A stretch of DNA of 60,099 nt from an uncultured Candidatus Peribacteria bacterium. Lineage in GTDB: Bacteria > Patescibacteriota > Gracilibacteria > Absconditabacterales > Absconditicoccaceae. The stretch lies in NCBI GenBank assembly GCA_964424505.1, contig CAYRIQ010000001.1, forward strand, positions 1 through 60,099, read 5' to 3'. The position numbers were made by a program, and so were the translations under genes. Numbering within the stretch: position 1 is the stretch's first letter; each line of letters opens with the position of its first letter. This document shows positions 1-60,099 of this stretch, piece after piece. The notes beneath the pieces were generated by a model that was not told where the DNA came from, ran no database searches, and saw only the letters and a list, made by a program, of their open reading frames with translations.

Positions 1-5
1 AAAAT

Positions 6-1493
6 ATGCGTTTTTATGATGAAATAACCATACGTGTACAATCAGGAAAATGATGAGATGGAACCGTGACTTGAAGGAGAGAAAACGGAGTCCCATTTGG
101 CTGACCATCTGGATGAGATGGTGGACGTGGATGATCAATTATCTTGCAAGCAAACAAAGATGAAAATACTTTACAAGCATATAGATATAAATCAGTATTT
201 AAAGCGGCTCCTGGAGAGCCGGGGAAGTCCAAAGATCAATATGGTGCAAACGCGGAAAATCTTATATTGCAAGTACCTATATGAACCCTTATAAGGGATA
301 AAGAGACCAATGAAATCCTGTACACGTTTTCGTTTGATAATGAGGAATGGACTGCAGTTTTTGGCGGTGAATGAGGGATAGGAAATATCCATTTTAAAGA
401 TGCTGTCCATCAGTATCCTACTTTTTGTTTACTAGGAGAGCCAGGACACAAAAAAGAAATAGTCCTCGAGTTGCAACTCCTTGCAGATGTTGCTTTGATT
501 GGGACGCCGAGCGTCGGTAAAACCAGTCTGATAAATAGTATTTCAAATACCAAAGCAAAAGTTGCTGATTATCCATTTACGACATTAATCCCCAATCTTT
601 GATCAGTTACTGTACAAGATACTCATTTCAATGTTATTGATATTCCATGACTTATCAAAGGTGCAGCAGAAGGGAAGTGATTGGGAAATGCTTTTCTTCG
701 CCACATTCTCAAAGCGAGAGTATTTTGTTTGATAAGTGATATGTCTAGATATGACAAAGGAATTGTAGAGATACCTGACTTGCTTGATGAAATCTATACC
801 TATACACGTACCAAATTTAGTAAAGATCCAGAAGCAGTGGAGATTTATATCAAAGAAGATAAGGGTATGATTACTTTATTTATCTATGAAGAAGGGAAAC
901 TAGTTATCGAAAAAAGATTGCTCTTTGTGATCAATAAATATGATCTTATCAATGATATAGAAATTCTCAAAGAATATAAAACACAGCTTTGGGACAAAAT
1001 TCTAGATTTTTTCAAAAAAAATAAAATTTGAACCAAAATCACGAAAAAATTGCTCGAAGATCATACGTTTACTATCTCTGCTGCGACTCATTTCGGCGTA
1101 GATGAACGATTAAAAAAAATTGTTGATGTGCTCACCAAAACTGACGTCCAAGAAGTCTATCATATAGAAAATATTCCTTATCATGAGAGGAAAGACAGAG
1201 AAGATTCTATCACAAATACAACAGAGCAGGAAAAAGATTTTTTGATCACTGGTGGTTATATGACAGCGGAAGATATACAATACATCAACGTTCGAGAAAT
1301 ATATAATCAGGAATTTGCTAAACTTGTTTGGACACTTCCTCGATGAAATGATGAAGCAGAAGCGTGGTTTTGGAAGCAAATAGGGCACAAGTGATTTTTA
1401 GATGAATTCGAAAATAAATGAGTACAAAAATGAGATGTGTTTAAAGTAATGAGTCCATACGAATGATTAGAACCAAGATATATACAATATTAA
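6..1493 (+). CDS. obg: GTPase Obg/CgtA (Obg fold + G domain + C-terminal OCT-like domain)
   Basis: With TGA=Gly the frame reads MRFYDEITIRVQSGKGGDG..., G1 LIGTPSVGKTSL, ADYPFTTLIPNLG and DIPGLIKGAAEGKGLG. Several of these invariant Gly are TGA codons. One frame joins track ORFs 681-1031 and 1050-1346 and ends at TAA 1491. Confidence 0.9.
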
Positions 1494-1572
1494 ACGATGT
1501 TTGGAAAGTTGAAAGTTTAGAAGGTGTAGAATGCTAACCTTCCAAACCTGCTTTAATCTTTTAACAAATAGT

Positions 1573-2013
1573 ATGTTTATAATATTAAGTATTAGTGATT
1601 CCGACAAACATCGAGAAAAGGTAGTCGAAGAATATACCAAGCGCTTAGGCAAATCAGTAAAAATAGAAAACATTAAGCCAAGCAGAAAAGGAAACAATGA
1701 ACAAGTGATACAAGCTGATACCCAAAATATTATCACCAAGCTAGAAAAATTTCCAGAATATACAAAAATTTTATTGAGCAAAGAAGGGAAACAATTAGAT
1801 ACTTTGGCATTACATACATTTTTTACCAACAAAAACTGTATCTTCGTTATCGGTTGACCATACGGATTAAATGAAACTATATTGACTAAATATATTGATA
1901 TAAAAATTTCTTTTTGAGCTATTACTTTACCTCACGGTTTGGCTAAAGTCACCTTGCTTGAACAGTTATATAGGATTTGAACTATTGAGCAGGGAAAGAG
2001 CTATCATTACTAA
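1573..2013 (+). CDS. rlmH: 23S rRNA (pseudouridine1915-N3)-methyltransferase RlmH (SPOUT)
   Basis: Starts MFIILSISDSDKH. The C-terminal part reads VIGGPYGL...ITLPHGLAKVTLLEQLYRIGTIEQGKSYHY through two TGA codons and ends at TAA 2011. Confidence 0.85.
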
Positions 2014-2063
2014 TCACCTGGGTGCAATTACACAAAATTGCTTTAAAAGCTATATTACAATAG

Positions 2064-2088
2064 TTTCCACTCGGGTGGAAATGTTTTG
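2064..2088 (+). terminator. Hairpin tttccac-tcgg-gtggaaa followed by a T-rich tail, downstream of rlmH
   Basis: Perfect 7-bp stem seen directly in the sequence. The T tract is short. Confidence 0.45.
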
Positions 2089-2144
2089 CATTTTATTTTC
2101 CAATCACTATATTCCATGTGAAGAAAATTTGAAATAATTAGCGA

Positions 2145-2273
2145 GACAGATTATATCGCTTGAAGGCGAGATTGAAGGATTGAAATATTGAAAAGTTGAA
2201 AGGTTGAAAAATGAATGTTTCCACCTTTCCGTGTTTCCACACAATCTTAGTTCTTTGGCCAATATAATCTGTC
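2145..2273. repeat. Periodic-word element H1: five tandem NNTTGAAA 8-mers, then TTTCCAC-type complementary words, enclosed by a perfect 12-bp inverted repeat
   Basis: gacagattatat (2145-2156) and atataatctgtc (2262-2273) are exact reverse complements. TTGAA recurs every 8 nt between them. Confidence 0.7.
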
Positions 2274-2349
2274 TAATTACCTTATTTTCTTTCTGACAGT
2301 GTTCTAGGTGCAAGTTCCTCGTCCACATTTTATTTTTTATTTTTTTAGT

Positions 2350-4482
2350 ATGGCTATCAAGAAAAAGGAGTTTATACTCCACACACAATCTTTCGATCGA
2401 GCAGGAAAAACACTTTCGTTTGAAACATGAAAATTAGCAGTACAAGCTGATTGCTCACTTAAACTCCAATTTGGAGAAACGACACTTTTATGTTCTACCG
2501 TTATGGAAAAAAATCCAAGATCAGATTCTGATTGTTTACCGTTGATGATTGATGTTAGAGAAAGTTCTTCTGCAGCAGGGAGACTTGGATGAGCGGCGTA
2601 TAGAAGAAGAGAAGGTAGACCTTCTGACCAAGCAATTCTTTACTGTAGACTGACAGACAGAGCGTTGAGACCAATGTTTCCAAAAGGTATGATTAATGAC
2701 GTGGTAATAACAATTACCCCATTAGCACTTGATCAAGAAATTGATTTGGGTGTTTCTACAATTATTGGATCATCATTGTCTATTATGGCTGCAGGAATAC
2801 CATTTGATGGCCCAGTAGGTGCAGCGCAAATAGGATATATTGATGGAAATTTTATAATTAATCCTACGAGAAGTGAATCAGAAAAAAGTCTTTTCTTGTT
2901 ATTGGTTGCAGGAAAAAAATGATCAATAAATATGATCGAAGCTGAAGGAAATGAAGTAGACAAGGAATTACTCAAACAGGCATTTTTAATAGGACAAAAA
3001 GCTATCGATGAATCTTGTGATTTTCAAATGAAGTTCCTTGAAACATTGACCGTAGTACCACAAAATATTATATACAATAAACCTTCAGAAGATCTTATTG
3101 CATACATTAGTAAGATTTTGACAGAAGAAAAATTACAAGCACTTACTGGAAATAGCAAAATTCCTTTCAATGAATTGTCTGCTATCTACGAAAAAGAAGT
3201 TTTGGAAATTAGTAAAGACAAAATAGCTGATGCTGAACAAGAAGATTTCACAGAAACTAAAGTTAAGATGTGAGTTTTTAATGTCATAAAATATTTTCTT
3301 CGTCATCGTACAATCGATACAGGCAAAAGAATTGATGATAGAGATCAAAAAGAGATTAGACCAATTTTTTGTGAAGTAGCCACATTACCAAGAGTACATG
3401 GATCATGATTGTTCCGAAGAGGTGATACACAAGTATTGACAACAGTAACCTTATGAGGACCAAAAGAATATCTGATTCTCGATGATATGGAAAATAATGG
3501 CGTACATCAAAGATATTTCCATCATTACAATTTTCCTCCATTTTCGACAGGAGAAGCAAAATGAATGAGAGGGACAGGAAGAAGAGAAATAGGACATGGA
3601 AGATTGGCAGAGAAGGCGTTAGAAAAGGTCCTCCCTACTATGGAAGAATTTCCATATACTATTAGAGTTGTCTCAGAATGCCTAGGATCAGGGTGATCAA
3701 CGTCTATGGGATCTGTGTGTGGATCTACATTGTCTCTTATGGATGCAGGAGTACCGATCAAAAAACCAGTTGCAGGTATTGCAATGGGATTGATGACTGA
3801 TCATGATGAAGAATGAAATATATCAAAATATACTATTCTCAATGATCTTATGGCTACAGAAGATTTTACAGGAGATATGGATTTTAAAGTCGCAGGGACA
3901 AAAGATGGGATAACTGCTATTCAATTGGATACAAAATTAAAAGGAATTACTATGGATATTGTCCATGAAACTATCGACAGAGCATGCGAATGATACAATG
4001 AAATTATGGAAGTAATGCTTCAAACAATTAGCATACCAAGATCTACCGTTTGACAGTACGCACCTAAGATAAAAATTATTCATATCAATCCAGACAAGGT
4101 GAGAGAAGTTATCGGAAAGGGTGGTGATGTAATCAATGGCATCATCGAAAAAAATCCTGGAGTAAAAATTGATTTTGAGGATGATGGAACATGTTATATA
4201 GGACATAGAGACCAATCAGTGATTGATACTGTGGTTGATATTATTTTGGAAATAGCAGCTGACCTTGAGGTAGGACAAGAATTTGATGCAAAAATTAAAA
4301 GGATAGAAGATTATGGTTTGTTTGTAGAGCTTCCAAAGAAAAAAATGTGACTTTGCCATGTTTCCAATCTAGGACAAAGATATACAACTCCACTTACTGC
4401 TCACTTCAAACTTGGAGAAGTGATTAAAGTAAAAATCAAAGGAATAGATCCTGATGGTAAAGTAGCAGTAATTAAAATATAA
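2350..4482 (+). CDS. pnp: Polyribonucleotide nucleotidyltransferase (PNPase), two RNase PH domains + KH + S1
   Basis: A single frame joins ORFs 2665-2922, 2932-3273 and 4099-4350 through TGA codons. Motifs seen: [49 protein letters not shown], and an S1 tail. Ends at TAA 4480. Confidence 0.95.
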
Positions 4483-4494
4483 CAATATAGTATT

Positions 4495-4572
4495 GTTAAA
4501 AGGTTAAAAAGTTACCTGTTTAGAATGTTAACCTTTTAACTTTCAACCTTTTAACCTTCAACCTTTTATTTT
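4495..4572. repeat. Periodic-word hairpin H2 immediately 3' of pnp (GGTTAAAA / TTAACCTT words, 7-8 nt period)
   Basis: aaaaggttaaaaagtta ... ttaaccttttaactttcaaccttttaaccttcaacctttt. The arms are complementary in several registers, and a T-run follows. Confidence 0.65.
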
Positions 4573-4588
4573 TCTAAACTATTATCCA

Positions 4589-5149
4589 ATGAAATTTTTA
4601 AAATCGCTCTTAAAAAATGTAGTAATTGTTTTAGGTTTACTTGTTGTATTAGCACTGATCAACCGATGGTATCTTGGATGATTTATGCATATTGAAGTTC
4701 AAGAAAAAAACATGTGACCATATACTATGGTATATACAACTTTTGTAGGTGATTATAGTAAAGTATGACCATCAATGGATAAAGTGTATGAAATTCTTTC
4801 TGGTGCAGGTGTCATGTCAGCAACGGGAGTTGGTATCTATTATGATGATCCAGCAATAGTTTCATGAGAAAACCTTAGAAGTGATGTAGGATCGATTATT
4901 GATCCACAAGATACAAGCAAATTGGCAAATATACAAGACATTAAAATTACTACGCGCTCTGCAGGCACCAAAGTTGTTGTTGAATTCCCATTGAGAAATA
5001 TGATTTCATATATGATAGGTCCTATGAAAGTTTACCCAGTAATAAGCAAATATATGATAGAAAAAGGATATAAATCTCAAGTTCCTATGGTGGAGCTCTA
5101 TGATATGGCTGCCAAGAAAATATATTATATGGCAGATATTACTAAATAA
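4589..5149 (+). CDS. Membrane-anchored GyrI-like/SOUL-like small-molecule-binding domain protein
   Basis: N-terminal TM helix (VVIVLGLLVVLALI). The rest has the GyrI-like pattern (YTTFVGDY..., GVGIYYDDP..., VELYDM). Four in-frame TGA codons are read as Gly. Confidence 0.55.
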
Positions 5150-5175
5150 ATCATATTTTTGTAATTTGTACAGGC

Positions 5176-5204
5176 AAAAGACGCACAAAACGCGTCTTTT
5201 TTCT
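5176..5204 (+). terminator. Rho-independent terminator
   Basis: aaaagacgc-acaaaac-gcgtctttttt: a GC stem plus a T-run. Confidence 0.75.
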
Positions 5205-5273
5205 GTATTTTTTGCAAAAAAATAAAAAAATAAATACAATTATATATCACCAATTTTAGTTTCATTCATACAT

Positions 5274-6074
5274 ATGCGTAAATATATGGAATATAATCAC
5301 AAAGATACTTCAACGCATCCTGTTTATCAGGATGAGATTGCTGATAATCTTGAAAATCAAACAGAAAAAATGAAAAATGATCTTGATGTATTCAAAAGCT
5401 TGGCTACCATATATTATGGTACTGATAAACCTAGAGATTACACCAAATATCTATCACAAAAAGGTTATGTCCCACAAGAAGATAATGAAAATGAAAAAAT
5501 TATTCAGTCAGAATATCTTTATATATTAGTCCATGTAGGTACAGGTGAGTTTGATAGTGAGGTATTTACTAGGAAAGATATACCAGAATATAAATGATTT
5601 TCATATAGTCCATTGCCTTTATTTGTGGTTGCATCACGGGTAGATCATGAAAAAAAAGATTATAATCCGACAAAGTTTCTTAATGATTATGCTAGTATAT
5701 ATGTCCCAAAATGATGACAAGTAGAATCACGCATAAGTTATAAACAAAAAGAACATGATATTAATTATGGAAATAGTAATGGTATTATGAATTATGAAGA
5801 TGCAATACTAGCACTACAAAATGCATATATTCATAAAATTTTCCCCAATGAAAATAGTTTTGAAAAATTTGTGAAGCAAATGAAAAAAATTGAAGATTAT
5901 ACCGAATTCAAGAGACGAATAAGCAAAAGAAAAACAGATATACAAGATGAAGACGAAAAAATATTTTACAGTAAAATGCTCTTATGTCTCTCAGATGTAT
6001 GTGATAAAAATCAGGAAAAAATGTATGAATGTATTCGCTCTTTTGATATACACAAAAAAATATTTACTAAATAA
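5274..6074 (+). CDS. Hypothetical protein (266 aa)
   Basis: ORFs 5274-5597 and 5787-6074 share a frame and are joined through three TGA codons with no TAA/TAG. I recognise no family. Confidence 0.6.
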
Positions 6075-6124
6075 CAGTCCCAACAACAGCAATTCTTTAT
6101 TTTTATTTATTAAGTAGTAACAAA

Positions 6125-6409
6125 ATGGCTTTAGATTTCGATTTATTTAGCGTAGTGGAGGTAAAAAATCCTAGCAAACATTGTACAGAAATATATTTTT
6201 CTGATCGCAAAGATAATGATTTGAAAACAACTTCACTGGTTATTTTTGAACAACAGATTAAGTATGTTATTACGGAAGAATATGATGAATATAAAAGAGT
6301 GAAAATATTTATTAGAGATGATGATGATCCGATTGTGATAGATTTTCATCCAGAAGAATATAATCTTTTTGAAGCATTTTTTCTGGCACTTTATAACAAA
6401 AACATTTAG
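6125..6409 (+). CDS. Hypothetical acidic protein (94 aa)
   Basis: Intact ORF in the same direction as its neighbours. No recognisable motifs. Confidence 0.45.
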   Translation: MALDFDLFSVVEVKNPSKHCTEIYFSDRKDNDLKTTSLVIFEQQIKYVITEEYDEYKRVKIFIRDDDDPIVIDFHPEEYNLFEAFFLALYNKNI

Positions 6410-6495
6410 ATACTTAGATGTTTAGAAATTGAAAATAAAAAATCCGTAATCCATAATGTATAATCAATTAATCATTTTAATTTATTTATGTAATT

Positions 6496-7437
6496 ATGAT
6501 GAATCTTGCCACTATCAAAACCATTGCTGAAGATATCAAAAGTATCAAAATCCAGTGAGCAACCAATATCGCCAAAGCTGGTATTGCTGTCTTGATCAAA
6601 GAAATCAAAAAACAAAGATTCACATCTGAAAAAGAATTTGACACATTTTTCAAACAAGCGATGGTAATTTTAAAACAAGCGAGACCTACAGAACCCATGT
6701 TATTTAACTGACTTACCTATTGTCTAGCAAATTATAAAACTTTATTGGCAAAAAAGTCGGATCTTAAAACAATAACAACTAAATTGTTTCAGGCAGGGAA
6801 AAATTATTTAGGCGATATAGAAAGAGAGGAAGCTTTGAGACCACTCATATGAGCAAAACTCATAAAAAAAAATATGCATGTGATGACGCATTGTCACTCA
6901 TGATCAGTTGTAAAATTGCTGATAACTGCACATAAGCAAAACAAAAATATTCATGTATACAATACAGAAACTAGGCCATTGTATCAGTGAAGAAAAACCT
7001 CACAAGATCTCATAAAGGCAGGTGTGCCAGATACTATGGTTACTGATGATACAGCTCCATTTTTTGTAGACAATATATATGAATCCGACACGCATATCGA
7101 TATGGTAATCATAGGTTCTGATGCTATCAAAATGGATGGAAGCGTATACAATAAAATCTGAAGTTTTGCTATCGCATTAGCTGCATGGCATTCCAAGATT
7201 CCTGTATATATCGTAGGAAGTTTAACCAAAATAGATGTTGAAAATACTATCAAAATAGAACAAAGATCTGGATCAGAAATTCGATCAGATGCTCCGAAAT
7301 GACTTAAGATTCTCAATTACGCATTCGACATGGTCCCTGCAAAATTCATTACCGGCATTATCACCGAATATGGCGTCATCAAACCCAAAGATATCAAAAA
7401 AACACTCAAGAAATACTGCCCGTGGATGATTCACTAA
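6496..7437 (+). CDS. e2b2: Ribose-1,5-bisphosphate isomerase (eIF-2B alpha/beta/delta-like family)
   Basis: The TGA-joined frame gives ...IQGATNIAKAG..., ARPTEPMLFNG, THCHSGSV, ETRPLYQGRKT, GSDAI..DGSVYNKIGS and YAFDMVPAKFITGIITEYG. Sits directly upstream of RuBisCO. Confidence 0.85.
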
Positions 7438-7444
7438 ACAATAT

Positions 7445-7472
7445 TTGCTAGACATAAAAAAATCAGTATAAT
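7445..7472 (+). promoter_or_regulatory. Sigma70-like promoter candidate upstream of RuBisCO (TTGCTA-16 nt-TATAAT)
   Basis: Hexamers read directly from the sequence. There is no experimental support. Confidence 0.4.
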
Positions 7473-7509
7473 TAAACTAATAGTCTTTTACTATTTTACA
7501 CCATTACTA

Positions 7510-8970
7510 ATGGACGTTAAACAGCTTTTACCAACGTTAAATTCACACCAATTAGCGTATGTAAACTTAGATTTGCCTAACCCACAAAACGGTGAATATC
7601 TGCTTTGTGTTTTTCATCTTATCCCATGAGGAAAACTTAATATTCTCCAGGCTGCTTGTGAAGTATCAGCAGAATCTTCTACAGGAACAAATTTTGCAGT
7701 ACAGACGGAAACAGCGTTTTCTCGTGAAATGAATTCACTGGTCTACAAAGTGGATATAGATAAAAACTTAGTTCGAATAGCTTATCCACGAAGACTCTTT
7801 GATCGTTGAGGTAATGTACAAAATATATTGACATATATCGCAGGAAATATTTTCTGAATGAAAGAAATCAACGCATTGAAACTTCTTGACGTACGATTTC
7901 CACCAGCGATGCTCGAACAATATGATGGTCCAAGTTATACGTTAGATGATATGAGAGTATATTTGAATGTCTATGACAGACCTATTTTGGGAACTATCGT
8001 AAAACCAAAAATGGGGCTTACCTCTGCAGAATATGCAGAAGTAGCATACGACTTCCGAAGAGGAGGAGGGGATTTCGTTAAAAATGATGAGCCACAAGCA
8101 GATCAAGATTTTTGTCCTTATGATAAAATGGTAAAGCATATAGCAGAAGCTATGGCAAAAGTAGTAAAAGAAACAGGGCAAAAAAAAGTTCATTCTTTCA
8201 ATGTCTCGGCTGCTGATTATGACACTATGATAGCAAGATGTGAGATGATTATACATTCATGAATGGAAAAATGATCATATGCATTTCTTATCGATGGAAC
8301 AACAGCTTGATGGATGGCAGTTCAAACACTCAGAAGAAAATATCCTGACGTTTTCATTCATTTCCACAGAGCTGGTCATGGAGCGTTTACTAGACCAGAA
8401 AATCCAATTTGATATTCAGTTTTAGTTCTTTCTAAGTTTGCTAGACTTGCAGGGACTTCAGGTATTCATACATGAACAGCTGGAGTTGGTAAAATGGCGT
8501 GAACACCAGAAGAAGATGTTACTGCTGCGCACAATATTTTCTGACTTGATGCTCCTGGACATTTTTTCAATCAATCACGAAACACAATTCCAGAAAACGA
8601 TAAAGATCGAATACAAAAGGTGCAAGAAGATCATCATCAACACGTAACCAAAGAAGATGATAGCTGGAGAAACATGAAAAAATGTTGTCCAATTATCTCA
8701 GGTGGTCTCAATCCTACGCTTTTGAAACCATTTATCGATGTGATGGGTGATGTAGATTTTATTACTACGATGGGGGCTGGTTGTCATGCTCACCCGGGTG
8801 GAACACAAAAAGGTGCAACAGCCTTGGTACAAGCGTGCGAGGCATATCAAAAATGAGTAGATATCCATGAATATGCAAAAGATCACGAAGAATTGGCTCA
8901 GGCAATAGAGTTCTTTGAAAAAAAAGAAAATAAGGAAGTAAGACATGCAGAGAGAAGAGAAAGTAATTAA
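7510..8970 (+). CDS. rbcL: RuBisCO large subunit, form II/III type
   Basis: Active-site motifs are intact: [56 protein letters not shown] and [10 protein letters not shown]. An extra segment lies before the PIISGG strand. Seven or more Gly are TGA codons. Confidence 0.95.
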
Positions 8971-8999
8971 AAAATTTAATTTAATTATGTTAATTTATC

Positions 9000-9134
9000 A
9001 TGGAAGTTCAAGAAATTACTATAAATGAAAAATCTGTCTGAGAACGTATGACGGAAAAAGAATCAGAAGCCAATGCTTTACTGAAAGAAATGTCGTATGG
9101 AGAAATCTCGTATGCCGTCATCTGCTTGAAATAA
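9000..9134 (+). CDS. Small hypothetical ORF (44 aa)
   Basis: ATG...TAA TAA with one TGA. Support is only an open frame in a 300-bp gap. Confidence 0.25.
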
Positions 9135-9281
9135 TAAAATATTAGGAATAGCTTGTCACAATCTAGCGTTGATGGAGATATCGATCATATAGAATTCATA
9201 AAAAAAGAAATTGGAAAATGTGAATCCGAGATAAAAGGTATATTAGAAGGTAATATAGTGCTAAAATGAAAACCAAGAGAT

Positions 9282-9890
9282 ATGACTAAGGAAGATATAG
9301 CTGATGCATTGACCAATCCAAAAATTGCTAACAACGATAGTTTGTGTAGGGAAATAATATTTGGAATGGTCAAAAAAAGTAATCCAATCACAGGAGAAAA
9401 ACTCTTATCAATTATCAATAGTCCTCTTATCGCCCAATATCTTAAAATTATAGAAGAAATGTATATTTTGAATAATGAAAAAATAGCTCTTGAGAAAAAA
9501 GAGTTGGAAATCAAAAAATTAGATTTTACTCAAACATATTACAAGCCGATTATCGATAAGATATTGCAGATGAGCCACAGGGCATATAAAGAATTAGAAG
9601 CACTTTCTGTCAAAAAAGAACAGATGAAATCAAATTATGGCATGTCGGAAAAGGCAGCTATGGAATCATTGTCTTATGAAGAAAGAAGAGATATCGAAAA
9701 CACAGAATCCAAAATCATGCAGCTGGATGATATTCAAAACGAGATGCAAAGAATATATGATAAGCGGGTGATGACAGCGAAAAGTAGGTCTGGATTCGAA
9801 GAAGAAGTAAGATGACTTAAAATGTATGTCGAGAAGAAAAAGACTGAAGAATGGAAATATCCCGTAGTGAAACAGCTATTCGCCGATTAG
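9282..9890 (+). CDS. Hypothetical coiled-coil protein (start may be TTG at 9150)
   Basis: ORF 9282-9815 continues through TGA to TAG 9888. It is rich in K/E heptad-like sequence. The frame stays open upstream to 9138. Confidence 0.55.
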
Positions 9891-9963
9891 TATATTATCA
9901 TTGATCTCGTTAAGATAATAAAAAATGTAAAATAATCTTTATTTGTTATAAAACAAAAATATC

Positions 9964-11466
9964 ATGAAAAATTTTTTCACAGCAAAGACCAAAATCATCG
10001 ATATCCATGAAGGAGAAAATTTGGAAGTACTCATCAACGAACAAGATGCTCGGGAAGAAGGAATCACAAGTATGGATAAAGTCTCGCTTGTGTATGATAA
10101 CAAAGAATTTGTCTTCGATGTAAGCTTATCATCTCATTTTGTACAACGTTGAGAAGTAGGGATATTCGAAGATATTAGAGAAAAATACGAGATACCAGCT
10201 GGACAATTTGTTACGGTTTCATTTACCAAAAATAGTTCAGAATCACTTGATGCACTCAAAAAATGATTGACAGGAAAGAGGCTCAATAAGCAGGAAATAC
10301 TAGCTATTATGAAAGATATTTCAAATAATAGATTCACTGATATTTTGACGACGTACTTTTCTGCGATGGGATTTTTCTTTCCTTCACAAGATGAGGATCT
10401 GTATCGGATGGCTGAAGCTATGGCAAAAACGTGAGAAATGCTTCATTTCCCAGGGATTGTAGCTGACAAGCATTGTATGGGTGGTGTGCCAGGAAATGAA
10501 ACAACAATGATTATGATTCCATTACTTACTTCATTGGGGATCAAAATGCCAAAGACGTTTTCTAAAGCAATAACTACACCAGCAGCAACGGGAGAGTGTG
10601 TAAGTGTATTGATGGATATCTCATTTAGCAAAAAAGAAATAGAAGCTTTAGTCAAAAAAAATAATTGCTGTTTAGTACGAGGTGGAGGATTGGATCTTGC
10701 ACCAGCTGATGAAAAGCTTATCAAAGTAGCATATCCACTCTCTATGCAATCATACTCAAGAACTATCGTTTCTATTATGGCAAAAAAATATGCTATGGGT
10801 ATAAATCATTCATTGATTGATATCCCTGTTGGTCCTACTGCAAAAGTACCAGACATGAAAACAGCAAAATGGCTCAAGAAAAAATATGAATATGTAGGAA
10901 AAAAGCTTGGTATGAAGGTACATGTAGAGATGACACCAGCCTTAGAGCCTATTGGTGCAGGTGTAGGAGCAGTATTGCAAGTAAGAGAGGTACTGAGAGT
11001 ATTACAACAGCATGAAAAAAGGCCTATGGATCTTGAAAAAAAAGCAGTATATTTAGCAAGCAAAATTATCGAACTTGTAGGTATGGCAAAAGGTAAAGAG
11101 GCTGAAAAACTTGCGTATGGACAACTTATTAGTGGTAAAGCACGAGCGATGATGCAAAAAATAATTGGTGCACAACATGGGGATCCCAAAGTACTCTCTG
11201 AAACATTGAAATTAGCAAAAATACAAAAAAATATTGTAGCAGAAAAATCAGGTACAGTAAAAAATATTGATATGAAAATCGTAAATGTAGCTACGAGAAC
11301 ACTTGGTTCTCCACTTGATTTGCAAGCATGATTGTATCTTCACAAAAAACTTGGTGATAGTGTAAAAAAAGGTGAAGTAATGTACACCATGTATGCCAAT
11401 GATGAAAGTAAAATCAGACTAACCAAAGAATTTTTAGACGAAAAAAAGATGTATAACATCGCGTAA
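9964..11466 (+). CDS. deoA: AMP phosphorylase (thymidine phosphorylase family with AMPpase-type N-terminal domain)
   Basis: ORFs 9964-10152 and 10438-11331 join in one frame. Motifs: DKHCMGGVPGNETT, ITTPAATGE, RGGGLDLAPADEK, IDIPVGPTAK. About 85 extra N-terminal residues, as in archaeal AMPpase. Confidence 0.85.
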
Positions 11467-11478
11467 ACGCGAATAAAA

Positions 11479-11546
11479 AAGCCCCTCTCGGCGTCTATCC
11501 CGCAAAGCGGGAATAAAGAGGGGTTAGGGGTGATGTAAAAGGGAGA
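11479..11546 (+). repeat. GC-rich palindromic element E1 (half-copy; may also terminate deoA)
   Basis: gcccctctc-ggcgtcta-tcccgcaaagcggga-ataa-agaggggt-taggggtgatg. It aligns with the 3' half of the intragenic copy at 51991-52128 read in sense. Confidence 0.7.
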
Positions 11547-11606
11547 CAAAATAAGAAAAACAAAATAAGAAAAACTAGAAATTTATTTTACATAATAATT
11601 CAGTCT

Positions 11607-12611
11607 ATGACCGGTATAATAATGACCATAGGACCAGCTACCAATAGTGAAGCACAGCTTATCAGATGCTATGAAAATGGTGTCAGGATATTAAGGTTCA
11701 ATTTCCCTCATTATACCCAAGAAACCACAAAGAGAGATGTAGATAGTATTCATGCAGTTGAACAAAAAATTTGAGGAAAATTTCAATTGCTGCTCGATAC
11801 AGAAGGACCAGAAATTAGGACAGGATTTCTACAGACACCCATTAGCTACACTATTTGAGATGTGTTTAAAATTTATATCAAAGAAAGTGAAAGAGATACA
11901 AGGGGATTATTTTGTGATTATCCTTCATTAGTTGCTGATGTGAAAATAGGGGGAATCGTAAAAATTGATGCAGGATTGCTCGAAGCTGAAGTCGTAGAAA
12001 AATGATCAGAATATATAGGAGTTAAAGCATTGAATAGTTTTACAGTTGGCTCGAGAAGACATATTAATTTGCCAGGTATTCACTATAATTTACCAGGGAT
12101 TACATCAAGAGATAAAGAAAATGTATTATTTGCTATAAAAGAAAGATTTGATTATATCGCATTAAGTTTTACGAGAAAAGCTGATGATATTATTGAGCTA
12201 AGAAATTTTCTCAAAGCCAATGGTGGTGAGAATATAAAAATTGTGGCTAAGATAGAAAATCAGGAAGGAGTTGATAATGTAAGCACTATAATTGATGCGA
12301 GTGATATAGTGATGATAGCTAGATGAGACCTAGGGACTGAATTACCCGTAGAGATGATTCCTATCCATCAGATGAATATCGTCAAAACATGTAAAATAAA
12401 AAATACTCCTGTCATTGTAGCTACGCAGATGTTAGAATCTATGATTTACAATTCTGTGCCAACGAGAGCAGAAGTGAGTGATATTTTTTATGCAGTTCGT
12501 GAAGGCGCTGATTATGTGATGCTATCATGAGAAACTGCTATTGGAAAGTATTCAATTGAATGTGTTAAAGTGATGAATAAAGTGATTACTGAAGCAGAGA
12601 AATATAAATAG
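11607..12611 (+). CDS. pyk: Pyruvate kinase, barrel (A+B) domains only; C-terminal alpha/beta domain absent
   Basis: MTIGPAT, LRFNFPH, LLLDTEGPEIRTG, INLPG, IALSFTR, VAKIENQEG, MIARGDLG (Gly=TGA), ATQMLESM, MLSGETA. Ends at TAG 12609, about 334 aa. Confidence 0.85.
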
Positions 12612-13023
12612 ACTTATATTGTGGAAAGGTGAATATATGGAAATAGTAATTCCTCAATCTGTCCATCCTTTTCTAGTCTCTATACCACTGTTTAAATTTT
12701 TTAATTTGGGTAAGAATATGCGTATGTATTTCTCATCCATTTTTTTTTATTTTTTCAAAAGTTTTTTCAAAAACACGAGACTGATATCCATTGAGATATG
12801 ATCTTCACAAAACAACATCAATAATCCGATTATTTAGTTTTTGCTCGATATTTTGAAACATATAATATATAGTACATAAAATATTTATTTTCATAAATAC
12901 TATAAAAAAAACCTTGTAATTATCAAACCAAAAAACTAACAATAAAATTGTAATATATCTCTACGAGATGTAATTTGAACTACGTTCGTAATTCATCGTA
13001 ATTGCCAATTACGCGAATCAGAC

Positions 13024-13215
13024 AGGAGGAATCCATCCTTTTCGCTCCAGCGTCATTCCGGCAGCTTGCCCCGCAGAACTGCGTGGGTTAAGTGTTGCAG
13101 CCGGAATCCATACTACAGAAGCCAAAGAGTCTTTCAGTATGGATTCCCTCTTCCAAACATTGGCGCGGGAATGACGTCTAAGGGTTTATGGATTTCCCCT
13201 CAGGTTTAAGGGAGA
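13024..13215 (+). repeat. GC-rich composite palindromic element E2
   Basis: Nested inverted repeats: gcgtcattcc/ggaatgacg, ggaatccatact/agtatggattcc, ccgcag/ctgcg. The modules are collinear with the element at 53561-53695 read on the minus strand. Confidence 0.75.
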
Positions 13216-13252
13216 CAAACAATAAATTTTACTATTTATTATACGAATATTT

Positions 13253-14404
13253 ATGATCAAGACACTTCTTTCGTTACTAGTACTTCTATCGATGATAAGC
13301 ATTACCAACGCCTTTGATTTTTCTGGTTGTCAGGAAAAAGTATTTACGGTAACTGCATATTACTCTCCTGTAAGTGGCCAAGTATTTTATTATAAATCAA
13401 ATTTTCAAGCAGAAGTGACTCTAAACGGAGAGTGATATTTCGGTGCTTCTGGTAAAAAAGTTTTCAATGGTATGTTAGCATGACCAGCAACCTATCCGTT
13501 TGGATCAGTAATATATTTTCCTTGATTTGGCTTGGGAGAGATAGCTGATAGAGGAGGAGCAATCGTGCTTTCAGGTGAAAAATGACAAAAATTTGATCGT
13601 ATAGATGTTCGGATGGGAAAAGGAGAAGAATGACTTATTAGAGCACTTACGTTTGGTAAAAAAAATATGACCGGGCATTTCTGTGACCCTAAAATAATTA
13701 AGACATCACCAAAAGATACATTACTTCGAGACAATATTCCTGTACTCAAAAACTTTTTTGATATTGCACTACGGATTCAACAGCTCGAAGAAGGAAGAAA
13801 TGATATCCGAACATGGACATTACAAAAATATCTAGTGAAACTCTGATATCTCAACAAAAAATATCGAAACGGAAACTATGAGACAAATACAAAAAACGCA
13901 CTTTGTAGATACCAAGTCGTCAAAAAAATTGTTGGAGCAAAGCACCCTGATTGTTGAGCTTTTGGTAAAGCAACAAGGTATACGATGAAGCTTGATGTAC
14001 AAAGTAAAAATCTTTTGCCTAGCAATTTATATGCGACAGGAACTTTCGCTTCGATTGTAGATGCAGCAAAATACTACAACGGCTATCCGAGACAACCTTC
14101 TAAACTTTCAAAACCTTTTAACGTTTTAACAGAGGAAATAAAAGTATCTAAGCCCAAAGTCTTCTTGTTTTACAGAGCTTACACAAAATGACAACAATCC
14201 TCAGAGATAAAAATCCTACAAAATTTTTTACAATCACAAGGGCTTTATAGTGGAGAAATTGATGGTATCTATTCCAAAATCACTACAAATGCCGTCTATG
14301 AATTTCAAAAAAAATATTCTCTGATTTCTGATGACGATCCATTAAATTTGAGAGGATACCTTTGACCAAAGACGAGATCAAAGATCAACGAATTAAAAAT
14401 ATAA
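13253..14404 (+). CDS. Secreted 3D-domain (MltA/RlpA-like barrel) protein with two PG_binding_1 repeats
   Basis: Signal peptide MIKTLLSLLVLLSMISITNA. 3D-type motif EIADRGGAI...DRIDVRMG. C-terminal LQNFLQSQGLYSGEIDGIYSKITTNAVYEFQ. The frame is joined through many TGA codons. Confidence 0.7.
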
Positions 14405-14407
14405 AAA

Positions 14408-14431
14408 ATCGCCCAGCTATAGCTGGGCGAT
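14408..14431. terminator. Bidirectional hairpin between convergent genes
   Basis: atcgcccagcta/tagctgggcgat is a perfect palindrome. Confidence 0.7.
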
Positions 14432-14436
14432 TAAGT

Positions 14437-14745
14437 CTAATTCTTTGAAAAATTAAAATGGGATGGCTGTGTATTTTCAGCTACATAGTCTTTAAAAGCA
14501 ACTTCGATTTTTTTACACTTTTTTATTGTTTCAAGCAATACGTCCAGTGTGGATTTGTTTTCTTCAATAAAATCTTTTGGTACATTTTGTAAAAAAAACG
14601 TGCCTAAAATTTCAGTATCGTTTTTTTTGCTTTCTATGAAATATTTAATTCCAAATTCCTCGTTTACTGCATTTATGTATATATTCATCATAAGAATAAA
14701 CACTTTATCCTCAGTAAATACTTTTGTAATTAATGTTTTTATCAT
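14437..14745 (-). CDS. Hypothetical protein (start uncertain; the ORF extends to 14814)
   Basis: Open frame ending at TAG 14437. No recognisable family. Confidence 0.4.
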   Translation of the reverse strand: MIKTLITKVFTEDKVFILMMNIYINAVNEEFGIKYFIESKKNDTEILGTFFLQNVPKDFIEENKSTLDVLLETIKKCKKIEVAFKDYVAENTQPSHFNFSKN

Positions 14746-14872
14746 AATAATATATTTTTTTGTTTTGATGCTTATATTTATTAGACACATAAAGTCAATA
14801 TAATTTACTTGCATTTGTATGGTAAATATATATAGGTAAAAAAATTAAAACAAAACATTAAAACAAAATATT

Positions 14873-15310
14873 ATGAATATAATAGAAAGAGTATGTAAAA
14901 TTGTTTTTACAAAAAAATCAGAGGAAAAATCACAAATCAATTTACATGAAGGATCAAAACCTTCAGAAGATCTTATTGATTCCATAATTGTAGTGATAAA
15001 AAAATTCGCAAAAAATCATCGGATTAGTATTGACCAAAAAATGGGCACAATACATATGACGGTATGTAGCGTTATAAAAGAACTGCCACAAGAAATGCAA
15101 TCTAGACATTATTCTAGAGGTGCTTCTGTATTCCTATCCAAAACAAAAGTATCATTTAATATGTATAGTATGGAATTACTTAGGAATAATACAAAATTTC
15201 ATATTATATCAATTGAAATTCACAATAATGAATCAATAATAAATTATAAAGTATATAACAAATTGTATGATTTACGTTCTACCATTAAAAAAGACATTAT
15301 TAAATGATAA
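14873..15310 (+). CDS. Hypothetical protein (145 aa)
   Basis: The ORF reads through a terminal TGA to TAA 15308 and is followed by a strong terminator. Confidence 0.5.
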
Positions 15311-15342
15311 ATATCCACTCATATTGAGTGGATATTTTTTTT
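15311..15342 (+). terminator. Rho-independent terminator
   Basis: atatccactca-tat-tgagtggatat followed by T8. Confidence 0.8.
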
Positions 15343-15374
15343 GTTTGGGAAAAGATAAAAAGTCTAAAAAATCT

Positions 15375-15402
15375 CTTGCAATCGCCTTCATTTTTTCTAT
15401 AA
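15375..15402 (+). promoter_or_regulatory. Promoter-like TTGCAA-16 nt-TATAAA ahead of the rplJ leader
   Basis: Hexamers read directly. The roughly 150-nt leader contains a gtagg/cctac stem, but an L10-leader identity is not established. Confidence 0.3.
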
Positions 15403-15554
15403 AGCTGACATAAACACCCAAGACAGTAGGTTGCTCAAAGCATAAAATATCAATTCCTACCTAGGTTCACATACAGATATAATTTTTTGTATACGAGCCC
15501 TAAAAAGGTCTTTTTTGTTTTGAAAGCAATATTTAATTATTTAAGTTGTATAGT

Positions 15555-16256
15555 ATGACAATTACTAAAGAAAAAAAACATCAGCTCTTGGCCAAATATA
15601 AAGAAGATCTAAGTGGCGCAGCAAATGCAGTTATTGTACAACAAAAAGCTGTACCAGTAAATGTTGCCAATAAGGTTAGGATGGAAATCAAAACAGCTGA
15701 TGGACAAATGAATATTATAAAGAAAAGAATTTTTCTCAGAGCACTCAAAGACGCGTGACTCGAAGATGTAAATGTAGATGTATTGGAAGGACCAGTGTTT
15801 GCTTTGTATGCACATGAAAATGAATTTGGACCGATCAAAGTAATCAATAAATATTTGAAGGAATTTAAAAAAGAAAATAAAGGATCAGAATTTTCTTTTG
15901 TGGGATGATGGTTTGAGAAGAAATGGGAAAGTGGTGACTATGTCAATGAATTAGCAAATGTGCCGACAAAAGAAGAATTATTATCAAAACTTTGTTACTT
16001 GTTCAATTATCCATTGCAATCATTTGCTTGTGTTCTTAGTGAGATTGCTAAAAAGCTCGAAGCTTGAAGCCCAAAGCCTGAAGTTATAAAGGAAGAAGTG
16101 AAAGAAGAAAAAATAGAAGAAACTAAAATAGAAGAAGTAAAAGAAGTCATTGCGAGCGAAAACGAAGCAACCCAGGAAGAAAAAAAAGAAGATGCTCCAG
16201 TAGAAGAAAAGAAAGAAGATGAAATTCCATCACAAGAAGCTAAAACAGCAGAATAG
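15555..16256 (+). CDS. rplJ: Ribosomal protein L10 with a long acidic K/E-rich C-terminal extension
   Basis: MTITKEKKHQLLAKYKEDL..., joined through three TGA codons. The tail reads EEVKEEKIEETKIEEVKE...EEKKEDE. Ends at TAG 16254. Confidence 0.85.
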
Positions 16257-16354
16257 TCTAAAGGTAAAAACATTGTCGTTTAAACGTTTGAGTGTTTGTT
16301 CGTCTCATCGTTTCAACATATTTAAAGTATTTTTATTATTTATTTCATACAAGA

Positions 16355-16747
16355 ATGACAGAATTATCAGGAAATGCACAAAAGATAATGGATCTCGTAA
16401 AAGAGATGAGTGCAGTAGAATTAAACCAATTAGTAAAAGGATTGGAGGAAGCTTTTGGTGTAAGTGCAGCTGCTATGGTGGTTGCTGGATGAGCTGCTGG
16501 AGGAGCTGCAGATGCAGGTGCTGCTAGTGGAAATTCTGATACCGTCAATATCGAATTGACTGATATTGGGCAACAAAAAATTGGAGTTATTAAGGCAGTT
16601 AAAGAACTTCTTGGTTTAGGACTTAAAGAAGCTAAAGATTTAGTAGAAAAGGCACCTACAGTGGTAAAAGAAAATGTTAAATATGAGGAAGCTGAAGGTA
16701 TCAAAGCTAAATTAGAAGCTGAAGGAGCGACTATAACACTTAAGTAG
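16355..16747 (+). CDS. rplL: Ribosomal protein L7/L12
   Basis: [36 protein letters not shown], an Ala/Gly hinge (one TGA), then [23 protein letters not shown]...[12 protein letters not shown]. Confidence 0.9.
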
Positions 16748-16819
16748 AGCTTAGTGGCTAGAACTTGGAGCTTAGATTTTTTTGTCTAAGGTCTAAAATC
16801 TAAAGTCTAAGGTCTTTTA
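16748..16819. repeat. Periodic-word hairpin H3 3' of rplL (word TCTAAG/CTTAGA, 7-nt period)
   Basis: agcttag..ctagaa..gcttaga-ttttttt-gtctaaggtctaaaatctaaagtctaaggtc. TCTAA recurs every 7 nt. Confidence 0.65.
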
Positions 16820-16839
16820 TTTATCAAATTGTAAAAATT

Positions 16840-17502
16840 ATGAGTATATCTGTAAACGATGTAATTGGGTCTCAGGTGCATATTGGTACGCTCAAAAGCG
16901 AAGCTCATCCAAAAACCAATAAATATTGGGCAGGAGTAGTCAACAATATCGCGATTATCAATCCTGAGATTATCATTGAGCAGATCGAAAGTGCACAAAA
17001 AAAGATTCAGAAAGCTAAAGAGGAAGGAAAAGAAATTTTGGTGGTTTCTGAAAAGAAAATGTACGCTGACGAACTAGAAAAGCTTGGTGAAAAATATGGG
17101 TTTAATTACCTCAATTATAAATTACCGTCTGGATTTTTGACAAATTTTGAAACACTTAAAAAAAGAATAGAGTCTATGAATACCATGGCTCGTTTTGTAG
17201 ATACTGAAAACTATCTTTCATTGACAAAAAAAGAACAATTAGTATACAAGAGAAAATTGGCTAGAGTTTTGAAAATTTATAAGGGAGTTAAAAACCTTGC
17301 AAGAAAGCCAGAATTGGTGATTGTGCTTGATGGTCAAATGATGGACAATTTTATCAATGAATTGGTAAAAAGTTCTGATATTCAAAATATTATTATTGCA
17401 GGGACAAATTTTTCTAGACGATGGGCAGAAGATAGTATTATCCTTGGAAATATATGAAGTCATAAAAGTGTAGACTTTATATTAAATAGTATGTTTAGTT
17501 AA
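16840..17502 (+). CDS. rpsB: Ribosomal protein S2
   Basis: GSQVHIGTLKSEAHPKTNKY and an S2-like core. The ORF reads through TGA 17455 to TAA 17500. Confidence 0.85.
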
Positions 17503-17561
17503 TTATATACAGCGTAGTATATAAAAATTGCAAATAGCAATTTATATTCTCTTTGCATTAT

Positions 17562-17977
17562 ATGAAAGAATCAAACATCACAGAGATAGAAAATCAATCT
17601 TCACAAGAGGTATATATGCCTAGTAGCATTGAAAAAAAAAGAGCAGTGATGATGTATGTTTTGATTGGTATTATAGTCGTTGGCTTTGATAACCGTAAAA
17701 AAGCGATTTTGAATTATTTCATCTCAAACAATCATTGGGTTGGCGGTCTGTTTTTTTGCTTTTATTAGTGATATCATTGGTGTTTGTATTTATTCCTATA
17801 GTAAAATATGTGCCTATAGGGGTAGCAATTATTATGATAATCTGTTTAAGTGTATTTATCAAAAAAGCGTGGGATGGAAAATATCTCGTTGATAAAAAAA
17901 ACGCATTAGCATTGTTTGTAAGTTTAGGGGACCGGATAATGAATTTATTTGAAATAAATAAAGAATCTACTCAATAA
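17562..17977 (+). pseudogene. DUF4870-like small membrane protein, frame broken at an A6 tract
   Basis: Frame A runs to TAG 17766. Frame B, open from 17699, carries the family-like SDFELFHLKQSLGW and three TM helices. The switch must occur in taaaaaag (17696-17703). Confidence 0.5.
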
Positions 17978-18059
17978 GAAAATGAGAAATATCTACTGAG
18001 GTACAATAATTCATACATATAGTATTCATTATTAATTTTAAATTATTAACTACATAATA

Positions 18060-18854
18060 ATGTGAAATATAGAGTTATTGAAGCAATTAAGAGAAATTAC
18101 TTTTGCTCCGATTAAAGACTGTAAAGAAGCTTTAGTAGAATCTGGTGATGATTTAGAAAAAGCACAAGAAATACTTAAAAAAAAAGGTATTGCAAAAGCA
18201 GGCAGTAGATGAGAAAGAGAAACTAAAGAAGGAATAGTCAAAGTAATAGAACAAAATGGCAAAATTATCGGACTAAAATTATTGTGTGAGACTGATTTTG
18301 TTGCAAAAAATAACAATTTTCAAGCTTTATTTGATTCTGTACTAGCAAAAATTGCTCAAAGTACCAAAGAAATACAAAGTTTGGAAGATTTAGAATCTGA
18401 AATTGCTACACAGGTAGATAATGAAATCAAAGAATTTATGGGAAAGACAGGTGAAAATATGAAAATAGGTGCAGTATTGGTGACAACAAAACCAGCGTTT
18501 GTGTACAATCATCCTGGAAATAGAGTAGCTTCACTGATCTTTTTTGAGGGTGGAAATCCAGAAATTGCCAAAGAATTAGCATTACAAGTAACTGCTATGA
18601 ATCCTACATATGTATCTTTTGAACAGGTAGATGCTGATGAAATTACAAAAATGAAAGAAGAATTTGGAGCAGAATTAAGAGCTGCAGGTAAGCCAGAAGC
18701 TATGGTACAACAAATTGTCGATGGAAAAATTCAAAAAACATTGGCAGATTTTGTATTATTAGAGCAAGAATATATTAGAGATGGGGCAAAAAAAATAAAA
18801 GATATTTTGCCAGAAGGTATGAAAATACATGCATTTATGAGAATAGCTATTTAG
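18060..18854 (+). CDS. tsf: Elongation factor Ts
   Basis: [43 protein letters not shown] (UBA) and [15 protein letters not shown]. The second codon is TGA. Confidence 0.9.
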
Positions 18855-18905
18855 ATACAATTACTTAGTATAAATAATTGATTTTAAAACTTAAAAAAGG
18901 TAATA

Positions 18906-19472
18906 ATGCAAAAGTATGATGTAGTATTGTTGATTGACGCATCGTTGTCAGAAACCAATCGTAAGGAAGTTGTTTCTGAGTTTGAAAAGCTCATCAAAAA
19001 AAATATTGTCCAACAAGACGATATTGGACTCCAACAATTAGTGTATAATTTAGGCAATAAAGCCTGAAATGATAAAGCGTATGTGTATTCGTATTACATT
19101 GATGCTGAAGCAAGTGATTTGGAAATGATCAAGAAAACAGTATTATATAACAAAGCTATTAAGAGATACTTCATTTTCAAAATGGCAAAGACTGAAGAGT
19201 TTGTTCCATTTGAAAAAATCAATAAAGAACTTACTGAAATTATAGAATCTTGGGATCCAAAAAAACTTTGACAAAAAGTGACGTTTTTTTCTGACAAAAA
19301 AAATGAAAAATATCTTACTCGAAAAGCTGTTACTATGCTAAAAAAATATATTACAAGATTTAGTAATATTAAACCTAGAGAATATACACACAACTCTGTT
19401 TCAACCCAAAAAAAACTTAAAACAGTGATACTGAGAGCTAGAGAACTAGGGTTTGTAGAATATACTAAATAA
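18906..19472 (+). CDS. rpsF: Ribosomal protein S6 fused in frame to ribosomal protein S18
   Basis: The S6 part reads MQKYDVVLLIDASLSE.... The only codon between it and the S18-like part (LKKYITRFSNIKPREYTHNSVSTQKKLKTVILRARELGFVEY) that would stop under the standard code is TGA 19269. No TAA/TAG occurs before 19470. Confidence 0.8.
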
Positions 19473-19527
19473 ATATCAAACATCCATTTAGTACAATACT
19501 AATATTTATCATTTATAATAAAGTAAC

Positions 19528-19683
19528 ATGGCTAGTAAATTAAGAAGAGTGAGAAAATATTCTCGAACCAAAAGGATAGGAAAACACGGATTTAGAGAGA
19601 GAATGAAAACAGCATCATGAAGGGCTTTGTTGAGCAGAAGAAGAAGAAAAGGAAGAAAACAATTGACGGTTCAAAGATCGTAG
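19528..19683 (+). CDS. rpmH: Ribosomal protein L34
   Basis: [48 protein letters not shown]. Confidence 0.9.
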
Positions 19684-19934
19684 AAATCGATTTTTGATTT
19701 TTTTGTTTTTATGGTAAACGTATTTTGTAGTTTGATATGTTTGTTACATCAAAATGTGTGTCGTTATTATAAAAATCAATCTGATTCGTACTGACGACAT
19801 TTGATTTGATTATTTGGGACAAAATCAAACAATATTGTGATTTCAAATAACAGTCCGTATAAAGGGAAAAATATTGTATTCTATCCATTGCATAAACCAT
19901 ATTCATTGTTTATTTTCTTATCACAGATAACCTT

Positions 19935-23612
<3,678 letters not shown>

Positions 23613-23722
23613 AAAAATAACACGATCCATGATGTACGAACAGTATAGTAGTATAAGCAAATAGTTCTTGCATCTATTAGTCATTAAAGTTAGTCATTTA
23701 TTTTCTTACTAAGAATATTAGT

Positions 23723-27541
<3,819 letters not shown>

Positions 27542-27707
27542 GTAAAGTACGTCTTGAAAAGAGTATCGAAATCGCTATACACAAGCCTACTGCATTGATA
27601 ATGAATAATACATGATGGATAATGTCAGGAAATTATGTACAATATAGCATCATTTATTACATTTTACTTTGCTTTTCATTTGTTTTAATCGTTAGTTATA
27701 GTATAAA

Positions 27708-27980
27708 ATGGCACACAAAAAAGCCGGTGGATCGGCAAAAAATCTGAGAGATTCAAAACCAAAGTATAGAGGCGTCAAGGTTTTTGGATGACAAAAAGCT
27801 GTTGCAGGAAATATTGTTATTAGACAAAAATGATCTAAATATGAATGTGGAAAAAATACTTATTTAGGGAGTGATTTTTCTGTTCATGCAAAAATTGATG
27901 GTACTGTCTCATTTAGCAAGAAAAAAATCGTTAGATTTGATGGTAGAAAATACCTTAAGACTATTGTAGATATCAAATAA
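27708..27980 (+). CDS. rpmA: Ribosomal protein L27
   Basis: [29 protein letters not shown]...IVIRQKGSK. Confidence 0.9.
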
Positions 27981-28053
27981 ACTTTGTTGCAAGTTAAAAC
28001 ATTAATATTTCAATCTTTCAACTTTTCAATATTTTAACATTCTAACTTTTTAA
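27981..28053. repeat. Periodic-word hairpin H4 3' of rpmA (TTTCAA/TTGAAA-type words, 8-nt period)
   Basis: atttcaatctttcaacttttcaatattttaacattctaac. TCAA recurs every 8 nt. Confidence 0.65.
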
Positions 28054-28056
28054 GTT

Positions 28057-28287
28057 ATGACAATCTGACCAAAAAAGAAAATTTCCCAATCACAAGGACG
28101 TAAAAGGCATTCTACATGGGAAAGACTAAATATTAAAAGAATGGTAGAAACTCACAAAATTTCTACTTGTAAAAATTGTGGTGCAAAAAAACTTTCGCAC
28201 AGAGTATGTCCAGTATGTTGATATTACAAAGGAAAACAAGTATTGACTATCAAAAGCAAAAGCAAAGATACAGTGGTAAACGCTTAA
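28057..28287 (+). CDS. rpmF: Ribosomal protein L32
   Basis: MTIGPKKKISQSQGRKRHSTW...[25 protein letters not shown]. Confidence 0.85.
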
Positions 28288-28292
28288 GAGCA

Positions 28293-28365
28293 TGCAAAAG
28301 TGGAAACATGGGAAAGTGGAAAAATTAAAAAATCTTTCAACCTTTCAATCTTTCAATGTTAGAAG
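28293..28365. repeat. Periodic-word hairpin H5 3' of rpmF (GTGGAAA words, then TTTCAAC words)
   Basis: aaagtggaaacatgggaaagtggaaaaattaaaaaatctttcaacctttcaatctttcaatg. Confidence 0.65.
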
Positions 28366-28392
28366 TTGGTCTTTAGTTTCTTAGTTTTCCAT

Positions 28393-28953
28393 ATGAATAT
28401 AAAAGCAAGAATCAATGCGAGAAAAATAGTACTTTCCTATTTATATCAGCATTGTTTTTTTGTTAATTTATTGTTGCAAGATAAAATGATTACCGAATCA
28501 TTGTTTATTGACTATATTTTTAAGACAGATGAAAATATGTATGATGAGGAAAAAGAAAAACTCAAAAAACAAATTGAAACTCATCTTGTTCTGTACACTA
28601 TAGAAGATTTCAAAAATTTTACTGATTGTTTTTTTGATGAACGAGCTGTAGAAGATATTGATTTTGATTACATCTCCAAGGTAGGCGTAAATTTTACTAA
28701 ATATATGGATGATATACAACAACAAGTAAATAGATATGCAAACACTTTTCAATATATCCAAATGGATCCGCTAGACCAAGCAATATTTCTTCTTGGGTAT
28801 ACAGAGTGGAAAGAAATGGAAACACCAAAAGAAGTATTACTCAATGAAATGATAGAACTTGCAAAAAGATACTCCGATGAAGGGGCACCTAAATTGCTCA
28901 ATGGTATCATGCACAAAATAATTGCAGCTGAAAGTCCAACGCTTGAAGCATAA
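28393..28953 (+). CDS. nusB: NusB-family transcription antitermination protein (long variant)
   Basis: ARINARKIVLSYLYQ at the N-terminus. The C-terminal part reads AIFLLGYTEW...ELAKRYSDEGAPKLLNGIMHKI. Confidence 0.65.
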   Translation: MNIKARINARKIVLSYLYQHCFFVNLLLQDKMITESLFIDYIFKTDENMYDEEKEKLKKQIETHLVLYTIEDFKNFTDCFFDERAVEDIDFDYISKVGVNFTKYMDDIQQQVNRYANTFQYIQMDPLDQAIFLLGYTEWKEMETPKEVLLNEMIELAKRYSDEGAPKLLNGIMHKIIAAESPTLEA

Positions 28954-28970
28954 AACAAAATATATATTGT

Positions 28971-29000
28971 AAAAGAATGGTTTCAAACCGTTCTTTTTTA
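28971..29000 (+). terminator. Rho-independent terminator after nusB
   Basis: gaatggtt-tca-aaccgttc stem plus a T-run. Confidence 0.65.
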
Positions 29001-29137
29001 TTTTGAAATTATGTAAAGATTTGAGAGAAATCGATGTGAAAGATTTTATCATTATCAATCAGATGATTGAGTCTATCAGTAAGCAACTAGTCGGTCGAGA
29101 AAAGTCAGTGAAATAATAAAGAAAGATCAGATAATTT

Positions 29138-32100
29138 TTATTTTGAATTGTTTCTACCAATAAAACTTTGAATTTCTGCCAGACTACTAAAATATCTTAC
29201 TTTCAAAAGTTTGTACGACATATATCACCTATCAGTTTTATAGATAATATATTCTTTCCCATTTGGCGCGATATATGATTGTGGCGAAAAATAAGTATCT
29301 ACCTCATGACTTCGAATCGCTTGAGGAATATTTTTACTGTCTATATACGTACGCAGTGTTGCAATACTAGTAAAATATTTAACAGTAGTAAATTCATTGG
29401 ATGTATATCATTGTCAGTTATAATATAGAGAATATACTTTTCCATTAGGCGCAATATGTTTGCTAGGATCTGTATTGGTAAATGACCATGAAGTAGTACT
29501 GTATGTATTTACATTTACATGACAGTCACCAGGATTTTTTGAGTCTATATATCTGATGAGACAATCACGATTTGCAAAATATGTCGCGATAGTAAAGTTT
29601 GGAGATGTGTATGCTAGTTTTAGATTGTCAAAACTAATACTATATTCCTTGCAATTGGGTGCAATATGTGCACTAGTATCGATGCTTCCATTTCATGTAT
29701 CATTACCTATTTCTCCATTAATAAGGTCTTCTAAATATTGAAGATTACAGTCATTGGTAAAATCAATTTCATCTGCCAACATACTTTTCATAGTAGAAAG
29801 GAATTCATCAAATTTATTTTCATCCTCACTATAATTTTCAACCAAACTATCAAAAATTATCTGAATAGATTCTTTGTCAGTATCTGATAAACTACATGCA
29901 TCATCTGTTTCTTGCTTGGTTTGTATACTAAATTCTAATAATCTATTGGCTATACGTAATGTAGAAGAAATAGTTTTGTTATATTTACTACTTGACCTCA
30001 TAGTAATATATATATCATCTCCATTTTGTACAAATGTACCAGTTCATATATCATTACCATTTTTATAAAGTGTTGCATCTCCCTCAAGAGTAGCCCAAAT
30101 ACTCACTCAATTTTTGAGAGTATCAATGGTAATTTCATTGGAATCATAATATGTTCTAAGATTAGCATCTTCTTTAGATACAAAATCTCGATCATCAAAT
30201 GTTCAAATCCTAAAATATCCTGTATTGCTTCGTATAGAGAGATTTCCCTCTTTATCTTTAGCTTGCATTCTCCAGTAATATTTTCAATCAGAAACATCAA
30301 AATCAGTACTTGGTGATCCAAAAGTTCCTGTTGTAGTAACTATAAATCCTGTATGTATAGTATCTACAAATGTATTGTCTGTAGCAATTTCATAAAAATA
30401 TCATCCGATTCATGATCCAGTATCTACACTTGCATTCCATTCAAACCTAGTAAAAAATATTTCTTCTCAACTAAGTGGATAAGTGATCACAGGAGTAGTC
30501 GGTGGTATATTGTCAGATCATTTAGTCGTTATCGTAAATATACCAGTTCCTAGTCAGATAGTCACATATCAAGTAATAGTCTGTAAATATCCTGAGCTAC
30601 TTTGTGTAAGTGTTTTTAGTTGATTGCCATTATATACAAGTAATCATGTTGTTCATGAAGAGGTGCAGACAGAACCAGAATATATTTCCAACCATCCAGA
30701 AGTAGTATTTGGAGTAAAGGTAATAGATGCCAATACTCAAGTCTCTATACCATTAACAGTAATAGTATTGCCAGTCAAAATGCCAAGAGGCACATTAGTA
30801 AGAGCAGCAAATAGTAAAGAACCAGTTGTAGGTGTTTGAGAGTATCATCTTGTTGTTACTATAAAAGGATTTATAAGAGATGATCATATTGATATGTTCC
30901 CAGTTATAGTCTGATTATAGCCTGTTCTAGTAAGTATATATATTTGTAGAGTATCTCAATTATTTACTATTCCTGTAAGTCCTATAGCATGTCAACTAAT
31001 AATAAGATATCCTGATGTAGTGATTGGATCAAAACTTAAGGTCACAGGTACAGGAATATTAAGTACACTAGCAGTGTATATATTTGTAGTATATCAGGTG
31101 TTTAACTGTGTTCATCAGCTTCCCAAAAAAGACACTCATTCAGGTGTACTATCTCGGATAGCAAACACTTCTGCAATATACTTGCTTGCATCATATTGTC
31201 AGGGAATTTGTATAAGAGACCCATCGGTTTCATATGCATAAGGAATTTTTTGTTTGTACATATGCAATCAAAATGCATAATTGACAGAAGTATTTCCAAG
31301 GAGTGATTGGAAAGTAGGCACCATACCTATTGTTGTACAATTACTATTAAGTAGAGTAGTTGTACTACCAGAAAGTGTAGGATTTGTAGCATATAAGCAT
31401 GATATGAGATTGCTTCCCGTAGACAAAATACCTCCATAAGGAAAAATGCCAGCCATACCTACAGATAAATATGTATCATTACCGTTGGTTCAATTAAAAT
31501 GCTCTCAATTGTCAAATAATTGTAACTCTCAATAATATGTATTTCCTATAGAACTATAAAGACTCGCAATACCAACAGTATTATTGTATAGTCTTATGTC
31601 ATTAAATATATTTCCAGAAGAGTTTTTAAGTGAAATACCTGCAGTGCTGTTATTATATAGAGCAACCCTATTAAAAACATTTTCTTGTGTAGTGAGATCT
31701 CAAAATATACCTATAGCATTATTATATCATTGCACATTATTTATAGTGTTTCTTTTTGAACCATTAGCAAACCAGATTCCGTAAGAGCCATTATTGTACG
31801 TTTGTGTATTGTTAATTACATTATAATTAGAAGTATAGTATAGATGAATACCAGCTGTAGAATTATTAAATGTTTGGCTATTTATTATAGTATTGTGATG
31901 TGACCCCAGTCCAAGAAAAATTCCATATCAGAGTGTATTGTATACTTGCACATTATTAATAGTAGAATTATTGTTGGCTCCATCAAAAAAAATTCATTTA
32001 CGTATTGCTGGAGAATATGCTACTGCATGATAATACAATCCATCTATACTAAGTGTATCAAGTATTATATTGCGTTTATTGTAAGCATACAATAAGCTGT

Positions 32101-33745
32101 TCATCCCTCATAATCATGTTTTATCAAATTTTGTATTTGAAGTTCCTATAAGGGCAATACAATTCCCATTAAAAATAAATCCAGTACTCGTGCCAGCTAG
32201 AGCTGATCTATATTCACCATCAGAAAGTATATATAGTGTGTGATCTTCAAATAGATAAGGAGACGTAAAATCTCCAGGAGCTAGTGTTTTTACTTGAAAT
32301 GCAGAAAGTGAACATCAATTGGTTTGCCAATTTTGAGTAAATATCGAGCCAGATCCAAAATAATGATTAACAAGTAATTGTTGTTCAGAGGATAAACTAG
32401 ATTCTGGTTCAGTAATATATTTTGTGGTAGTATAATCAGCTACATCTGTGCCATATGTTTCGAGAACATCGTCATTATACCAAACAGGAGCTACTTGTTT
32501 GCTAATATTCCCTCAAAAAATATATCTGATCGGGATTTGCGTATAATCAAATGATGATTGTATTCCTCTCAATATGCTTAGATTGACTCCACTCAATAAC
32601 CACTGTCCATTTCCATTTTGTGGATTAGTCACCCAGTCATAAGAAAATCATGTATATATTTCATTTAAAACTCCAGCTTCTCGATCAAGCAAAGACAAAG
32701 ATCAGGGAATAGCGCTCTGTGTTCATCAGGTAGCTATAGTATTGGCAAATAGTTGAAAATATCCATAAGATGAAACTCATCCACTATAGATAACAATTCA
32801 CTGATTATTATTGTAAATTTTTACATCATGAAAGTATCAAGATATTCATTCCGCGACAATTCATGCACTATTATTGTATGAAAGTGAGTTATGTATTGCT
32901 ATTTTTCATGATGGTAAACCTTCTGTTTTTAGATGCAATCATGTGGTATTATTAAATGTTTGTGTGTTATTTATTGTTATGTAGTTTGCATTATATGCAT
33001 CTATTCCGATAGCATTATTAAATGCTAAGGAATTATTAATATTGATATGTGAAGATTGGTCGCTGATGTTGATTCAGATATTATTTTTAAAAAAATATGA
33101 ATTATTTATAGCTAGACCTGTTGTATTTGATATATACATTCAATTATTCATATTGTTGTAACTTTTAATATTATTTAAGGAAATATTTTGTGCGTCTTGT
33201 AAAAATATACCACCAGGAATATTGTTTTTCCCATTAATAAGGATATTATCTAAGATAATATTGTTTTTGGATGTTACAATAATGTTTGATCATAAAACAT
33301 TAGTTTTTATGACAACATTGCCTTTTCCAAGAAGTGCTGAACAACTGTCCATACTGATAGGTGTAGTAAGTGTATAAGTTCAAGCATTGAGTATATATAT
33401 AGTATGTTCTGATAAAGATCATCAAGTATATCAAGAAGGAAGTGTGCGTATAGTGGTTGCTACACAACTTGTATCCCACAATCTTGTGTATGCAGTAGCT
33501 CACGGGGTTCCATCGCCAAATAAGGTATACATAATATTTTCATTAGTAGGATTTTGTTCCCAAAAATCATACGTAATAAATCCTCACCATTGCCAGTTTG
33601 CAGAAGTAATTGTCAAAATATTAGAAGCACCCCAAAGCATTCACAAAATCGATAATCCAAAAATACCAAACGCATGATGTATTTTTTTGTGAAAATAATC
33701 GAAAAGTCATTCTGGATGTTTAAGATGATGGAGTGGTGACTTCAT
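29138..33745 (-). CDS. Giant secreted/surface protein (about 1535 aa): N-terminal TM anchor, two parallel beta-helix (PbH1/NosD-like) blocks, Ig/FN3-like domains, C-terminal triple-repeat module
   Basis: I scanned every codon of this frame from 33745 to 29138 and found no TAA/TAG. Dozens of TGA codons are read as Gly. It contains N-N-x-x-G-I-type 22-aa repeats (NNIKSYNNMNNGMYISNTTGLAINNS...). Track ORFs 29693-30001 and 31268-31456 are in this frame. Confidence 0.8.
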
Positions 33746-33797
33746 AACTAAATGTTAAGTGTTAAATACTAAGGTAGCTATAGGACATCGATAGGGT

Positions 33798-36467
33798 TTA
33801 TCGTTTGCTTGGATTGTTCTTGTTTATATGGGTCTTAAGTTCTGAAAGTGTAATATAGTAGCGTACTTTCAAAAGTTTATACGACATATATCATCTATCT
33901 GTTTTATATATTTTGTATTCTTTCCCATTTGGTGCAGCATAAACAATAGGAGTAAAACTATCATCAATACTATGTTTCCATATTTCTTTCGATGGATTTC
34001 TAAGGTCTATAAACCTTTTTATATTTGCTAGAGAATCAAAATATTTTGGACTAGTAAATTCTGTAGCAGAAAACCCACCATACTGCCCGATAAGATGATA
34101 TATTTTCCCATTTGGTGCAATATGTTTCATAGAATCTAATAGATCAGAAGTTCGGAAATTATTACTATACGTATTGATATGACAATCTCCTGGATTATAA
34201 TAATCAATATGCCTAATAAGTGATTCGCGATTTATAAAGTAATATCTATTACTCATTTCAGGAGCATAATATGCTTGTTGAGTAGTGTCATATCATATAC
34301 TGTATTCTTTACAACTTGGAGCAATATGATTGCTGGTATCAACGCCTTCATTATCAAAATCATCTGCTATAAGATCGAGTAGATAATTTAGAGTACAACT
34401 ATTATTAAGTTCTGTTTCATCTTCTACCATATTCTGAAATGTAGTAAGAAAATCAGCATATTTTGAGATATCATTGTTGTATTCATCTTTAAGCTCTTGA
34501 TAAATATCATCAATAATACTTTTTTCTGATGTACTGAGTGTACATGAACTTTTTTTTGTACTTACAGAAAATGTGCCTGTATGTCCAAGTATGCGAATTT
34601 CAGAAGTTACCGTAGTATCATAAGTATTACTTGAAATAAGTTCTATATATACAGTATCTGAGGGAGAAACTAAACCTGTTGTCCCATTGCCTCAAGAGTT
34701 ATTGTTGATGAAAAGCATTCATTTTGAAATAGAAATCAACGTAGGTCAAGTAAGTCCAAATATAATAATAGGATCAGATTTATATATTTTATTGAGGTCT
34801 ACATTTCTCAACCAAAGTGTAGGTGTAGCAAAGAGTATACCAGTCCCACCACTACAATATTGTGAAGAAGTAGTAAAACTAACCATGGTTCACGAAGAAG
34901 TATTTCATAGATAATCTATAGCTGATATCCTCATATAATGAGTTCATAACGGAAGTAGAGAAGTACTTAGTTGAATAGCTGTTGTTGTATTTGGTAAAGT
35001 TCCACTTAAAAGATTTCCCGTTACCATACCCGTATTATTATATATGTCATATCTATAATGGCTAAGTCAAGCACCACTATCACTAGCACCACTTCGAGTA
35101 ACAGTAAGAGGTAATGATGGACAAGTGAATATATTGTTAACTGGAGTTATAATGGATGGTAAAGTCGGTGGAGTAGTATCTACATATACTCTTTTGGTGG
35201 TTCAAGTATAGGTACAAGTCCCTGTTGTATAACGGTGAGAAAAATAATTCCATCCATTTGTAGTAAGCAAGGTAACAGGAGTAATTATTCATGTCGTTAT
35301 ATAATTGCCCGATAGTGGCTGTTGGATGAAATCACCAGAAATATAAAAATGTGTAGGGTTACTAGCCAATAATTGTAACATAGTTCCTGTTGTATTGGTA
35401 TAATAACCAAAAGAATTTGATATGACAGTATTGCCTGGTGATGAAGTAAACGTAATGTCTCCTTGAAAATTTGGGACACATCATGTCGATTGAGGAATGG
35501 TTCCTGTTTGTACAGTGCCAGTCGATCATACATGAAAAGGTATTTGTGAACCACATTGAGGACCTCTACCATCAGATCACAATACCGTACATGTTGCAAA
35601 ATAATCTCATGAAATTAAGGAATTACCTGTAGCTCGTAGTCCTCATACTGTTTGTTGAGATAGTAAAGGTGAAGTATCTCCGGAACGAATAATAGTAAGC
35701 AAATAGTTACTTGCATTTAGTCATTGACACAAAAATGTAATATTTTGTCATTGATCGATACGTAATGGAGATATTTCAAAATTTTGACACCAAGGAATAT
35801 TTACACTGAATTCAGCGATACCACCATTAGTATCAAATATAAATCATGAATGGACTTGTCAGGTAACGATTTGTAATGTATGTCCAAAACTAGCTCCACT
35901 GATAGTGTTTGTAGTAAAATTATATTGTACTCCAGCAATCATACGAAATGATTGATCTCATGAAATACTATGATCTATTTGACCATAAATATCATTAGTA
36001 TTTGGAGTATATCAGCTGACCCCTGTACAGTTTGTATAAAAACCTCACGTCATAGTTATATCAGTATATCCTCATCCATTGCCACGGAGTAAAGCAAGAT
36101 TCCCTGAATCCAAAGGCCAAATTCTTCGACCTCTTTGGTTATTGTAATAAATTCATTTCAAATGAGTGGAACAGCTTATAGCTTGTCCATTTATACTGAT
36201 AGGTTGAGACGGAGAAATTTGTTCTCATCCTTGCCAAAACAAAATTCCGACAAAATCATTTCCTCAAAATTTAAAATGTGCATTGGAATAATATCATGTG
36301 GTATTCAACCAAGGAAAGATTGTAGAAAGATCATTTTGAAAAGGAATAACCTCAGCATAAATAGATTTAAAAGTTGCGAAAAATACGACAAGAAATAAGA
36401 TCATTCACAAAAAAAGTTTAGCTAAGCGAGATATCTTGCGATTGCAAAGAAGAGATGTTTTGATCAT
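33798..36467 (-). CDS. Large secreted protein (about 889 aa) paralogous at its C-terminus to the downstream giant gene
   Basis: The frame was scanned codon by codon from 36467 to 33798 and contains no TAA/TAG. Signal-peptide-like LFLGMILFLVVFFATFKSIYA. Ig-like PPTLP...DSGAGLSHYRYDI. The C-terminus matches the 29138-29700 product. Alternative ATG at 36491. Confidence 0.8.
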
Positions 36468-36591
36468 AATATTGCGACAAGGAATAAACATAGTTCTCTA
36501 AGTATACTCTCAGCATATAAATAATCAAAAAAACACCATCTTGATAGCACAATCAGATTGACAGACCAAAAAATGTATGTATAGTAAACAA

Positions 36592-37965
36592 TTAAAGAGG
36601 GAAAATGGTATTGAAAAATTTAGGAATATGGGTCTCTTGTGTATAAAGAGTAAAAAGTTTATTTTCTAATATAAGAATTGTTTCTGGGGAAATAGTAGGC
36701 AATATCTCCTGTTTGAAAAAATCAATAATTGGTGGCAATGGAGAGCTGTTTTTTATTTTTTGATAATAAAGGTACATGGCATAAGTAACTTCTTCATTGG
36801 TTCCTACACATTCAAAGGGTTTTATCCCAGAAACACCCAATAATTCTTTATAGAGCGGGAGTAAGGTATTATTTTCATATAATTCGTGATCAAAGATAGT
36901 TTTTGTCATATCATCACTGAGAAATGGTCTGAGTATAGTATAAACAAAAGCACATTTTGGACAAATACCACACCAGCGATTATGAGTGGTTTTGTTGTGT
37001 TCTATGACTTTAAAATTGTTGTTGCAACTGCTAAAAACACTAAAATATTGTGGATATTGAGCAAAAAGTTTGGCTATATAAATCTCATACATACCTCTTA
37101 ATAAACTAAAATATTTAATATCAGGGGAAATATATTTTTTGATATAATCAGAAAAATCTGACTCAAATTCAGCACTTTTGCTTCGTTGATGGTTGATGTC
37201 ATATTGTTTTCCTGTTTTTTCATCTGATAAGAGTATATTGCCTTCATTTGCACTTTTTTCATTGGACATAATGATATACGTATAATCATAGAGGTAGGCA
37301 GCAGTAGTAAGTACAAATGCAATAATTCAACTGATAGGTACATGTCCATTATAATATCATTGTTGATTCATAACGAAAAGTTGCGGATCAAAGGTTCTTT
37401 GTATTACTAGTCTTGGTGCTCATATACTATCACCAACCACACTATGAAGATAATAATCTTTGCCAAAGGTAGAAGTAAAAAAAGGTATTCCCATTTTTTT
37501 GATAAGTTCTACGCTTACTAAGCTATCTTTACCTCATCAGAGAGCAATCATAGGAACATTTCCTGATGATAAAAATATTTTTTGATGCTTTTTTTTAGCT
37601 CCATTTACAAAATGTAAGAGTCCATAAGGAGAAATACCATTTTTATAAAAAAACTCTCCAAGTCCCTGCATATAAAATTTTGTCCGAAATCTTTGCTGGT
37701 CTACGTCAAGTGACCCAGTTTCTACCACGAGATTTGTAGTAGGGTATACTTTATAATAGCTGATTCCAACTGCTAAAGAAAGATGAAAGAGGAGGGTATC
37801 CATTATTTCATCATCAATATTTGCTGTTTGGATAAACCCATGACAAGAAAAATCAATAATTTCTGTAAAATACGTTTCATGATCAAATGAATAAGAAAAA
37901 GTAGCTTGTAAAGTATTTTTATCAAAAGTATATCAGACAAAATAGAAAGTATCAAAAGATTTCAT
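36592..37965 (-). CDS. murL: PP-loop (adenine nucleotide alpha-hydrolase-like) protein, candidate MurL-type UDP-MurNAc-L-Ala-L-Glu epimerase
   Basis: The frame has no TAA/TAG over 458 codons. PP-loop-like IALGGGKDS (two Gly are TGA). Cys cluster RWCGICPKCAFVY. Divergently adjacent to murD. The MurL assignment is an inference. Confidence 0.55.
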
Positions 37966-38098
37966 AGCATAAAAAAGGCAAATAAACTATCAAGTACCAT
38001 AGTCATTATTTGCAAAAAATCAAGTAATGCTGTTCTTTTCTTGCAATCTTTTAGCAAAAATATACACGTAAATGTATTCTATTTTATTTTTTCTATCT

Positions 38099-39445
38099 AT
38101 GAAAAACTTTGATCGATTTCACAACAAAAAAATAGCTATATTAGGCTATGGAAGAGAAGGAAAATCTACCTTACAGTTTCTTTTACATATTGGAGTTTTG
38201 CCTATCAATATAACAATTTTAGATTGAGCAAGCAATGCAGGGGATCTACAGGATTTTGGTGGTAAAAGTATATTTGGATCTACCTATCTCGATGATTTAT
38301 CCAAATTTGATAGTATTATAAAAACGCCAGGCATCTCACTATATCATCCCAAAATACTACCATATAAAGACAAAATAATGACACAAGCACAGATTTTTTT
38401 TGATTATTATCCATGAAAAATTATCGCTATTTCAGGTACTAAATGAAAATCTACTACATCGACTTTGACCTATGAGACACTCAAAAATGCTGGCAAAAAA
38501 GTAGAATTAATTGGAAATATAGGAAAACCTATGCTAGATTACCTTAATAGTAAGAATCTATCATCACAGGCAAGTGAATATGTAGTAGCTGAAATATCAA
38601 GTTATATGCTAGAAGATCTCCACAAAACCAATTATTTAAGTGTGTTGCTAAATATTTATGCAGATCATGGTGATTGGCATCAATGATTTGAAAATTATAA
38701 AGCTGCTAAGTTAAATATTTTACAAGGAAGCAAATATATGCTTCTCAGAGATGAAATATCACAACACTACAATATAGACGAAAAAAAAAATCCTGATCAA
38801 ATGCTTCATGTATTTTGATATCAATGAAAATATACCTATGCTCATGGAGATTTCTTCATCGATGGAAAAAAAATATTTGACGATCAAGGTATTCTTCTCA
38901 AATGAGAACACAATAGAATAAATATTTGTGCGGTACTTGGTATTTGTGATATAATGGGTATTGCACCTACGATACTCAAAAAAACATTAATAACTTTCAA
39001 ATGACTTCCCCATAGAATGGAATATCTATGAATATTTTGAAATATTCAATGGATAGACGATGCAATTTCTACAACTCCAGAAAGCACTATACAAGCTATC
39101 AAAACTTTTGGAAATGATATAGACACCATATTTTTAGGAGGAACCGATAGGGGATATGTGTTTGATACATTGATAGCAATTATCCGTAAATATAAGATCA
39201 GAAATATAGTACTTTTCCCAGATTCTGGTTCAAAAATTTTAGCTACATTACACCCATGAGCAACATCTAATATACGTATTTTTCAAACTTCTTCAATGAA
39301 AGAGGCCGTTACATTTGCTTATACATATACAAGGAGAGGAAAAATTTGTTTGCTTTCTACCGCATCTCCCAGTTATAGTATATGGAAAAACTTTGAGGAA
39401 AAAGGCAATTTTTTTAAACAATATATAGAGGAAATATCGAAGTAA
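38099..39445 (+). CDS. murD: UDP-N-acetylmuramoyl-L-alanine--glutamate ligase (MurD family)
   Basis: KKIAILGYGREGKS, IIAISGTKGKSTT (Gly=TGA), GNIGKP, NIYADHGDWH, GLPHRME, DDAISTTPES. One frame through many TGA codons. Confidence 0.9.
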
Positions 39446-39490
39446 ATCACAGTAGAGTTTCCAATATTTTATGTATTAATTGTTTTTCGT

Positions 39491-40138
39491 ATGAAATATA
39501 TAATGGGCATATTTATGGTATCTATAGTAATGATAAATGTGAGTTTTGCTCATCAGCCAAGACTAGTTTTTCAAGCCCCTACAGGAGAGATTATTCACAT
39601 AGAAAATCCAGAAATATCACAAGCATTTTACGGGATATTGTCAGGACAGGAAGATAACTACCAAATAGTATCTGATACGGGATTTTTATTGTATGTTAGT
39701 CTTGTTGTGCCTGATATTTCATGAAGTATGACAGATTTTACGATAGATATCAATCAAGGTGATAGTCCATTAATCCCAAGGCTTGATGGAAAGTATTTTT
39801 CACGATCATGATTTTTTGAAAAATTTGCTTGAGATACATATCTTCAGTGACCAACACGAGAAAAACTTGTAGCTCCTGGTATATATACCATTAAAATTTC
39901 CAATCCCGAAAAAAAAGGGAAATATTCACTCGCTATAGGCAAAAAAGAAAGCTTTCCTTTCAATGAAATTATTCATACATACAAAGTTTTACCAGAACTC
40001 AAAATAGTGTTTTTTGAAAAACCATGGTACACAATTTTTCTAAATTATGTATGATGATTTTTTATAGCTATATTGCTTGTCATTGTAGTAATAATCTGGT
40101 GAATTATACACCGAATACAGCATAAAAAACAGAGATAA
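39491..40138 (+). CDS. Hypothetical secreted protein with a C-terminal TM anchor
   Basis: Signal peptide MGIFMVSIVMINVSFA, C-terminal FFIAILLVIVVIIWGII, joined through TGA codons. Confidence 0.6.
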
Positions 40139-40204
40139 AAGGAAGATTTCTATTGATTTTTATGAAGAAAAATATATAAACAAAAAAACAAAAACAAACT
40201 ACAT

Positions 40205-40498
40205 ATGAGCGAAATTACCAACCACCAAAAAAATCCAAAACTCATAGAAATTCTTGATCATGAGTTGCTACAGAAACTATTATCTGCAATAGATAATGAT
40301 ACAAAAGTAACATTATCTGTTGTTCCAAAGGTGAGATACACAATATCTCACAATGAAAAAGACATATTTATGTTTGAAGTTTCCAAATGTGGAAATCAAA
40401 AACATAATGCAATCTCTGTGATTAGAGATTTGCTCAATGAAGGTACAACCAAAACTTGGACTAGAAAGGTGGTTGAACAAAAAATTATCTTTGAATAA
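40205..40498 (+). CDS. Hypothetical protein (97 aa)
   Basis: Intact ORF with no recognisable motif. Confidence 0.45.
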   Translation: MSEITNHQKNPKLIEILDHELLQKLLSAIDNDTKVTLSVVPKVRYTISHNEKDIFMFEVSKCGNQKHNAISVIRDLLNEGTTKTWTRKVVEQKIIFE

Positions 40499-40602
40499 AT
40501 AGTATGTAAAAAAGAGTTATAGATTTCTATGGCTCTTTTCATTTTGATTTAAAAAACAAAATTATTATACTTTCCATCGTGGTTTTATTTTTATCTTTAG
40601 CT

Positions 40603-42099
40603 ATGTGGTATACTAAAAAAATATTTTTCTGATTGATGATGGTGATTGTTTGACGAACGTGTACTGCTTCAGCACAACAATATTTTACACTTCAAGATTT
40701 TTTACAATCATATTTCAATGTAGTACTGCAAGATCAAACAATTCCTGATTCATATACATACATTGATGTAAAATACAAAAACAGTACAAATACTCATTTT
40801 GCTACCTTACTTCAAAAAGTTATTTATTTATGATATTTCCCAAATATCCCTACATATTTACCACTTAAATCATATATAACACAGCGTCAAGTAGCTGATA
40901 TCATCAAGAGTAATATCCACAAAGAGATTGCCTATCAAGATGATGGATATGTATCTTCTCAGCGACTGGTAAGTGTATTATCTCAAGTACAAGAGTGTAT
41001 GCAACAAAAGAAACAAAATATTTCACAATGAAATTCTCAAGCACTTAATTATAACTTATTAGAAAGTGTATATAGTATATTACATGAAGACTATATTGAT
41101 AAAAATAGTATTGATTCACAAGAGCTGTTATATGGCGCTACGCAGTGATTAGTCAAAAGTCTCAATGATGAACATACAGTATTTATGCCTCCTCCACAAG
41201 CTACAAATTTTACTGATGAGATGCAATGAAATTTTGAAGGTATAGGTGCATATATTGAGAGTAAACAACAAGGAATTATACATATTGTAGCTCCTATACA
41301 AGGATCGCCAGCAGATCTTGCATGATTGTTGCCTGGTGATCAGATTCTCATGGTAGATGAGCATAAAGTAACTAAAGATACTCAAGTAAATCAAGTGATA
41401 GATCGGATAAAGTGACCACGTGGTACATTAGTTATTATAAAATATTTGAGGAACAAAAAAGAATATAATGTTTCTATACAAAGAGATACTGTTGTCATCA
41501 AAAATATAGAATCAAAAGTATACACATGAGGAACGTGTTATATCAATATTCGTATGTTTGATTTTTGAGTATATCAAGATTTTTCTTCTACTATCGATAG
41601 TATCTGACATTCGTCTACTTGTAATACATATATATTTGATGTAAGAAACAATCCTGGTGGTAGTTTAGATGAAGTTCAACAAATGTTAAATTATATTGTG
41701 CCCACAAAAAGTCCATCAATAATAATCAAAGGAAATGATTATAATGAGACATTGTTTTCTCAAGATATTCCTGGCAAAAAAATAACCGAAACCAATAGTA
41801 TTATACTTACCAATAAAGGTTCTGCATCAGCATCAGAAATTTTTGCTGGAGTCGCAAAGGAATATGGAAATCATGTCAAAATAATAGGAGAACCAACATT
41901 TGGTAAATGATCAGTGCAAACTATGGTAGAATATTCTGATGGATCAGTGCTAAAATATACGATAGCAAAATGGTATACAGGAAAATATCAAAAAAACATA
42001 GATAAAATCTGACTTTTCCCTGATATTACTATATACGATGACGTCAATACTTCTGCTGATGAACAACTTGATTATGCACGTTCATATATCTTTAAATAA
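40603..42099 (+). CDS. Carboxyl-terminal processing peptidase (S41 family, PDZ-containing)
   Basis: Signal peptide MWYTKKIFFGLMMVIVGRTCTASA. FEGIGAYI, the PDZ motif GSPADLAGLLPGDQI, DVRNNPGGSL, the catalytic GSASASEIFAG, and TFGKGSVQ. Confidence 0.85.
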
Positions 42100-42177
42100 T
42101 TATAAATTGCAAAATATAGTGAATACCATATAGTATAAAATATGCGAATATATTTACTTATTAATTACCTTATATAT

Positions 42178-42684
42178 ATGACAGAGACCGCACTAGTGCT
42201 TATAGATTTTCAGTCAGAGTGGAGTAACCCAGCAAGTGAATATTATGTTGCTGATATGCAAGAAATTGTAGCAAAAACCAATTATCTTATTGATTATTGT
42301 AGGACAAGATGATATAAAATTATATGGACAAAACACAGAGAAATAGATTCATTAGATGATTTTTGACCAGACACGGAAATTATTTCTGAGCTTAAAAAAG
42401 AGGACACAGATACAATTATCATAAAAAATAAAATAAGTCCTTTTTACAATACATCCTTAGAAAAGGAATTGGATGGAATCAAAAATGTAATAGTTTGTGG
42501 TATCTTGACCAATTTATGTGTGAGAAGCTTTATCCAAGATGCTTATGATAGGGATTTTATTATCACCGTGATCAAAGATTGTTGTGTTGCCCATACTCCA
42601 GAAATTCAAGAATTCACATTGTATGATCTAGCTCAAACGAGAGAAGAAATAGATTTTACTACATTTAAAGAATTTGTAGAATAG
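42178..42684 (+). CDS. Isochorismatase-family cysteine hydrolase
   Basis: ALVLIDFQ, KNKISPF, and VVCGILTNLCVRSFIQDA (catalytic Cys). Confidence 0.75.
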
Positions 42685-42711
42685 GTTATAAAAGATAAAT
42701 ATCGTCTACTC

Positions 42712-43146
42712 TTAGTCTATAAAATGTTTAAAATCTTTGAGATTATCAAATGACTTATAAACAGAAGCAAATCTTACATATGCAACAGGATCAATTTTTT
42801 TGAGTGCTCTCAATACATCATCACCAATCTCTTTTGATGTGATTTCATTTTTATCGATAGACCATTCTGCTTCTAGATTATTAATAAGATTTTCAATATT
42901 TTCTTTATCTATTTCTCTTTTTGCAAACGCCAACAAAAGTGCTTTTTTGAGCTTTTGTCTATCATATATTTCTTTGCTACTGTCTTTTTTGATAACAACC
43001 AATTCAGTAAATCCCTTTCTCTCAAAAGTGGTAAATCTATGCTCACAATATTCACATTCTCTTCTTCTTCTGATACTTTGGCCATCTTCGATCACCCTTG
43101 AATCAATAACTTTAGTTTCCATACTCTGACATTTTGGGCATTTCAT
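42712..43146 (-). CDS. nrdR: Transcriptional repressor NrdR
   Basis: MKCPKCQSMETKVIDSR...RRRRECEYCEHRFTTFE zinc ribbon plus ATP-cone. Confidence 0.9.
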   Translation of the reverse strand: MKCPKCQSMETKVIDSRVIEDGQSIRRRRECEYCEHRFTTFERKGFTELVVIKKDSSKEIYDRQKLKKALLLAFAKREIDKENIENLINNLEAEWSIDKNEITSKEIGDDVLRALKKIDPVAYVRFASVYKSFDNLKDFKHFID

Positions 43147-43218
43147 AACTTTATATATAATGATATAAACAGTGGACAACCAACAATGTATAATTAGTTA
43201 AATAATTTTTAGTTAGTC

Positions 43219-45414
43219 TTATTGTGGCATTAAAAATCTTTTATTATAATAACTAATATTTTTCAAAAATCATTTAAACCATATAATATCCTCACTGATA
43301 ATTTTTTTCTTGATTTCATCATCACATTTTTCTCCACAAAATTTTGCTCGATTCATTTCTCAAATTTTTAGATAGTCTTTATTGTCATCAATTTCTATCC
43401 AATAGGTAATGATTTGATTAAAGTCAGCTTGGATATCATGGATTATACTGATCATTTTAGCATGATATTGTTCATCAATATGCAAAATATTTTCAATATA
43501 AAGTTGTATAAGAATTTCAATATGTTTAGCAGTAGTGTTTTGAAGATACGTCAAAAAAATCAATACACCAAAAATAGTTTCTCTAAGTGTAGAAAATATG
43601 CCCAAAATTACAAGATCAGAATAATCTTTTTGTAGGAGAAGACCATTGTCTCGCATTGCTCTAAAAAATTTTTTGCTGATCCAAAAATCTAGGTTGTATA
43701 TATTTTCTTTGATATGATAAATATCTTGTTCGGTTAGATTGTTTTTCAACGTAGATAAAAATCCTGTATCCACTAAATGTATAGAAATATCTTGATAGAC
43801 CATTTCGACAAATTGATCATCATGTATGCGTACCATGTCAGATATTTCCGACCCTATCAGTCATTTAAAAAGCTCAATAATCATTTTATTTTTTATATAA
43901 AGTCTTATATCTTTTGGATTTATATCCTGTAGGATAGTCGCAATAGCTGTTTCGTCAAAAGATTTTAAAAGACTTATATTTGAGTATACATCTTTAATAT
44001 TCGTTTTTTGAGGTAAGAGAAATTTTTGTTTTCCTGCCCTCACATTTTCTGCAGTATGTTTATAGAAAAAAACATTTTTGCCATACTGATAAAGAAGCCT
44101 ACCATAATAGGGTAGTGTATAATCTTTTTTGTCTAAATGATCTGAAATAGAAAAAGTATATTCGATAATTGGTTTTCTAAACAATCTAAGAAAAAATGTA
44201 TCTCATCTAGATAGTCGAGATCATCAGATCAAAGTAATATAAAAATTTAAAATTTTTTCCATAATTTTAGATTCTTTTTTGATTCTTTCTGGGATTTTGA
44301 AACTTTCTATATTTTCTACATTTTCACCGATAGAAGACATCAAATCATCAAGATCTTCTTGAATGGCTCATGGAGTACTATCTTGCTCTCTAAATACCGT
44401 GACAATATACTTTTGTACTCACTCAAAAAAGTTTTTTTTGAAATGTTTATAATCTGTAATATAGAGCAAAAAATTTTCTAGTTGAGTATCATCTTTATGA
44501 AAGCTCTTGATAAAACCATCAAGTATTTTTTTGTCGAACAGTTTTGCAATGATAGAATCTGTAATGAGAAACATATCAGCATCAATAAAAAGGTATCTCA
44601 AGAGAATATCCGCAGGGAGTATAGATTGCAATATTTTTGTTTCTATGGATGAAAAAAAAGTCTGATGAGTAAATTCTTGGTGATGTCAGATAAATTCTGC
44701 ATAAATTGTTTTTTCTTTACCTTTGAGCTCATCATAAAAAATCCAAGAATATATATCTTTGTCAGAAACCTGTGGATGTATAAATAGAGTATTAAAGTTT
44801 TTATATACAGCAAACAATAAAAAGAAAAGCTCTACTTGATTGAGTAGTGATTTTTTCAATTCTTTGATAATTGTGGGATCAATTTTTTTTCCTGTTTGTT
44901 GAAAAACAAAAGTATAAAAAGAAAAAACTATTTCTATAAACCAGTTATAATTTTTTTCTCTTTCTTGATAAGGAAATATTTTTATCCTTGCAAAAAAAAC
45001 AAAACTTAACAAAAAAACAGTATACAAAAAATTAAGATAATATTCTGGTGGATAATTTCTAAATACATCTTTGACATACAATGCTACCACGAGTGATAAG
45101 TGATTCGCAATATTAGCAGGAGAAAAAAATCTATAGCCATTGAGGTTGGCGGTAGCACAATAACTATAATACGTGTCAATGTCTTTTTGTTTAGTAGCAT
45201 TATTTTCTCCAAATCCAATTTTAAATTCGAACGGATCAAGCGTTACATCAAAAAGATTGAGTTTATAATTTTCTACAATTTTTCTATTAATTACTGAAAA
45301 AAATTCTTTCGTTGAAATAAACGAAATAAACATACTTGCAGGATTGATAGTTTGTGCAATTATTTCATCAGGAAATAACGATAGTAAAATTCTTTTAAAT
45401 AACTGCATATACAT
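43219..45414 (-). CDS. Hypothetical protein (731 aa), predicted mostly helical
   Basis: Four track ORFs (43360, 43861, 44419, 44686) are in one frame. I read the joins codon by codon and they contain only TGA. Ends at TAA 43219. Confidence 0.6.
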
Positions 45415-45452
45415 AGAAAATAGTGATAAATTATGATCATAAAATATAAAAT

Positions 45453-45956
45453 TTATTCTTTTGCAAGAATAGTAATTTCATATTTTAAGGTATCTCGTGT
45501 TTGTCTAGGATTGATATCAAAAAGGACTAAAACATTTCCTTCATCATCTTTTTCTGTCCCTGTAATGATTCATTCGACTCATCATAAATTGTGCATAGTA
45601 CCATTGGTTGGTGTAATACTAAGTTTATCAAAAATGAGTTGTGAAATTTTTTGAATATTTTTTGCATCATAAAGTTTTCCATATCATTTTGCTGGCTTGA
45701 TAGTTATAGATTTAGTTTTTCCTACCTTCATACCAATGACACCCTCATCCAATCCTTGAATTACTTGTCATGAACCTACAATAAACATGAGTGGTATAGC
45801 TTCGGTATTTTGATCAAAAGTTTTTCCATCAGGGAAAGTTGCCGTATATACGATAGAGATATTGTCACCTTTTTTTACACTGTTTTTACTAGAACATCAC
45901 GCAAATATCAAAACAGCAAATACCAAAACACATGCAAGAGAAAGAAATTTTTTCAT
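45453..45956 (-). CDS. FKBP-type peptidyl-prolyl isomerase lipoprotein
   Basis: MKKFLSLACVLVFAVLIFAGCSS lipobox (its Gly is TGA). FIVGSGQVIQGLDEGVIGMKVG. The frame was checked and contains no TAA/TAG. Confidence 0.8.
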
Positions 45957-46060
45957 AGCAAAAGAGTTAAACAATAAAATGCTTTAAAATAAGCATAGAT
46001 ACTATGTATAGTAGTAGTTATTTAATCCAACAAAGCAATCCAAAATACGTACCAAAAATA

Positions 46061-46471
46061 TTATTTACTGATTTTCTCGAGGATAAATTTGTTCCATGAT
46101 GCCTGCGGACTATTGACGCTTTTATCTTGATATTCAAATGGTGATGTTGTACTTCAAGTCTTTATTTGTTGCTTTTGATATATTTCTTCAAATTTAACGA
46201 TATATTCTCTTTCTGAAAGCATATTATTTTCGTGTTCAAGAAAATATTTAGCATATTCAGATTTTTCATAATTTACCAAAAAATTTTGTGTAAAATCAAG
46301 CTCACTAGTTTTGATATGTTGTTGTATATTTGCTTCTTCGATAGCTGTTTCTATTGATACATAGTTTACATATGTTCTGATCGCTATGATCATCGCAAAA
46401 ACATCAAGAATCAAAATTCCATACTTTATACGATTTGGATATCTTCTGAGTAGTGTTTGTAGTGTATCCAT
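46061..46471 (-). CDS. Single-pass membrane protein, FtsB/DivIC-like (tentative)
   Basis: TM helix YGILILDVFAMIIAI, then a coiled-coil segment and ...FLEHENNMLSEREYIV. The ORF reads through TGA 46154. Confidence 0.4.
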
Positions 46472-46557
46472 AATAACTAAACGATGAAAGGGATCAAATA
46501 TTTCTGTATTTTCATACAGTAATGAAGTATTGTTATTCTTAGTTGAAAAATCAAGCT

Positions 46558-46662
46558 AAATTAATAAAAATTAAAAGATTAAAAATTTTCTAAAATTAAA
46601 AAATTCATAACATAATATATTCATATTTTTTTGTTGATATTCAAAATCTTTTAATCTTTTAG
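46558..46662. repeat. Periodic-word inverted repeat H6 (AAATTAAAAGATTAAAA ... AAAATCTTTTAATCTTTT)
   Basis: The arms are complementary and separated by about 30 nt, in the divergent spacer upstream of mutL. Confidence 0.55.
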
Positions 46663-46669
46663 TCAATGT

Positions 46670-48379
46670 ATGTCTATACGTAAACTTCCAGAATATCTTA
46701 TCAATAGGCTCAAGGCATGAGAAATTGTAGAAAGACCAGCATCTATTCTCAAAGAACTTATAGAAAATAGTTTAGATGCAGGAGCATTGACGATAAAAAT
46801 AGATATTCATGATGGAGGGAAATCACTCATCACGATCGAAGATGATGGATCGTGAATAGAATTGTCAGATATGGATTTATTATTTGAAAGATATGCAACA
46901 TCAAAAATACACGGAGAACAAGATTTGTTCAATCTCAGTAGTTATGGATTTCGTTGAGAAGCACTAGCAAGTATAGCTGAAGTGAGCAAAACTACCATTA
47001 TCTCCAAGACAGAATATAGTGAAATAGGTACTAAAATAACAAAGTCAGGGATGGATTCTATCGTTAAACACCAACCAGTAGGATTTACACATGGGACATT
47101 GGTAACTATTCAAGATCTATTTTACAATGTACCTGCGAGACTAAAATTTTTAAAATCTTCACAGACTGAATTTTTTTATTGTTACAATTACATCGTAGAT
47201 ATTGCTATCATGCATCCAGACAAAACATTTATTTTCAAAAAAAACGACAAAGTCGTATTTGATCTTCAACCAAGAGACTCCCTCATGGAGCGTATCATAG
47301 ATATTTACAAAAAAGATCGATCAGCACATATCAAAGAGCTTGATTTTAAAAGTGAGGAACTATCTTTGTACGGAATTGTAGGAAATGCACAATTGCTCTT
47401 TTGATCAGCAGAAAATATCAAAATATATGTCAACAAAAGGCCAGTACAAGACAAAATCATCAGAAAAGCTCTTATGGATGCCTACTATAGACAAATAACA
47501 CCAGGTGAATATCCATTGGCTATATTGATGATCGATGCAAAACCAAGTTTTGTAGATGTAAACGTACATCCCAGAAAACTTGAGGTAAAATTTGCAGATT
47601 CTAGAAAAGTCTATGATGTGGTTCACTCAAATATTCAAAATGCATTATGAGAAAAAAAAATTTCTAATGTTAGTCAATCATTTACTCCTTTGAATACGCC
47701 ATGAAATGTAAACATAGGATCATCTTCTTTGTTATATGACCAAATATCAGCACAGCCAAATATAACGCAGTCTACAATGTTTACAACCCAAGAACCTCAA
47801 CCATTTCGAAATGATGAAATAGGTGAATATAAGGTGATAGGACAACTTTGGAATGCATATATTCTTTTGGAATCAGATGACGCAATATATTATATTGATC
47901 AACATGCATTAGCAGAAAGGATCCTTTTTGAAAAAATAAAAAAATCTATTGCTGAATGATCTTCTTCGGAAACGTTGCTTCAACCACTTATTCTTGAGAT
48001 CACGAACATCCCAAATCTCGACGAAAAATTAGAAGAAATAAATATCTTAGGATTTGATGTCTCTATGATAGGAGAAAATAAAATAGCAATATATGCTGTT
48101 CCGCAAATATTTTCTGTGTACAAAATTGATATGGAAAAAATATTTAATCATATTTTATATATGGAAACAATTACGTTTAATTATATTTTAGACAAAATAT
48201 TTGCTACTCACGCGTGTAAGGTCTCTATAAAAGCAGGGGATAGACTCTCATTTCCTGAGATGATAAATCTTGTAAAGGACGGATTTGTACATATTCCATG
48301 ACTTTTCGTTTGTCAGCATGGAAGACCATTTTTTGTTAAAACAGAAAAAAAAGATATAGATAGATTGTTTGATAGATAA
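46670..48379 (+). CDS. mutL: DNA mismatch repair protein MutL
   Basis: [59 protein letters not shown], and the C-terminal FVCQHGRP. One frame through TGA codons. Confidence 0.9.
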
Positions 48380-48396
48380 ACATTATAACAAACCAC

Positions 48397-49425
48397 TTAT
48401 CTTATTTCTATTTGATACCCAGTAAGCTGAGTTGCTAATTTTACATTAGAAGCTCATTTACCTATAGCGAGTGCTTTTTGACTTTCGTCCATAGTAACGA
48501 TAGCTTTATTGTCTATGATTTCTACATGATTGATTTGTGCTGGTTTAAGACAATTTTTTATCAACAAAATTGGATCTTCTGCATCTTCCACAAAATCTAT
48601 TTTTTCACCATCAAGTAGTGAAAGGACAGTATTGATTCTATCTCATTTGCTTCCTACCATTACACCAACAGGATCGACTTTTTCTTCATTTGAGGAAACA
48701 ATGATTTTTGTCCTTTTCCCAGGAATTCTTACAATTTTTTCTATCATGACTATGCCTTCTTCGAGTTCTGGCACAATTTTTTTGAGGATCGCTTCAATGT
48801 ATTCTGTAGTAGATTGTGTTATTTCAAGGACAATTCAACCTTGTCATTTGGATATTTGTTTCAATAATACAAAAATTTCTTCTCCTGGTTCATACATTCT
48901 ATTTGGAATTTGTCCATCTGGTTGAAGCACAACTGCAGTTCACTCGATATCAAGGATAATGCTATCTGCATGGACTCTAATCACTCTTGCTTTCAATAAT
49001 TCTCCTTGTTTGTTTTGAAATTTTTCGTAAAATCTTTCTCTTTCAATGCCTTTTAAACTTTGTTTTATGGTTTGAGCAGCAGATTGAGCTGCAATTCTAG
49101 AAAGTTCAAGGGTCTCAGGAGTCACATTGATTAATAATTTTTCTCACAAAGTAGCATCTTTCCTTATTTTTTTTGCATCAGCAAGCGTAATTTGTTCTTC
49201 AGGTTCTTCTACATCTTTGACTACTTCCAATTCTCTATAAATAGTTACTGTTCCATCATTTTCAATATTTACAATAATTTCAGATTTTTTATATTGAGGA
49301 AAATCTTTTTTAAATCCAGATTTAATACCCGATTTTACAATCTCAAGTACTTGATAAGGATCGAATTTATAATCATCTACAAGTGCCATAATTGCAGTTT
49401 GGATACTTTTCCCGTCTAATTTCAT
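48397..49425 (-). CDS. nusA: Transcription termination/antitermination factor NusA (no C-terminal AR repeats)
   Basis: N-terminal domain, S1 (GELLKARVIRV...), and KH1/KH2 (RTKIIVSS...VDPVGVMVGSKGDRIN; AIGKGASNVKLATQLTG). The frame was checked and contains no TAA/TAG. Confidence 0.9.
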
Positions 49426-49588
49426 CGATTTTTTGGAGTAAATAAAAAATAGGATAAGCTTATTATCCTACATATATAGTATATTTTTATAATTCAACTT
49501 CAATACTAATTTTTAGTAAATAATGTATATTCTATTTTCAGAGATTTGATTGTGTATTGTATATATATGTACACAAAAAAATAAAAAT

Positions 49589-50923
49589 TTATAATTTTTT
49601 TAGTAAATCAGTAATTATGCTATTGTACACGTTCATACCTGTATCTGTGAGTCTGAGTTTAGTTCCATCTCGCTCAATTAATCATTTTTTTTTATAAATA
49701 GATAACAAGGATTCGTAGGTAGGTACAAGCATAGGAATAAATTTTTTAAGATCAGCGATTCCTTCCCTAGTTCTGAGTCTGAGAAAAAATTCTTCAATTA
49801 ATATATCTGATTTATTCAGCACATGGACTTCTTTTTCATCGACTCGATGTCATTCAAGATATTGCTTGATATCTCATGTATTAGTTCGGCGAATGCCGAA
49901 GGGTTGAAGGGTTGAAGCGTTGAAATGTTGAAATGTTTTTGGATTGTTTATTATTCATTGCTGATTAAAAAATGAGCTCGCAGACAACCCCAATCCAAGA
50001 TAGTTTTCCATATTCCAGTAAATCATATTGTGTATAGATGCTTTACCTGCTGCAGCAAAATTTGAGATTTCATATCTCATAAGTCATGCATCTTCGATCA
50101 TTTCTTTCAAGAGCAAAAATTCCTCCATAATCTCTTCATCAGTTCCATAGTATGTCGGTGGATAAGTTACCTCACCCCCAACCTCTCTCCCATTTTTAGA
50201 GAGGAGTGACTTTCCTTCTCCATAGCTTGCCCCGTATATTTCACTGCGGGGTAATAGGGAGGGTGAGGGTGGGGTAGTATTGCTTAGTCCTTCTAGTGTA
50301 TATAAGGAAATACTGTCAACATATCCGCTTGCAAGAAATTTTTGAAAAAAATCACGTTTAAATTCATGTCGCAATTGTTTGAAACCATTTTTGCTGACTT
50401 GGAATTTTCCAAATGCAATAAAATCAAAATTGAAGACATTGTTTCCTTGTTTGAGTTTGATGAGTGATCTCAGAAACTCTACAATACTTCAGAAATTATA
50501 TGCTCTTCAAGCCAGTTTTAGAACTTCATCATCAAAACTTTGAATGCCAAAACTATATCTTAGTCTAGAAAGTTTTGGATATTTTTTATTCAATGTTTGT
50601 ACAAAGGTCAAAACTTCTTCTTCTGGATATGGATTTAATTCGATACTGAGTTCTGCTAAATCTTCAAGATTAAACTTGGTTTTTATGTATTCGATGATAT
50701 CAATGATCCTTGTAACTCACATTCTACTAGGTGTTCCTCATCCAAAATATAATGTTTTCAATGCTTTGTCTACCAAAGTATTTGCATAATGATCGATTTC
50801 TTTTTTCAATGCTATAATATAGTCATCGATTAAGGTATCAGAAGAATCTACTGGCATACTATTGAAGGAACAATAAGCACATTTGCTTGTACAAAAGGGA
50901 ATATGAATATAAAGACTCAACAT
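49589..50923 (-). CDS. hemW: Radical SAM heme chaperone HemW / HemN-like protein carrying two insertions
   Basis: LYIHIPFCTSKCAYCSF, YFGGGTPS, YEISNFAAAGKASIHN. One frame over 445 codons. It contains GC-rich element E3 and an 8-mer periodic tract. Confidence 0.85.
49898..49935. repeat. Periodic-word tract H7 inside the hemW CDS (four TTGAA words at 8-nt spacing)
   Basis: gaagggttgaagggttgaagcgttgaaatgttgaaatg, translated on the minus strand as ...TFQHFNASTLQPF.... Confidence 0.6.
50166..50277 (-). repeat. GC-rich palindromic element E3, in frame inside hemW
   Basis: gttacctcaccccc ... gggtgagggtggggta terminal inverted repeats with internal hairpins cctctct/agagagg and ccccg/cgggg. Read as NTTPPSPSLLPRSEIYGASYGEGKSLLSKNGREVGGEVT. 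Confidence 0.8.
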
Positions 50924-50951
50924 ATATAGTTTTAAAATGACTAAAAAATAT

Positions 50952-51830
50952 TTATTCTCTGCTTAAATCGAGACCTTCTCCGTATTCGAATTTGCCGAGT
51001 TTGAGTCAAATTTTATCTTTTTTGCAATACTGTTTATAATCGAGTACTTTTTGTTTTCTATTTTCAATCGGTTCTTTAGTCATCATACCAGGACCACCGA
51101 TACATCATCACTCACAGGCGAGGATATCAAGGAATCTGATATTTTGATTGTTCTTAAATTTTTGAAATCCTGCATCGAGATTCGCTGGACCATCAACGAC
51201 CAGTATTTGATCTTTAGTTAAAATTCATTTAATATGGAGACTATCAGCTACGCCTCATGCAAGGGGATAGACTTTGGTATAATCATTATAAAATTTATCA
51301 AAATCTGGTGTGCCATCTTCCGTCACGGAATACGTAAATTCTTTCGGTTCGATAGTATTTTCTTTGGTATAATTGAAGATATCTTGCAGTTCTTTAAATG
51401 TTATCGCAAAATCGATGCCATATTGTTTCGCTTCCATTTTCTTGGTAAAACATGGTCCGATAAAAAGTGTTTTATATTCCGGACCATACGCTTTCTTTAC
51501 AAATCTATTCATCACTACCATAGGTGACGCTACATCGATAATATATTCTTTTAGCTCTGGATATTTAAACTCAATCATTTTGACAACTGTAGGACAGTTG
51601 GGACAAATATATCTTTTATCAGGATTTTCTTTTAAGATCCTCTCATATTCCATATTGATTAATTTCGCCGCATAGGTGAGCTCTACAACCTTCTTTATAC
51701 CGATTGATTTGAGGTTAATGATGATTTCGGGATAAGAGAAATCTCCAGGAAAACTTGGTGCAAGCAAACAGACGATTTTCTCGTGTTGGAGAGCATCTAC
51801 GAGAGTCTGAAGTTCTGGAGTAAGAGACAT
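50952..51830 (-). CDS. [FeFe]-hydrogenase H-domain-like protein (minimal, no accessory ferredoxin domains)
   Basis: H-cluster-like motifs: ICPNCPTVV (degenerate motif 1), FIGPCFTKKMEA (motif 2), LDILACEGGCIGGPGM (motif 3; its two Gly are TGA). 292 aa. Confidence 0.7.
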
Positions 51831-51857
51831 AGCTAAACAATTACGTTGATAAATATA

Positions 51858-53533
51858 TTATACTGTGTATACAATTTTATCGCCAATTTCCAACTCATTT
51901 TTTTTCTCAAAAGTTCCAATGACTTGGTTTAGAGAAATCTCATCATAAATATCAATTTCCGGACAATGTAATCGTGGCCTGACGAGAAGAGTTACCTCAC
52001 CCCCGACCCCTCTCCACTCTCCCGCAGATATTGACGGGACAGGCTCCGAGAGGGGTGATTTTCCCTCTCCATAGCTTGCCCCGTATATTTCACTGCGGGG
52101 TAATGGGGAGGGATTATGGGTGGGGTAATTAATTTCCATAATATACCCGATTTCTTCTTTTCATTTCCTCGCTTCTTCTTGCTCAAGTGTTTGTCTATTT
52201 ACGAGCTGTTTTATTTTAGTAAATCTTGCTCTGATCGTAGTATATTCCACTTTTTTGTCTAATTTACTTGAAGCAGCCAAAGGCTCGTCGTGATATTCAA
52301 ACAACGCGACATTATCAAATCTTGTTTCGTTGACAAACTTCATGAGTTTATCAAAATCTTTCTCCGTTTCGCCGGGGAAACCAATGATAAGATTCGTTCT
52401 AAGAAATCTAACCGGAAATATTTTTTTAATCTGATTCAAAAAATTTTGAATATATTTTTCATCGTATGCCGAATCATTTTCGAAATCTCTAATTTCTTCA
52501 TTTCATTTGAAATTATCGTTTCTCAAATTGTCGGCATTCCTCAATCATCAAAAAGAACTGCGTTTCACTTGCTCTTTTTGCGGTTGAGGGAAAAATCTTC
52601 CCATTCTTTTCAAGACCGGCGAACTGATGTGTTGTAAAGGGATATCAAAATATGGTATAAACTTTTTCAATTTTTTTAGCTCCTCGATTTGACGTAATGT
52701 TACGATGTCGGGATACAAGTAGAGGAGTCTATAGGTGAAATCACCTTTTATTCTGTCTAATTTTTTCAATAGGTCCAATAATTTCGGCTCCCCATAAAGA
52801 TCAGTTCCATATCTCGTAGTGTCTTGTGCGATAAGAATAATTTCTTGTATTCACGCATCAATCATCTGTTGTGCTTCAGTGAGAATTTTTTCTATGGGCA
52901 AAGATTGCTGTTTTCATCTGATCGCTGGGATGATACAAAAGGTACAATGATTATCACATCATTCGGCGATTTTGAGATATTCAAATTTTTGTTCCAGGTT
53001 GGTATATACCCTTGGCGAGTTAGCAAATTCAAAATCTCCAAACGTTTTACTATCGTATCATTGCATAATATTTTTCAACGTTACTGTATTCAAATCTCCT
53101 CGTGATAAGTAATGAAGGTTTCAAAGTGGTTTTGTTACCTCACCCCTACCGCAGGCAGGCCCGGCCCCCCTCTACGGAGTGGAGATGGGTGATTTTTTAT
53201 CTCCCTCTCCATACCATGGGGAGGGATCAAGGGTGTGGTAAGACTTACTAACTTTTTATAGTACTGAACTGCACATCAGAGCAAGTATACGGTCTTCTTA
53301 GCTTTCAAAAGTTTTTTCACAGTTTCGTCAGCTTCATCTCTGCCTGAAGAAATAAATCCACAAGTATTCACAAAAACTATTTTAGTTTTCGGATCAAAAG
53401 GATCGGTAAAATAGTTCAATTGATAGTCAGGAGTCTTGATACTTATATCAAAAAGTCTACCAAGAAAATATTGGCTATCGACCAGATTTTTGGTGCATCA
53501 GAGGTTGATGAGTGAAAAATTTAGTTGTTGCAT
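51858..53533 (-). CDS. rimO: Ribosomal protein S12 methylthiotransferase RimO, interrupted: carries two GC-rich elements and a frame break in one of them
   Basis: The N-terminal frame (MQQLNFSLINLGCTKNLVDSQ...) stops at TAA 53135 inside element E5. The rest ([35 protein letters not shown], TRAM tail) is in another frame, open from 53171 to TAA 51858. Confidence 0.8.
51991..52128 (-). repeat. GC-rich palindromic element E4, in frame inside the rimO TRAM region
   Basis: About 85 percent identical by eye to E3, plus an extra tcccg...gcggga hairpin. Read as YPTHNPSPLPRSEIYGASYGEGKSPLSEPVPSISAGEWRGVGGEVT. Confidence 0.8.
53134..53241 (-). repeat. GC-rich palindromic element E5 in the rimO inter-domain linker, coincident with the frame break
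   Basis: Same termini (gttacctcacccc ... gggtgtggtaag). It lacks the 30-nt ccccg hairpin module and contains a C6/G6 run at 53165-53170. Confidence 0.8.
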
Positions 53534-53560
53534 ATATTACAAAAAAACAATAATTAAAAT

Positions 53561-53695
53561 AAACAAATCCTCACTCTCCCCACTTTAGCGTCATTCCCGA
53601 CTTGATCGAGAATCCAAGCTCAATAGTATGGATTCCCATTTTCATGGGAATGACGCCGAGACGGGGAGGGTTGTCAAGGGTCGGGTGAGTTTGTT
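53561..53695 (-). repeat. GC-rich palindromic element E6 between uvrB and rimO
   Basis: cctcactctcccc ... gggtcgggtgag termini. Inner gcgtcattccc/gggaatgacgc and gaatcca/tggattc stems shared with E2. Confidence 0.75.
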
Positions 53696-53714
53696 AAAAA
53701 AATTAAAATAAAAA

Positions 53715-55268
53715 TTATTCGTTGCTAAACACTTCTTCTATACCGTCTTTCAAGCTATATCACTCCATAAATTCTTTCAGGTGTGGTTTTTTTTTGATCA
53801 ACGTATCTATACTAAGGATGAGCGAATCATAATCTCAGGACTTGGGATAGACATAGGTAATCGGATCTAAAAGGCCAGTCGGTCTGATGATTTGCTCGAC
53901 GATCTTATCAGACAATTTCAGTTCATATTCACTAGGAGTTGCTGATAAAAAAATAGATTTCGTATCTTTTTTATGCTTTTTAACCAAAGTAATTAACTGA
54001 TTTTCTCCACGTGCTTCTTTCATTTTTTTATACATATTGAAAATTTCCACATGAGTGTTTGATACATTTGAACTGATATCAAAGGCTTGATCGAGAACAA
54101 TATCATTGATATCTTTCCATCATAAAATTCCCTCTAGCTCCTCAAATCTCAATGGTCTATGATCTACCGCTGAAGGAAGTCTAAATCCATATTTTATCAG
54201 ATTTGCTTTTCTTGATCTATCACCTCCAGGCATTGCTCTCAACTGTGGTAAGGTCATATGTGATTCATCGATAATCAATAAGAAATCATCGGGAAAATAG
54301 TCAAAAATAGTATTTGGTGGTTCTCATGGCAATCTATTATCAAAGTAGAGAGAATAGTTTTCGATACCGTTTACGAATCACGTCTCCTTGATCATTCTGA
54401 TATCATATTCCACTCTTTTTTTGATTCTCTCTGCCTCCACCAACATTCATTGTTTTTCAAATTCTTTTACTCTAAGCTCTTTTTCTGCATTCATTTGTTC
54501 CAAGATAGTATCTATATCAGAAATATCTTGCAAAAACTGCGTCGCTGGTCGGAGCGTTACTTTATTTTTATTTTCTTTATGTTCAAAAGTCAGTGAGTCT
54601 TTGAGTTCAATCAATTCAAGGGTTTCTTCATTGAAATGTAATCTATAGACAAATTTCTCTGTACTGGAAAAAATATCCAGAATATCTCCTTTAAATTCAA
54701 ACATTCCATGTTCTATCTTAGCAAGGATAGGTTTGTATTGCATATGGAGGAGCTGTTTTTTGAGCTCTTTAAATATATATTGTTTCCCGACTTCAAATTG
54801 CAAACAGTTTTCTTCAAAAAATCTTTTTTGTCAGAGTCCATAAAGTGAAGAAGCTGAAGCGACAACAATTACGTCTTTTCTAGTCAATAATGATGCCATA
54901 GTTGCAAGTCTATACATTTCGATCTCTTGGTTGATAGTTGCCTCTTTTTCTATGTATACTCATTGAGCAGGGAGATAGCTTTCTGGTTGATAATAATCAA
55001 AATACGAGACAAAATAATGTACAGCATTATTCGGAAAAAAATATTTGAATTCTGTAGCAAGTTGTGCAGCAAGGGTCTTATTATGCGAGATGATAAGTGT
55101 TGGTTTTTGAAGATGTTGAATCATATTTGCCATCGTAAAGGTCTTTCCAGTTCCTGTAGCTCAGAGGAGAGTAGCCTTATTTTTTCCACTGGCAAAAAGC
55201 ATTTTTATCTCCTCAATAGCTTTGATTTGATCTCCAGCTGGTTTATATGATGATTGTAGTTGAAACAT
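53715..55268 (-). CDS. uvrB: UvrB N-terminal portion only (ends just after the RPTGLLDP motif); C-terminal helicase domain and UVR domain absent
   Basis: [12 protein letters not shown] (Gly=TGA), [57 protein letters not shown], then about 40 unrelated residues and TAA 53715. The frame was checked codon by codon. Confidence 0.8.
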
Positions 55269-55381
55269 ATGAAGCATATATAATATAAATGAGTATACCT
55301 TATAGAGTTTTTTTTATAAAAATCCACCAGTAACTGAAATAAATTACTCTATTCTATGTAAAAAATTGTTACAATTGCGAC

Positions 55382-55409
55382 TTGACATTTTACTTTATAT
55401 CTTTATATA
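55382..55409 (+). promoter_or_regulatory. Near-consensus promoter TTGACA-16 nt-TATATA
   Basis: Read directly from the sequence, about 30 nt upstream of ATG 55438. Confidence 0.5.
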
Positions 55410-55437
55410 AACAAGATAAACAAAAAAACAAAATAAT

Positions 55438-55662
55438 ATGCCAAAACGTAAACGAATTCGAATTCCTGTTGCAATATGCAACAGCAATCCCAGCTACACG
55501 CATGTTGGGCATTATGGTTCTAAAACCATAGACAATCAACAAGATCAAAGGTGTATCATAAAAGATCAAATCAAAAATGATGTTTTAGGTATGTTTAATC
55601 GATTTGGGATGAAAATTTTTTTATGAAATATTGCCGTGTGAATTTCACACGGTTTTTTTTAA
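55438..55662 (+). CDS. Small basic hypothetical protein (74 aa); could instead be a non-coding transcript
   Basis: MPKRKRIRIP.... The ORF reads through two TGA codons into the terminator hairpin. It is bounded by a strong promoter and terminator. Confidence 0.3.
55634..55660 (+). terminator. Rho-independent terminator
   Basis: ccgtgtg-aattt-cacacgg plus T8. Confidence 0.8.
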
Positions 55663-55663
55663 A

Positions 55664-55692
55664 CAAAAAAAACTCACCGAAGTGAGTTTTTT
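55664..55692. terminator. Bidirectional terminator (A-run, ctcac-cgaa-gtgag, T-run)
   Basis: Symmetric A/T runs flank a 5-bp stem. It serves convergent rplI. Confidence 0.7.
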
Positions 55693-55732
55693 ACTCCCGC
55701 GAAGCGGGAATATGATAAGCATGGTTATGCTT

Positions 55733-56392
55733 CTAGTCTTTAAATTTTTCTTTAAGTCTTTTTATGGTTTCTTCTCTTTTTGCCAATCTTGCCACTTCTT
55801 TTTCAGCTGCCATCTCTTCTCTAGTTTTTTTTACTTTTCCATCTTCTATTTCAGTTTCTTCATATTTTTTAGGGTTTTTTGATGCAAGATGTTTTGCTAT
55901 TTTTTCCGCTTCTTCAGGATCTTGTTCTACTTTTACTATAACTTCTTTTTTTAGGTCTTTGTAGAGAAAAGGAATAGTAAATATGCCAAGTGCAGTAATC
56001 TTTTTTTTGAGTTTCAAATAATGCGGTTCAATAGTTACTCCGTATATTTCTTTGATTATAGTAGCTACATCAGACTCATCTACTTTTGCGTAAAGTGTGC
56101 CATCAGCATTTGCTTTTCTTACGAGAGTAATGTTGTTGTCGCTAGCAAGTTTGCTAAATAAATCTTCGAGTCATGTAGCTTTCTTTTTTCTTTCCGTCTC
56201 TGCAGCCACCATTTTTTGAGCAAATTTATTTTTGTTGCTTGCATCTGCCAAAACAGCTATTGCTTTGGGCAATAAAACATTTCTAGCAAAAATAGGTTTT
56301 ACCCTTACGATTTCAAATTTTTCTCCGAGATGTTTGTCACTTTGCAAGAGGATAACTTCTATCGTCTTGTTTTCTAATTTTCTTCTTGGCAT
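55733..56392 (-). CDS. rplI: Ribosomal protein L9 with a K/E-rich C-terminal extension
   Basis: IEVILLQSDKHLGEKFEIVRVKPIFARNVLLPKAIA. ORFs 56171 and 55733 are joined by TGA. The tail reads EEAEKIAKH...KEVARLAKREETIKRLKEKFKD. Confidence 0.8.
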
Positions 56393-56496
56393 CAGTATAT
56401 AAACAATAATTAAAAGACTTGTATAATGGTATTTGTAATTAACAAAAAAATACGCGTCCATATATATATAAATTTTTAGAGTAATTGCAAATGAAT

Positions 56497-57126
56497 TTAG
56501 TCGATATCGCTTATTCATGTGATAATAACCTCTTTGATTTGTATATTTGCTTTGAGAAATAGCGTTTGTAACAGCTTTTGTGCATTGGTTTTAGTGTCTT
56601 GAAAAAGAGTTCAACTCAATATATCTTGTACGATCAATTCACTAGCTTTTGCTTTAAGTTGTTGTTCCATATCTCTATCTTTTTTTGTAATGATATTGCC
56701 AGTCTTGATGCTTGGTAATGCTCAAGTAAGTTGGATGTCCAAAATGTGTGGTTTTCACAAAATAATACGTACCGTTCCATCACGAGATACTTGTATGTCT
56801 CATGTATCTATACCATCAAATATGTATCCTGCACTGATGTATCATTCTACATCCAAAATCATAGCACTTTTGAACAATACATTGTTTATTAGTTCTTCTA
56901 CACCGATAGTCGGTACTAGACTAGCCAATTCTTGCTCTCATGTGATAGTTTTATGAAATGGTATACGTGCTGTTTCTAATTTTTGCAACAAAATAAGTTG
57001 AGTTGCAATAGCATCTGTAGTTTGTCTAATTTTTTGTCCTCATTTATATTGCAACCATCACCAAAAACCATATATACAAATAAATACAATACATATTGCA
57101 ACAAAGTATTTTATAGAACGCTTCAT
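56497..57126 (-). CDS. DUF4230-like membrane-anchored protein
   Basis: MKRSIKYFVAICIVFICIYGFWGW TM helix. The body reads through eight TGA codons and ends at TAA 56497. The family call is tentative. Confidence 0.55.
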
Positions 57127-57192
57127 CAAATTCAGAAAACGACTAAAAATAGAAAAGATATACCAACGTTTCATTATACTATCAAATTACTT

Positions 57193-57666
57193 ATGAAAAA
57201 CAACATAAAAAGAAATACCTGGATTTGGATCACGATTGGACTACTTTTTGCGATAGTGGCTTACTATCTCATTACCAATACTATTCATACAAACACCATG
57301 AGTTCTAAGATATGTATAGAAAAAATATGTTTTGCTGTGGAGATTGCTCGCACAAAACAAGAACAAGAAAAATGACTGATGTATCGTATGAGTATGCCAG
57401 AAAAAGAAGGTATGGTATTTGTTTTTCCACAATCTGATGTATACAATTTTCGAATGAAAAATACTCGTATTCCATTGGATATAGTACGAATAGATGACCA
57501 CTACACAGTAGTTCGTGTAATAACTGCACAACCATGTACAAAAGATCCTTGCCCTGTATATAAACCACAAAAAATATGACAATACGTTTTGGAAATCAAT
57601 GCAGGAATAGCATCTAAATATGGAGTGCAAGAATGAACAGTAATGAATTTTCAGAATATTAAATAA
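57193..57666 (+). CDS. DUF192 (COG1430) domain protein with an N-terminal TM helix
   Basis: GLMYRMSMPEKEGMVFVF...FRMKNTRIPLDIV...YVLEINAG. Confidence 0.7.
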
Positions 57667-57914
57667 TTGGGAAAATATATCTATCAATATATTTTTTATA
57701 TGATAAATGACGTGTTGTGTTACAAAAAAAACTGCGTTTAACTACTAAGGATGTCCTATATATTACTAGAAAAAGACAATACATAGGTCAGTGATTGTTT
57801 TGATTTTTTTATATCAATCAATATTCGGGGCTCAAGTACAATCAAATTTCCTCTCATATTACAATAAAGTTGTCAAAAAGATCTGTAGTAAGACATATAT
57901 GTAAAAGAGCTATT

Positions 57915-58121
57915 ATGCAATGGATTCAAAGCAATGATGTCGTACAATCACCAATATCACATACTTTTTACAAAATTTTTATTGTACTTTCCAAAAAAAA
58001 TACAGAGGAGATAGAGAAAAAAATTGCAAATTTAATAAAAAAAGATACAATTGCTTATATTCAGGAAGAATTTGAAAAATCGTGGAAATGATTTGTTGCG
58101 CGCTTAAATTCAAAGATCTAA
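57915..58121 (+). CDS. Hypothetical small protein (start uncertain; TTG at 57870 is possible)
   Basis: Support is an open frame only. Confidence 0.3.
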
Positions 58122-58147
58122 ATAGTTTTACATAGTATTCTAGTCAT

Positions 58148-59410
58148 ATGAAGTTTTTCAAAAAAATTGTACAATGAGGATCAGATTTATTTAAATCTAT
58201 TAAATCTGACAATAGAAAAGAACTTTTGGAATTGGAAAAATTGGAAAAAAAAATAGAAGAACAGCAAAAACAAGAAAAAAAATTGATGGCAACTCCATTC
58301 GTTATCACCAATAGAATGTTTGTAAAATTTTGGGCAATTGGTGTTTTAGTGATTTTTATGTGATTGTTGGTATATACATCATTGAGTATTTTATATCTCA
58401 TCTTTATGGCATATATTGTTTCTCTAGCGATAGAAGCTATTATTGATTTTTTACAAAAAAAAATACATCATAGAGGCATATCTATTATATTAGCATATCT
58501 GTGTATTATTATTGCTTTTTTGTGATCTATGGTATTTATTATTCCATTTATGCTCAATCAGATATCTGATATTTTGACTATATTTATTTGAAATGTTGCT
58601 CATTTTCAGCAGGCATTGGAAACCAAATCTTTGATAGGGCTTATCCAAGATATTCATCGATTGCCTTCAGGACTCAAAACAGCACTATTAGATTCATTTA
58701 GTAATCCAGCAGTGGTAAATTGAGTACAAAGTCAATTACAGCAAAATATCGCACAAATAGTTAATCTTGGAACTACATATGCAACGAATATAGGAAATAT
58801 GGCAGTAAGTGCAGTCGGTACATTTTTTAATGTAATTACGCAAACTTCTATTGTGCTGACTCTTGCGGTATTGTTTTCTATTCAAAAAGATGCAGTTATG
58901 AAATTTATAGCGAGACTTGGTGGAGAAAAACAATATAAGTTTGTATATATGAAACTTGAAAGGATATACAAAAAACTTGGTATTTGGCTCAAAAGCCAAT
59001 TGTTGCTCTGTGTTTTTATCGGATTAGCTATGTATATATCATTGTGGATATTAGCAATTTTTGGTATAGATTTACCTCAAAAATGAGCACTTGCAGGGAT
59101 TGCAGCGATGACGGAATTTATACCATATATAGGTCCACTGATCTGATGATTGGCAGCCACATTAGTGGCATTTATTCATTTTGGGCCTTATGGTGCATTG
59201 ATTGTAATAGGCGTAGTGTTTTTGATTCAACGATTGGAAAATAATGTATTGATCCCTTTGTTGATGAACAAAACGCTTGGGGTCAATCCAGTCGTTATTT
59301 TTATCAGTATGATTATTTGAGCGTTGATTTTATGAGTCGTTTGAGTACTTCTTGCGGTGCCTATCGCCGTGATCATTACGCTTATTATGGAAAAAACATT
59401 TGAAGAATAA
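58148..59410 (+). CDS. AI-2E family transporter (PerM/UPF0118)
   Basis: Multiple TM helices and the family signature IAAMTEFIPYIGPLIGG...LIQRLENNVLIPLLMNKTLGVNPVVIF. The frame was checked. Confidence 0.85.
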
Positions 59411-59420
59411 TAGATAATAA

Positions 59421-59517
59421 TTATAAAATTAAAAGACTATAAAGATTAAAAAATTCTGTTTGCTAGGTAACTACGTATACAATATTCAAAATCTTTTAAT
59501 TTTCTAAATCTTTTAAG
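59421..59517. repeat. Periodic-word inverted repeat H8 3' of the transporter (AAATTAAAAGAC.. / ..TCTTTTAATTT)
   Basis: aaattaaaagactataaagattaaaaaattc ... attcaaaatcttttaattttctaaatcttttaag. Confidence 0.6.
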
Positions 59518-59523
59518 TATATT

Positions 59524-60099
59524 ATGAAAAAAAAGTTATTGCGACAATACTATAAACTACTTGGAAAGTTGGCTCATGGATATATCAACAAACATAATCC
59601 ACAAGTCATTTGAATCAACGGAAGTGTAGGGAAAACCTCATGTCGTATGATAATTTATCAGACCTTACAACAATTTTTGCCCCACAAAAAAATATATACC
59701 TCACCAAAAAATTTCAACGGAGAACTCGGACTTTCACTCTCTATTTTTCAGATAGAAAAATGGGAACCAAATATTTGGTATTTTATTGCTACATTAACCA
59801 AACTCATTCGAAAAAGATTTTTCTGATCCAATCCCTACGATATTCTTTTATTAGAATACGGTATCGATCGTCCTGGGGAGATGGACTTTCTTTTGAGTAT
59901 AACTAAACCACAGATAGGTGTTTTTACAGCGGTAGATGCAGTACATTCACAGCAATTTGGCAATCCGGCTGAGATAGCCAGAGAAGAAGTTAAAATGCTC
60001 AAAAACACTTTAGAAATATGATTTCTCAATGCTAATGATGTGTATGCTATCCAGCTTAAGGATCAATTACCTATAGATTATCTGACCTATCAAACGGAG
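59524..60099 (+). CDS. murF: UDP-N-acetylmuramoyl-tripeptide--D-alanyl-D-alanine ligase (MurF), 5' partial at the window end
   Basis: VIGINGSVGKTS (Gly=TGA), NFNGELGLSLS, LEYGIDRPGEMDFL, PQIGVFTAV. Confidence 0.8.

Follow-up and report, generated by a model that had tools for sequence, protein, structure and literature searches.

Two paralogous, predicted envelope proteins with a lineage-restricted C-terminal module encoded downstream of murL in Absconditabacteria

The 60,099-nucleotide stretch of DNA analysed here (the window), from an uncultured bacterium of the Absconditicoccaceae, contains two adjacent genes on the reverse strand whose products align with 35% identity over 639 columns (E = 5e-85) and are paralogous in their C-terminal ~600 amino acids. 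The large gene (29138..33745) encodes 1535 amino acids, ends with a TAA/TAG stop and has 60 in-frame TGA codons, assigned to glycine; the small gene (33798..36467), starting with MIKTS, encodes 889 amino acids before its stop and has 29 such codons. Both proteins end in a module that is found almost only in the Absconditabacteria (SR1) lineage. We give an even chance to the reading that they are Sec-exported envelope proteins of this lineage whose C-terminal module attaches them to the cell wall.

Domain organisation of the two proteins

Each protein is predicted to consist of an N-terminal export segment, a passenger and the shared C-terminal half of ~600 residues. The passenger would be a string of beta-sandwiches in the small protein and two cap-plus-beta-helix units in the large one; the shared half would start with Ig-like domains, continue with an FN3-like domain and another beta-sandwich, and end with an acidic linker of three helices and three basic repeats. 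All features described below are on the reverse strand unless stated otherwise.

There is one hydrophobic segment per protein, at the N-terminus and nowhere else, in keeping with the initial annotation, in which both proteins started with a signal or anchor sequence. Read from the sequence, residues 1-38 of the small protein (36354..36467) form a predicted Sec-type signal peptide of the classical type, with a basic n-region, a 16-residue hydrophobic core and likely cleavage at an A-x-A-like site between ...SIYA and EV. It is poorly conserved, with orthologues retaining ...LYA(D/E) at the predicted cleavage site. Residues 1-48 of the large protein (33602..33745), read in the same way, contain a His/Lys-rich tail of 24 residues and a hydrophobic segment of ~22 residues that ends in TSA, just before NW, and may serve as a signal peptide or as a signal anchor. 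This region is unusually conserved (mean identity 61%; 96% in the closest pair, well above what is usual for a cleaved signal peptide). In distant homologues the signal peptide is short and classical and stops just ahead of the same W motif.

Residues 39-635 of the small protein (34563..36353) are all-beta in the AF2 model of an orthologue (P0002), with about five beta-sandwich domains. They contain conserved cysteines (there are 12-15 cysteines per protein, many of them invariant across orthologues, which also speaks for export) and gave no Pfam family or PDB sequence match when 29 members were searched. Foldseek with the orthologue model returned 315 matches at E<1e-3, reaching E=6e-11, to tandem Ig/FN3/MG arrays, including the bacterial surface proteins GhpA (9fls), MpIBP (5irb), SiiE (2yn5) and the S-layer protein Sap (9g93). 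The two AF2 models are of moderate confidence (pLDDT 79 and 67), and the full-length one is that of the orthologue.

The Ig/FN3-like domains proposed for both proteins are thus borne out by the all-beta model, the Foldseek matches and weak sequence matches. An FN3-like domain is predicted from motifs at residues ~433-540 of the small protein (34848..35171), starting with PPTLP and containing DSGAGLSHYRYDI, and at residues 1081-1185 of the large protein (30191..30505), starting with PPTTP and containing DTGSGIGGYFYEI. The shared motif, described in the initial annotation as D-(S/T)-G-(S/A)-G-(I/L)-x-x-Y-x-Y-(E/D)-I, is confirmed once per protein, at residue 463 of the small and residue 1108 of the large protein, ~25 residues downstream of the PPTxP start. 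In the orthologue model the small-protein domain has seven to eight strands; it weakly matches an OmpL47-type domain (E=0.059) and the FN3 domain of Sidekick-2 (E=0.61), while the large-protein family profile weakly matches the FN3 domain of chitinase A1 (1k85, E=0.03).

The two blocks of beta-helix repeats proposed for the large protein are upheld by N-N-x-x-(x)-G-I/L motifs at residues 174-312 and 603-721, spaced 21-26 residues apart, and by the Pfam Beta_helix family (53.3 bits, cut-off 25.9, E=3e-14), which is present in 22/22 members of the protein family. The first block (residues ~151-345) lies between an N-cap and a middle domain in a fast-evolving cassette (residues 51-500; 32246..33595), delimited by identity and dN. 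In the closest orthologue pair, 85% identical overall, the cassette is 56-74% identical, the remainder 86-100% and the C-terminal half 94-100%. Identity of block 1 to its orthologues is 34-36%, against a mean of 58%; dN of the cassette is 0.20-0.38 and dN/dS 0.16-0.23, with 0.01-0.11 in the rest of the gene. A hint toward an adhesin comes only from this rapidly diverging N-terminal cassette. Residues 501-745 (31511..32245) form a second cap and block 2 (Pfam Beta_helix at 584-736, and NosD), the best-conserved part of the protein, with 75-77% identity and a dN/dS of 0.01.

Residues 871-1080 of the large protein (30506..31135) are two Ig-like repeats of ~105 residues, recognised by internal similarity and homologous to part of the beta-sandwich region of the small protein; some orthologues (1328 aa) lack residues ~865-1077, i.e. 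these two repeats. By alignment, residues 1186-1275 (29921..30190) form the last beta-sandwich before the C-terminal module, corresponding to residues ~545-635 of the small protein, a beta-sandwich in the orthologue model.

The shared module, of ~250 residues, combines an acidic linker of three helices with three basic beta/alpha repeats of ~55 residues. In the small protein, the linker comprises residues 636-710 (34338..34562, from AF2) and the repeats residues 711-889 (33801..34337, pI 9.1, from sequence repeats and AF2); in the large protein, alignment places the linker at residues 1276-1350 (29696..29920) and the repeats at 1351-1535 (29141..29695, pI 8.97). The AF2 model of the module (254 residues, carrying two Trp-for-Gly substitutions) has linker helices at positions 11-26, 32-53 and 56-72, followed, three times over, by three to four strands and a helix. 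The repeats have the pattern (H/Y)(I/A)APN(G/C)KxYxI...Y.S...(K/R)Y(F/Y).(S/T)L..(I/L)...I...NP and contain many invariant Asn, Lys and Tyr residues.

Matches to the module are few, 238 among 1.84 billion protein cluster representatives. Among 144 module-bearing proteins of at least 500 residues, it lies no more than 10 residues from the C-terminus in 139, and 110 have an N-terminal hydrophobic segment; the passengers are various, including Beta_helix, LRR and DUF4215. Median pI values are 8.8 for the repeats (82% above 7.5), 4.05 for the linker and 4.85 for the passenger (n~100). The module has no significant sequence match in Pfam or the PDB, nor does its fold match significantly (best E=1.8 in the PDB and 0.07 in BFVD). 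A lead is a possible relation to aRib (PF18938): the module profile matches ten aRib repeats in one protein, and both have a helix that closes with ...I..(A/N)NP and leads into D...V...NGK.(F/Y).I. However, the profile-profile probability from hhalign is a weak 32%, and the Pfam aRib model matches neither window protein even at E<=1.

Attachment, orientation and possible functions

From this organisation we infer export, wall tethering, orientation and ligand. By analogy with the SLH or CWB2 triplets of other single-membrane bacteria, the basic triple repeat would bind the anionic cell wall, either its peptidoglycan or a wall polymer, and keep the protein in place without a covalent bond; the beta-sandwich domains would form a stalk, with the N-terminal part facing outward. 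The anchor role is proposed for the module because it is terminal, triplicated and basic, and no other anchor is present: both window proteins lack an LPXTG motif and a C-terminal transmembrane segment, and SLH matches were absent from the window proteins, their family members and the module-bearing proteins. The SLH and CWB2 proteins (Sap and EA1 of B. anthracis, Cwp of C. difficile) likewise have a signal peptide, a string of beta-sandwiches, an acidic passenger and a basic, triplicated terminal module of ~55-60 residues common to proteins with different passengers. In contrast to theirs, the window module, devoid of sequence or fold similarity to them, is C-terminal, follows an acidic three-helix linker and is only presumed to bind the wall.

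Some observations weigh against tethering. The conservation of the N-terminal tail and hydrophobic segment suggests that the large protein may stay membrane-bound and would then have less need of a second anchor. The module has no known homologue tied to the cell wall. SLH-domain proteins have been reported from Absconditicoccaceae relatives (PMC13059738), which means that a wall anchor already exists in the lineage.

The polarity may instead be reversed, an arrangement we consider possible, with perhaps half the standing of wall tethering: the large protein would be held in the membrane by its N-terminal tail and hydrophobic segment, as a type II anchor, and the triple repeat would be distal, acting as a lectin-like, ligand-binding head or as a docking device that connects the small and large proteins with each other or with another coat protein. 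This would fit the conservation of the N-terminal segment, the presence of the same module on two always adjacent paralogues and the invariant Asn, Lys and Tyr of the repeats, residues frequent in sugar-binding sites. The best Foldseek matches, non-significant, include HA33 and a Photorhabdus lectin, both beta-trefoils with three-fold symmetry, but these are noise (E>1, probability 0.01-0.4). The classical, poorly conserved signal peptide of the small protein and the ordinary short signal peptides of distant large-protein homologues also argue against reversal, and the fast-evolving cassette would then adjoin the membrane, an unusual place for a variable region that is exposed.

Slightly less probable is that the small protein is the main structural protein of the envelope, S-layer-like or a sheath, and that the pair is a housekeeping coat pair without a role in partner recognition. 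The small protein is conserved uniformly and lacks a variable region (closest orthologue pair: dN/dS 0.02-0.11); it is present in every related genome examined. Its signal peptide, beta-sandwiches and triplicated terminal module parallel Sap, which is among the Foldseek matches of the orthologue model (E=3e-8), although any tandem Ig array matches equally well. Classical S-layer proteins usually have few or no cysteines, and the 15 cysteines of the small protein, many of them conserved, therefore weaken this explanation; the variable cassette of the large partner also argues against it.

The large protein could also be a surface lyase, epimerase or hydrolase of the beta-helix/CASH class, acting on polysaccharides of a prey capsule or wall, or remodelling the cell's own coat, and no passive adhesin; this we regard as doubtful, a little more so than the S-layer-like role. 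Its coils of 21-26 residues with Asn ladders are those of right-handed parallel beta-helices (CASH), its scores exceed the Pfam Beta_helix and NosD cut-offs, and the nearest solved structures are the mannuronan C5-epimerases AlgE4 (family profile against 2pyg, E=4.6e-5), AlgE6 and AlgG. The strong conservation of block 2 would fit an enzyme. Yet the catalytic YGFDPHE of AlgE4 aligns to YGIYLGLSSHH, in which the Asp and His are absent, and the invariant residues of block 2 are mostly those of the Asn ladder, which in a beta-helix is structural. In contrast to the epimerases, the large protein lacks their catalytic motif and its beta-helix unit is duplicated, with one copy fast-evolving; unlike for NosD, there are no nos genes near the large gene. 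Surface 'pectin lyases' are said to be encoded by SR1 genomes (PMC3812714), but no pectate-lyase or glycoside-hydrolase family in Pfam or NCBIfam matches the large protein.

Locus, conservation and reading frames

Upstream of the small gene and co-directional with it lies a murL homologue (36592..37965; NF041275, E=1e-98 over residues 4-437), whose orthologues carry PF26299/PF26298; the earlier designation of this neighbour as murL-like is correct. The 124-bp gap between them contains a weak sigma-70-like site, TTGATT-16-TATACT (36501..36528; consensus scan, 9/12 matches), only a pointer, as such sites are no commoner in the region than in shuffles. The gene pair is probably co-transcribed downstream of murL. 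The genes nusB and the large gene converge, and between their 3' ends a consensus scan found a palindromic, GC-poor hairpin with A and T runs at its flanks (28971..28997, unstranded), a candidate bidirectional terminator of a type whose number in the region is not above that in shuffles.

The order murD / murL-small-large / nusB-rpmA-rpoC is seen again in about 20 Absconditabacterales genome loci, with the paralogues adjacent in all loci where the pair recurs. In these, the pair proteins are 47-60% identical to those of the window, close to the 60-63% of MurD, and RpoC is 87-92% identical. There are 39 full-length orthologues of the small protein (51-63% identity) and about 30 of the large one (48-60%), and a small-like gene is still beside murL or murD at only 32-36% identity. 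The murL/murD linkage may reflect merely a general conservation of synteny in the region.

Comparison with related genomes, proposed in the initial annotation, thus gave a constant gene order and one variable cassette, and both genes are under strong purifying selection. The genes, domains and export segments of that annotation hold, but its view of the pair as the main accessory content of the window does not, and 'giant' was too generous with RpoB (1225 aa) and RpoC (1272 aa) in the same window. That these are strain-variable, horizontally acquired adhesin genes is very improbable: the proteins are large and probably exported with adhesin-type domains, one cassette varies and the number of Ig-like repeats differs among orthologues, but this reading is contradicted by the fixed murL-nusB placement, the purifying selection, the MurD-like identity to orthologues and a GC content resembling the rest of the window. 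Few features of the region are as stable in position as the pair, which is conserved across the order.

Both frames are open as claimed, and re-inspection found no TAA or TAG before the stop in either (4.6 and 2.7 kb); an alternative ATG of the small gene at 36491 would add eight residues, whereas orthologues start with MIKT. Recurrent TGA hides the genes from standard-code ORF finding: with table 11, the 7.3 kb of the pair contain no ORF longer than 121 residues, and ORFs of at least 150 residues make up 17% of the window, whereas reading through TGA gives stop-to-stop frames whose total over all six frames is greater than the length of the window. Throughout the window TGA is a sense codon. 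In the part of the alignment of RpoC with PDB 7l7b_D that was printed, TGA falls mostly on Gly, with few Arg/Lys and no Trp. When TGA codons of the two genes were compared with 11-13 orthologues, the aligned codons were GGN in 168 and 238 cells, TGA in 79 and 198, and TGG in 0 and 6; because they are GGN or TGA and almost never TGG, this codon correspondence assigns TGA in both genes to glycine (code 25). Compositional artefacts of AT-rich sequence, for which one might cite an open frame of 197 codons on the opposite strand (29960-30553, forward) as a sign that chance can produce long TGA-tolerant frames, are refuted by the frame lengths, the dozens of full-length orthologues, the TGA/GGN correspondence, a Pfam domain above its cut-off and dN/dS values far below 1, so that these are true genes.

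Relation to known surface proteins

The beta-sandwich arrays resemble, at the generic fold level only, the stalks of MpIBP, SiiE and the Aureispira grappling-hook protein GhpA (Foldseek E 1e-8 to 3e-10), and the number of Ig-like repeats varies among orthologues of the window proteins. With five or six domains against dozens in these adhesins, the window proteins are far shorter; they also have no RTX or T1SS signals and belong to a single-membrane envelope.

Cells of Absconditabacteria are bounded by one membrane, contain peptidoglycan and are covered by a thick fibrous coat; their numerous large predicted surface proteins, listed by size and Pfam domain for Vampirococcus lugosii, Strigamonas and RAAC1_SR1_1, are discussed as variable, lineage-specific content and thought to build the coat and contact the host (PMC8080830, PMC13059738, PMC3812714). 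The window proteins share with them lineage, genetic code, large size, predicted export, beta-helix ('pectin lyase fold'), FN3 and adhesion-type domains, but the pair is conserved across the order. Its orthologues are already in GenBank as 'hypothetical protein'; we found no description of the murL-linked pair, the paralogy or the shared module in the three papers.

The paralogy, the lineage-restricted C-terminal module and the fast-evolving cassette of the large protein are all new relative to the initial annotation. If the proteins are indeed tethered to the wall, the small one would be a conserved structural component of the envelope, and the large one would expose a rapidly diverging beta-helix cassette whose target, to be bound or possibly processed, would be a glycan of a partner cell, a prey cell or the cell's own coat.

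Reading frames and genetic code

The 60,099 bp of the window have a GC content of 31.6%. Under table 11, 17% of the window lies in stop-to-stop frames of 150 codons or more; with TGA taken as sense, the summed length of such frames over the six reading frames is greater than that of the window. The window is unreadable with the standard bacterial code. On the minus strand, the region 29138-36497 contains two frames free of TAA and TAG. The large gene (29138-33745) has 1535 codons from its ATG, with 60 in-frame TGA codons, and the small gene (33798-36467) has 889 codons, with 29 TGA, from the ATG at 36467, a start favoured over an ATG 24 nt upstream because the orthologues begin MIKT. The longest table 11 ORF in the 7.3 kb of the pair is 121 aa long, bearing out the initial annotation, which had described TGA as recurrent in both minus-strand frames and the genes as invisible to standard-code ORF finding. 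Re-inspection for in-frame TAA or TAG left both frames intact and, with them, the proposed protein lengths of about 889 and 1535 aa. No tandem repeats were found at the DNA level in the two genes. Opposite the large gene, the plus strand contains a TGA-tolerant open frame of 197 codons (29960-30553); nothing found there marks it as a gene, and in AT-rich coding DNA it has most likely arisen by chance.

When RpoC of the window is compared with PDB entry 7l7b_D, the TGA positions listed correspond mostly to Gly, with a few Arg or Lys and no Trp. In a codon-by-codon alignment of both genes with 11-13 orthologous loci, TGA codons of the window are matched by GGN in 168 and 238 cells in the two genes, by TGA in 79 and 198 and by TGG in 0 and 6; pooled, 683 cells contain GGN or TGA and 6 contain TGG. 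The TGG codons of the window pair with TGG in the orthologues, and with TGA in 2 cells. The genetic code is code 25, in which TGA encodes Gly and not Trp as in code 4. The best-named relatives carry the labels "candidate division SR1" and "Candidatus Absconditabacterales". No tRNA genes, including one for tRNA-Gly with anticodon UCA, were found in the 60-kb window.

The small protein has 39 full-length homologues, comprising 36 orthologues of 51-63% identity, two distant sequences (35-36%) and the copy from the window itself. For the large protein there are about 30 orthologues of 48-60% identity, and more distant relatives of 1700-2200 aa (30-37%). For the closest orthologue pair (loci L019 and L021), Nei-Gojobori dN/dS ratios are 0.02-0.11 throughout the small gene and 0.01-0.11 in the large gene outside one cassette. 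Both frames are real genes; an artefactual origin was rejected on the grounds of the open frames, the orthologues, the TGA/GGN correspondence and the low dN/dS.

In public protein collections, both window proteins (P0001 and P0041) and most of their orthologues have been translated with TGA as Trp, giving these copies a Trp content of 3-5%, versus around 1%. Other family entries are far shorter than the full-length genes, apparently truncated or split at TGA, and only the NCBI entries P0002-P0004 resemble code-25 translations. The family of the pair is therefore hidden from routine annotation, and such entries degrade alignments and structure predictions across the lineage. Positions 27138-35745 of the window recur on contig k141_249970 of ENA assembly ERZ27262927 with 2 mismatches in 8608 bp, so this population has been assembled at least twice.

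Locus and synteny

Upstream of the pair and co-directional with it lies a gene for a MurL homologue (NF041275, E = 1e-98, residues 4-437 of 457). Its score of 331 bits is under the equivalog cut-off of 700 bits, as expected because the phylum is distant; its orthologues match PF26299/PF26298. Beyond murL, a divergent gene encodes MurD (TIGR01087, 273 bits), passing the ordinary murD cut-off. Downstream and convergent are nusB, rpmF, rpmA and rpoC/rpoB. The gene order g32-murD, murL-small-large, nusB-rpmA-rpoC is kept in about 20 independent genome loci. Identity to the window is 87-92% for RpoC, 75-86% for NusB, 66-71% for MurL and 60-63% for MurD; in the small protein it is 68-76% for the C-terminal module (the last 250 aa or so, also present in the large protein) and 47-58% for the N-terminal part, and in the large protein the N-terminal part has 46-62%. 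In more distant lineages, a small-like gene still follows murL (locus L002, 36% identity) or adjoins murD (L041), and nusB continues to be preceded by a gene with the module in L031, L035, L036 and L038-L040. From the recurrent order and this persistence, the pair is core and syntenic. The pair had been proposed as the main accessory content of the window, a reading the fixed order in about 20 loci contradicts, and we reject an accessory island on account of the conserved synteny. The comparison of presence and absence among related genomes shows the pair to be syntenic across the order, with variability of the large protein seen in the cassette and in the Ig-like repeats.

The gap between murL and the small gene is 124 bp and that between the small and the large gene 52 bp; co-transcription is plausible. 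A terminator-like candidate hairpin is located after the large gene (28971-28997), the only one found; promoter and terminator scans performed no better than on shuffled sequence.

Several other features of the window were recorded. The divergent murL/murD pair (36592-39445) is conserved across SR1 loci together with g32 (39491-40138), a gene for a 215-aa signal-peptide/TM protein. Its conservation suggests that the lineage makes peptidoglycan D-Glu via MurD2/MurL, by ligation of L-Glu followed by epimerisation, a route known from Xanthomonas. Between rpmA and nusB, rpmF encodes L32 (48 aa, around 28130-28280, plus strand; frame 2 translation …KNCGAKKLSHRVCPVCGYYKGK…) and is also called as a gene on L046, a nearly identical contig; an opposite-strand ORF at 28126-28356 was rejected as spurious, rpmF lying there instead. 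The sole Rfam match in the window is an L10_leader (RF00557, 15399-15525, plus strand; 49.5 bits versus a gathering score of 44), upstream of an rplJ-like gene at 15546. Window gene g37 (43219-45414, minus strand; 731 aa) has no Pfam match, has 71-76% identity in other SR1 genomes and always adjoins nrdR.

Domain organization of the two proteins

Each protein contains a single hydrophobic segment, located at its N-terminus, in agreement with the signal or anchor sequences that had been described at both starts. By inspection, the small protein begins with a K/R-rich n-region and a 16-aa hydrophobic core ending in SIYA|EV, which reads as a textbook n-h-c signal peptide with a predicted small-x-small cleavage site; residues 251-300 excepted, it is the least conserved stretch of the protein. 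The large protein begins with a 24-aa His/Lys-rich tail and a hydrophobic segment of about 22 aa ending in TSA|NW. Its first 50 residues are 96% identical in the closest pair, and because this stretch is so unusually conserved, a signal peptide and a signal anchor are indistinguishable here. The distant homologues of the large protein have short, ordinary signal peptides ending right before the same Trp-containing motif. Both proteins contain many conserved Cys residues. Neither window protein has the LPXTG motif of a sortase substrate, nor its C-terminal hydrophobic segment.

Residues 313-885 of the small protein and 921-1533 of the large protein align with 35% identity (E = 5e-85), and the two proteins are paralogues. 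The shared half comprises Ig-like domains and one FN3-like domain, with PPTxP at its start and carrying the D-(S/T)-G-(S/A)-G motif. The small protein has no significant match among Pfam or NCBIfam models; DUF1759, CYP38 and SPACA7 matched its helical linker with E > 0.004 and were dismissed as noise. FN3 sequence-profile scores are all below significance (ChiA1 FN3 1k85, E = 0.03; OmpL47-type, E = 0.059; sidekick FN3, E = 0.61). In the full-length AlphaFold2 model, calculated for the code-25 orthologue P0002, residues 59-655 are entirely beta and form about five sandwiches (pLDDT 67, within domains 70-88), in line with the seven- to eight-stranded beta-sandwich fold of FN3 and Ig-like domains. 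Foldseek found 315 PDB matches with E < 1e-3 for this model, and all among the 50 listed are tandem Ig, FN3 or macroglobulin-type arrays, with the bacterial surface proteins GhpA, MpIBP, SiiE and the Sap S-layer protein among them. Whole-chain searches returned only generic Ig arrays among the matches listed, and nothing for the N-terminal domain of about 170 aa. The proposal of a PPTxP-initiated Ig/FN3-like domain with a shared motif in both proteins is thus upheld by the motif scan and the all-beta model, the sequence-profile evidence for FN3 being weak (E = 0.03-0.61). Two Ig-like repeats, at about residues 865-1077 of the large protein, are missing from some of its orthologues, so the length of the presumed stalk varies.

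The part of the large protein before the shared half contains two cap-plus-beta-helix units, at residues 51-345 and 501-745 approximately. Twelve N-N-x-x-x-G-I motifs, spaced 21-26 aa apart, form two blocks (residues 174-312 and 603-721), and Pfam PF13229 (Beta_helix) matches with 53.3 bits (gathering threshold 25.9; E = 3.2e-14); all 22 members of the large-protein family match it, with a best E of 6e-24. The two blocks of parallel beta-helix repeats of about 22 aa read from the sequence by the initial annotation are thus confirmed. The NosD model also scores above its cut-off (34.1 versus 23.6 bits), but the neighbours are murL, murD, nusB and rpoC, not nosZ, nosF or nosY, and membership was rejected. 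Among sequences of solved structure, the family profile comes closest to AlgE4 (E = 4.6e-5), AlgE6 and AlgG, which are mannuronan C5-epimerases. Membership of this family was rejected as well, the catalytic YG(F/I)DPH(D/E) being absent: YGFDPHE of AlgE4 aligns to YGIYLGLSSHH in the family consensus. The similarity is one of fold, and no evidence for that enzyme activity.

Residues 51-500 of the large protein, which include beta-helix block 1, form a variable cassette. Identity to orthologues is 34-36% in block 1 and 76-77% in block 2; over 66 orthologue pairs, the blocks have 0.67 and 1.26 times the overall identity, respectively. In the closest pair (85% identical overall), the cassette is 56-74% identical and the part beyond residue 500 is 86-100% identical. 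The dN of the cassette is 0.20-0.38, versus 0.01-0.07 elsewhere; its dS is raised and saturated (1.2-2.4 versus 0.4-1.0), and with this saturated dS the dN/dS ratio of 0.16-0.23 is not above 1 and gives no sign of positive selection. Judging from these alignments, the cassette is subject either to rapid divergence or to recombinational exchange, which are inseparable here. Values of dN/dS along the whole small gene reveal no such variable region.

The C-terminal module

The last 250 aa or so of both proteins are matched by no Pfam or NCBIfam model. The AlphaFold2 model of this module, calculated from the database copy of a window protein with two Trp-for-Gly changes, has three helices and then three repeats, each with three or four strands and one helix (pLDDT 79, pTM 0.62). 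The repeat signature is (H/Y)(I/A)APN(G/C)KxYxI...Y.S...(K/R)Y(F/Y).(S/T)L..(I/L)...I...NP. Foldseek found nothing significant for the module in the PDB (best E = 1.8) or BFVD (best E = 0.07), its profile matched no PDB sequence, SLH structures included, and the SLH model (PF00395) matched neither protein nor their families. The HMM search for the module drew one aRib-repeat protein through a common "helix...NP...D...NGK.(F/Y).I" pattern; the module profile aligned to that of aRib weakly (hhalign probability only 32%, 41 columns), and the Pfam aRib model did not match the two window proteins.

When 1.84 billion representative proteins were searched exhaustively by HMM, only 238 matched the module. 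In a species-level genome set, 39 loci contain it, one being the complete genome RAAC1_SR1_1; the MAGs they belong to bear the labels SR1, Absconditabacterales, Absconditicoccaceae, Gracilibacteria, Peribacteria and, once, Arcobacter, the Peribacteria label probably being auto-assigned. Among the 144 matching proteins of at least 500 aa, the module lies within 10 aa of the C-terminus in 139, and 110 have an N-terminal hydrophobic segment. The passengers, i.e., the parts in front of the module, vary, with Beta_helix, LRR, DUF4215 or nothing recognisable. For about 100 members, the triple repeats have a median pI of 8.8 (82% above 7.5), the helical linker 4.05 and the passenger 4.85. The module is lineage-restricted and fixed in its position and charge pattern.

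Two observations were made at other loci. Proteins of 671 and 997 aa, encoded at 2523-4538 of the SR1 locus L001 and 1080-4073 of the SR1 locus L003, match Por_Secre_tail, the T9SS C-terminal sorting domain, which one would not expect in a Patescibacterium with a single membrane; the match might point to a further terminal device for sorting or anchoring, or to horizontal transfer. The gene for P0071, a distant homologue of the large protein, is flanked on both sides by short 'ORFs' of one repeated peptide (…SSRVVIVARDLKELKKD.SQ.RALRNDN…; L003 4280-4651 and 10163-10372, likewise in L004), so a DNA repeat brackets it, which may be a repeat array or the end of a mobile element.

It is nearly certain that the two are conserved exported envelope proteins. 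Both would be displayed on a single-membrane, peptidoglycan-containing envelope, with the basic triple repeat tethering them non-covalently to the wall, the sandwiches forming a stalk and the variable beta-helix cassette presented as the exposed, ligand-facing end. We consider this full picture about evenly balanced between right and wrong; that the module is a wall anchor, taken by itself, is possible, but a little short of an even chance. As proposed, the module would be a functional counterpart of SLH or CWB2 triplets, yet unrelated to them. The thick fibrous coat and many large surface proteins reported for Vampirococcus, Strigamonas and RAAC1 (PMC8080830, PMC13059738, PMC3812714) fit the proposed envelope display. 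Live alternatives are that the orientation is reversed or that the module serves for docking, and that the small protein is a purely structural component of the coat; an enzymatic beta-helix block 2 is also live, with the YGIYLGLSSHH aligned to the AlgE4 motif counting against it. These alternatives are not mutually exclusive. Should the proposed anchor role prove wrong, the two would be conserved hypothetical proteins of the envelope, and an ordinary pair.

GenBank already lists orthologues of the pair as hypothetical proteins, and mentions of large beta-helix/FN3 surface proteins in SR1 genomes go back to 2013; proteins of this kind are thus already known, and the pair is unsurprising in itself. 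The murL-linked pair, its paralogy, the orphan module common to a surface-protein family and the variable cassette appear to be undescribed in the papers searched. The Absconditabacteria live as obligate epibionts or predators and can hardly be cultured; their biology centres on contact with the partner cell. For research on episymbiotic Patescibacteria, a conserved, syntenic surface pair is useful as a better entry point than published lists of large hypothetical proteins, and as a good target for structure and binding experiments. The module is a candidate wall-anchoring domain without known relative and a simple sequence signature for extracting the displayed proteome of any code-25 genome; the variable cassette, being defined, could be compared with host range. 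As a tentative and rather doubtful proposal, the module would be a previously undescribed wall-anchoring domain, confined to Patescibacteria in which TGA encodes Gly and defining their displayed surface proteome, and the pair would be the core of an attachment coat whose cassette sets partner or prey specificity.

Follow-up and report, generated by a model that had tools for sequence, protein, structure and literature searches.

In-frame GC-rich palindromes in rimO and hemW of a code-25 SR1 bacterium share termini and insertion sites with a longer element carrying a predicted DUF559 nuclease

The window, that is the whole stretch of 60,099 nucleotides analysed here, has a GC content of 0.316 and contains six palindromic segments in which this value locally rises to 0.50-0.60. 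All six segments listed in a preliminary description of this DNA were present (11479-11546, 13024-13215, 50166-50277, 51991-52128, 53134-53241 and 53561-53695), and its picture of repeated, GC-rich, nested palindromes with inverted termini was borne out. The terminus GTTACCTCACCCC is matched perfectly at 50166, 51991 and 53134, and a further match on the minus strand (11527-11539) has 2 mismatches. These 4 occurrences compare with 0.21 expected in the window, and a count of 4 was reached in none of 100 shuffled sequences. Positions 50199-50263 and 52048-52112 are 94% identical. Folding had been proposed as a check on these palindromes, and five of the six segments indeed folded better than their shuffled counterparts (z-values of -3.2 to -8.2), the exception being 11479-11546 (z-value of -1.2). 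However, the view that all copies belong to one family was not upheld, since the six segments comprise at least two unrelated repeat families and mosaics of both. Family A includes three copies inside genes, the solo end 11481-11539 and the outer shell of 53561-53695, and is recognised by CCTCACC/GGTGAGG termini with adjoining CCCCTCTCC/GGAGAGGGG hairpins. The other family consists of CGTC-tagged REP dimers, namely 13024-13215 and the core of 53561-53695. CGTC-tagged REPs have been described as a superfamily, to which Neisseria dRS3 and Rickettsia RPE-4/6 belong (PMC3733652; Di Nocera et al. 2013).

The three in-gene copies are short family-A elements encoded on the minus strand. An element of 112 nt (50166-50277) separates the radical-SAM core from the HemN_C domain in a HemW/HemN-like radical-SAM protein (49589-50923, minus strand; 444 aa with the insert), and its reading in the host frame includes NTTPPSPSLLPRSEIYGASYGEGKSLLSKNGREVGGEVT. 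The host gene of the other two encodes a RimO/MiaB-type methylthiotransferase (51858-53533, minus strand) and is present as two ORFs in the assembly (53135-53533 and 51858-53066). In its C-terminal (TRAM-region) part lies an in-frame, stop-free element of 138 nt (51991-52128), both main hairpin loops of which hold a nested, related mini-hairpin; this element folds with -81 kcal/mol and the most extreme z-value (-8.2). The remaining element, of 108 nt (53134-53241), is situated in the linker that joins the UPF0004 domain to the radical-SAM domain, and the reading frame breaks within it: the rimO ORF changes frame and then meets a TAA stop that derives from the gTTAcc terminus. Addition of one G to a G6 run of the coding (minus) strand, which is a C6 run on the plus strand (53166-53171), gives a continuous RimO of 558 aa. 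The frame break may represent either a real slip or a homopolymer error in sequencing or assembly. The proposal that the three copies inside hemW and rimO are translated is therefore supported by their sense orientation and by frame-keeping lengths in nearly every copy in the window and in relatives, but it does not hold for 53134-53241 as assembled. Co-orientation with the flanking or host transcription unit had been noted for every copy, as far as it could be called; it applies to the three in-gene copies, but cannot be called for the intergenic ones.

Among the intergenic features, the mosaic element in the uvrB-rimO spacer (53561-53695) combines a family-A-like shell with a CGTC-REP dimer core (53590-53654). 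With its CCTCAC...GTGAG terminus and GGGGAG/CTCCCC stem, the shell resembles the termini of a free-standing DUF559 element at locus L006. The same spacer measures only about 6-20 nt at L003, L005, L011, L014, L021 and L024, according to tblastn coordinates. The core reads CGTC-ATTCCCGA-cttga-TCGAGAAT-CCA ... TGG-ATTCCCAT-tttc-ATGGGAAT-GACG and displays all the hallmarks of CGTC-REPs, namely the CGTC tag, an AT-starting 8-bp stem (ATTCCCGx), a loop of 4-5 nt, the CCA tail and a second unit that faces the other way to make a dimer. In the superfamily as defined, stems measure 8-9 bp and most units form such dimers. The same hallmarks were observed at 13052-13175, L012 and L006; they were missing from 50166-50277, 51991-52128 and 53134-53241, none of which has a CGTC tag. 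The intergenic dimer at 13024-13215 has the order GCGTCATTCCGG...CCGGAATCCATAC...GTATGGATTCCC...GGGAATGACGT, contains in addition inserted hairpins and outer GGAATCCAT/ATGGATT repeats, and gave no match in Rfam. Judged by these sequence features, the CGTC-type modules (the core of 53561-53695 and the element 13024-13215) represent a second type of REP, which is known from the literature and here nests with family A. The solo 'right-end' unit (11481-11539, plus strand) lies directly past the stop codon of the upstream plus-strand gene and consists of a hairpin CCCCTCTC...GAGGGG, in which a TCCCGCAAAGCGGGA mini-hairpin is nested, and then of GGGGTGATGTAA. Such solo units are frequent in contigs from metagenomes and viruses. 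Lastly, an isolated mini-hairpin CTCCCGCGAAGCGGGAAT (55694-55712), with a stem of the type found in CGTC-REP arms, adjoins two ordinary terminator-like hairpins.

In related genomes of the Absconditabacterales (SR1), a complete form of 469 nt with the same termini occupies the same rimO and hemW sites, and the long and short forms share one anatomy. The left part of the long form comprises the terminus TTACCCCACCC and a hairpin (CCCTCCCCAT/ATGGAGAGGG), and the right part a second hairpin (CCCCTCTC/GAGAGGGG) and the terminus GGGGGTGAGGTAA. The AT-rich middle is an ORF, in frame with the host gene, for a predicted DUF559 (Vsr-like PD-(D/E)xK) endonuclease, in which the E..D...H and D..R residues are conserved. 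A length of exactly 469 nt was measured in four full-length copies (L001, L149, L151 and L152). At rimO site B, which is that of 51991-52128, L001 carries this form, and L004 and L005 carry short forms. At hemW site C, which is that of 50166-50277, L004 has the DUF559-bearing form and L017 a remnant. The L001 and L004 inserts are in frame, measure 474-477 nt and read YPTLNPSPLHG...DUF559...WRGxGGEVT; they match Pfam DUF559 with E-values of 5e-30 and 5e-35, and PDB entry 3HRL with 3.9e-15. At rimO site A, the window element 53134-53241 corresponds to that of L004 with an extra mini-hairpin of about 14 nt (CCTGCCTGCGGTAGG). When 414 kb of SR1 DNA was searched with end profiles derived from these copies, matches were confined to hemW site C and the two rimO sites, A and B. 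Further SR1-type copies have nucleases that are 72-85% identical; apart from one that is free-standing, they are located in frame in LeuRS (an ORF of 1183 aa) and a RumA/TrmA-like methyltransferase (685 aa). Among the loci of all lineages, some copies stand free (L006, L071, L080 and L149).

No transposase was found among 16 window ORFs in a comparison with Pfam, which agrees within this scope with the absence noted in the preliminary description. To our knowledge, DUF559 is not a known transposase. It was the only ORF found between these termini, both in the SR1 loci (414 kb) and in the metagenome loci, and DUF559/Vsr represents one branch of the PD-(D/E)xK fold (PMC3424549). It should be noted that a tblastn search of the window detected no DUF559 ORF or remnant; this counts against reading the window copies as derivatives of a nuclease element, and activity in this genome is hypothetical. 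The longer counterpart of the in-gene elements in relatives, with its DUF559 nuclease and without a transposase, is invisible from the window alone.

The inserts are maintained in frame. Eleven distinct insert lengths at the rimO and hemW sites and in leuS and rumA are all multiples of three (96 nt at site A; 141, 474, 93 and 96 nt at site B; 117, 477 and 36 nt at site C; plus the leuS and rumA copies). The sole exception is the 110 nt in the window rimO, which is mended by one G in the G6 run. A comparison of hemW and rimO orthologs for empty sites had been suggested, and the related SR1 genomes do include both filled and unfilled alleles. Presence is patchy on the host tree, L001 being filled and its sisters L003 and L024 not, and at rimO site B the element takes the place of about 2 codons of the empty allele. 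Across genomes and sites the element DNA is 81-95% identical, with 89-95% in the clearest pairs; the flanking coding DNA is 73-84% identical, and its third codon positions 50-65%. The frame in which one and the same peptide-coding DNA is read differs between insertions (WRGxGGEV versus GEGxGVR), and conservation therefore acts at the level of DNA and not of peptide. Between nuclease copies in different host genes dN/dS is 0.07-0.25, with dS values of up to 0.4-2.2, and the termini are nearly identical despite this divergence. The nuclease is under purifying selection, and the termini are under selection as well. The flanks of seven insertions showed no direct repeat that would represent a target-site duplication, and no common target sequence.

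The distribution of these units crosses phyla. The right-end motif TGGAGAGGGGNNGGGGGTGAGGT was detected in 33 viral contigs and in at least 120 metagenome stretches, the GC contents of which span 28-70%. Nine of the 120 motif-bearing metagenome stretches (716 kb in all) contain a DUF559 ORF. The motif immediately adjoins this ORF in six of the nine, and inverted hairpin/CCTCACC-type units bracket it in eight. Six of the nine are continuous in-frame insertions in full-length ORFs, in LeuRS (L041, L046, L092, L125 with two copies, and L143) or in MetH (L030); in the remaining three (L071, L080 and L125) the motif matches are elsewhere, at a free-standing or second site. The LeuRS site NWIGKSxG....F | VYTTRPDT is filled in SR1 as well as in the other lineage. 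GC-rich inverted hairpin units also flank three DUF559 genes that were picked without use of the motif (L153-L155). The architecture is, however, not uniform, because the units of L154 and L155 are 'inside-out' around the gene relative to the SR1 arrangement. No DUF559 was found nearby in 111 of the 120 metagenome stretches or in any of the 33 viral contigs, and many of these represent solo units. The nucleases are only about 40-50% identical across lineages, and in a tree they group by lineage and not by insertion site, a pattern at odds with a classical homing endonuclease of strict site specificity.

Taken by their sequences, the family-A members of the window, which are the three in-gene elements, the shell of 53561-53695 and the solo unit 11481-11539, are probably nuclease-less, non-autonomous derivatives of a selfish insertion element. 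Such an element would enter surface loops or linkers of protein-coding genes in sense orientation, without a stop codon and with a length that preserves the host frame. Host protein and nuclease would therefore be translated as one polypeptide, and neither an intron nor an intein would be needed. The GC-rich termini would be the cis-acting DNA sites and the nuclease the trans-acting function. ORF-less copies would keep only the termini and persist as translated palindromes of 90-140 nt, which is what the window contains. As to mobility, we infer that the DUF559 protein may cut DNA and drive copying, either through gene conversion of empty alleles in the manner of homing or through occasional insertion at ectopic sites, and that the short forms may have arisen by internal deletion and be mobilisable in trans. 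More tentatively, DUF559 nucleases with conserved GC-rich hairpin termini could constitute an undescribed class of bacterial selfish element that needs no intron or intein for its in-frame insertion in essential genes, becomes a translated domain of the host protein, crosses phyla and sheds short REP/RPE-like palindromes. We found no description of a link between DUF559 and such palindromes in the searchable literature. If such a class exists, DUF559 would be the enzyme, missing so far, that mobilises a widespread group of GC-rich palindromic repeats, and the window elements would be footprints of DUF559 elements in a code-25 candidate-phylum genome.

Several known systems share some of these properties. 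RPEs are palindromic repeats of about 100-150 bp located in frame in unrelated housekeeping genes and retained in the protein, presumably in tolerant surface regions (PMC10969869), and the in-gene elements here are likewise palindromes of about this size in frame inside housekeeping genes and kept in the ORF. The likeness to Rickettsia repeats that had been noted thus holds. It may even be literal for the GCGTCATTCC...GGAATGACGC module, which shows the defining features of CGTC-tagged REPs, the superfamily to which RPE-4 and RPE-6 are assigned (PMC3733652), as compared by description. In contrast, the three in-gene elements lack the CGTC tag and have other termini, the host is a code-25 SR1 bacterium, and the same sites are occupied in relatives by a longer version that includes a nuclease ORF; no endonuclease or autonomous partner is mentioned for RPEs in a review of MITEs (PMC10969869). 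The CGTC-tagged REPs of Di Nocera et al. (2013) were not reported for SR1/CPR in that survey of 5 phyla (PMC3733652), and the window repeats differ in being nested in, or decorated by, other hairpin modules. With REP/REPIN-RAYT systems (REPtrons), intragenic repeats of which occur (PMC3733652), the elements have in common a short GC-rich hairpin unit, present solo or in inverted doublets, and inverted copies that bracket a presumed mobilising gene. However, the bracketed gene encodes a DUF559 PD-(D/E)xK nuclease and not a Y1/HUH (IS200/IS605-like) tyrosine transposase, the termini have no GTAG tag, and a host ORF can harbour the entire unit, with its gene, in frame.

Homing endonucleases include the Vsr-like family of I-Bth0305I (PMC2677866, PMC3239194), and the nuclease described here belongs to the Vsr/DUF559 branch of the PD-(D/E)xK fold. 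A further resemblance is the patchy presence at the same position of conserved genes across lineages (rimO sites A/B and hemW site C in SR1; LeuRS site 1 in SR1 and another lineage). Unlike homing genes in introns, the inserts have no Rfam intron match and the ORFs run continuously through them. In-frame insertion is shared with inteins, but the 157-aa insert matches only DUF559-type Pfam families and no Hint domain, its junction residues vary, and it appears to stay in the protein. Moreover, conserved inverted hairpin termini are not needed by homing genes, and the nuclease copies in five host genes are 72-85% identical, which makes the element more transposon-like than site-specific. The GC clusters of yeast and fungal mitochondrial DNA are also mobile GC-rich palindromes in a very AT-rich genome, some of them in frame in coding sequence, but they are organellar, unrelated in sequence and not known to have an associated nuclease ORF of the DUF559 type.

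The order of events could be the reverse of that proposed. The palindromes would then be primary REP/REPIN-like repeats spread by other means, for example by hairpin-mediated repair or by an enzyme that is unlinked or belongs to the host. DUF559 would be a homing endonuclease gene with palindrome centres as its targets, and the window copies would be potential landing pads that never held a nuclease, not relics. We regard this as unlikely, although short or solo units far outnumber the DUF559-bearing ones (111 of 120 metagenome stretches and 33 of 33 viral contigs being without it), a single short-form junction GGGAAATAAAAAATCACCCC is common to site A of L004 and of the window and to site B of L005, as would be expected from propagation of the short form itself, and the junction sequences fit ORF insertion into an older palindrome as well as ORF deletion. 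The variable orientation of the units around DUF559 points the same way, as does the report of the co-occurring CGTC REPs without a dedicated transposase (PMC3733652). However, termini and nuclease travel together across lineages in which the nucleases are only about 40-50% identical, and therefore form a long-term unit; the termini are strongly constrained even across genomes of 28-70% GC, as a mere nuclease target would not be; and no other mobilising enzyme was seen at any locus. It is quite improbable that the elements are ordinary MITEs of an IS with a DDE or other transposase elsewhere in the genome, in line with the label 'MITE/RPE-like' of the preliminary description, and that DUF559 is an unrelated passenger. 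The termini TTACCCCACCC/GGGTGAGGTAA do pair as terminal inverted repeats, the short elements are small (90-138 nt), occur in several copies and have no coding capacity, and an IS could lie outside the 60 kb of the window. Nevertheless, the label in its strict IS-derived sense is not established, because no target-site duplication was found at the seven insertions. In addition, the only full-length partner with these termini encodes DUF559 and not a transposase, its four copies of exactly 469 nt leave no room for one, and the word 'endonuclease' is absent from the 2024 review of prokaryotic MITEs (PMC10969869).

A benefit to the host without mobility, with the inserts acting as flexible Pro/Gly/Ser-rich protein linkers or as structured RNA signals (terminators, stabilisers or regulators), would account for their position in linkers and loops, their P/G/S-rich peptides, their strong folding and the frequent location of solo units 3' of genes. 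This is very improbable, as different inserts read the same DNA in different frames, close relatives manage without them, Rfam gave no match even at E-values up to 10, no element has the T-tract signature of a terminator, and units that are nearly identical are found in unrelated genes and across genomes with GC contents of 28-70%. The sharp GC steps at the borders and the frameshift at a homopolymer might bring to mind assembly chimeras of foreign GC-rich reads in an AT-rich bin, a concern raised earlier to which we attach practically no probability. Homologous elements are located at identical codon positions in metagenome contigs and in MAGs that other studies obtained independently (for rimO and hemW, L001, L004, L005 and L017), and on either side of the elements the host ORF runs on in frame; this reading is refuted in practice. 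The in-gene GC-rich palindromes are real and not assembly artefacts. In addition to the copies of the preliminary description, rimO holds a fourth palindromic insert that had been missed, which is AT-rich, in frame and located at about 52455-52590.

All six GC-rich palindromic segments named in the preliminary description (11479-11546, 13024-13215, 50166-50277, 51991-52128, 53134-53241 and 53561-53695) are present at these positions, with GC contents of 0.50-0.60 against a background of 0.32. The GC content of the window as a whole is 31.6%, and TGA is read as sense, code 25 or 4 giving sharply higher ORF coverage. On the minus strand, a row of genes comprises nusA, a hemW-like gene (49589-50923), an Fe-hydrogenase-like gene (50952-51830), a rimO-type methylthiotransferase gene (51858-53533) and a short uvrB-like gene; the segments at 50166-50277 (hemW, site C), 51991-52128 (rimO, site B) and 53134-53241 (rimO, site A) lie inside genes of this row. 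The sequence GTTACCTCACCCC has exact matches at 50166, 51991 and 53134 and a two-mismatch one at 11527-11539, which makes four matches where 0.21 were expected; none of 100 shuffles gave four. In addition, 50199-50263 and 52048-52112 are 94% identical.

Each element, as a single strand, folds over its entire length. For five of the six the z-score ranges from -3.2 to -8.2, but that of the short solo unit at 11479-11546 is only -1.2. None of the elements was matched when 49900-53900 and 11400-13300 were searched against Rfam with E-values up to 10, which contradicts a reading of the GC islands as genes for known structured RNAs. At the Rfam gathering threshold an L10 leader is the only hit in the whole window, and tRNA or tmRNA genes are absent from it. 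Intrinsic terminators were likewise rejected, as a hairpin followed by a T-tract occurs in none of the elements; the only two ordinary terminator-like sites are located at 55633-55692. The GTTAC start led us to consider integron attC sites, but the termini depart from the GTTRRRY core and an integrase is lacking. A stringent scan for hairpins (perfect, 8-nt and GC-rich) revealed nothing further. Directly 3' of both intergenic elements (11539-11556 and 13208-13226, plus strand) we observed the motif AAGGGAGACAAA[A/C]AATAA, about 30-55 nt upstream of the next start codons, which belong to a pyruvate kinase-like gene (11607) and a gene at 13253. This motif could belong to the elements themselves or represent a common leader or promoter feature.

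The segments had been taken for a single family, a view that did not survive alignment and inspection, which separate two kinds. Family A, in host-gene orientation (the minus strand of the window), consists of TTACCCCACCC, a hairpin CCCTCCCCAT-loop-ATGGAGAGGG, a short linker, a hairpin CCCCTCTC-loop-GAGAGGGG, and GGGGGTGAGGTAA(C). Its members are the three in-gene copies; 11481-11539 is a solo right-hand unit, and the outer shell of 53561-53695 shares the CCTCAC/GTGAG core. Family B is defined by the module GCGTC-ATTCCCGA-loop-TCGAGAAT-CCA ... TGG-ATTCCCAT-loop-ATGGGAAT-GACGC, which forms the core of 53561-53695 (at 53590-53654) and of 13024-13215 and recurs in three loci of SR1 relatives (L006, L009 and L012). 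It shares all defining features of the CGTC-tagged REPs of Di Nocera et al., namely the tag, a stem of 8-9 bp that begins with AT, a loop of 4-5 nt, a CCA tail and an arrangement as dimers of opposite orientation (PMC3733652). That superfamily takes in the Neisseria dRS3 and the Rickettsia RPE-4/RPE-6 elements, and its members are explicitly stated to be without a dedicated transposase (PMC3733652). Loops of both families contain nested mini-hairpins of the CCCGC...GCGGG type, and a lone one is found at 55694-55712.

All three in-gene copies had been described as translated. This holds for the hemW copy and the C-terminal rimO copy, which are open and in frame, reading ...PSPSLLPRSEIYGASYGEGKSLLSKNGREVGGEVT... 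and ...PSPLPRSEIYGASYGEGKSPLSEPVPSISAGEWRGVGGEVT..., respectively (SEIYGASYGEGK is an example of a predicted insert-encoded peptide), but the copy at 53134-53241 breaks the frame, ending it in a TAA from its own terminus. This copy corresponds to the one at the same site in the relative's locus L004 plus a mini-hairpin of about 14 nt. One extra G in a G6 run (plus strand 53166-53171) restores a RimO of 558 aa, and the split therefore represents a one-base slip or an assembly error. An intein, an intron and translational bypass were each rejected, as neither a Hint domain nor an intron model was found; read-through of the inserts is favoured because the frame is conserved. A fourth in-frame insert in rimO, of about 45 aa, was observed at about 52455-52590 (minus strand; PQPQKEQVKRSSFGGLRNADNLRNDNFKGNEEIRDFENDSAYDEK). 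It is AT-rich yet palindromic (CCTCAATCATCAAAAAGA / TCTTTTTGCGGTTGAGG, with an outer ATGCCGA/TCGGCAT pair) and is common to L004 and L007 only, all other relatives having three codons there.

Absconditabacterales/SR1 MAGs with 54-87% amino-acid identity in the Fe-hydrogenase-like gene were used as relatives, and their rimO and hemW genes were found by tblastn under code 25 in 17-24 syntenic loci. In all of these, three points are hypervariable in length and always in frame: the UPF0004/radical-SAM linker of rimO (site A), its TRAM region (site B) and the radical-SAM/HemN_C junction of hemW (site C). Some relatives have minimal, empty versions, such as IMEI-DKGT-LVVRP at site B. Family A occupies all three sites in L004 and site B in L005 and L001, and a remnant is found at site C in L017. 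Two copies, at site B of L001 and site C of L004, are long forms of 474-477 nt between the host anchors, with the same termini as the short copies and an internal AT-rich ORF that encodes a DUF559 domain (PF04480; Pfam E-values of 5e-30 and 5e-35; PDB 3HRL at 3.9e-15). The PD-(D/E)xK classification of PMC3424549 places DUF559 together with Vsr and the intron endonuclease I-Bth0305I. The window itself contains no DUF559, and profiles of both element ends found no matches in 414 kb of SR1 DNA beyond the rimO and hemW sites. Where relatives are without the family-A element, they frequently have unrelated low-complexity or tandem-repeat inserts, again in frame, at these three sites (L002, L005, L006, L007, L009, L011, L012 and L018). 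Examples are GGTTGCAGGTTCC...CTCCTTGCTCC (read QGARSKEQEPATWNLQP), PSIPSIPSIPS runs and NEEQGMRNEEQ. For several repeat types, sites A and B of rimO and site C of hemW are either hot spots of insertion or very permissive loops.

Element DNA from different genomes, even from different sites, has identities of 81-95% (window A and L004 A, 90%; L004 A and L005 B, 89%; window B and L004 B, 93%), whereas the surrounding coding DNA is 73-84% identical and third codon positions only 50-65%. Moreover, a nested mini-hairpin is common to the B and C copies of the window and absent from other genomes' copies at these sites, which points to exchange within the genome. On the host-gene tree the presence of the element is patchy, L001 being filled at site B and its sisters L003 and L024 not. 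Nuclease copies residing in different host genes have dN/dS values of 0.07-0.25 at dS values of 0.4-2.2, and over the same comparisons the termini are nearly unchanged; what is preserved is thus the protein in the case of the nuclease and the DNA in that of the termini. The two strands of SR1 copies differ in stability: replacement of C·A by G·T lets the one antisense to the host gene fold 2-4 kcal/mol better. This raised the idea of a conserved G·T wobble that serves as a Vsr-type recognition site, which was set aside as a weak hint, the asymmetry not being seen in other lineages.

With the 157-aa insert of L001 as query, a protein search gave ten close relatives at 71-90% identity. Having been called under code 11, these entries begin inside the element and continue into the host protein, and their contigs were re-read under code 25. 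This placed complete elements in frame in an SR1-type LeuRS (1183-aa ORF) and in an SR1-type RumA/TrmA-like methyltransferase (685 aa), and a free-standing SR1-type copy upstream of a PIF1-type helicase gene. From TTACC to GGTA, four full-length copies (L001, L149, L151 and L152) measure exactly 469 nt. In the nuclease tree the SR1 copies cluster whatever their host gene, and the element therefore hops between genes within a lineage rather than tracking one site. Besides the DUF559 element, the SR1-type LeuRS genes (L150, 4321-7869; L151, 5077-8625) contain a NUDIX hydrolase domain in mid-protein, which Pfam matched on a gene fragment and which can be seen in the ORF read under code 25.

Beyond SR1, the right-end motif TGGAGAGGGGNNGGGGGTGAGGT was found in at least 120 stretches of the metagenome collection, on contigs with GC contents from 28% to 70%, and in 33 viral contigs. 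The usual unit, CCCCTCTCC-loop-GGAGAGGGG-NN-GGGGGTGAGGT, occurs either alone or as a pair, its inverted partner lying at a distance of 60-150 nt. A DUF559 ORF is present in nine of the 120 listed stretches (716 kb in all); it directly adjoins the motif in six of them and is bracketed by inverted hairpin/CCTCACC-type units in eight. Six of the nine represent uninterrupted in-frame insertions in full-length ORFs, in MetH and at two different sites of LeuRS, both of which are occupied in L125. LeuRS site 1, between NWIGKSxG....F and VYTTRPDT, is the one occupied in SR1 too. The same DNA reads WRGxGGEV in some inserts and GEGxGVR in others, and the constraint must therefore be on the nucleotide sequence. 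GC-rich inverted hairpin units also flank all three DUF559 genes that were picked regardless of the motif, two of them 'inside-out'. In the LeuRS insertion of L046 (about 5700-6150), the left terminus is separated from the DUF559 ORF by about seven tandem copies of a 42-nt unit with the GGAGAGGGG hairpin arm, which preserve the frame (GEGSNLNPEVPS[K/R] repeats). Four protein entries from other phyla (P0012, P0014, P0017 and P0053) have DUF559 and hairpin-type flanking peptides inside type I restriction-modification-like proteins (Pfam: ResIII/SWI2-SNF2 in P0014, N6_Mtase in P0053; remaining assignments by eye only). These flanks suggest a still wider range of host genes.

The element thus has long and short forms of one anatomy, which share sites, maintain the frame, are under selection for nuclease and termini, and have spread across phyla. 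The best-supported reading is that the family-A elements of the window are nuclease-less derivatives of the DUF559 element and that selection on the host genes keeps them in frame. The putative nuclease would initiate copying, either as it homes into empty alleles or, occasionally, through ectopic insertion, and the short forms may have arisen by deletion and been mobilised in trans. The main rival reverses the order of events: the palindromes came first and a nuclease gene homes into them, which the junction sequences fit as well.

The elements had been called MITE/RPE-like, but an origin as classical transposase-driven MITEs is unlikely, because no target-site duplication is visible at the copies measured, no transposase lies between the termini, and the 469-nt unit is too small for one. 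A host function and an assembly artefact are both contradicted.

For intragenic palindromic repeats such as RPEs and intragenic REPs, which have been known for 25 years, the means of movement is still unclear. Both these repeats and the CGTC module have been described (PMC10969869, PMC3733652), and in this respect the element is of a known kind and only its host lineage is new. Among the open-access papers searched, none connects DUF559 with inverted hairpin termini, with short derivatives in the form of repeats, or with an in-frame location inside LeuRS, MetH, RimO or HemW; the link is probably but not certainly new, as the search covered open-access papers only. It offers such repeats a concrete candidate partner, a small nuclease gene between the same termini that is under purifying selection and, in more than one phylum, resides in frame in LeuRS, MetH, RimO, HemW and a RumA-like enzyme. 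A single purified protein and a small set of DNA substrates would suffice to test this candidate enzyme for a long-standing puzzle. If confirmed, it would give a function to a large Pfam family of 'unknown function', account for odd P/G/S-rich peptides and 'fused' DUF559 domains in database proteins, and point to a recurrent source of errors in MAGs, in which gene calling and annotation mis-split the inserts, above all under code 25.

Lastly, other features of the window deserve mention. The uvrB-like ORF (53715-55277, minus strand) has only 520 aa, in which Pfam recognised the N-terminal helicase and UvrB-interaction parts and found neither the C-terminal helicase nor the UVR domain. Truncation by the neighbouring element at 53561-53695 was rejected: a 518-aa form ending identically (...EEVFSNE) is conserved in 20 related loci, and the short uvrB is therefore a clade trait. 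At their 3' ends (29143-29269 and 33809-33935), two minus-strand ORFs of very large size (1535 and 897 aa) share 76% identity over 127 nt, and they have further internal repeats in common; they are probably paralogous surface proteins. An AT-rich repeat, TTGAAAAGTTGAAAGGTTGAAAAAT, with tandem copies shifted by 8 nt, is intergenic at 2180-2220, 27997-28056 and 28331-28367, and is inverted at one of these three places, with 90% complementarity over 41 nt.

Follow-up and report, generated by a model that had tools for sequence, protein, structure and literature searches.

The hemW locus and its genetic code

The window, a 60,099-nucleotide stretch of DNA, comes from an Absconditabacterales (SR1) genome in which TGA is read as glycine, and the HemW homologs of its hemW-like gene are likewise from Absconditabacterales/SR1. 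A short palindromic element, here called E3, lies within this gene, and related copies (B and C) lie in a neighboring rimO-like gene. The features discussed below are the following.

49589..50923, minus strand: hemW-like radical-SAM gene (HemN family), a single ORF of 444 codons (444 aa) under code 25 with nine TGA codons read as glycine
49892..49966, minus strand: other in-frame repeat insertion in hemW, codons 320-344, NQQGIINNPKTFQHFNASTLQPFGI, with TTGAARNN octamer repeats
50165..50275, minus strand: E3, in-frame insert in hemW, 111 nt, codons 217-253, TPPSPSLLPRSEIYGASYGEGKSLLSKNGREVGGEVT
50167..50179, no strand: terminal inverted repeat of E3, left on the plus strand, TTACCTCACCCCC
50182..50204, no strand: hairpin 1 of E3, CCTCTCTCCC-ATTTTTA-GAGAGG
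50214..50263, no strand: hairpin 2 of E3, CCTTCTCCAT...GGGAGGG, whose loop holds a nested hairpin
50230..50251, no strand: nested 22-nt hairpin of E3, CCCCGTATATTTCACTGCGGGG
50267..50277, no strand: right terminal inverted repeat of E3, GGGTGGGGTAG
51858..53533, minus strand: rimO-like gene with copies B and C (TIGR01125 RimO, E 1e-86)
51992..52128, minus strand: copy B, in frame in the C-terminal (TRAM) part of rimO, its hairpin 1 with a second nested hairpin
53135..53241, minus strand: copy C, where the N-terminal domain of rimO meets its radical-SAM core
53663..53689, no strand: isolated fragment of the element's right end, GGGGAGGGTTGTCAAGGGTCGGGTGAG, between rimO and uvrB

Read with table 11, hemW contains nine in-frame TGA codons. 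Because an in-frame TGA falls inside YFG*GTPS, which is the GGGTPS motif of HemN/HemW, TGA is assigned to glycine (code 25). The initial annotation had described the hemW frame as continuous across the element (50166-50277), and this is true only under code 25. The hemW product has the Radical_SAM and HemN_C Pfam domains and the CxxxCxxC and GGGTPS motifs. Its best NCBIfam match is TIGR00539 (HemW), which scores 153 bits against a cutoff of 205.4 and matches in two separate stretches because insertions split the protein. The AlphaFold (AF2) model matches HemN 1OLT with an E-value of 7.5e-14 and a TM score of 0.63. In a PDB sequence search, HemN aligned to the N-terminal 147 residues only, so the insertion point is not placed on a solved structure by sequence. 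The insertion at 49892-49966 is unrelated to E3, and the empty allele at its site reads F/L-GNK. This second insertion, the sense TGA and the link between E3 and DUF559 are three points that had been overlooked in the initial annotation.

Anatomy of E3

Comparison with empty alleles sets the bounds of the insert at 50165-50275, and the roughly 40 residues previously reported between LYTLEG and TYYGTDEE amount to exactly 37 codons. Across the element the protein reads LYTLEG-LS-NTTPPSPSLLPRSEIYGASYGEGKSLLSKNGREVGGEVT-YPP-TYYGTDEE, with a tryptic peptide, SEIYGASYGEGK, that is preceded by R. In the DNA, the inverted ends TTACCTCACCCC/GGGTGGGGTA, spanning 50167-50277, have two hairpins between them. 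The ends can also be read as TA + CCTCACCCC...GGGGTGGGG + TA, and no unambiguous target-site duplication is seen. Copies B and C match the first 11 nt of the left end, TTACCTCACCC, exactly. Most elements read from other contigs have TACCTCACCC, and variants include CACCTCACCC (L046) and ACCTCTCCCC (L132). Hairpin 2 has a basic form, CCCTCTCCAT-NNN-ATGGGGAGGG, in copy C, in L003 and at 80 metagenome loci. Copy B alone also has the nested 22-nt hairpin (at 52079-52100); the orthologous elements of other genomes lack it and encode the peptide PSPLHGEG. Among 14 aligned copies the stems are invariant in sequence and the loops free to vary, and covariation analysis is uninformative because of that invariance.

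E3 has a GC content of 52%, compared to 32% in the remainder of hemW, and only one of its six frames is open along the entire element. The end motif TTACCYCACCC has seven matches in the 60 kb (three pairs and one stray with a single mismatch), compared to 0.39 expected. The mRNA strand of E3 folds at -47.8 kcal/mol (z = -3.8), and none of 200 shuffles was as stable. Searches of E3 against Rfam, with gathering and E-value thresholds, gave no family, intron or ribozyme match, and a tRNA search found none. An independent assembly, JGI Ga0207193_1000344, is 99.94% identical and carries E3 too; an assembly artefact was rejected on the grounds that the element is present in two assemblies and many orthologs.

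The same DNA in rimO

In the sister assembly L001, rimO is one ORF of 559 aa, whereas the window has two ORFs of 132 aa and 402 aa. A 4-nt deletion at 53144 breaks the frame of copy C in the window; the copy is in frame in L001, L003 and L006, and the element frame used in L001 and L003 is in part a different one. None of the genomes read has an empty site B or C. E3 and a rimO copy share a 65-nt stretch with 94% identity, although rimO is not homologous to hemW, and in RimO this DNA is read in the same frame, as PSPLPRSEIYGASYGEGKSPLS...GGEVT. The E3 peptide is thus dictated by the palindromic DNA, as had been suggested from hemW. The predicted disorder of the insert agrees with this. AF2 gives pLDDT values of 26-44 over the insert of the HemW protein P0001 (residues 192-234) and above 85 for the strand before and the helix after it. 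The E3 peptide is predicted to be a disordered surface loop that follows the strand SLYTLE and precedes the helix DEEIMEEF.

Empty and filled alleles at the hemW site

Alignment of HemW homologs defined the insertion point. The empty allele, 14 residues reading NIKDKPCPxIYYGT (with context ENIKDKPCPxIYYGT), is found in 24 of the 70 closest homologs. More remote homologs of the Gracilibacteria type have 16-23 residues at the site, including LF(P/H)GS, and the length of the site varies across all SR1 HemW proteins. The short E-x-G-T turn that had been expected here is represented in distant homologs, as E-x-x-x-G-S/T, but is absent from the nearest empty alleles, so that expectation holds only approximately. 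E3-family elements occupy the HemW site as four miniatures, one remnant (P0036) and three versions with DUF559 (P0025/29/31), and at least three palindromic families unrelated to E3 occupy the same point among the 70 closest homologs.

The initial annotation had held that orthologs from unrelated lineages with a homologous segment would speak for an ancestral protein feature. This is half the case: orthologs with a homologous element at the E3 position exist (P0003, P0004 and P0064, which are 62-77% identical), but all HemW orthologs with an E3-family element come from one order, and element states are patchy on a neighbor-joining HemW tree that is without support values. Sister sequences differ: P0032 is empty and P0037 filled, and P0001 and P0002 carry different families. 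Because states are patchy, sisters differ and unrelated families share one point, the site appears to be a hotspot of recurrent invasion and turnover. On the evidence of these alignments, E3 was inserted at a hotspot that tolerates such DNA and is no ancestral segment of HemW.

In the filled alleles read, the host frame stays open and TAA and TAG are avoided, with copy C of the window as the exception; this regularity is partly ascertainment, because filled alleles were found via intact proteins. From the preserved frame and the absence of stops, we infer that E3 is translated, not removed.

A full-length form encoding DUF559

In the HemW proteins P0025/29/31, a PF04480 DUF559 domain (E 4e-34) lies at the E3 site between ...PSPLHGEG... 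and ...WRGVGGEE.... Within this insert, Pfam identifies DUF559 and MTES_1575 only, with no Hint domain and no transposase domain. In the DNA of L006, the in-frame DUF559 ORF has hairpin 2 on one side and, on the other, hairpin 1 together with the end repeat; it is AT-rich and has TGA for glycine within the conserved PIG.Y motif. The copy B site of rimO has a full-length DUF559 version in L129 and P0126/P0127, at the identical position and with DNA ends homologous to those of copy B. The ends and hairpins that enclose the DUF559 ORF in L006 and L129 are the same as those of E3. The cassette is in frame also in LeuRS (P0130) and RlmD (P0133), and in four SR1 host genes the ORF occupies one constant place inside the element, with hairpin 2 and hairpin 1 on either side. 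No autonomous partner is seen locally: a tblastn search with the DUF559 domain found no such gene in the 60-kb window or in 21 kb of L001, the sister contig of 84 kb.

The association extends beyond SR1. On non-SR1 contigs (GC 0.30-0.55) from other phyla, DUF559 genes have CCCTCTCC-loop-GGAGAGGG-GGGGTGAGGTA hairpins within ~100 nt in seven of seven cases, of which five were picked regardless of hairpins and all had their flanks judged by eye. Among the best 150 DUF559 representatives, ~55 are at least 300 aa long with the domain internal. Hairpin peptides bracket the domain in RecG, MurD, HsdR and a DUF1156 methyltransferase, in frame in RecG and MurD. Hairpins are also dispersed in DUF559-bearing genomes (for example, as extra copies in L128), and as dispersed repeats they could be next to DUF559 by coincidence in some cases. 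PMC3424549 classes DUF559 together with Vsr and with I-Bth0305I, a homing endonuclease. Literature searches on the element end sequences and on DUF559 as mobile, homing or palindromic returned no description of such an element, and the link between DUF559 and palindromic insertions appears to be undescribed so far.

A metagenome scan with the hairpin-2 motif recovered mostly contigs of ~50% GC that do not look like SR1 by composition, and few SR1 coding insertions. Contigs of ~50% GC from microbial mats contain many near-identical copies of the miniature in a version of ~130 nt, which has additional inverted repeats on the outside (AGGACTTTCGC...GCGAAAGTCCT). No DUF559 gene was found in the fetched flanks of these miniatures, so some other enzyme could move them. 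Element DNA is also present in intergenic DNA of other contigs. A contig scan with GTTACCTCACCCCN{35,65}TCTCCATA, in a collection without the window's own genome, gave only four loci, including one from Caldivirga that was rejected as a chance match. A profile of the element peptide gave five weak hits in a 5.8-billion protein set, including element-bearing RimO fragments, and is of no use for a census.

Relation to known systems

In-frame palindromic insertion is itself a known kind of event, as in the Rickettsia palindromic elements (RPEs) (Ogata et al. 2000, 2002; reviewed in PMC2229807, PMC3184786). RPEs within protein genes are translated and tolerated, and the gmk product carrying one is active (PMC2229807). 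E3 resembles the RPEs, which are palindromes of 100-150 bp with terminal inverted repeats that lie between genes and in frame in conserved genes of an AT-rich reduced genome. It belongs to an RPE-like class as a short repeat with inverted ends and stem-loops, with the host frame preserved and with empty-site orthologs; membership in RPE-1 to RPE-8 is not claimed, and E3 is set apart from those families by its SR1 host and GC-richness. E3 also differs from RPEs in being GC-rich in an AT-rich code 25 host, in a family range that spans phyla and in having a nuclease-encoding full-length partner at the same sites. We know of no mobilizing enzyme for RPEs.

Dispersed short hairpins, with the same hairpins flanking a small nuclease-type gene, are also reminiscent of REP/REPIN-RAYT systems, as are the conserved stems with variable loops. 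Here, however, the flanked gene is DUF559 (seven of seven), and no Y1 (IS200/IS605-type) transposase was seen. REPs are extragenic by definition, unlike E3-type elements, which are often inside genes and probably translated. A nuclease ORF in frame in HemW, RimO, LeuRS, RlmD, RecG and MurD, at the same site across lineages, patchily distributed and with ORF-less remnants, resembles homing genes and inteins, including the Vsr-like homing endonuclease I-Bth0305I (PDB 3r3p), with whose fold DUF559 is grouped. In contrast to inteins and introns, the DUF559 cassette has no Hint splicing domain (Pfam) and no intron RNA (Rfam), and its insert, unlike an intein, appears to be kept in the mature protein; E3, for its part, lacks an ORF. 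Neither inteins nor free-standing homing genes have palindromic DNA ends. Inverted ends, a length of ~100 nt, a stable stem-loop, insertion in protein genes and nested hairpins link E3 to bacterial MITEs (Nezha, Correia, ERIC, BRE) and to the small, dispersed nested repeats of cyanobacteria, and, as in MITEs, its ends are common to a longer ORF-bearing element (L006, L129). However, the partner ORF is PF04480 DUF559, not an IS with a DDE transposase, and no transposase domain was found in it. Bacterial MITEs of ~100 nt with stem-loops, occasional ORF fusions and insertions in protein genes have been described (PMC3184786).

Proposed origin of E3

We propose, with a probability of roughly two in three, that E3 represents a selfish DUF559 cassette in miniature, lacking the ORF and non-autonomous, inserted in frame and read as a tolerated disordered loop of HemW. 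The cassette would consist of conserved GC-rich hairpins and inverted ends (TTACCTCACCCC ... GGGGTG(A/G)GGTAA), which in the full-length form would surround a gene for a DUF559 (Vsr-like PD-(D/E)XK) endonuclease. The miniature may have derived from the cassette through ORF loss; the order might also be the reverse, with the ORF entering a pre-existing hairpin element, rather than a deletion yielding the miniature. The nuclease would drive spread, either through copying into empty alleles as in homing or through cuts that the hairpins direct, and selection would retain only in-frame, stop-free insertions in permissive loops. The 111-nt miniature would be transcribed along with hemW and, since 111 is divisible by three and a single frame is free of TAA and TAG, translated into a 37-residue Pro/Gly/Ser-rich disordered loop tolerated by the enzyme. 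E3 is most likely of no use to the host and would be neutral.

A different source of mobility, which we consider unlikely, is that E3 is an ordinary MITE that a conventional transposase, such as a TA-targeting IS630/Tc1-like enzyme, mobilizes in trans, with DUF559 as a passenger or a secondary, hairpin-preferring invader; the in-frame state in hemW would again come from selection. The terminal inverted repeats, the reading of both ends as TA...TA and the near-identical, high-copy ~130-nt version in mat contigs, where DUF559 is not nearby, are consistent with this, and there is precedent in IS elements that target REP-type hairpins (PMC3184786). However, a transposase bounded by E3-type ends was present in none of the fetched loci and no target-site duplication is demonstrated. 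The fixed internal position of the DUF559 ORF in four SR1 host genes also argues against this reading, and hairpins at seven of seven DUF559 genes elsewhere are above the expectation for a passenger.

Two further explanations concern what E3 is to HemW. That it is a fast-evolving, lineage-specific linker, or an insertion that the host has since put to use, for example as a docking loop or as a structure that regulates the mRNA, seems very improbable, even though no SR1 HemW protein has a site of constant length, several lineages retain related inserts and both rimO sites are filled in all genomes read. The linker version is already contradicted by the repeat copies, given that the same DNA is found in the non-homologous rimO and in intergenic DNA of other contigs. 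The base composition foreign to hemW, the 24 orthologs without any insert, the replacement of unrelated element families by one another at the site and the predicted disorder likewise disfavor either version. We give least credence to E3 being untranslated, whether cut from the mRNA as an intron-like or RNase-processed stem or bypassed during translation, like the GC-rich byp elements in the mitochondria of yeast. The long stem that joins both ends on the mRNA strand would suit such a process, and the deletion in copy C of the window would be harmless were the element removed, but that copy is intact and in frame in L001. Neither Rfam nor size favors removal, as no intron or ribozyme was matched and 111 nt is below the size of group I/II introns. 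All other copies read preserve the length and frame of the host ORF and avoid TAA and TAG, a constraint that would be needless if the RNA were excised, and the nuclease of the full-length form requires translation through the element. The analogous elements of Rickettsia are translated (PMC2229807).

Implications

To our knowledge, no enzyme has been tied to in-frame palindromic repeats since they were first described in proteins as the Rickettsia RPEs, and neither their movement nor their landing in proteins has been explained. The occurrence of E3 and the DUF559-enclosing form at identical sites, together with the pairing across phyla, makes the action of DUF559 on hairpins or empty sites testable. 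A broader and tentative suggestion, to which we assign somewhat less than even odds, is that DUF559 and its conserved flanking CCTCACCCC/CCCTCTCC hairpins constitute an unrecognized, widespread class of selfish elements that invade conserved proteins in frame without an intein or intron and decay to translated miniatures such as E3. This would be a nuclease-plus-hairpin system analogous to RAYT/REPIN but with a Vsr-like enzyme, and DUF559 would be the first candidate mobilizing enzyme for "protein-coding palindromes". Proteins of SR1/Gracilibacteria carry several such inserts per gene, which could be mistaken for lineage-specific domains. The inserts depress family-model scores below curated cutoffs, as for HemW and RimO here, and gene calls are fragmented by them when the wrong genetic code is applied.

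The hemW gene and its genetic code

The window, with an overall GC content of 31.6%, uses TGA as a sense codon (Gly, code 25) throughout. Under translation table 11, nine TGA codons interrupt the minus strand at 49589-50923 and the ORF lists of the window are fragmented; under code 25, long, dense ORFs extend across it (rimO, nusA, mutL, rpoB/C, and others), and hemW becomes a single 444-codon gene with Radical_SAM and HemN_C domains. One hemW TGA lies inside YFG*GTPS, that is, the motif GGGTPS, which aligns to LHWGGGTPT of E. coli HemN. All close hemW homologs are from Absconditabacterales/SR1, a lineage in which UGA encodes glycine according to a passage in PMC8080830 citing Campbell 2013. 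The top NCBIfam match of the product is HemW (TIGR00539, 153 bits), under the cutoff and divided into two stretches.

E3 and other repeats in the window

E3 (copy A), a 111-nt palindromic element, is read through in hemW as the peptide that the initial annotation gave, ...SISLYTLEG LS NTTPPSPSLLPRSEIYGASYGEGKSLLSKNGREVGGEVT YPP TYYGTDEEIMEEF....

Repeat elements and the RNA feature of the window
50165-50275 (-), E3, in frame in hemW
50167-50179, E3 end repeat TTACCTCACCCCC
50182-50204, E3 hairpin 1
50214-50263, E3 hairpin 2, containing a nested 22-nt hairpin (50230-50251)
50267-50277, E3 end repeat GGGTGGGGTAG
51992-52128, copy B, end-motif pair, in rimO
53135-53241, copy C, end-motif pair, in rimO
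53663-53689, solo right-end fragment of the element
49892-49966, TTGAARNN octamer run, in frame in hemW as NQQGIINNPKTFQHFNASTLQPFGI (empty alleles, F/L-GNK)
2172-2208, 28009-28037 and 28336-28356, TTGAARNN octamer runs, intergenic
53590-53654 and 13011-13123, intergenic GC-rich palindromes, type GTCATTCC...GGAATGAC
15399-15525 (+), ribosomal protein L10 leader (RF00557, 49.5 bits), upstream of rplJ

E3 has a GC content of 52%, compared to 32% in the remainder of hemW; only one of its six frames is open over the full length, and its mRNA strand folds at -47.8 kcal/mol (z = -3.8). The end motif has seven matches in the window, compared to 0.39 expected: three pairs, which delimit copies A, B and C, and one stray. 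Copy A is likewise present in L001, an independent, 99.94% identical JGI assembly from the same organism.

Copies A and B are 94% identical across 65 nt, in non-homologous host genes. Within rimO, copy B falls in the C-terminal TRAM part, where its element frame is that of A (...NPSPLPRSEIYGASYGEGKSPLSEPVPSISAGEWRGVGGEVT...), and copy C separates the N-terminal domain from the radical-SAM core. In L001 and in L003/L006, from another species, rimO is a single ORF that runs through copy C in a partly different element frame, giving TPPLIPPHGMEREIKNHPS...WRGAGGEVT. In the window, the rimO frame is split into 132-aa and 402-aa ORFs by a 4-nt deletion at 53144, inside a small copy C hairpin; L001 carries four additional bases there (CAGG, coding strand) and a single 559-aa ORF. 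This difference reflects either strain variation, recent pseudogene formation or an error in assembly. Just beyond the rimO stop, at 51853-51856, window and L001 differ by another 4-nt indel (ATAT). Because the frame stays open in all other copies, even if by differing routes, we infer that the elements are probably translated rather than removed, an argument partly affected by ascertainment.

Other repeats were also observed. TTGAARNN octamer runs have nine matches in the window, compared to 0.03 expected. One run (49892-49966) marks a second hemW hotspot, at which orthologs carry other families (LPMQNVECRMQKIF...LNSELW and IPCHSEAELKNIS...PSGWQAM). The island at 13011-13123 has the 11-mer AGCTTGCCCCG in common with the nested hairpin of copies A and B, suggesting an exchange of small hairpin modules among composite elements. 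At ~52400-52460 (peptide NLRNDNFKGNEEIRDFEN), RimO has 18 residues more than its L006 ortholog (RNADNLRNDNFKGNEEIRDFENDSAYDE compared to RNTDDSAYDE), which may be a further small insertion. The L10 leader was the only Rfam family over its gathering score in the window, and no tRNA genes were found in the 60 kb.

Empty and filled alleles at the HemW site

In our comparison set of 120 HemW homologs, 24 of the 70 closest have an empty allele, a constant 14-residue NIKDKPCPxIYYGT between SLYTLE and D(D/E)EIMEEF. The window HemW has 50 residues in this interval, so that the net insert is 37 codons, placed after (G/N)(I/L)(K/S)(D/N)x. The short E-x-G-T turn that the initial annotation expected here fits the more distant Gracilibacteria-type homologs (ELF(P/H)GS...) but not the nearest empty alleles. 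The E3 family occupies the same point in P0003, P0004 and P0064 (TPPSPSPLHGEGKSPLSTEWRGAGGEVT), with a remnant in P0036, and P0042 has a tandem repeat there. At least three unrelated palindromic families occur at this point in other homologs: SHFD...DFSPxLEMT (from DNA GTCATTTCGA...TCGAAATGAC), KDGLDGL...PSIPSNPS, and DPGTRT.... Allele states are dispersed over a crude neighbour-joining tree (masked alignment, w/o support values), and sister sequences are in different states. For this reason, the site is a hotspot of recurrent invasion and turnover, or the sole place where insertions survive. Together, the empty alleles, scattered states and unrelated families at one point bear out the earlier view of the segment as an insertion and not an ancestral part of the protein.

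Whether the insert forms a surface loop had been left to structure prediction. An AlphaFold model was built from P0001 (the window HemW lacking its first 22 residues and with TGA codons read as W) and 43 homologs. Its mean pLDDT is 84.4, and it matches HemN 1OLT (E 7.5e-14, TM 0.63). The insert (residues 192-234), flanked by a strand (182-187) and a helix (240-256), has a pLDDT of 26-44; the prediction is thus of a disordered loop external to the folded core.

The DUF559 cassette

Three HemW orthologs of 540-576 aa (P0025, P0029, P0031) read ...PPQPSPLHGEGVKLP-[about 125 aa]-PPRSTEWRGVGGEETC... at the E3 site, and the middle part of this insert is the Vsr-like nuclease domain DUF559 (PF04480, E 4e-34). 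In the DNA of L006, hairpin 2 (CCCTCCCCATTACATGGAGAGGG) stands on one side of the DUF559 ORF and hairpin 1 with the end repeat (GTGGAGAGGGGTCGGGGGAGAGGAAAC) on the other; the ORF is AT-rich like its host, and TGA encodes the glycine of its conserved PIG.Y motif. The nearest relatives of the cassette segment, 68-75% identical, are SR1 fragments with the cassette in frame in other hosts: RimO (P0126, P0127), exactly at the copy B site, LeuRS (P0129-131), RlmD/RumA (P0132-134), and a further host protein (P0128). A nested SPLAEPVPQKSAGEWRG is common to P0127 and copy B. L129 is an SR1 contig in synteny with the window. Its rimO holds the full-length cassette, whose DNA ends align to copy B at the same position; in place of the L129 ORF, copy B reads GGAGAGGG-AAAATCA-CCCCTCTC. 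E3 and copy B therefore appear to be versions of the cassette without the ORF. Neither the window nor the retrieved part of L001 contains a DUF559 gene.

This pairing extends beyond SR1. Among seven DUF559 genes from non-SR1 contigs (GC 0.30-0.55), five of which were chosen regardless of termini, all seven have hairpins of the form (A)CCTC(A/T)CCCC..CCCCTCTCC-loop-GGAGAGGGG..GGGGTGAGGTA within ~100 nt upstream, and most also downstream. They are neighboured on both sides by housekeeping genes, as at L135:601-981, L132 and L136, with pairs that include trpB|trpA and holA|sigma factor. The cassette query had 24,678 relatives at E <= 1e-3 among 1.84 billion representative proteins; in ~55 of the best 150 of these, the protein has at least 300 aa and the DUF559 stretch is internal. 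Pfam matches and sequences place DUF559 in frame in RecG (P0253), where it separates two halves of the DEAD domain, and in MurD (P0260), HsdR (P0248) and type IIG restriction-modification enzymes; it is also in frame in a DUF1156 methyltransferase (P0265) that has a GIY-YIG insert. Hairpin-derived peptides such as PSPLAPLPEGEG and PLSLRERGLGGEG bracket DUF559 in four of four host proteins inspected, and the MurD protein has long tandem arrays of them on either side.

Other hairpin elements

The hairpin-2 motif alone occurs at at least 80 metagenome loci, and both end repeats are in place at 49 of the 67 evaluable matches among those listed. Most listed loci are microbial-mat contigs (~50% GC) with near-identical ~130-nt copies (L007-L086; for example, L019:211-233 and L021:1300-1322), which have the ends and two hairpins of E3 plus outer inverted repeats AGGACTTTCGC...GCGAAAGTCCT. 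This element has a high copy number and frequently lies at the end of a contig; it resembles a relative that has been active recently in another phylum. No DUF559 gene was found within the fetched flanks. Across 14 aligned simple copies, the loops and the central spacer vary but the stems and ends do not, which would fit a protein recognising sequence plus shape; small hairpins nested in loops are recurrent.

Single modules (PLPIVWRGG, PSPLHGEG) are in frame in a SAM methyltransferase, a restriction-modification-type protein and a large membrane protein of L024, L030 and L079. Since these contigs use the standard code, translated hairpin inserts seem not to be confined to SR1. L005, a contig labelled Candidatus Peribacteria (60% GC), has an intergenic element at 4765-4873 with ends TTACCTCACCCCC / GGGGGGTGAGGTTAT, immediately following a terminator-like hairpin.

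Origin of E3

E3 is best read as the miniature form of a selfish DUF559 cassette with flanking hairpins; this miniature would have become fixed at a permissive HemW loop and would be translated within HemW as a disordered segment. PMC3424549 classes DUF559 together with Vsr and I-Bth0305I, a homing endonuclease. Same-site occupancy, patchy distribution and ORF-less remnants resemble homing endonuclease dynamics; neither an intein nor an intron is involved, based on Pfam and Rfam searches. In the main rival reading, the hairpin element is mobilised by a conventional transposase, with DUF559 as a passenger or secondary invader.

As an in-frame, probably translated palindromic repeat, E3 is of a known kind, which includes Rickettsia RPE, Wolbachia, BRE and ERIC fusions (PMC2229807, PMC3184786). 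In our literature search, we found neither a description of such repeats in SR1/CPR nor one that links DUF559 to palindromic repeats. What E3, read as a miniature DUF559 cassette, adds is an indication of a candidate enzyme for in-frame palindromic repeats.

Follow-up and report, generated by a model that had tools for sequence, protein, structure and literature searches.

The rimO gene of an SR1 (Absconditabacteria) bacterium, whose genome is AT-rich and reads UGA as sense, contains a GC-rich palindrome designated E4, across which the GC content rises from ~31% to ~56%. This locus raises the question of what kind of element E4 is and how it can reside within a protein-coding gene. A first-pass annotation of the window (the whole 60,099-nt stretch of DNA that was analyzed) had placed an element at this position; E4 is indeed present there, on the minus strand, with a length of 138 nt and in frame, a single open rimO frame spanning it once UGA is read as sense. 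A reading of E4 as ancestral host sequence was rejected. According to the analyses described here, E4 is probably a nonautonomous copy, MITE- or REPIN-like, of a selfish GC-rich palindrome whose full form carries a DUF559 gene.

Structure of E4 and of its sister copies

The features of E4 and of the related copies are listed in Table 1. The RNA fold of E4 has a predicted energy of −81.1 kcal/mol (z = −8.2), and in the minimum-energy fold, its left-arm module is paired with its right-arm module, to whose reverse complement it also aligns. The right-arm module had been described as an additional hairpin relative to the sister copy E3; the module is real but, rather than being an add-on, forms an inverted repeat with the left-arm module. 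E4 is thus a nested palindrome and is fuller than E3, which has lost the right-arm partner. Related copies elsewhere (P0122, P0243, and P0003) have the right module without the left one. E4 holds only host-frame coding and no gene for a mobilizing enzyme of its own, and its length is below the size limit applied to MITEs (<~300 to 500 bp). All copies examined have a TA dinucleotide at each boundary, although this TA may belong to the repeat itself. At rimO, the empty orthologues available are only ~60 to 70% identical, too diverged for a target site duplication or a clean empty-filled junction to be delineated.

Table 1. Coordinates of E4, its parts, its host gene, and related copies within the window
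Feature	Position	Strand	Description
rimO	51858..53533	−	Start ATG 53533-53531, stop 51858-51860; frame broken inside E5
E4, complete short palindromic element	51991..52128	−	138 nt = 46 codons; sense strand runs 52128 to 51991, TTACCCCACCC...GGGGGTGAGGTAAC
E4 translation in rimO frame	51991..52128	−	(N)YPTHNPSPLPRSEIYGASYGEGKSPLSEPVPSISAGEWRGVGGEVT
E4 left (sense 5′) terminal inverted repeat	52118..52128	−	TTACCCCACCC; pairs with 51992-52003 (predicted fold)
E4 left-arm inner module	52073..52100	−	CCCCGCAGTGAAATATACGGGGCAAGCT; exactly as in E3; encodes PRSEIYGAS
E4 right-arm inner module	52020..52047	−	GGAGCCTGTCCCGTCAATATCTGCGGGA; the "extra hairpin module" of the first-pass annotation
E4 right terminal inverted repeat	51992..52003	−	GGGGTGAGGTAA; preceded by GGAGAGGGG hairpin arm
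E3, sister copy	50166..50277	−	In frame in HemW/HemN-like radical SAM gene (49589-50923, minus); right-arm module absent
E5, same-family copy	53134..53241	−	rimO linker between N-terminal UPF0004 domain and radical SAM domain
Degenerate left-end fragment	53650..53690	−	TCACCCGACCC...CCCTCCCC; uvrB-rimO spacer
Solitary right-end unit	11479..11538	+	Hairpin CCCCTCT...AGAGGGG, then TTAGGGGTGATGTAA; intergenic; no left end

The window contains three full and two partial copies of the element, and more are present in other SR1 contigs. E4 had been said to resemble E3 closely, with the same core and GGEVT end. A pairwise alignment bore this out: it was nearly full length, with ~94% identity over roughly 100 nt, a 65-nt block of 94% identity, and an exact 35-mer in common, whereas none was expected (0 in 100 shuffles). 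Both copies translate to ...LPRSEIYGASYGEGKS...GGEVT and have the coding of PRSEIYGASYGEGKS in common. The two lie 1.85 kb apart, and the likeliest source of their near identity is a recent copying event or gene conversion involving these resident copies. The E3 site is empty at the syntenic locus L005 and holds a variant copy (P0243) in another SR1 genome.

The proposal that the right-arm module recurs in an intergenic half-copy, given as 11479 to 11546, was upheld only as a partial likeness. The first 18 nt of the module match positions 11485 to 11502 at 15 positions; past this point, the two carry different small CCCG...CGGG hairpins. The pattern CTCTCGGNGNCTNTCCCG gave two matches versus 0 expected, the pattern having been derived after both copies were seen. 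E5 carries a 4-nt deletion near position 53144, and the N-terminal rimO frame consequently meets the TAA of the terminal repeat at 53135 to 53137. In the sister strain L126 (protein P0255), E5 is intact and in frame, the 4-nt deletion being absent from this 99.93%-identical strain.

Preservation of the host reading frame

E3 and E4 had been reported to enter the element in different phases, with a 2-nt compensation that restores the host frame, and this was observed. The left terminal repeat is read TAC CCC ACC C in E4 and (AC)T ACC CCA CCC in E3; the next spacer is ATAAT in E4 and TCA in E3, a difference of 2 nt, and both copies then regain the phase CCC TCC CNA TTA CCC CGC AGT GAA. A third entry phase (ITPPLIPPH...) is utilized by the orthologous copies at rimO site A, where a 1-nt-longer loop leads into the GGEVT exit phase and the TAA stop of the terminal repeat in that phase is thereby avoided.

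In-frame copies were detected in unrelated genes, namely those for RimO (two sites), HemW, RsmE, and LeuRS and, by reading of the sequences, IleRS, QueA, AroA, and PriA. The copies inside genes keep the open reading frame, the exception being E5 in the window, while complete intergenic SR1 copies have lengths of 91, 91, 92, 92, 93, 93, 127, and 134 nt and so fall into all three residue classes. The suggestion of selection for frame-preserving insertions was strengthened by the third phase at site A, the intergenic lengths, and the sister-strain E5, but frame preservation is not absolute, as E5 breaks the frame in the window. The independently ascertained intragenic copies are a small sample, and a test of lengths for divisibility by three loses sharpness, as the insertion boundaries are not defined to single-base precision.

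Location of E4 in RimO and occupancy of the site

Three inserts are present in rimO: E5, an unrelated 42-codon insert (52467 to 52592), and E4. This gene also provides an example of inserts inflating and fragmenting gene calls in metagenome-assembled genomes. AlphaFold modeling was performed with P0002, the same RimO protein with W at the UGA codons. Strands 304 to 313 and 359 to 364 were modeled with confidence, while the E4 residues between them were predicted to be coil, mostly with a pLDDT below 50. The model matched Thermotoga maritima RimO (2qgq and 4jc0) over 375 to 386 alignment columns in Foldseek; 2qgq is presumably the radical SAM plus TRAM fragment of this protein. Pfam called no TRAM domain in these SR1 RimO proteins and the sequence alignment with PDB entry 4jc0 ends before the C-terminal domain, and hence the TRAM-like assignment derives from the AlphaFold model and Foldseek. 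The earlier placement of E4 in frame inside the TRAM domain agrees with this model, in which E4 separates the first and second strands of the C-terminal TRAM-like domain and its site is predicted to be a surface loop.

RimO orthologues exhibit three states at the E4 site. The site is empty in, e.g., P0015, P0018, P0022, P0037, and locus L005; contains a short element in P0003, P0006, P0010, P0014, P0039, and P0241; and contains a long form with a DUF559 endonuclease open reading frame (PF04480) in P0001, P0007, P0062, P0090, P0102, P0121, and P0122. Most orthologues lack this insert, and many have unrelated inserts in the same loop. The ends of the long form, PTLNPSPL... and ...WRGVGGEVT, are those of the short form, and one long copy (P0122) has the right module of E4. 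The host flanks of P0254 are identical to those of P0007, but the DUF559 part is gone, demonstrating at the sequence level what appears to be the reduction of a long form to a short form in situ. Repeated independent insertion, rather than decay in situ, could alternatively account for the presence of both forms at a single site. DUF559 identity tracks RimO identity (73 to 91% versus 64 to 85%), which indicates that the DUF559 reading frame in rimO is old, vertically inherited, and still constrained. The inner junction of the short elements, GGAGAGGGAAATAAAAAATCACCCCTCTC, is present at at least seven different SR1 loci, mostly intergenic, as would be expected if the short elements propagate as units.

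Association of the end unit with DUF559 genes across phyla

The end unit consists of a CCCCTCTCC/GGAGAGGGG-type hairpin followed by a GGGGGTGAGGTAA tail, and the two units of an element are mutually inverted; in E4, the conserved unit is the GGAGAGGGG hairpin arm plus GGGGTGAGGTAA. In the full-length form, two end units bracket an endonuclease gene of ~110 codons (DUF559; Vsr-like, EDxHD type). Hairpins with GGGGGTGAGGTAA ends also bracket DUF559 genes in other phyla: when six DUF559 genes were chosen arbitrarily from hosts with 39 to 62% GC, five were bracketed by end units, one of them with a degenerate left unit, while the sixth had different GC-rich hairpins. Nucleotide-level conservation of the end unit extends across GC contents of 32% to 67%, and 18 of 114 DUF559 proteins have hairpin-encoded extensions. 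Long cassettes are in frame in LeuRS both in standard-code bacteria (L010 and L088) and in SR1 (P0126 to P0130). The LeuRS insertion points of SR1 and L010 are near each other but not identical, which fits a permissive site as well as homing; the recurrent occupancy of similar LeuRS and RimO sites is consistent with homing but only suggestive of it.

Several findings weigh against the nuclease link. More than 120 metagenome copies of the end unit were detected, mostly solitary and away from DUF559, with a DUF559 gene nearby in only 3 of 120 loci. Among 115 distinct copies, an inverted partner within 700 nt was present in only 12, while the complementary arm was present in 102, the search pattern having demanded one arm only. 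The 60-kb window contains no DUF559 gene, which leaves a trans-acting nuclease in this genome hypothetical. In the loci inspected, no transposase adjoined any copy, a result that instead counts against an ordinary MITE, and no RAYT was present among the called genes. A strict two-end DNA pattern run on species-representative genomes, from which the genome of the window is evidently absent, returned only three SR1 loci and was too strict for other phyla. A 32-column element profile gave only 14 matches among 1.84 billion representative proteins, several of them spurious reading frames over repeat arrays; this search is not a census because clustering at 50% identity hides insert-bearing orthologues. 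A word-indexed protein search with the 47-residue E4 peptide gave no match, as no candidate had three 5-mers in common with it. No description of the element was found in the literature on SR1 repeats, on DUF559 mobility, or on the literal sequence motifs.

The nuclease domain of the long partner matched PF04480 with an E value of 2.5e-31. Pfam detected DUF559 and related nuclease families in the long form but no Hint domain. For an AlphaFold model of the DUF559 domain, the best Foldseek match was 3hrl, followed by 3r3p, the catalytic domain of the homing endonuclease I-Bth0305I (E = 6e-5; TM score, 0.81). In an alignment of 84 DUF559 sequences, D45, E56, H62, and D71 were invariant and D58 was nearly so. 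We know of no biochemical activity for this DUF559 subgroup. Vsr, DUF559, and 3r3p have been placed in one group (PMC3424549).

Origin of E4 and alternative explanations

The favored explanation would involve the following steps. In an ancestral member of this SR1 clade, a DUF559 cassette would have settled in the RimO loop that joins strands 1 and 2 of the C-terminal TRAM-like domain. Its nuclease reading frame would later have been lost, or the copy replaced by one already shortened, leaving two fused hairpin units. One sense frame of these units encodes a stop-free peptide rich in Pro, Ser, and Gly, and E4 would be translated as a disordered loop of 46 residues that is tolerated at the surface of RimO. 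Only variants that keep the host frame would persist, with indels of 1 to 2 nt in loops or spacers supplying such variants. The DUF559 nuclease, acting in cis or in trans, may mobilize hairpin-ended DNA through repair of a break or nick. E4 itself would be without function for the host.

A broader proposal is put forward tentatively, as a possibility that falls somewhat short of an even chance: a DUF559 gene with two hairpin-plus-GGGGGTGAGGTAA ends may constitute a distinct pan-bacterial selfish cassette, neither an intron nor an intein nor an insertion sequence, whose nuclease would be produced as a domain within the host protein. The palindromic ends of such a cassette, by encoding stop-free Pro/Ser/Gly linkers, would allow it to inhabit essential genes. 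Elements of the E4 type would be nonautonomous, REPIN-like derivatives copied in trans by that nuclease, and translated inserts may be a major source of protein loop variation in SR1.

An ordinary MITE could also account for many of these observations. E4 would then have been moved by a DDE transposase (e.g., one that is IS630/mariner-like, with duplication of TA), the DUF559 gene would be a passenger, and the intact frame would reflect survivorship, as with Rickettsia palindromic elements. The small size, multiple copies, terminal inverted repeats, and TA boundaries all fit this explanation, as does the absence of DUF559 from most copies. A random passenger, however, would not be expected exactly between end units in five of six arbitrarily chosen cases from unrelated phyla; the lack of a transposase beside any copy inspected and the conservation of the end unit over such a range of GC contents also argue against it. 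We consider this explanation unlikely.

Co-option of the insert by the host, either as a flexible loop that alters the contact of RimO with its substrate or as an RNA or DNA hairpin or indel switch regulating rimO, is a good deal less probable. The hairpin would be very stable in mRNA (−81 kcal/mol), the site is filled in several lineages, and of two nearly identical strains, one has rimO switched off by the 4-nt indel in E5. Nevertheless, the same repeat is found in unrelated genes and spacers, the peptide is predicted, with low confidence, to be disordered, and most orthologues lack the insert, many having an unrelated one in the same loop.

It is very improbable that mature RimO lacks E4 because the element is excised or skipped, whether as an intron, as an intein, or by translational bypass, ahead of or during protein synthesis. 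The terminal repeats join both junctions in a long hairpin, and production of full-length RimO from the window, given the state of E5, would need such a mechanism; in yeast mitochondria, ribosomes bypass GC-rich palindromic inserts in AT-rich genes. Against removal, the compensating indels that keep intragenic copies stop free and in frame would be needless if the insert were excised, and E5 of the sister strain keeps the frame. A group I or group II intron was rejected, as 138 nt is far below the size of these introns and no ribozyme core was detected by covariance model; Rfam gave no match at gathering or E-value thresholds, only spurious matches of microRNA precursors to the long hairpins. 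An intein was likewise rejected, as 46 residues without a Pfam or NCBIfam match are far below intein size and the long form also lacks a Hint domain.

The jump in GC content might suggest an assembly or binning artifact, with a foreign GC-rich fragment misjoined to an AT-rich contig, but this is effectively refuted by the identity of E3 and E4 in an independent JGI assembly from another sample (99.93% identical over 18.2 kb), the related copies that many independent SR1 assemblies carry at the same sites, and the continuation of the host frame through E4, leaving it a negligible probability.

Implications

Rickettsia provides the best-known cases of selfish DNA residing in frame in bacterial genes, and the present case extends the phenomenon to an altered-code bacterium of a candidate phylum. 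The short repeats are linked to a candidate enzyme, a DUF559 nuclease with the EDxHD homing endonuclease fold. If this link is causal, a role would be gained for DUF559, a very large family of "unknown function"; a very common GC-rich hairpin repeat found across phyla would be explained; and endonuclease cassettes would be able to persist in essential genes without splicing machinery. Such inserts affect gene calls in metagenome-assembled genomes through inflation and fragmentation and provide indel-prone sites able to switch genes off.

Comparison with known systems

E4 resembles MITEs (Correia-type and IS630-derived) in being small and multicopy, with terminal inverted repeats, TA at the boundaries, and no mobilizing enzyme of its own, and in being an apparent internal-deletion derivative of a longer element. 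In contrast to MITEs, its longer partner codes for a Vsr-like nuclease of the PD-(D/E)XK type and no recognized transposase, and many copies of the E4 family consist of one end unit instead of a pair. REPs and REPINs have a comparable organization, in which a short GC-rich hairpin with a conserved tail occurs singly or as inverted doublets folding into a longer hairpin and, in REPIN-RAYT systems, an associated gene lies between two inverted units. The associated gene differs, being DUF559 rather than the HUH tyrosine transposase RAYT (IS200/IS605-like), as does the motif; REPs are extragenic, whereas the E4 family is also present in frame within genes.

The EDxHD homing endonucleases, such as I-Bth0305I (PMC3239194), share the DUF559 fold with the long partner and are likewise inserted in conserved housekeeping genes. 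Known members reside in group I introns or inteins or are free-standing, and have NUMOD/HTH DNA-binding regions, while the E4 family involves no intron or intein, has a reading frame translated in the host protein, and is flanked by hairpin ends, E4 itself being nuclease-less. Inteins and mini-inteins are similarly in frame in conserved proteins, with endonuclease-containing full forms and short forms that lack it. E4 differs in having no Hint splicing domain (at least ~130 residues) and no junction residues, its 46 residues being far below the size of a mini-intein, and most probably the insert stays in the protein. Yeast mitochondria contain GC clusters and byp elements, which are mobile GC-rich palindromes of very AT-rich genomes, with some copies in protein genes. 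Both are organellar; byp elements are skipped by ribosomes and need not be in frame, in contrast to the frame-keeping E4 family.

Palindromic in-frame repeats have been described in Rickettsia as Rickettsia palindromic elements (RPE; Ogata et al. 2000; summarized in PMC10969869). Like E4, RPEs are palindromes of ~100 to 150 nt that are translated in frame within unrelated housekeeping genes of a small AT-rich genome, apparently tolerated at structurally permissive places, and they have intergenic copies too. E4 and the canonical peptides had no NCBIfam or Pfam match even at an E value of 10; that RPE models are in NCBIfam is an expectation. A full-length DUF559 nuclease partner exists for E4, and to our knowledge there is none for RPEs. 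The two families have no sequence relationship; the E4 family has the RPE-type trait of residing in frame in unrelated protein genes in a manner compatible with the fold but, unlike RPEs, E4 is strongly GC-rich within an AT-rich genome and has ends that are conserved across phyla.

Results

The window had a GC content of about 31%. Under the standard bacterial code, 87 stop-to-stop ORFs reached 100 codons or more; with TGA read through the number was 138, and long ORFs in the window were open only with TGA as a sense codon. As the source names of RimO homologues also included candidate division SR1 and Absconditabacterales, the organism is an SR1 bacterium using code 25 (UGA sense). Tools using translation table 11 break up every gene. 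The minus-strand order of uvrB, rimO, a Fe-hydrogenase-like gene and a HemW/HemN-like radical SAM gene was also found in two other SR1 contigs (L004 and L005).

Copies of one GC-rich palindromic element lie in the HemW/HemN-like gene (E3) and at two sites in rimO (E4 and E5). E4, whose sense strand reads TTACCCCACCC...GGGGGTGAGGTAAC, forms a GC-rich island (56% GC over 51953-52126). The first-pass annotation had described E3 and E4 as close matches with common coding, and both points held: the copies aligned end to end, with an exact 35-mer in common (0 expected in shuffles) and a 65-nt block at 94% identity, and both were translated as ...LPRSEIYGASYGEGKS...GGEVT. The difference in phase of the left repeat and its 2-nt compensation were also recovered, with spacers of ATAAT in E4 and TCA in E3 cancelling the phase difference. 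E3 and E4 were unchanged in a sister strain from a different sample that was assembled independently (99.93% identity over 18.2 kb), and assembly artefacts were therefore ruled out for these copies.

Positions of elements, element parts and other repeats
Feature	Position	Strand	Description
E4	52128 down to 51991	minus	138 nt (46 codons); uninterrupted rimO frame
E3	50166-50277		HemW/HemN-like gene; sister copy of E4
E5	53134-53241		rimO linker after YYKKL
Half copy	11479-11538		solitary right-end unit
Canonical element, part 1			left terminal repeat TTACCCCACCC
Canonical element, part 2			hairpin 1, CCCTCCCCAT...ATGGAGAGGG
Canonical element, part 3			A-rich spacer
Canonical element, part 4			hairpin 2, CCCCTCTC...GGAGAGGGG
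Canonical element, part 5			right repeat GGGGGTGAGGTAA
Third rimO insert	52467-52592	minus	FPQPQKEQVKRSSFGGLRNADNLRNDNFKGNEEIRDFENDSA, between MGRF and YDEKYI
Second HemW-like insert	49892-49963	minus	24 codons, QQGIINNPKTFQHFNASTLQPFGI
TTCAAC/TTGAAA-type short repeats	2180-2220, 27997-28056, 28331-28367		spacers
Second palindromic family	13010-13160, 53590-53655		GC-rich; distinct from E family
(AT)2 indel	51853-51856		directly 3' of rimO stop codon

In its canonical SR1 form the element measures 91-93 nt (for example, locus L001:5806-5897). Beyond this form, E4 carries two additional modules, CCCCGCAGTGAAATATACGGGGCAAGCT in the loop of hairpin 1, with an exact copy in E3, and GGAGCCTGTCCCGTCAATATCTGCGGGA in the loop of hairpin 2. 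The two modules pair together in the predicted minimum-energy RNA fold, in which all of E4 forms a single rod (-81.1 kcal/mol, z = -8.2); the right module is thus the inverted-repeat partner of the left. The extra module ascribed earlier to E4 is thus present but was not gained by it; rather, E3 is a copy without the module partner. The further claim that this module recurs in the half copy stood only for its start, where 15 of 18 loop bases were the same before the sequences diverged. The right module occurred without the left in P0122 (a RimO with a long copy at the same site), P0003 (a RimO with a short copy at the site of E4) and P0243 (a copy at the HemW site in a different SR1 genome). 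The short form, which lacks a nuclease, was also found as an independent repeat: one inner junction recurred at seven or more separate SR1 loci, mostly in spacers or just behind stop codons.

E3 and E4 are exactly alike over a module that was seen in no other genome, which suggests that one was copied from the other, or that gene conversion took place, within this genome. Both host sites were also filled in other SR1 genomes by copies of different composition, and these observations together argue against two fresh insertions.

No TRAM domain was detected by Pfam in the SR1 RimO sequences analysed. An AlphaFold model was built from an 85-sequence alignment, with P0002 (the window RimO except for W at UGA codons) as input. 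Strands 304-313 (...IGYIMEI) and 359-364 (TLLVRP) were predicted with confidence, the E4 residues formed coil between them (pLDDT mostly <50), and the model matched Thermotoga maritima RimO (2qgq, 4jc0) over 375-386 alignment columns. The model thus places E4 in the loop joining the two strands of the first beta-hairpin in the C-terminal domain, in agreement with the TRAM-domain location proposed from the sequence.

In a comparison set of about 125 SR1/Gracilibacteria RimO sequences, the E4 site was empty in many, with a loop of 3-4 residues (EIDKGILVVRP and similar), and it was also empty in the syntenic locus L005. Short elements of the E4 family occupied the site in P0003, P0006, P0010, P0014, P0039 and P0241. 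A long form was present in P0001, P0007, P0062, P0090, P0102, P0121 and P0122, in which the same PTLNPSPL.GEG... start and ...SPL..WRG.GGEVT end enclosed a DUF559 endonuclease domain (PF04480, E = 2.5e-31). Only a 24-residue remnant was present in P0254, with host flanks identical to those of the long-form P0007, a pair that by sequence comparison represents long-to-short conversion in place. Across the long copies, identity in DUF559 (73-91%) moved in parallel with identity in RimO (64-85%), a pattern that fits a long period of vertical inheritance during which the nuclease ORF was constrained.

Many other unrelated short inserts (for example QQVKGGRWKVEGKSSSLVPSSSFPQ, QGQGTRTQ... and NPPSFPPLTKE...) were observed across SR1 lineages in the RimO loops after YYKKL and YIMEI (P0004-P0120), and these loops are therefore general sinks for in-frame repeat insertions. 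The third in-frame rimO insert of the window is unrelated to E4 and predicted to be disordered; a small number of close relatives carry it, and it was absent in 103 of 116 orthologues. The second insert of the HemW-like gene was absent from the orthologues in L004 and L005 and resembles, in translated form, the short repeats of TTCAAC/TTGAAA type that are also present in spacers of the window. Copies of the second palindromic family have GTCATTCC...GGAATCC and CAGTATGGATTCCC in common, and one abuts a degenerate E-family fragment upstream of rimO.

At the E5 site, copies in the orthologues P0003, P0012, P0025 and P0001 read ITPPLIPPHGMEREIKNHPSHT.WRGAGGEVT. Their entry phase would, in a canonical element, end in the right-repeat TAA; a hairpin 2 loop longer by 1 nt returns them to the GGEVT phase. 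The N-terminal frame of rimO in the window reaches exactly this TAA (53135-53137). The sister strain has four extra bases in E5, GGTAGG[CAGG]GGTG, and an intact 559-residue RimO (P0255), so that the window E5 evidently carries a 4-nt deletion near 53144. This deletion leaves rimO as an N-terminal ORF of 132 codons plus a separate C-terminal ORF; either the gene was inactivated very recently or the assembly is wrong at this point. The sister-strain and orthologous copies show that being in frame is the norm for E5. The window and the sister-strain locus (L126) differed over 18.2 kb by two indels and five substitutions; the other indel was the (AT)2 listed in the table.

A metagenome search with the 3' end pattern GGAGNGGGGNNGGGGGTGAGGTAA detected it in at least 120 contigs with GC contents of 32% to 67%. 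Among the matches listed, the complementary arm, which the pattern did not require, was present just upstream in 102 of 115 distinct copies; most copies were solitary and in spacers, and 13 of 122 were contained in long spanning ORFs. Hosts of the latter, from reading of the sequences, included IleRS, QueA, AroA, PriA, an aminotransferase, a penicillin acylase and LeuRS, and two further hosts, RsmE and an RND pump, were confirmed by Pfam.

Six DUF559 genes, arbitrarily chosen from other phyla, were inspected for flanking ends. Five were bracketed by a left unit, TACC(C)TCACCCC-NN-CCCCTCTCC-loop-GGAGAGGGG (degenerate in one), and a mirrored unit on the right; the sixth was flanked by different GC-rich hairpins. 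Whole cassettes were found in frame in LeuRS of two standard-code bacteria (L010 and L088) and of SR1 bacteria (P0126-P0130). The L010 cassette (5790-6560, minus orientation) had about eight tandem 43-nt left-hairpin repeats between left end and nuclease ORF, every one of them in frame (repeats of GEGSNLNPEVPS). L131 and L134, two related genomes with a GC content of about 40%, have a DUF559 cassette in the tryptophan operon, between trpB and trpA; the degenerate ends of the L134 copy suggest an old insertion decaying in place. DUF559 with hairpin-encoded linkers also appears to form an in-frame fusion with the R subunit of a type I restriction enzyme in P0179, from reading of the sequence after the domain, and in P0193, from its source name only.

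Discussion

The best-supported reading is that E4 derives from a DUF559 cassette with hairpin ends but lacks the nuclease, and that, lodged in a permissive loop, it is simply translated. On this reading E4 persists because no variants other than frame-keeping ones survive in a functional gene; indels of 1-2 nt in loops and spacers, visible in the 91-, 92- and 93-nt lengths of intergenic copies, supply such variants. The earlier suggestion of selection for frame-preserving insertions fits this reading, the sister-strain and orthologous E5 copies being in frame.

A conventional transposase with TA duplication is a real alternative as the agent of mobilization. No DUF559 gene is present within the 60,099-nt window; mobilization of the hairpin ends by the DUF559 nuclease is an inference from architecture and from analogy to RAYT/REPIN systems and homing endonucleases. 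Removal of E4 by splicing or bypass is unlikely: the main reason is that the frame has been kept open, and in addition E4 is too small and matched no RNA or protein family.

In a literature search of incomplete coverage, which leaves room for an earlier description, no such elements were found described in SR1 bacteria, nor a DUF559 cassette with conserved palindromic ends, nor the sequence motif of the element. The DUF559 model matched 3hrl and then the catalytic domain of the homing endonuclease I-Bth0305I (E = 6e-5, TM 0.81); these model matches agree with the grouping of Vsr, DUF559 and 3r3p (PMC3424549) and with the EDxHD family as described (PMC3239194). A further reading, somewhat less likely than not, is a translated endonuclease cassette of pan-bacterial range whose derivatives are REPIN-like. 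Like E4 in SR1, the RPEs known from Rickettsia are palindromic repeats carried in frame (PMC10969869).

What the first reader, a model, noticed from the sequence alone, without database searches (positions are those of the whole stretch)
53134..53241. Element E5 coincides with a frame break that splits rimO
The N-terminal rimO frame enters E5 and stops at TAA 53135, a stop created by the element's own terminal GGTAAC. The radical-SAM/TRAM part is in another frame that is open only from 53171. The third frame is closed. The downstream frame reads the element end as G-E-V-T, exactly as in E3 and E4. A one-base length change in the overlap (53138-53171), which contains a C6/G6 run at 53165-53170, would fuse the two parts. 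The possibilities are a homopolymer assembly error, phase variation or -1 frameshifting, a split RimO, or a pseudogene.
Basis: seen in the sequence. Interest (0 to 1): 0.65.

Follow-up and report, generated by a model that had tools for sequence, protein, structure and literature searches.

The report
Four-base deletion splits rimO inside element
The break in the rimO gene is real in this sequence, but it comes from a four-base deletion inside a small palindromic insert that a 99.93%-identical genome (over the 18 kb compared) reads straight through. It is therefore an ordinary recent frameshift (or an assembly variant), not a programmed signal; the insert family itself is the more interesting part.

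Summary
The window comes from an SR1/Absconditabacteria genome in which UGA codes for Gly. On the minus strand, the rimO N-terminal frame runs through E5 and stops at TAA 53137-53135. The radical-SAM/TRAM frame is open only from 53171, and the third frame is closed.

The cause is not the G6 run. A public contig that is 99.93% identical over 18.2 kb (L005) carries an intact 559-aa RimO. Its only difference within rimO is four extra bases (CAGG), which complete a perfect 19-nt mini-hairpin nested in E5. The window has lost those four bases, at about 53144-53148.

More distant relatives also read an E5-type element in frame at the same site. The spacing between conserved anchors at this site is a multiple of three in 28 of 28 other loci.

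E3, E4 and E5 are miniature derivatives of an element that carries a DUF559 (Vsr-like/EDxHD) endonuclease gene. In relatives that element sits in frame in rimO, hemW and leuS.

Verdict: a recent strain-specific frameshift that inactivates or splits rimO is most likely, and an assembly artefact is possible. Programmed frameshifting and phase variation are unsupported. The break itself is ordinary. The family of elements translated in frame is the notable by-product.

The parts
53135..53240 (-). Element E5: a GC-rich nested palindrome, measured from one terminal inverted repeat to the other. It sits in the linker between the UPF0004 and radical-SAM domains of rimO.
   Evidence: The same element at the same site is read in frame in L005, L001/L002/L019 and L003/L004.
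53230..53240 (-). Left terminal repeat in mRNA sense (TTACCACACCC), read as ..T-T-P.
53135..53145 (-). Right terminal repeat (GGGTGAGGTAA). In the correct frame it reads G-E-V. In the shifted N frame its TAA (53137-53135) is the stop codon.
53145..53159 (-). Truncated nested mini-hairpin, with 15 of 19 nt left (CCTGCCTGCGGTAGG). The 4-bp deletion junction (CAGG in mRNA sense) lies within 53144-53148. Its exact position is ambiguous because of the 3-nt direct repeat AGG..AGG.
   Evidence: L005 has CCTGCCTGCGGTAGGCAGGGGTGAGG and the window has CCTGCCTGCGGTAGG----GGTGAGG. Fold. An exact 19-mer is also found in L009.
53165..53170 (-). G6 run in mRNA sense. It is identical in the intact allele, so it is not the lesion.
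53172..53174 (-). TAG that closes the C-terminal frame on its upstream side. It lies in a frame that the intact allele does not use. More distant relatives have TGG here.
53135..53533 (-). rimO N-terminal ORF of 132 aa: the UPF0004 domain plus 37 residues derived from the element. It ends at TAA.
   Evidence: P0122.
51858..53171 (-). rimO C-terminal open frame holding the radical-SAM [8 protein letters not shown] motif and the TRAM domain. The first plausible restart codons are TTG 53093, TTG 53078 and ATG 53066. The annotated product of 402 aa is P0002.
51993..52127 (-). Element E4, of the same family, in frame in the TRAM domain of rimO.
50168..50276 (-). Element E3, of the same family, in frame in the hemW-like radical-SAM gene (49589..50962).
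   Evidence: The orthologous site in L001 carries the DUF559 version.
52473..52592 (-). A third in-frame insert in rimO (site 2). It is an AT-rich double palindrome present only in some orthologs. Coordinates are approximate.

Best explanation
E5 is a non-autonomous, GC-rich nested-palindrome element. It is a miniature derivative of an element that carries a DUF559/Vsr-like endonuclease gene. It sits in the interdomain linker of rimO and is normally translated in frame as a disordered loop.

In this genome the copy has lost 4 bp (CAGG in mRNA sense). The lost bases lie between 3-nt direct repeats in the 3' arm of a 19-nt mini-hairpin nested inside E5. The most likely cause is replication slippage at the hairpin. 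The -4 (that is, -1) shift makes the N-terminal frame run into the TAA of the element's own terminal repeat and leaves the radical-SAM/TRAM part out of frame.

This is a very recent, strain-specific frameshift that inactivates rimO or at best splits it.

Shown: the 4-bp difference, the intact allele, and the in-frame status in relatives. Inferred: that the deletion is a real mutation rather than an artefact, the slippage mechanism, and the loss of function.
For: - Intact allele. P0121 on L005 is an intact 559-aa RimO on a contig 99.93% identical to the window over 18,248 bp (5 SNPs and 2 four-base indels). The only difference within rimO is the CAGG indel, and the G6 run is identical.
- Hairpin; the intact version forms a perfect 7-bp mini-hairpin, which the window copy has lost.
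- Relatives in frame; orthologs P0001, P0003 and P0012 read an E5-type element in frame at the same site.
- Spacing at site 1; the CAVQYY..HYLSR spacing is in frame in 28 of 28 other loci (54-177 nt). The window, at 161 nt, is the only exception.
- Spacing at site 3; the spacing is in frame in all loci (36-540 nt).
- Element lengths; the intact E5-type copies are 91, 133 and 109 nt, all equal to 1 mod 3. The window copy is 105 nt.
- Structure. AlphaFold of the intact allele gives low-confidence coil exactly at residues 98-136 (E5), with the RimO domains folded.
- Assembly quality. There are no single-base homopolymer indels anywhere in the 18 kb compared, which argues for two good assemblies.
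Against: No reads are available, so the deletion could be an assembly or consensus variant or a minority allele.

Only one contig carries each allele.

The rest of rimO shows no further decay. That fits a very recent event, but it also fits an artefact or a tolerated split gene.
Confidence: 0.68

Rival explanations
1. Assembly or consensus artefact. The organism really has the intact 19-nt hairpin, and the 4-bp gap arose during assembly or polishing, or by picking a minority variant across a GC-rich hairpin in an AT-rich genome.
For: The difference lies inside a perfect hairpin, where coverage and read quality often drop (general knowledge). The intact allele exists in an almost identical contig. 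Each allele is seen on one contig only.
Against: It is a clean 4-bp indel outside any homopolymer. The only other indel in 18 kb is an ATAT microsatellite unit. No 1-bp homopolymer errors occur despite many A/T runs. A 19-nt hairpin is shorter than the usual assembly k-mers.
Confidence: 0.2
2. A split but functional RimO. The 132-aa UPF0004 fragment and a radical-SAM/TRAM fragment of about 402 aa, restarted at ATG 53066, are both made and assemble non-covalently.
For: The break falls exactly in a linker that tolerates inserts of 0-41 extra residues and is predicted to be disordered. Both halves keep all their motifs. In-frame start codons exist.
Against: No Shine-Dalgarno sequence lies at a proper distance before the candidate starts, and the stop and restart are about 70 nt apart (sequence). 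None of the 28 other loci that cover this junction is split there. The state is only as old as a 0.07% divergence.
Confidence: 0.06
3. Programmed -1 ribosomal frameshifting, transcriptional slippage or phase variation at the G6 run restores full-length RimO.
For: The needed shift is -1. A G6 run lies in the overlap, followed by GC-rich structure.
Against: - There is no X XXY YYZ heptamer in the zero frame. A GGG GGG re-pairs only in the A site (sequence).
- G6 is too short for known slippage or contingency tracts (general knowledge).
- The same G6 is present in the intact allele, where no shift is needed.
- All relatives are simply in frame.
- The lesion is a 4-bp deletion, not a change in tract length.
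Confidence: 0.03
4. The element is removed or bypassed, either by splicing at the RNA level or by translational hopping as in T4 gene 60 or the yeast mitochondrial byp elements. Its internal frame would then be irrelevant.
For: The elements are strongly structured (z = -3 to -8). GC-rich hairpin inserts in AT-rich genomes are bypassed in Magnusiomyces mitochondria (my own knowledge).
Against: - Every other copy in a coding region keeps the host frame through the element despite very different lengths (87-540 nt) and nested hairpins.
- Only one reading frame of the element is free of stops, and it is the one used.
- Elements bounded by the terminal repeats are 0 mod 3 at some sites and 1 mod 3 at others. 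This is not expected for excision at fixed boundaries.
- There is no Rfam match.
- No intein domains are recorded in the precomputed Pfam lists of element-bearing orthologs.
Confidence: 0.03

Closest known systems
Rickettsia palindromic elements (RPEs): MITE-like repeats inserted in frame in protein-coding genes
   Same: Short palindromic non-autonomous repeats (about 90-135 nt here). They are inserted in unrelated housekeeping genes and read through in the one open frame. They add a peptide in a surface loop without destroying the fold (RPE description in PMC10969869).
   Different: The phylum differs (SR1, code 25) and no sequence relation was tested. These elements are GC-rich in an AT-rich genome and are built of nested mini-hairpins. 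They share termini and insertion sites with longer copies that encode a DUF559 endonuclease. No such autonomous partner is described for RPEs in the review read.
EDxHD / Vsr-like (DUF559) homing endonucleases, such as I-Bth0305I, and the 'fractured genes' of Dassa et al. 2009
   Same: The long versions of the element carry a full DUF559 domain (E = 1.5e-30). They occupy fixed sites in conserved genes, with presence/absence polymorphism among relatives, as homing endonuclease genes do (PMC3239194, PMC2677866, PMC9403480).
   Different: Known members sit in group I introns, in inteins, or between split-intein halves. Here there is no intron or intein: the ORF is fused in frame to the host protein on both sides. 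E5 itself has no endonuclease ORF, and none was found in the 60-kb window.
GC clusters / byp elements of yeast mitochondria (my own knowledge, not checked in the papers read)
   Same: Small mobile GC-rich hairpins that invade AT-rich genomes, including coding regions, and nest within each other. The 19-nt mini-hairpin of E5 recurs exactly in an intergenic hairpin cluster of another SR1 genome.
   Different: Byp elements are skipped by the ribosome. Here the evidence favours read-through translation. The host is a bacterium, not an organelle.
Programmed -1 frameshift sites (for example dnaX and IS element transposases)
   Same: Two overlapping frames that need a -1 shift, with a G-rich run and structure in the overlap.
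   Different: There is no slippery heptamer and no conservation. The state is a 4-bp deletion away from an in-frame allele.

Membership tests
RimO (MiaB/RimO radical-SAM methylthiotransferase) | N-terminal UPF0004 domain with three conserved Cys, a radical-SAM CxxxCxxC motif, a C-terminal TRAM domain, and similarity to characterised RimO | tested here: met
   Pfam PF00919 and PF04055 on the intact allele. T. maritima RimO 4JC0 at E = 5e-48. CDNHCTFC and the Cys of NLGC, NTCG and LGCA are present. Orthologs are named MiaB/RimO or S12 methylthiotransferase. In the window the gene is broken into two frames.
In-frame MITE-like palindromic element (RPE-like kind) | A short non-autonomous repeat with terminal inverted repeats, in several copies, inserted inside ORFs and keeping the host frame | tested here: met
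   Terminal repeats TTACC(C/A)CACCC / GGGTGAGGTAA. Three copies within 3.2 kb plus a solo end at 11481-11538. Intact alleles keep the frame at all sites. The window's E5 is the single exception, through a 4-bp deletion.
In-frame MITE-like palindromic element (RPE-like kind) | Sequence homology to the Rickettsia RPE families themselves | not tested
   No RPE sequences were compared. The claim is only 'works like', not membership.
DUF559 / EDxHD homing-endonuclease element | Encodes a DUF559 (PF04480) nuclease | tested here: not met
   E5, E4 and E3 have no such ORF, and tblastn of the window finds none. Copies of 468-510 nt at the same sites in relatives do carry it, so E5 is at most a deletion derivative.
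DUF559 / EDxHD homing-endonuclease element | Shares termini and insertion site with endonuclease-bearing copies | tested here: met
   L020 and L003 (468 and 510 nt) have the same roughly 45-nt ends as the 87-135 nt copies at the rimO TRAM site. L001 hemW carries DUF559 at the E3 site. No DUF559-bearing copy was seen at the E5 site itself.
DUF559 / EDxHD homing-endonuclease element | Site-specific cleavage of the empty allele and homing | not testable with these tools
   Only presence/absence polymorphism at fixed sites is seen.
Programmed -1 ribosomal frameshift site | Slippery heptamer X XXY YYZ in the zero frame within the overlap | tested here: not met
   The zero-frame codons CGT AGA GGG GGG CCG GGC CTG CCT GCG GTA GGG GTG AGG TAA contain no such heptamer.
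Programmed -1 ribosomal frameshift site | The two-frame arrangement is conserved in relatives | tested here: not met
   28 of 28 other loci have a single continuous frame, including a 99.93%-identical genome.
Phase-variable simple-sequence contingency locus | A long homopolymer or multi-unit tandem repeat whose unit number changes between strains | tested here: not met
   The G6 run is unchanged between alleles. The indel removes one of two imperfect AGGC/AGGG units.
Intein | Hint domain with splice-junction residues (C/S/T at position 1, HN followed by C/S/T at the end) | tested here: not met
   The inserts begin ..TTP/YPT and end GGEVT|L/K/N. No intein or Hint Pfam domains are listed for element-bearing orthologs.
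Known structured RNA family (Rfam) | Match to a curated covariance model | tested here: not met
   The gathering scan of the window finds only the L10 leader. The permissive scan of 49900-53900 finds nothing on the elements.

The most novel reading that the evidence does not exclude
E5 is the decayed end-member of a mobile-element family that I did not find described. The family consists of DUF559 (EDxHD/Vsr-like) homing-type endonuclease genes bounded by conserved GC-rich inverted repeats.

These elements live 'naked', without an intron or intein, inside conserved genes, as in-frame fusions translated into disordered loops. The hosts seen are rimO at two sites, hemW, leuS and a rumA-like gene in code-25 SR1 bacteria, and leuS in a standard-code lineage. 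The elements then shrink to 90-135-nt palindromic miniatures that keep accreting mini-hairpins.

The rimO break would then be one visible cost of carrying such indel-prone passengers.
Probability: 0.5. Interest if true: 0.72.

Novelty: new variant of a known kind. Interest (0 to 1): 0.38.

Why it matters
For the finding as posed, the result is deflationary. A suspected recoding or phase-variation site turns out to be a 4-bp deletion that a sister genome lacks. rimO in this strain should therefore be annotated as frameshifted (or the assembly checked), not as a programmed frameshift.

The wider value is twofold.

First, annotators of SR1/Absconditabacteria should expect GC-rich palindromic inserts that are translated in frame, and should not treat them as errors or introns.

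Second, the elements link Rickettsia-type in-frame MITEs to a homing-endonuclease family. This suggests a third way, besides introns and inteins, for such nucleases to persist inside essential genes. It also points to a source of loop insertions and occasional gene loss in reduced genomes.

Tried and rejected
- G6/G7 homopolymer error: rejected, because the run is identical in the intact allele.
- Table-11 ORF calls: useless here, because UGA is a sense codon. Everything was redone with code 25.
- Rfam, gathering and permissive thresholds: no family on the elements.
- Intein reading: no junction residues or Hint domain.
- Autonomous DUF559 copy in the window: none found.
- Extending the strain comparison beyond 18 kb: failed. 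A UGA-free ORF (28393-28950) was not on record. The look-up of P0002 gave nothing, and P0012 had no DNA.
- Literature searches by sequence strings and by topic: no description of these elements found. That is absence in the searched library only.
- UvrB C-terminal part elsewhere in the window: not found.
- The 25-mer terminus was expected to be specific to SR1. It is not: it occurs in contigs of 27-71% GC.

Full report
**Context and genetic code.** The window is 31.6% GC. With table 11 every long gene is fragmented. When TGA is treated as sense, rpoB (1238 codons), rpoC (1286 codons) and most other genes become continuous. TGA falls where Gly is conserved, for example in the radical-SAM '[11 protein letters not shown]' motif and the UvrB 'GATGTGKT' motif. 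Protein searches place the locus in candidate division SR1/Absconditabacteria. All frames below use code 25.

**Check of the observation.** rimO is on the minus strand.
- The N-terminal ORF runs from ATG 53533 to TAA 53137-53135 and is 132 aa long. It reads through all of E5 and stops in the element's terminal GGTAAC.
- The radical-SAM/TRAM frame is closed by TAG 53174-53172 and open from 53171 to the stop at 51858.
- The third frame has several stops.
- The C frame is the N frame minus one, so a net +1 base in 53138-53171 would fuse the two parts.
- A G6 run in mRNA sense lies at 53165-53170.
- The C frame reads the end of the element as G-E-V-T, exactly as in E4 (51993-52127, in the rimO TRAM domain) and E3 (50168-50276, in a hemW-like gene).

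**What E5 is.**
- E3, E4 and E5 share the termini TTACC(C/A)CACCC...GGGTGAGGTAA and an inner CCCTCCCC/GGAGAGGG stem.
- They differ by optional internal hairpins.
- They fold as nested hairpins with z-scores of -3 to -8.
- They match no Rfam family.
- Only one reading frame of the element is free of stops. It is the frame used in every coding copy.

**The decisive comparison.**
- The cluster look-up found P0121, a 559-aa protein from JGI metagenome 3300020048. Its contig (L005) is 99.93% identical to the window over 18,248 bp, with 5 SNPs and two 4-bp indels.
- P0121 is an intact RimO that reads straight through E5 as ...HPSPLRRGGPGLPAVGRGEVTKPLGNLHYLSR.
- The only difference within rimO is CCTGCCTGCGGTAGGCAGGGGTGAGG in L005 versus CCTGCCTGCGGTAGG----GGTGAGG in the window.
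- The four bases complete a perfect 7-bp-stem, 19-nt mini-hairpin (CCTGCCT-gcggt-AGGCAGG).
- The deletion is flanked by the direct repeat AGG..AGG, as expected for slippage at a hairpin. That mechanism is an inference.
- The G6 run is identical in both alleles, so the proposed G6/G7 lesion is refuted.
- The second indel between the strains is an ATAT unit just after the rimO stop.
- No single-base homopolymer indel occurs anywhere in the 18 kb. This argues that both assemblies are accurate and that the indels are real strain differences. Without reads, however, an artefact cannot be excluded.

**Is the element translated?**
- More distant orthologs (74-79% aa identity: P0003 on L001/L002/L019, P0001 on L003/L004, and P0012) have an E5-type element at the same site inside single ORFs.
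- The distance between the anchors CAVQYY and HYLSR is 54 nt when the site is empty and 63-177 nt otherwise. It is in frame in 28 of 28 other loci. The window, at 161 nt, is the only exception.
- At the TRAM site the spacing ranges from 36 to 540 nt and is always in frame.
- Relative to L001 and L003, the window/L005 lineage carries the 19-nt hairpin (+19) and a loop that is 1 nt shorter upstream (-1). The net change is +18, so the stretch between them is read in a different frame, yet the host frame is preserved (sequence). That is what selection on a translated insert predicts. It is not what removal at the RNA level or ribosomal bypass predicts.
- AlphaFold of the intact allele folds the RimO domains. 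It leaves low-confidence coil exactly at residues 98-136 (E5), 316-355 (a third insert) and 475-512 (E4).

**Origin of the family.**
- At the E4 site, relatives L003/L004, L020 and L130 carry 468-510-nt versions with the same roughly 45-nt ends. These enclose a complete DUF559 domain (PF04480, E = 1.5e-30) fused in frame to RimO on both sides.
- L001 has the same at the E3 site of hemW.
- DUF559 belongs to the EDxHD/Vsr-like homing-endonuclease family (PMC3239194, PMC2677866, PMC9403480, PMC3424549).
- The short elements are therefore MITE-like deletion derivatives. No DUF559 gene is present in the window.
- A metagenome scan with the 25-nt terminus found 56 contigs of 27-71% GC.
  - In high-GC contigs it is mostly an intergenic hairpin, or it flanks stand-alone DUF559 genes (L126).
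  - In code-25 contigs it is in frame in rimO, hemW, leuS (L086, L107, L121) and a rumA-like gene (L114, L119).
  - In standard-code contigs a DUF559 insert sits in the same leuS loop (L081, L116).
- The 19-nt mini-hairpin recurs exactly in an intergenic hairpin cluster of another SR1 genome (L009).
- I found no description of these elements in the searched literature.
- The closest analogue for in-frame MITEs is the Rickettsia palindromic element (PMC10969869).

**Rivals for the frame break.**
- *Programmed -1 frameshifting or phase variation.* There is no X XXY YYZ heptamer in the overlap, no repeat tract changes between alleles, and relatives are simply in frame. Probability about 3%.
- *Bypass or splicing.* Contradicted by the frame conservation above. 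About 3%.
- *Functional split RimO.* Conceivable, because the break lies in a permissive disordered linker. However, there is no proper ribosome-binding site before the candidate restarts at 53093, 53078 and 53066, and none of the other 28 loci covering this junction is split there. About 6%.
- *Assembly or consensus artefact.* About 20%.
- *Real, recent frameshift that inactivates rimO.* Best supported, at about 68%. RimO is dispensable in E. coli, from my own knowledge.

**Verdict.** It is not a recoding signal. The by-product is of moderate to high interest: an in-frame, endonuclease-derived element family in SR1 and beyond. It deserves its own follow-up.

Noticed in passing
whole window: UGA is a sense codon (Gly, code 25), and the organism is candidate division SR1/Absconditabacteria. 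Table-11 ORF lists fragment nearly every gene.
   Followed up: yes
window 52473-52592 (-): A third in-frame insert in rimO reads 'PQPQKEQVKRSSFGGLRNADNLRNDNFKGNEEIRDFENDS'. It is made of two AT-rich palindromes, is present only in some orthologs, and is predicted to be disordered.
   Followed up: partly
L003:2274-2783, L020:11177-11644, L130, L001:5973-7551, L086/L107/L121: Versions of the E3/E4-type element that are 468-510 nt long carry a complete DUF559 (Vsr-like/EDxHD) endonuclease domain fused in frame to RimO, HemW and LeuRS. The short elements look like their miniature derivatives.
   Followed up: partly
L081, L116 (standard code, GC 0.30-0.32); L101: Organisms with no in-frame TGA also carry an in-frame DUF559 insert, in the same LeuRS loop at the border of the CP1 editing domain. 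L101 has a short solo hairpin in frame near the N-terminus of an Ile/Val-tRNA synthetase.
   Followed up: partly
L076-L131: The exact 25-nt terminus GGAGAGGGGYYGGGGGTGAGGTAAC occurs in contigs from 27% to 71% GC. It is often an intergenic hairpin CCCCTCTCC-n-GGAGAGGGG, or it flanks stand-alone DUF559 genes (L126). The terminal repeat is therefore conserved far beyond SR1.
   Followed up: partly
L009:8225-8243: The 19-nt mini-hairpin nested in E5 (CCTGCCTGCGGTAGGCAGG) recurs exactly in an intergenic cluster of GC-rich hairpins in a different SR1 genome. This suggests that the mini-hairpins are themselves repeated units.
   Followed up: partly
window 53715-55313 (-) and 53565-53695: uvrB lacks its C-terminal helicase/UVR part, both in the window and in L005, and no match to that part was found in the window. 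The gene ends next to palindromic element E6 of another family (GCGTCATTCC...GGAATGACGC), which is also present at 13001-13221. In relatives nusA, not uvrB, precedes rimO.
   Followed up: partly
window 11481-11538 (+): An intergenic solo hairpin (CCCCTCTC...AGAGGGGTTAGGGGTGATGTAA) resembles the right end of the E3-E5 family, with 3 mismatches to the terminus.
   Followed up: partly
rimO site 1 in L006-L063: The linker that hosts E5 is hypervariable across SR1 (54-177 nt). It holds other recurrent inserts such as 'GARSKEQEPATGNLQP', which may belong to further element families.
   Followed up: no
window 51853-51856: The only other indel between the window and the near-identical contig L005 is an extra ATAT directly after the rimO stop codon.
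   Followed up: yes
window 2180-2220, 27997-28056, 28331-28367: Repeated TTTCAAC-type motifs (AATCTTTCAACTTTTCAATATTTTAAC) occur in direct and inverted orientation in intergenic regions.
   Followed up: no
window 15399-15525 (+): An Rfam L10 leader (RF00557, 49.5 bits) is the only curated RNA family found in the window.
   Followed up: no
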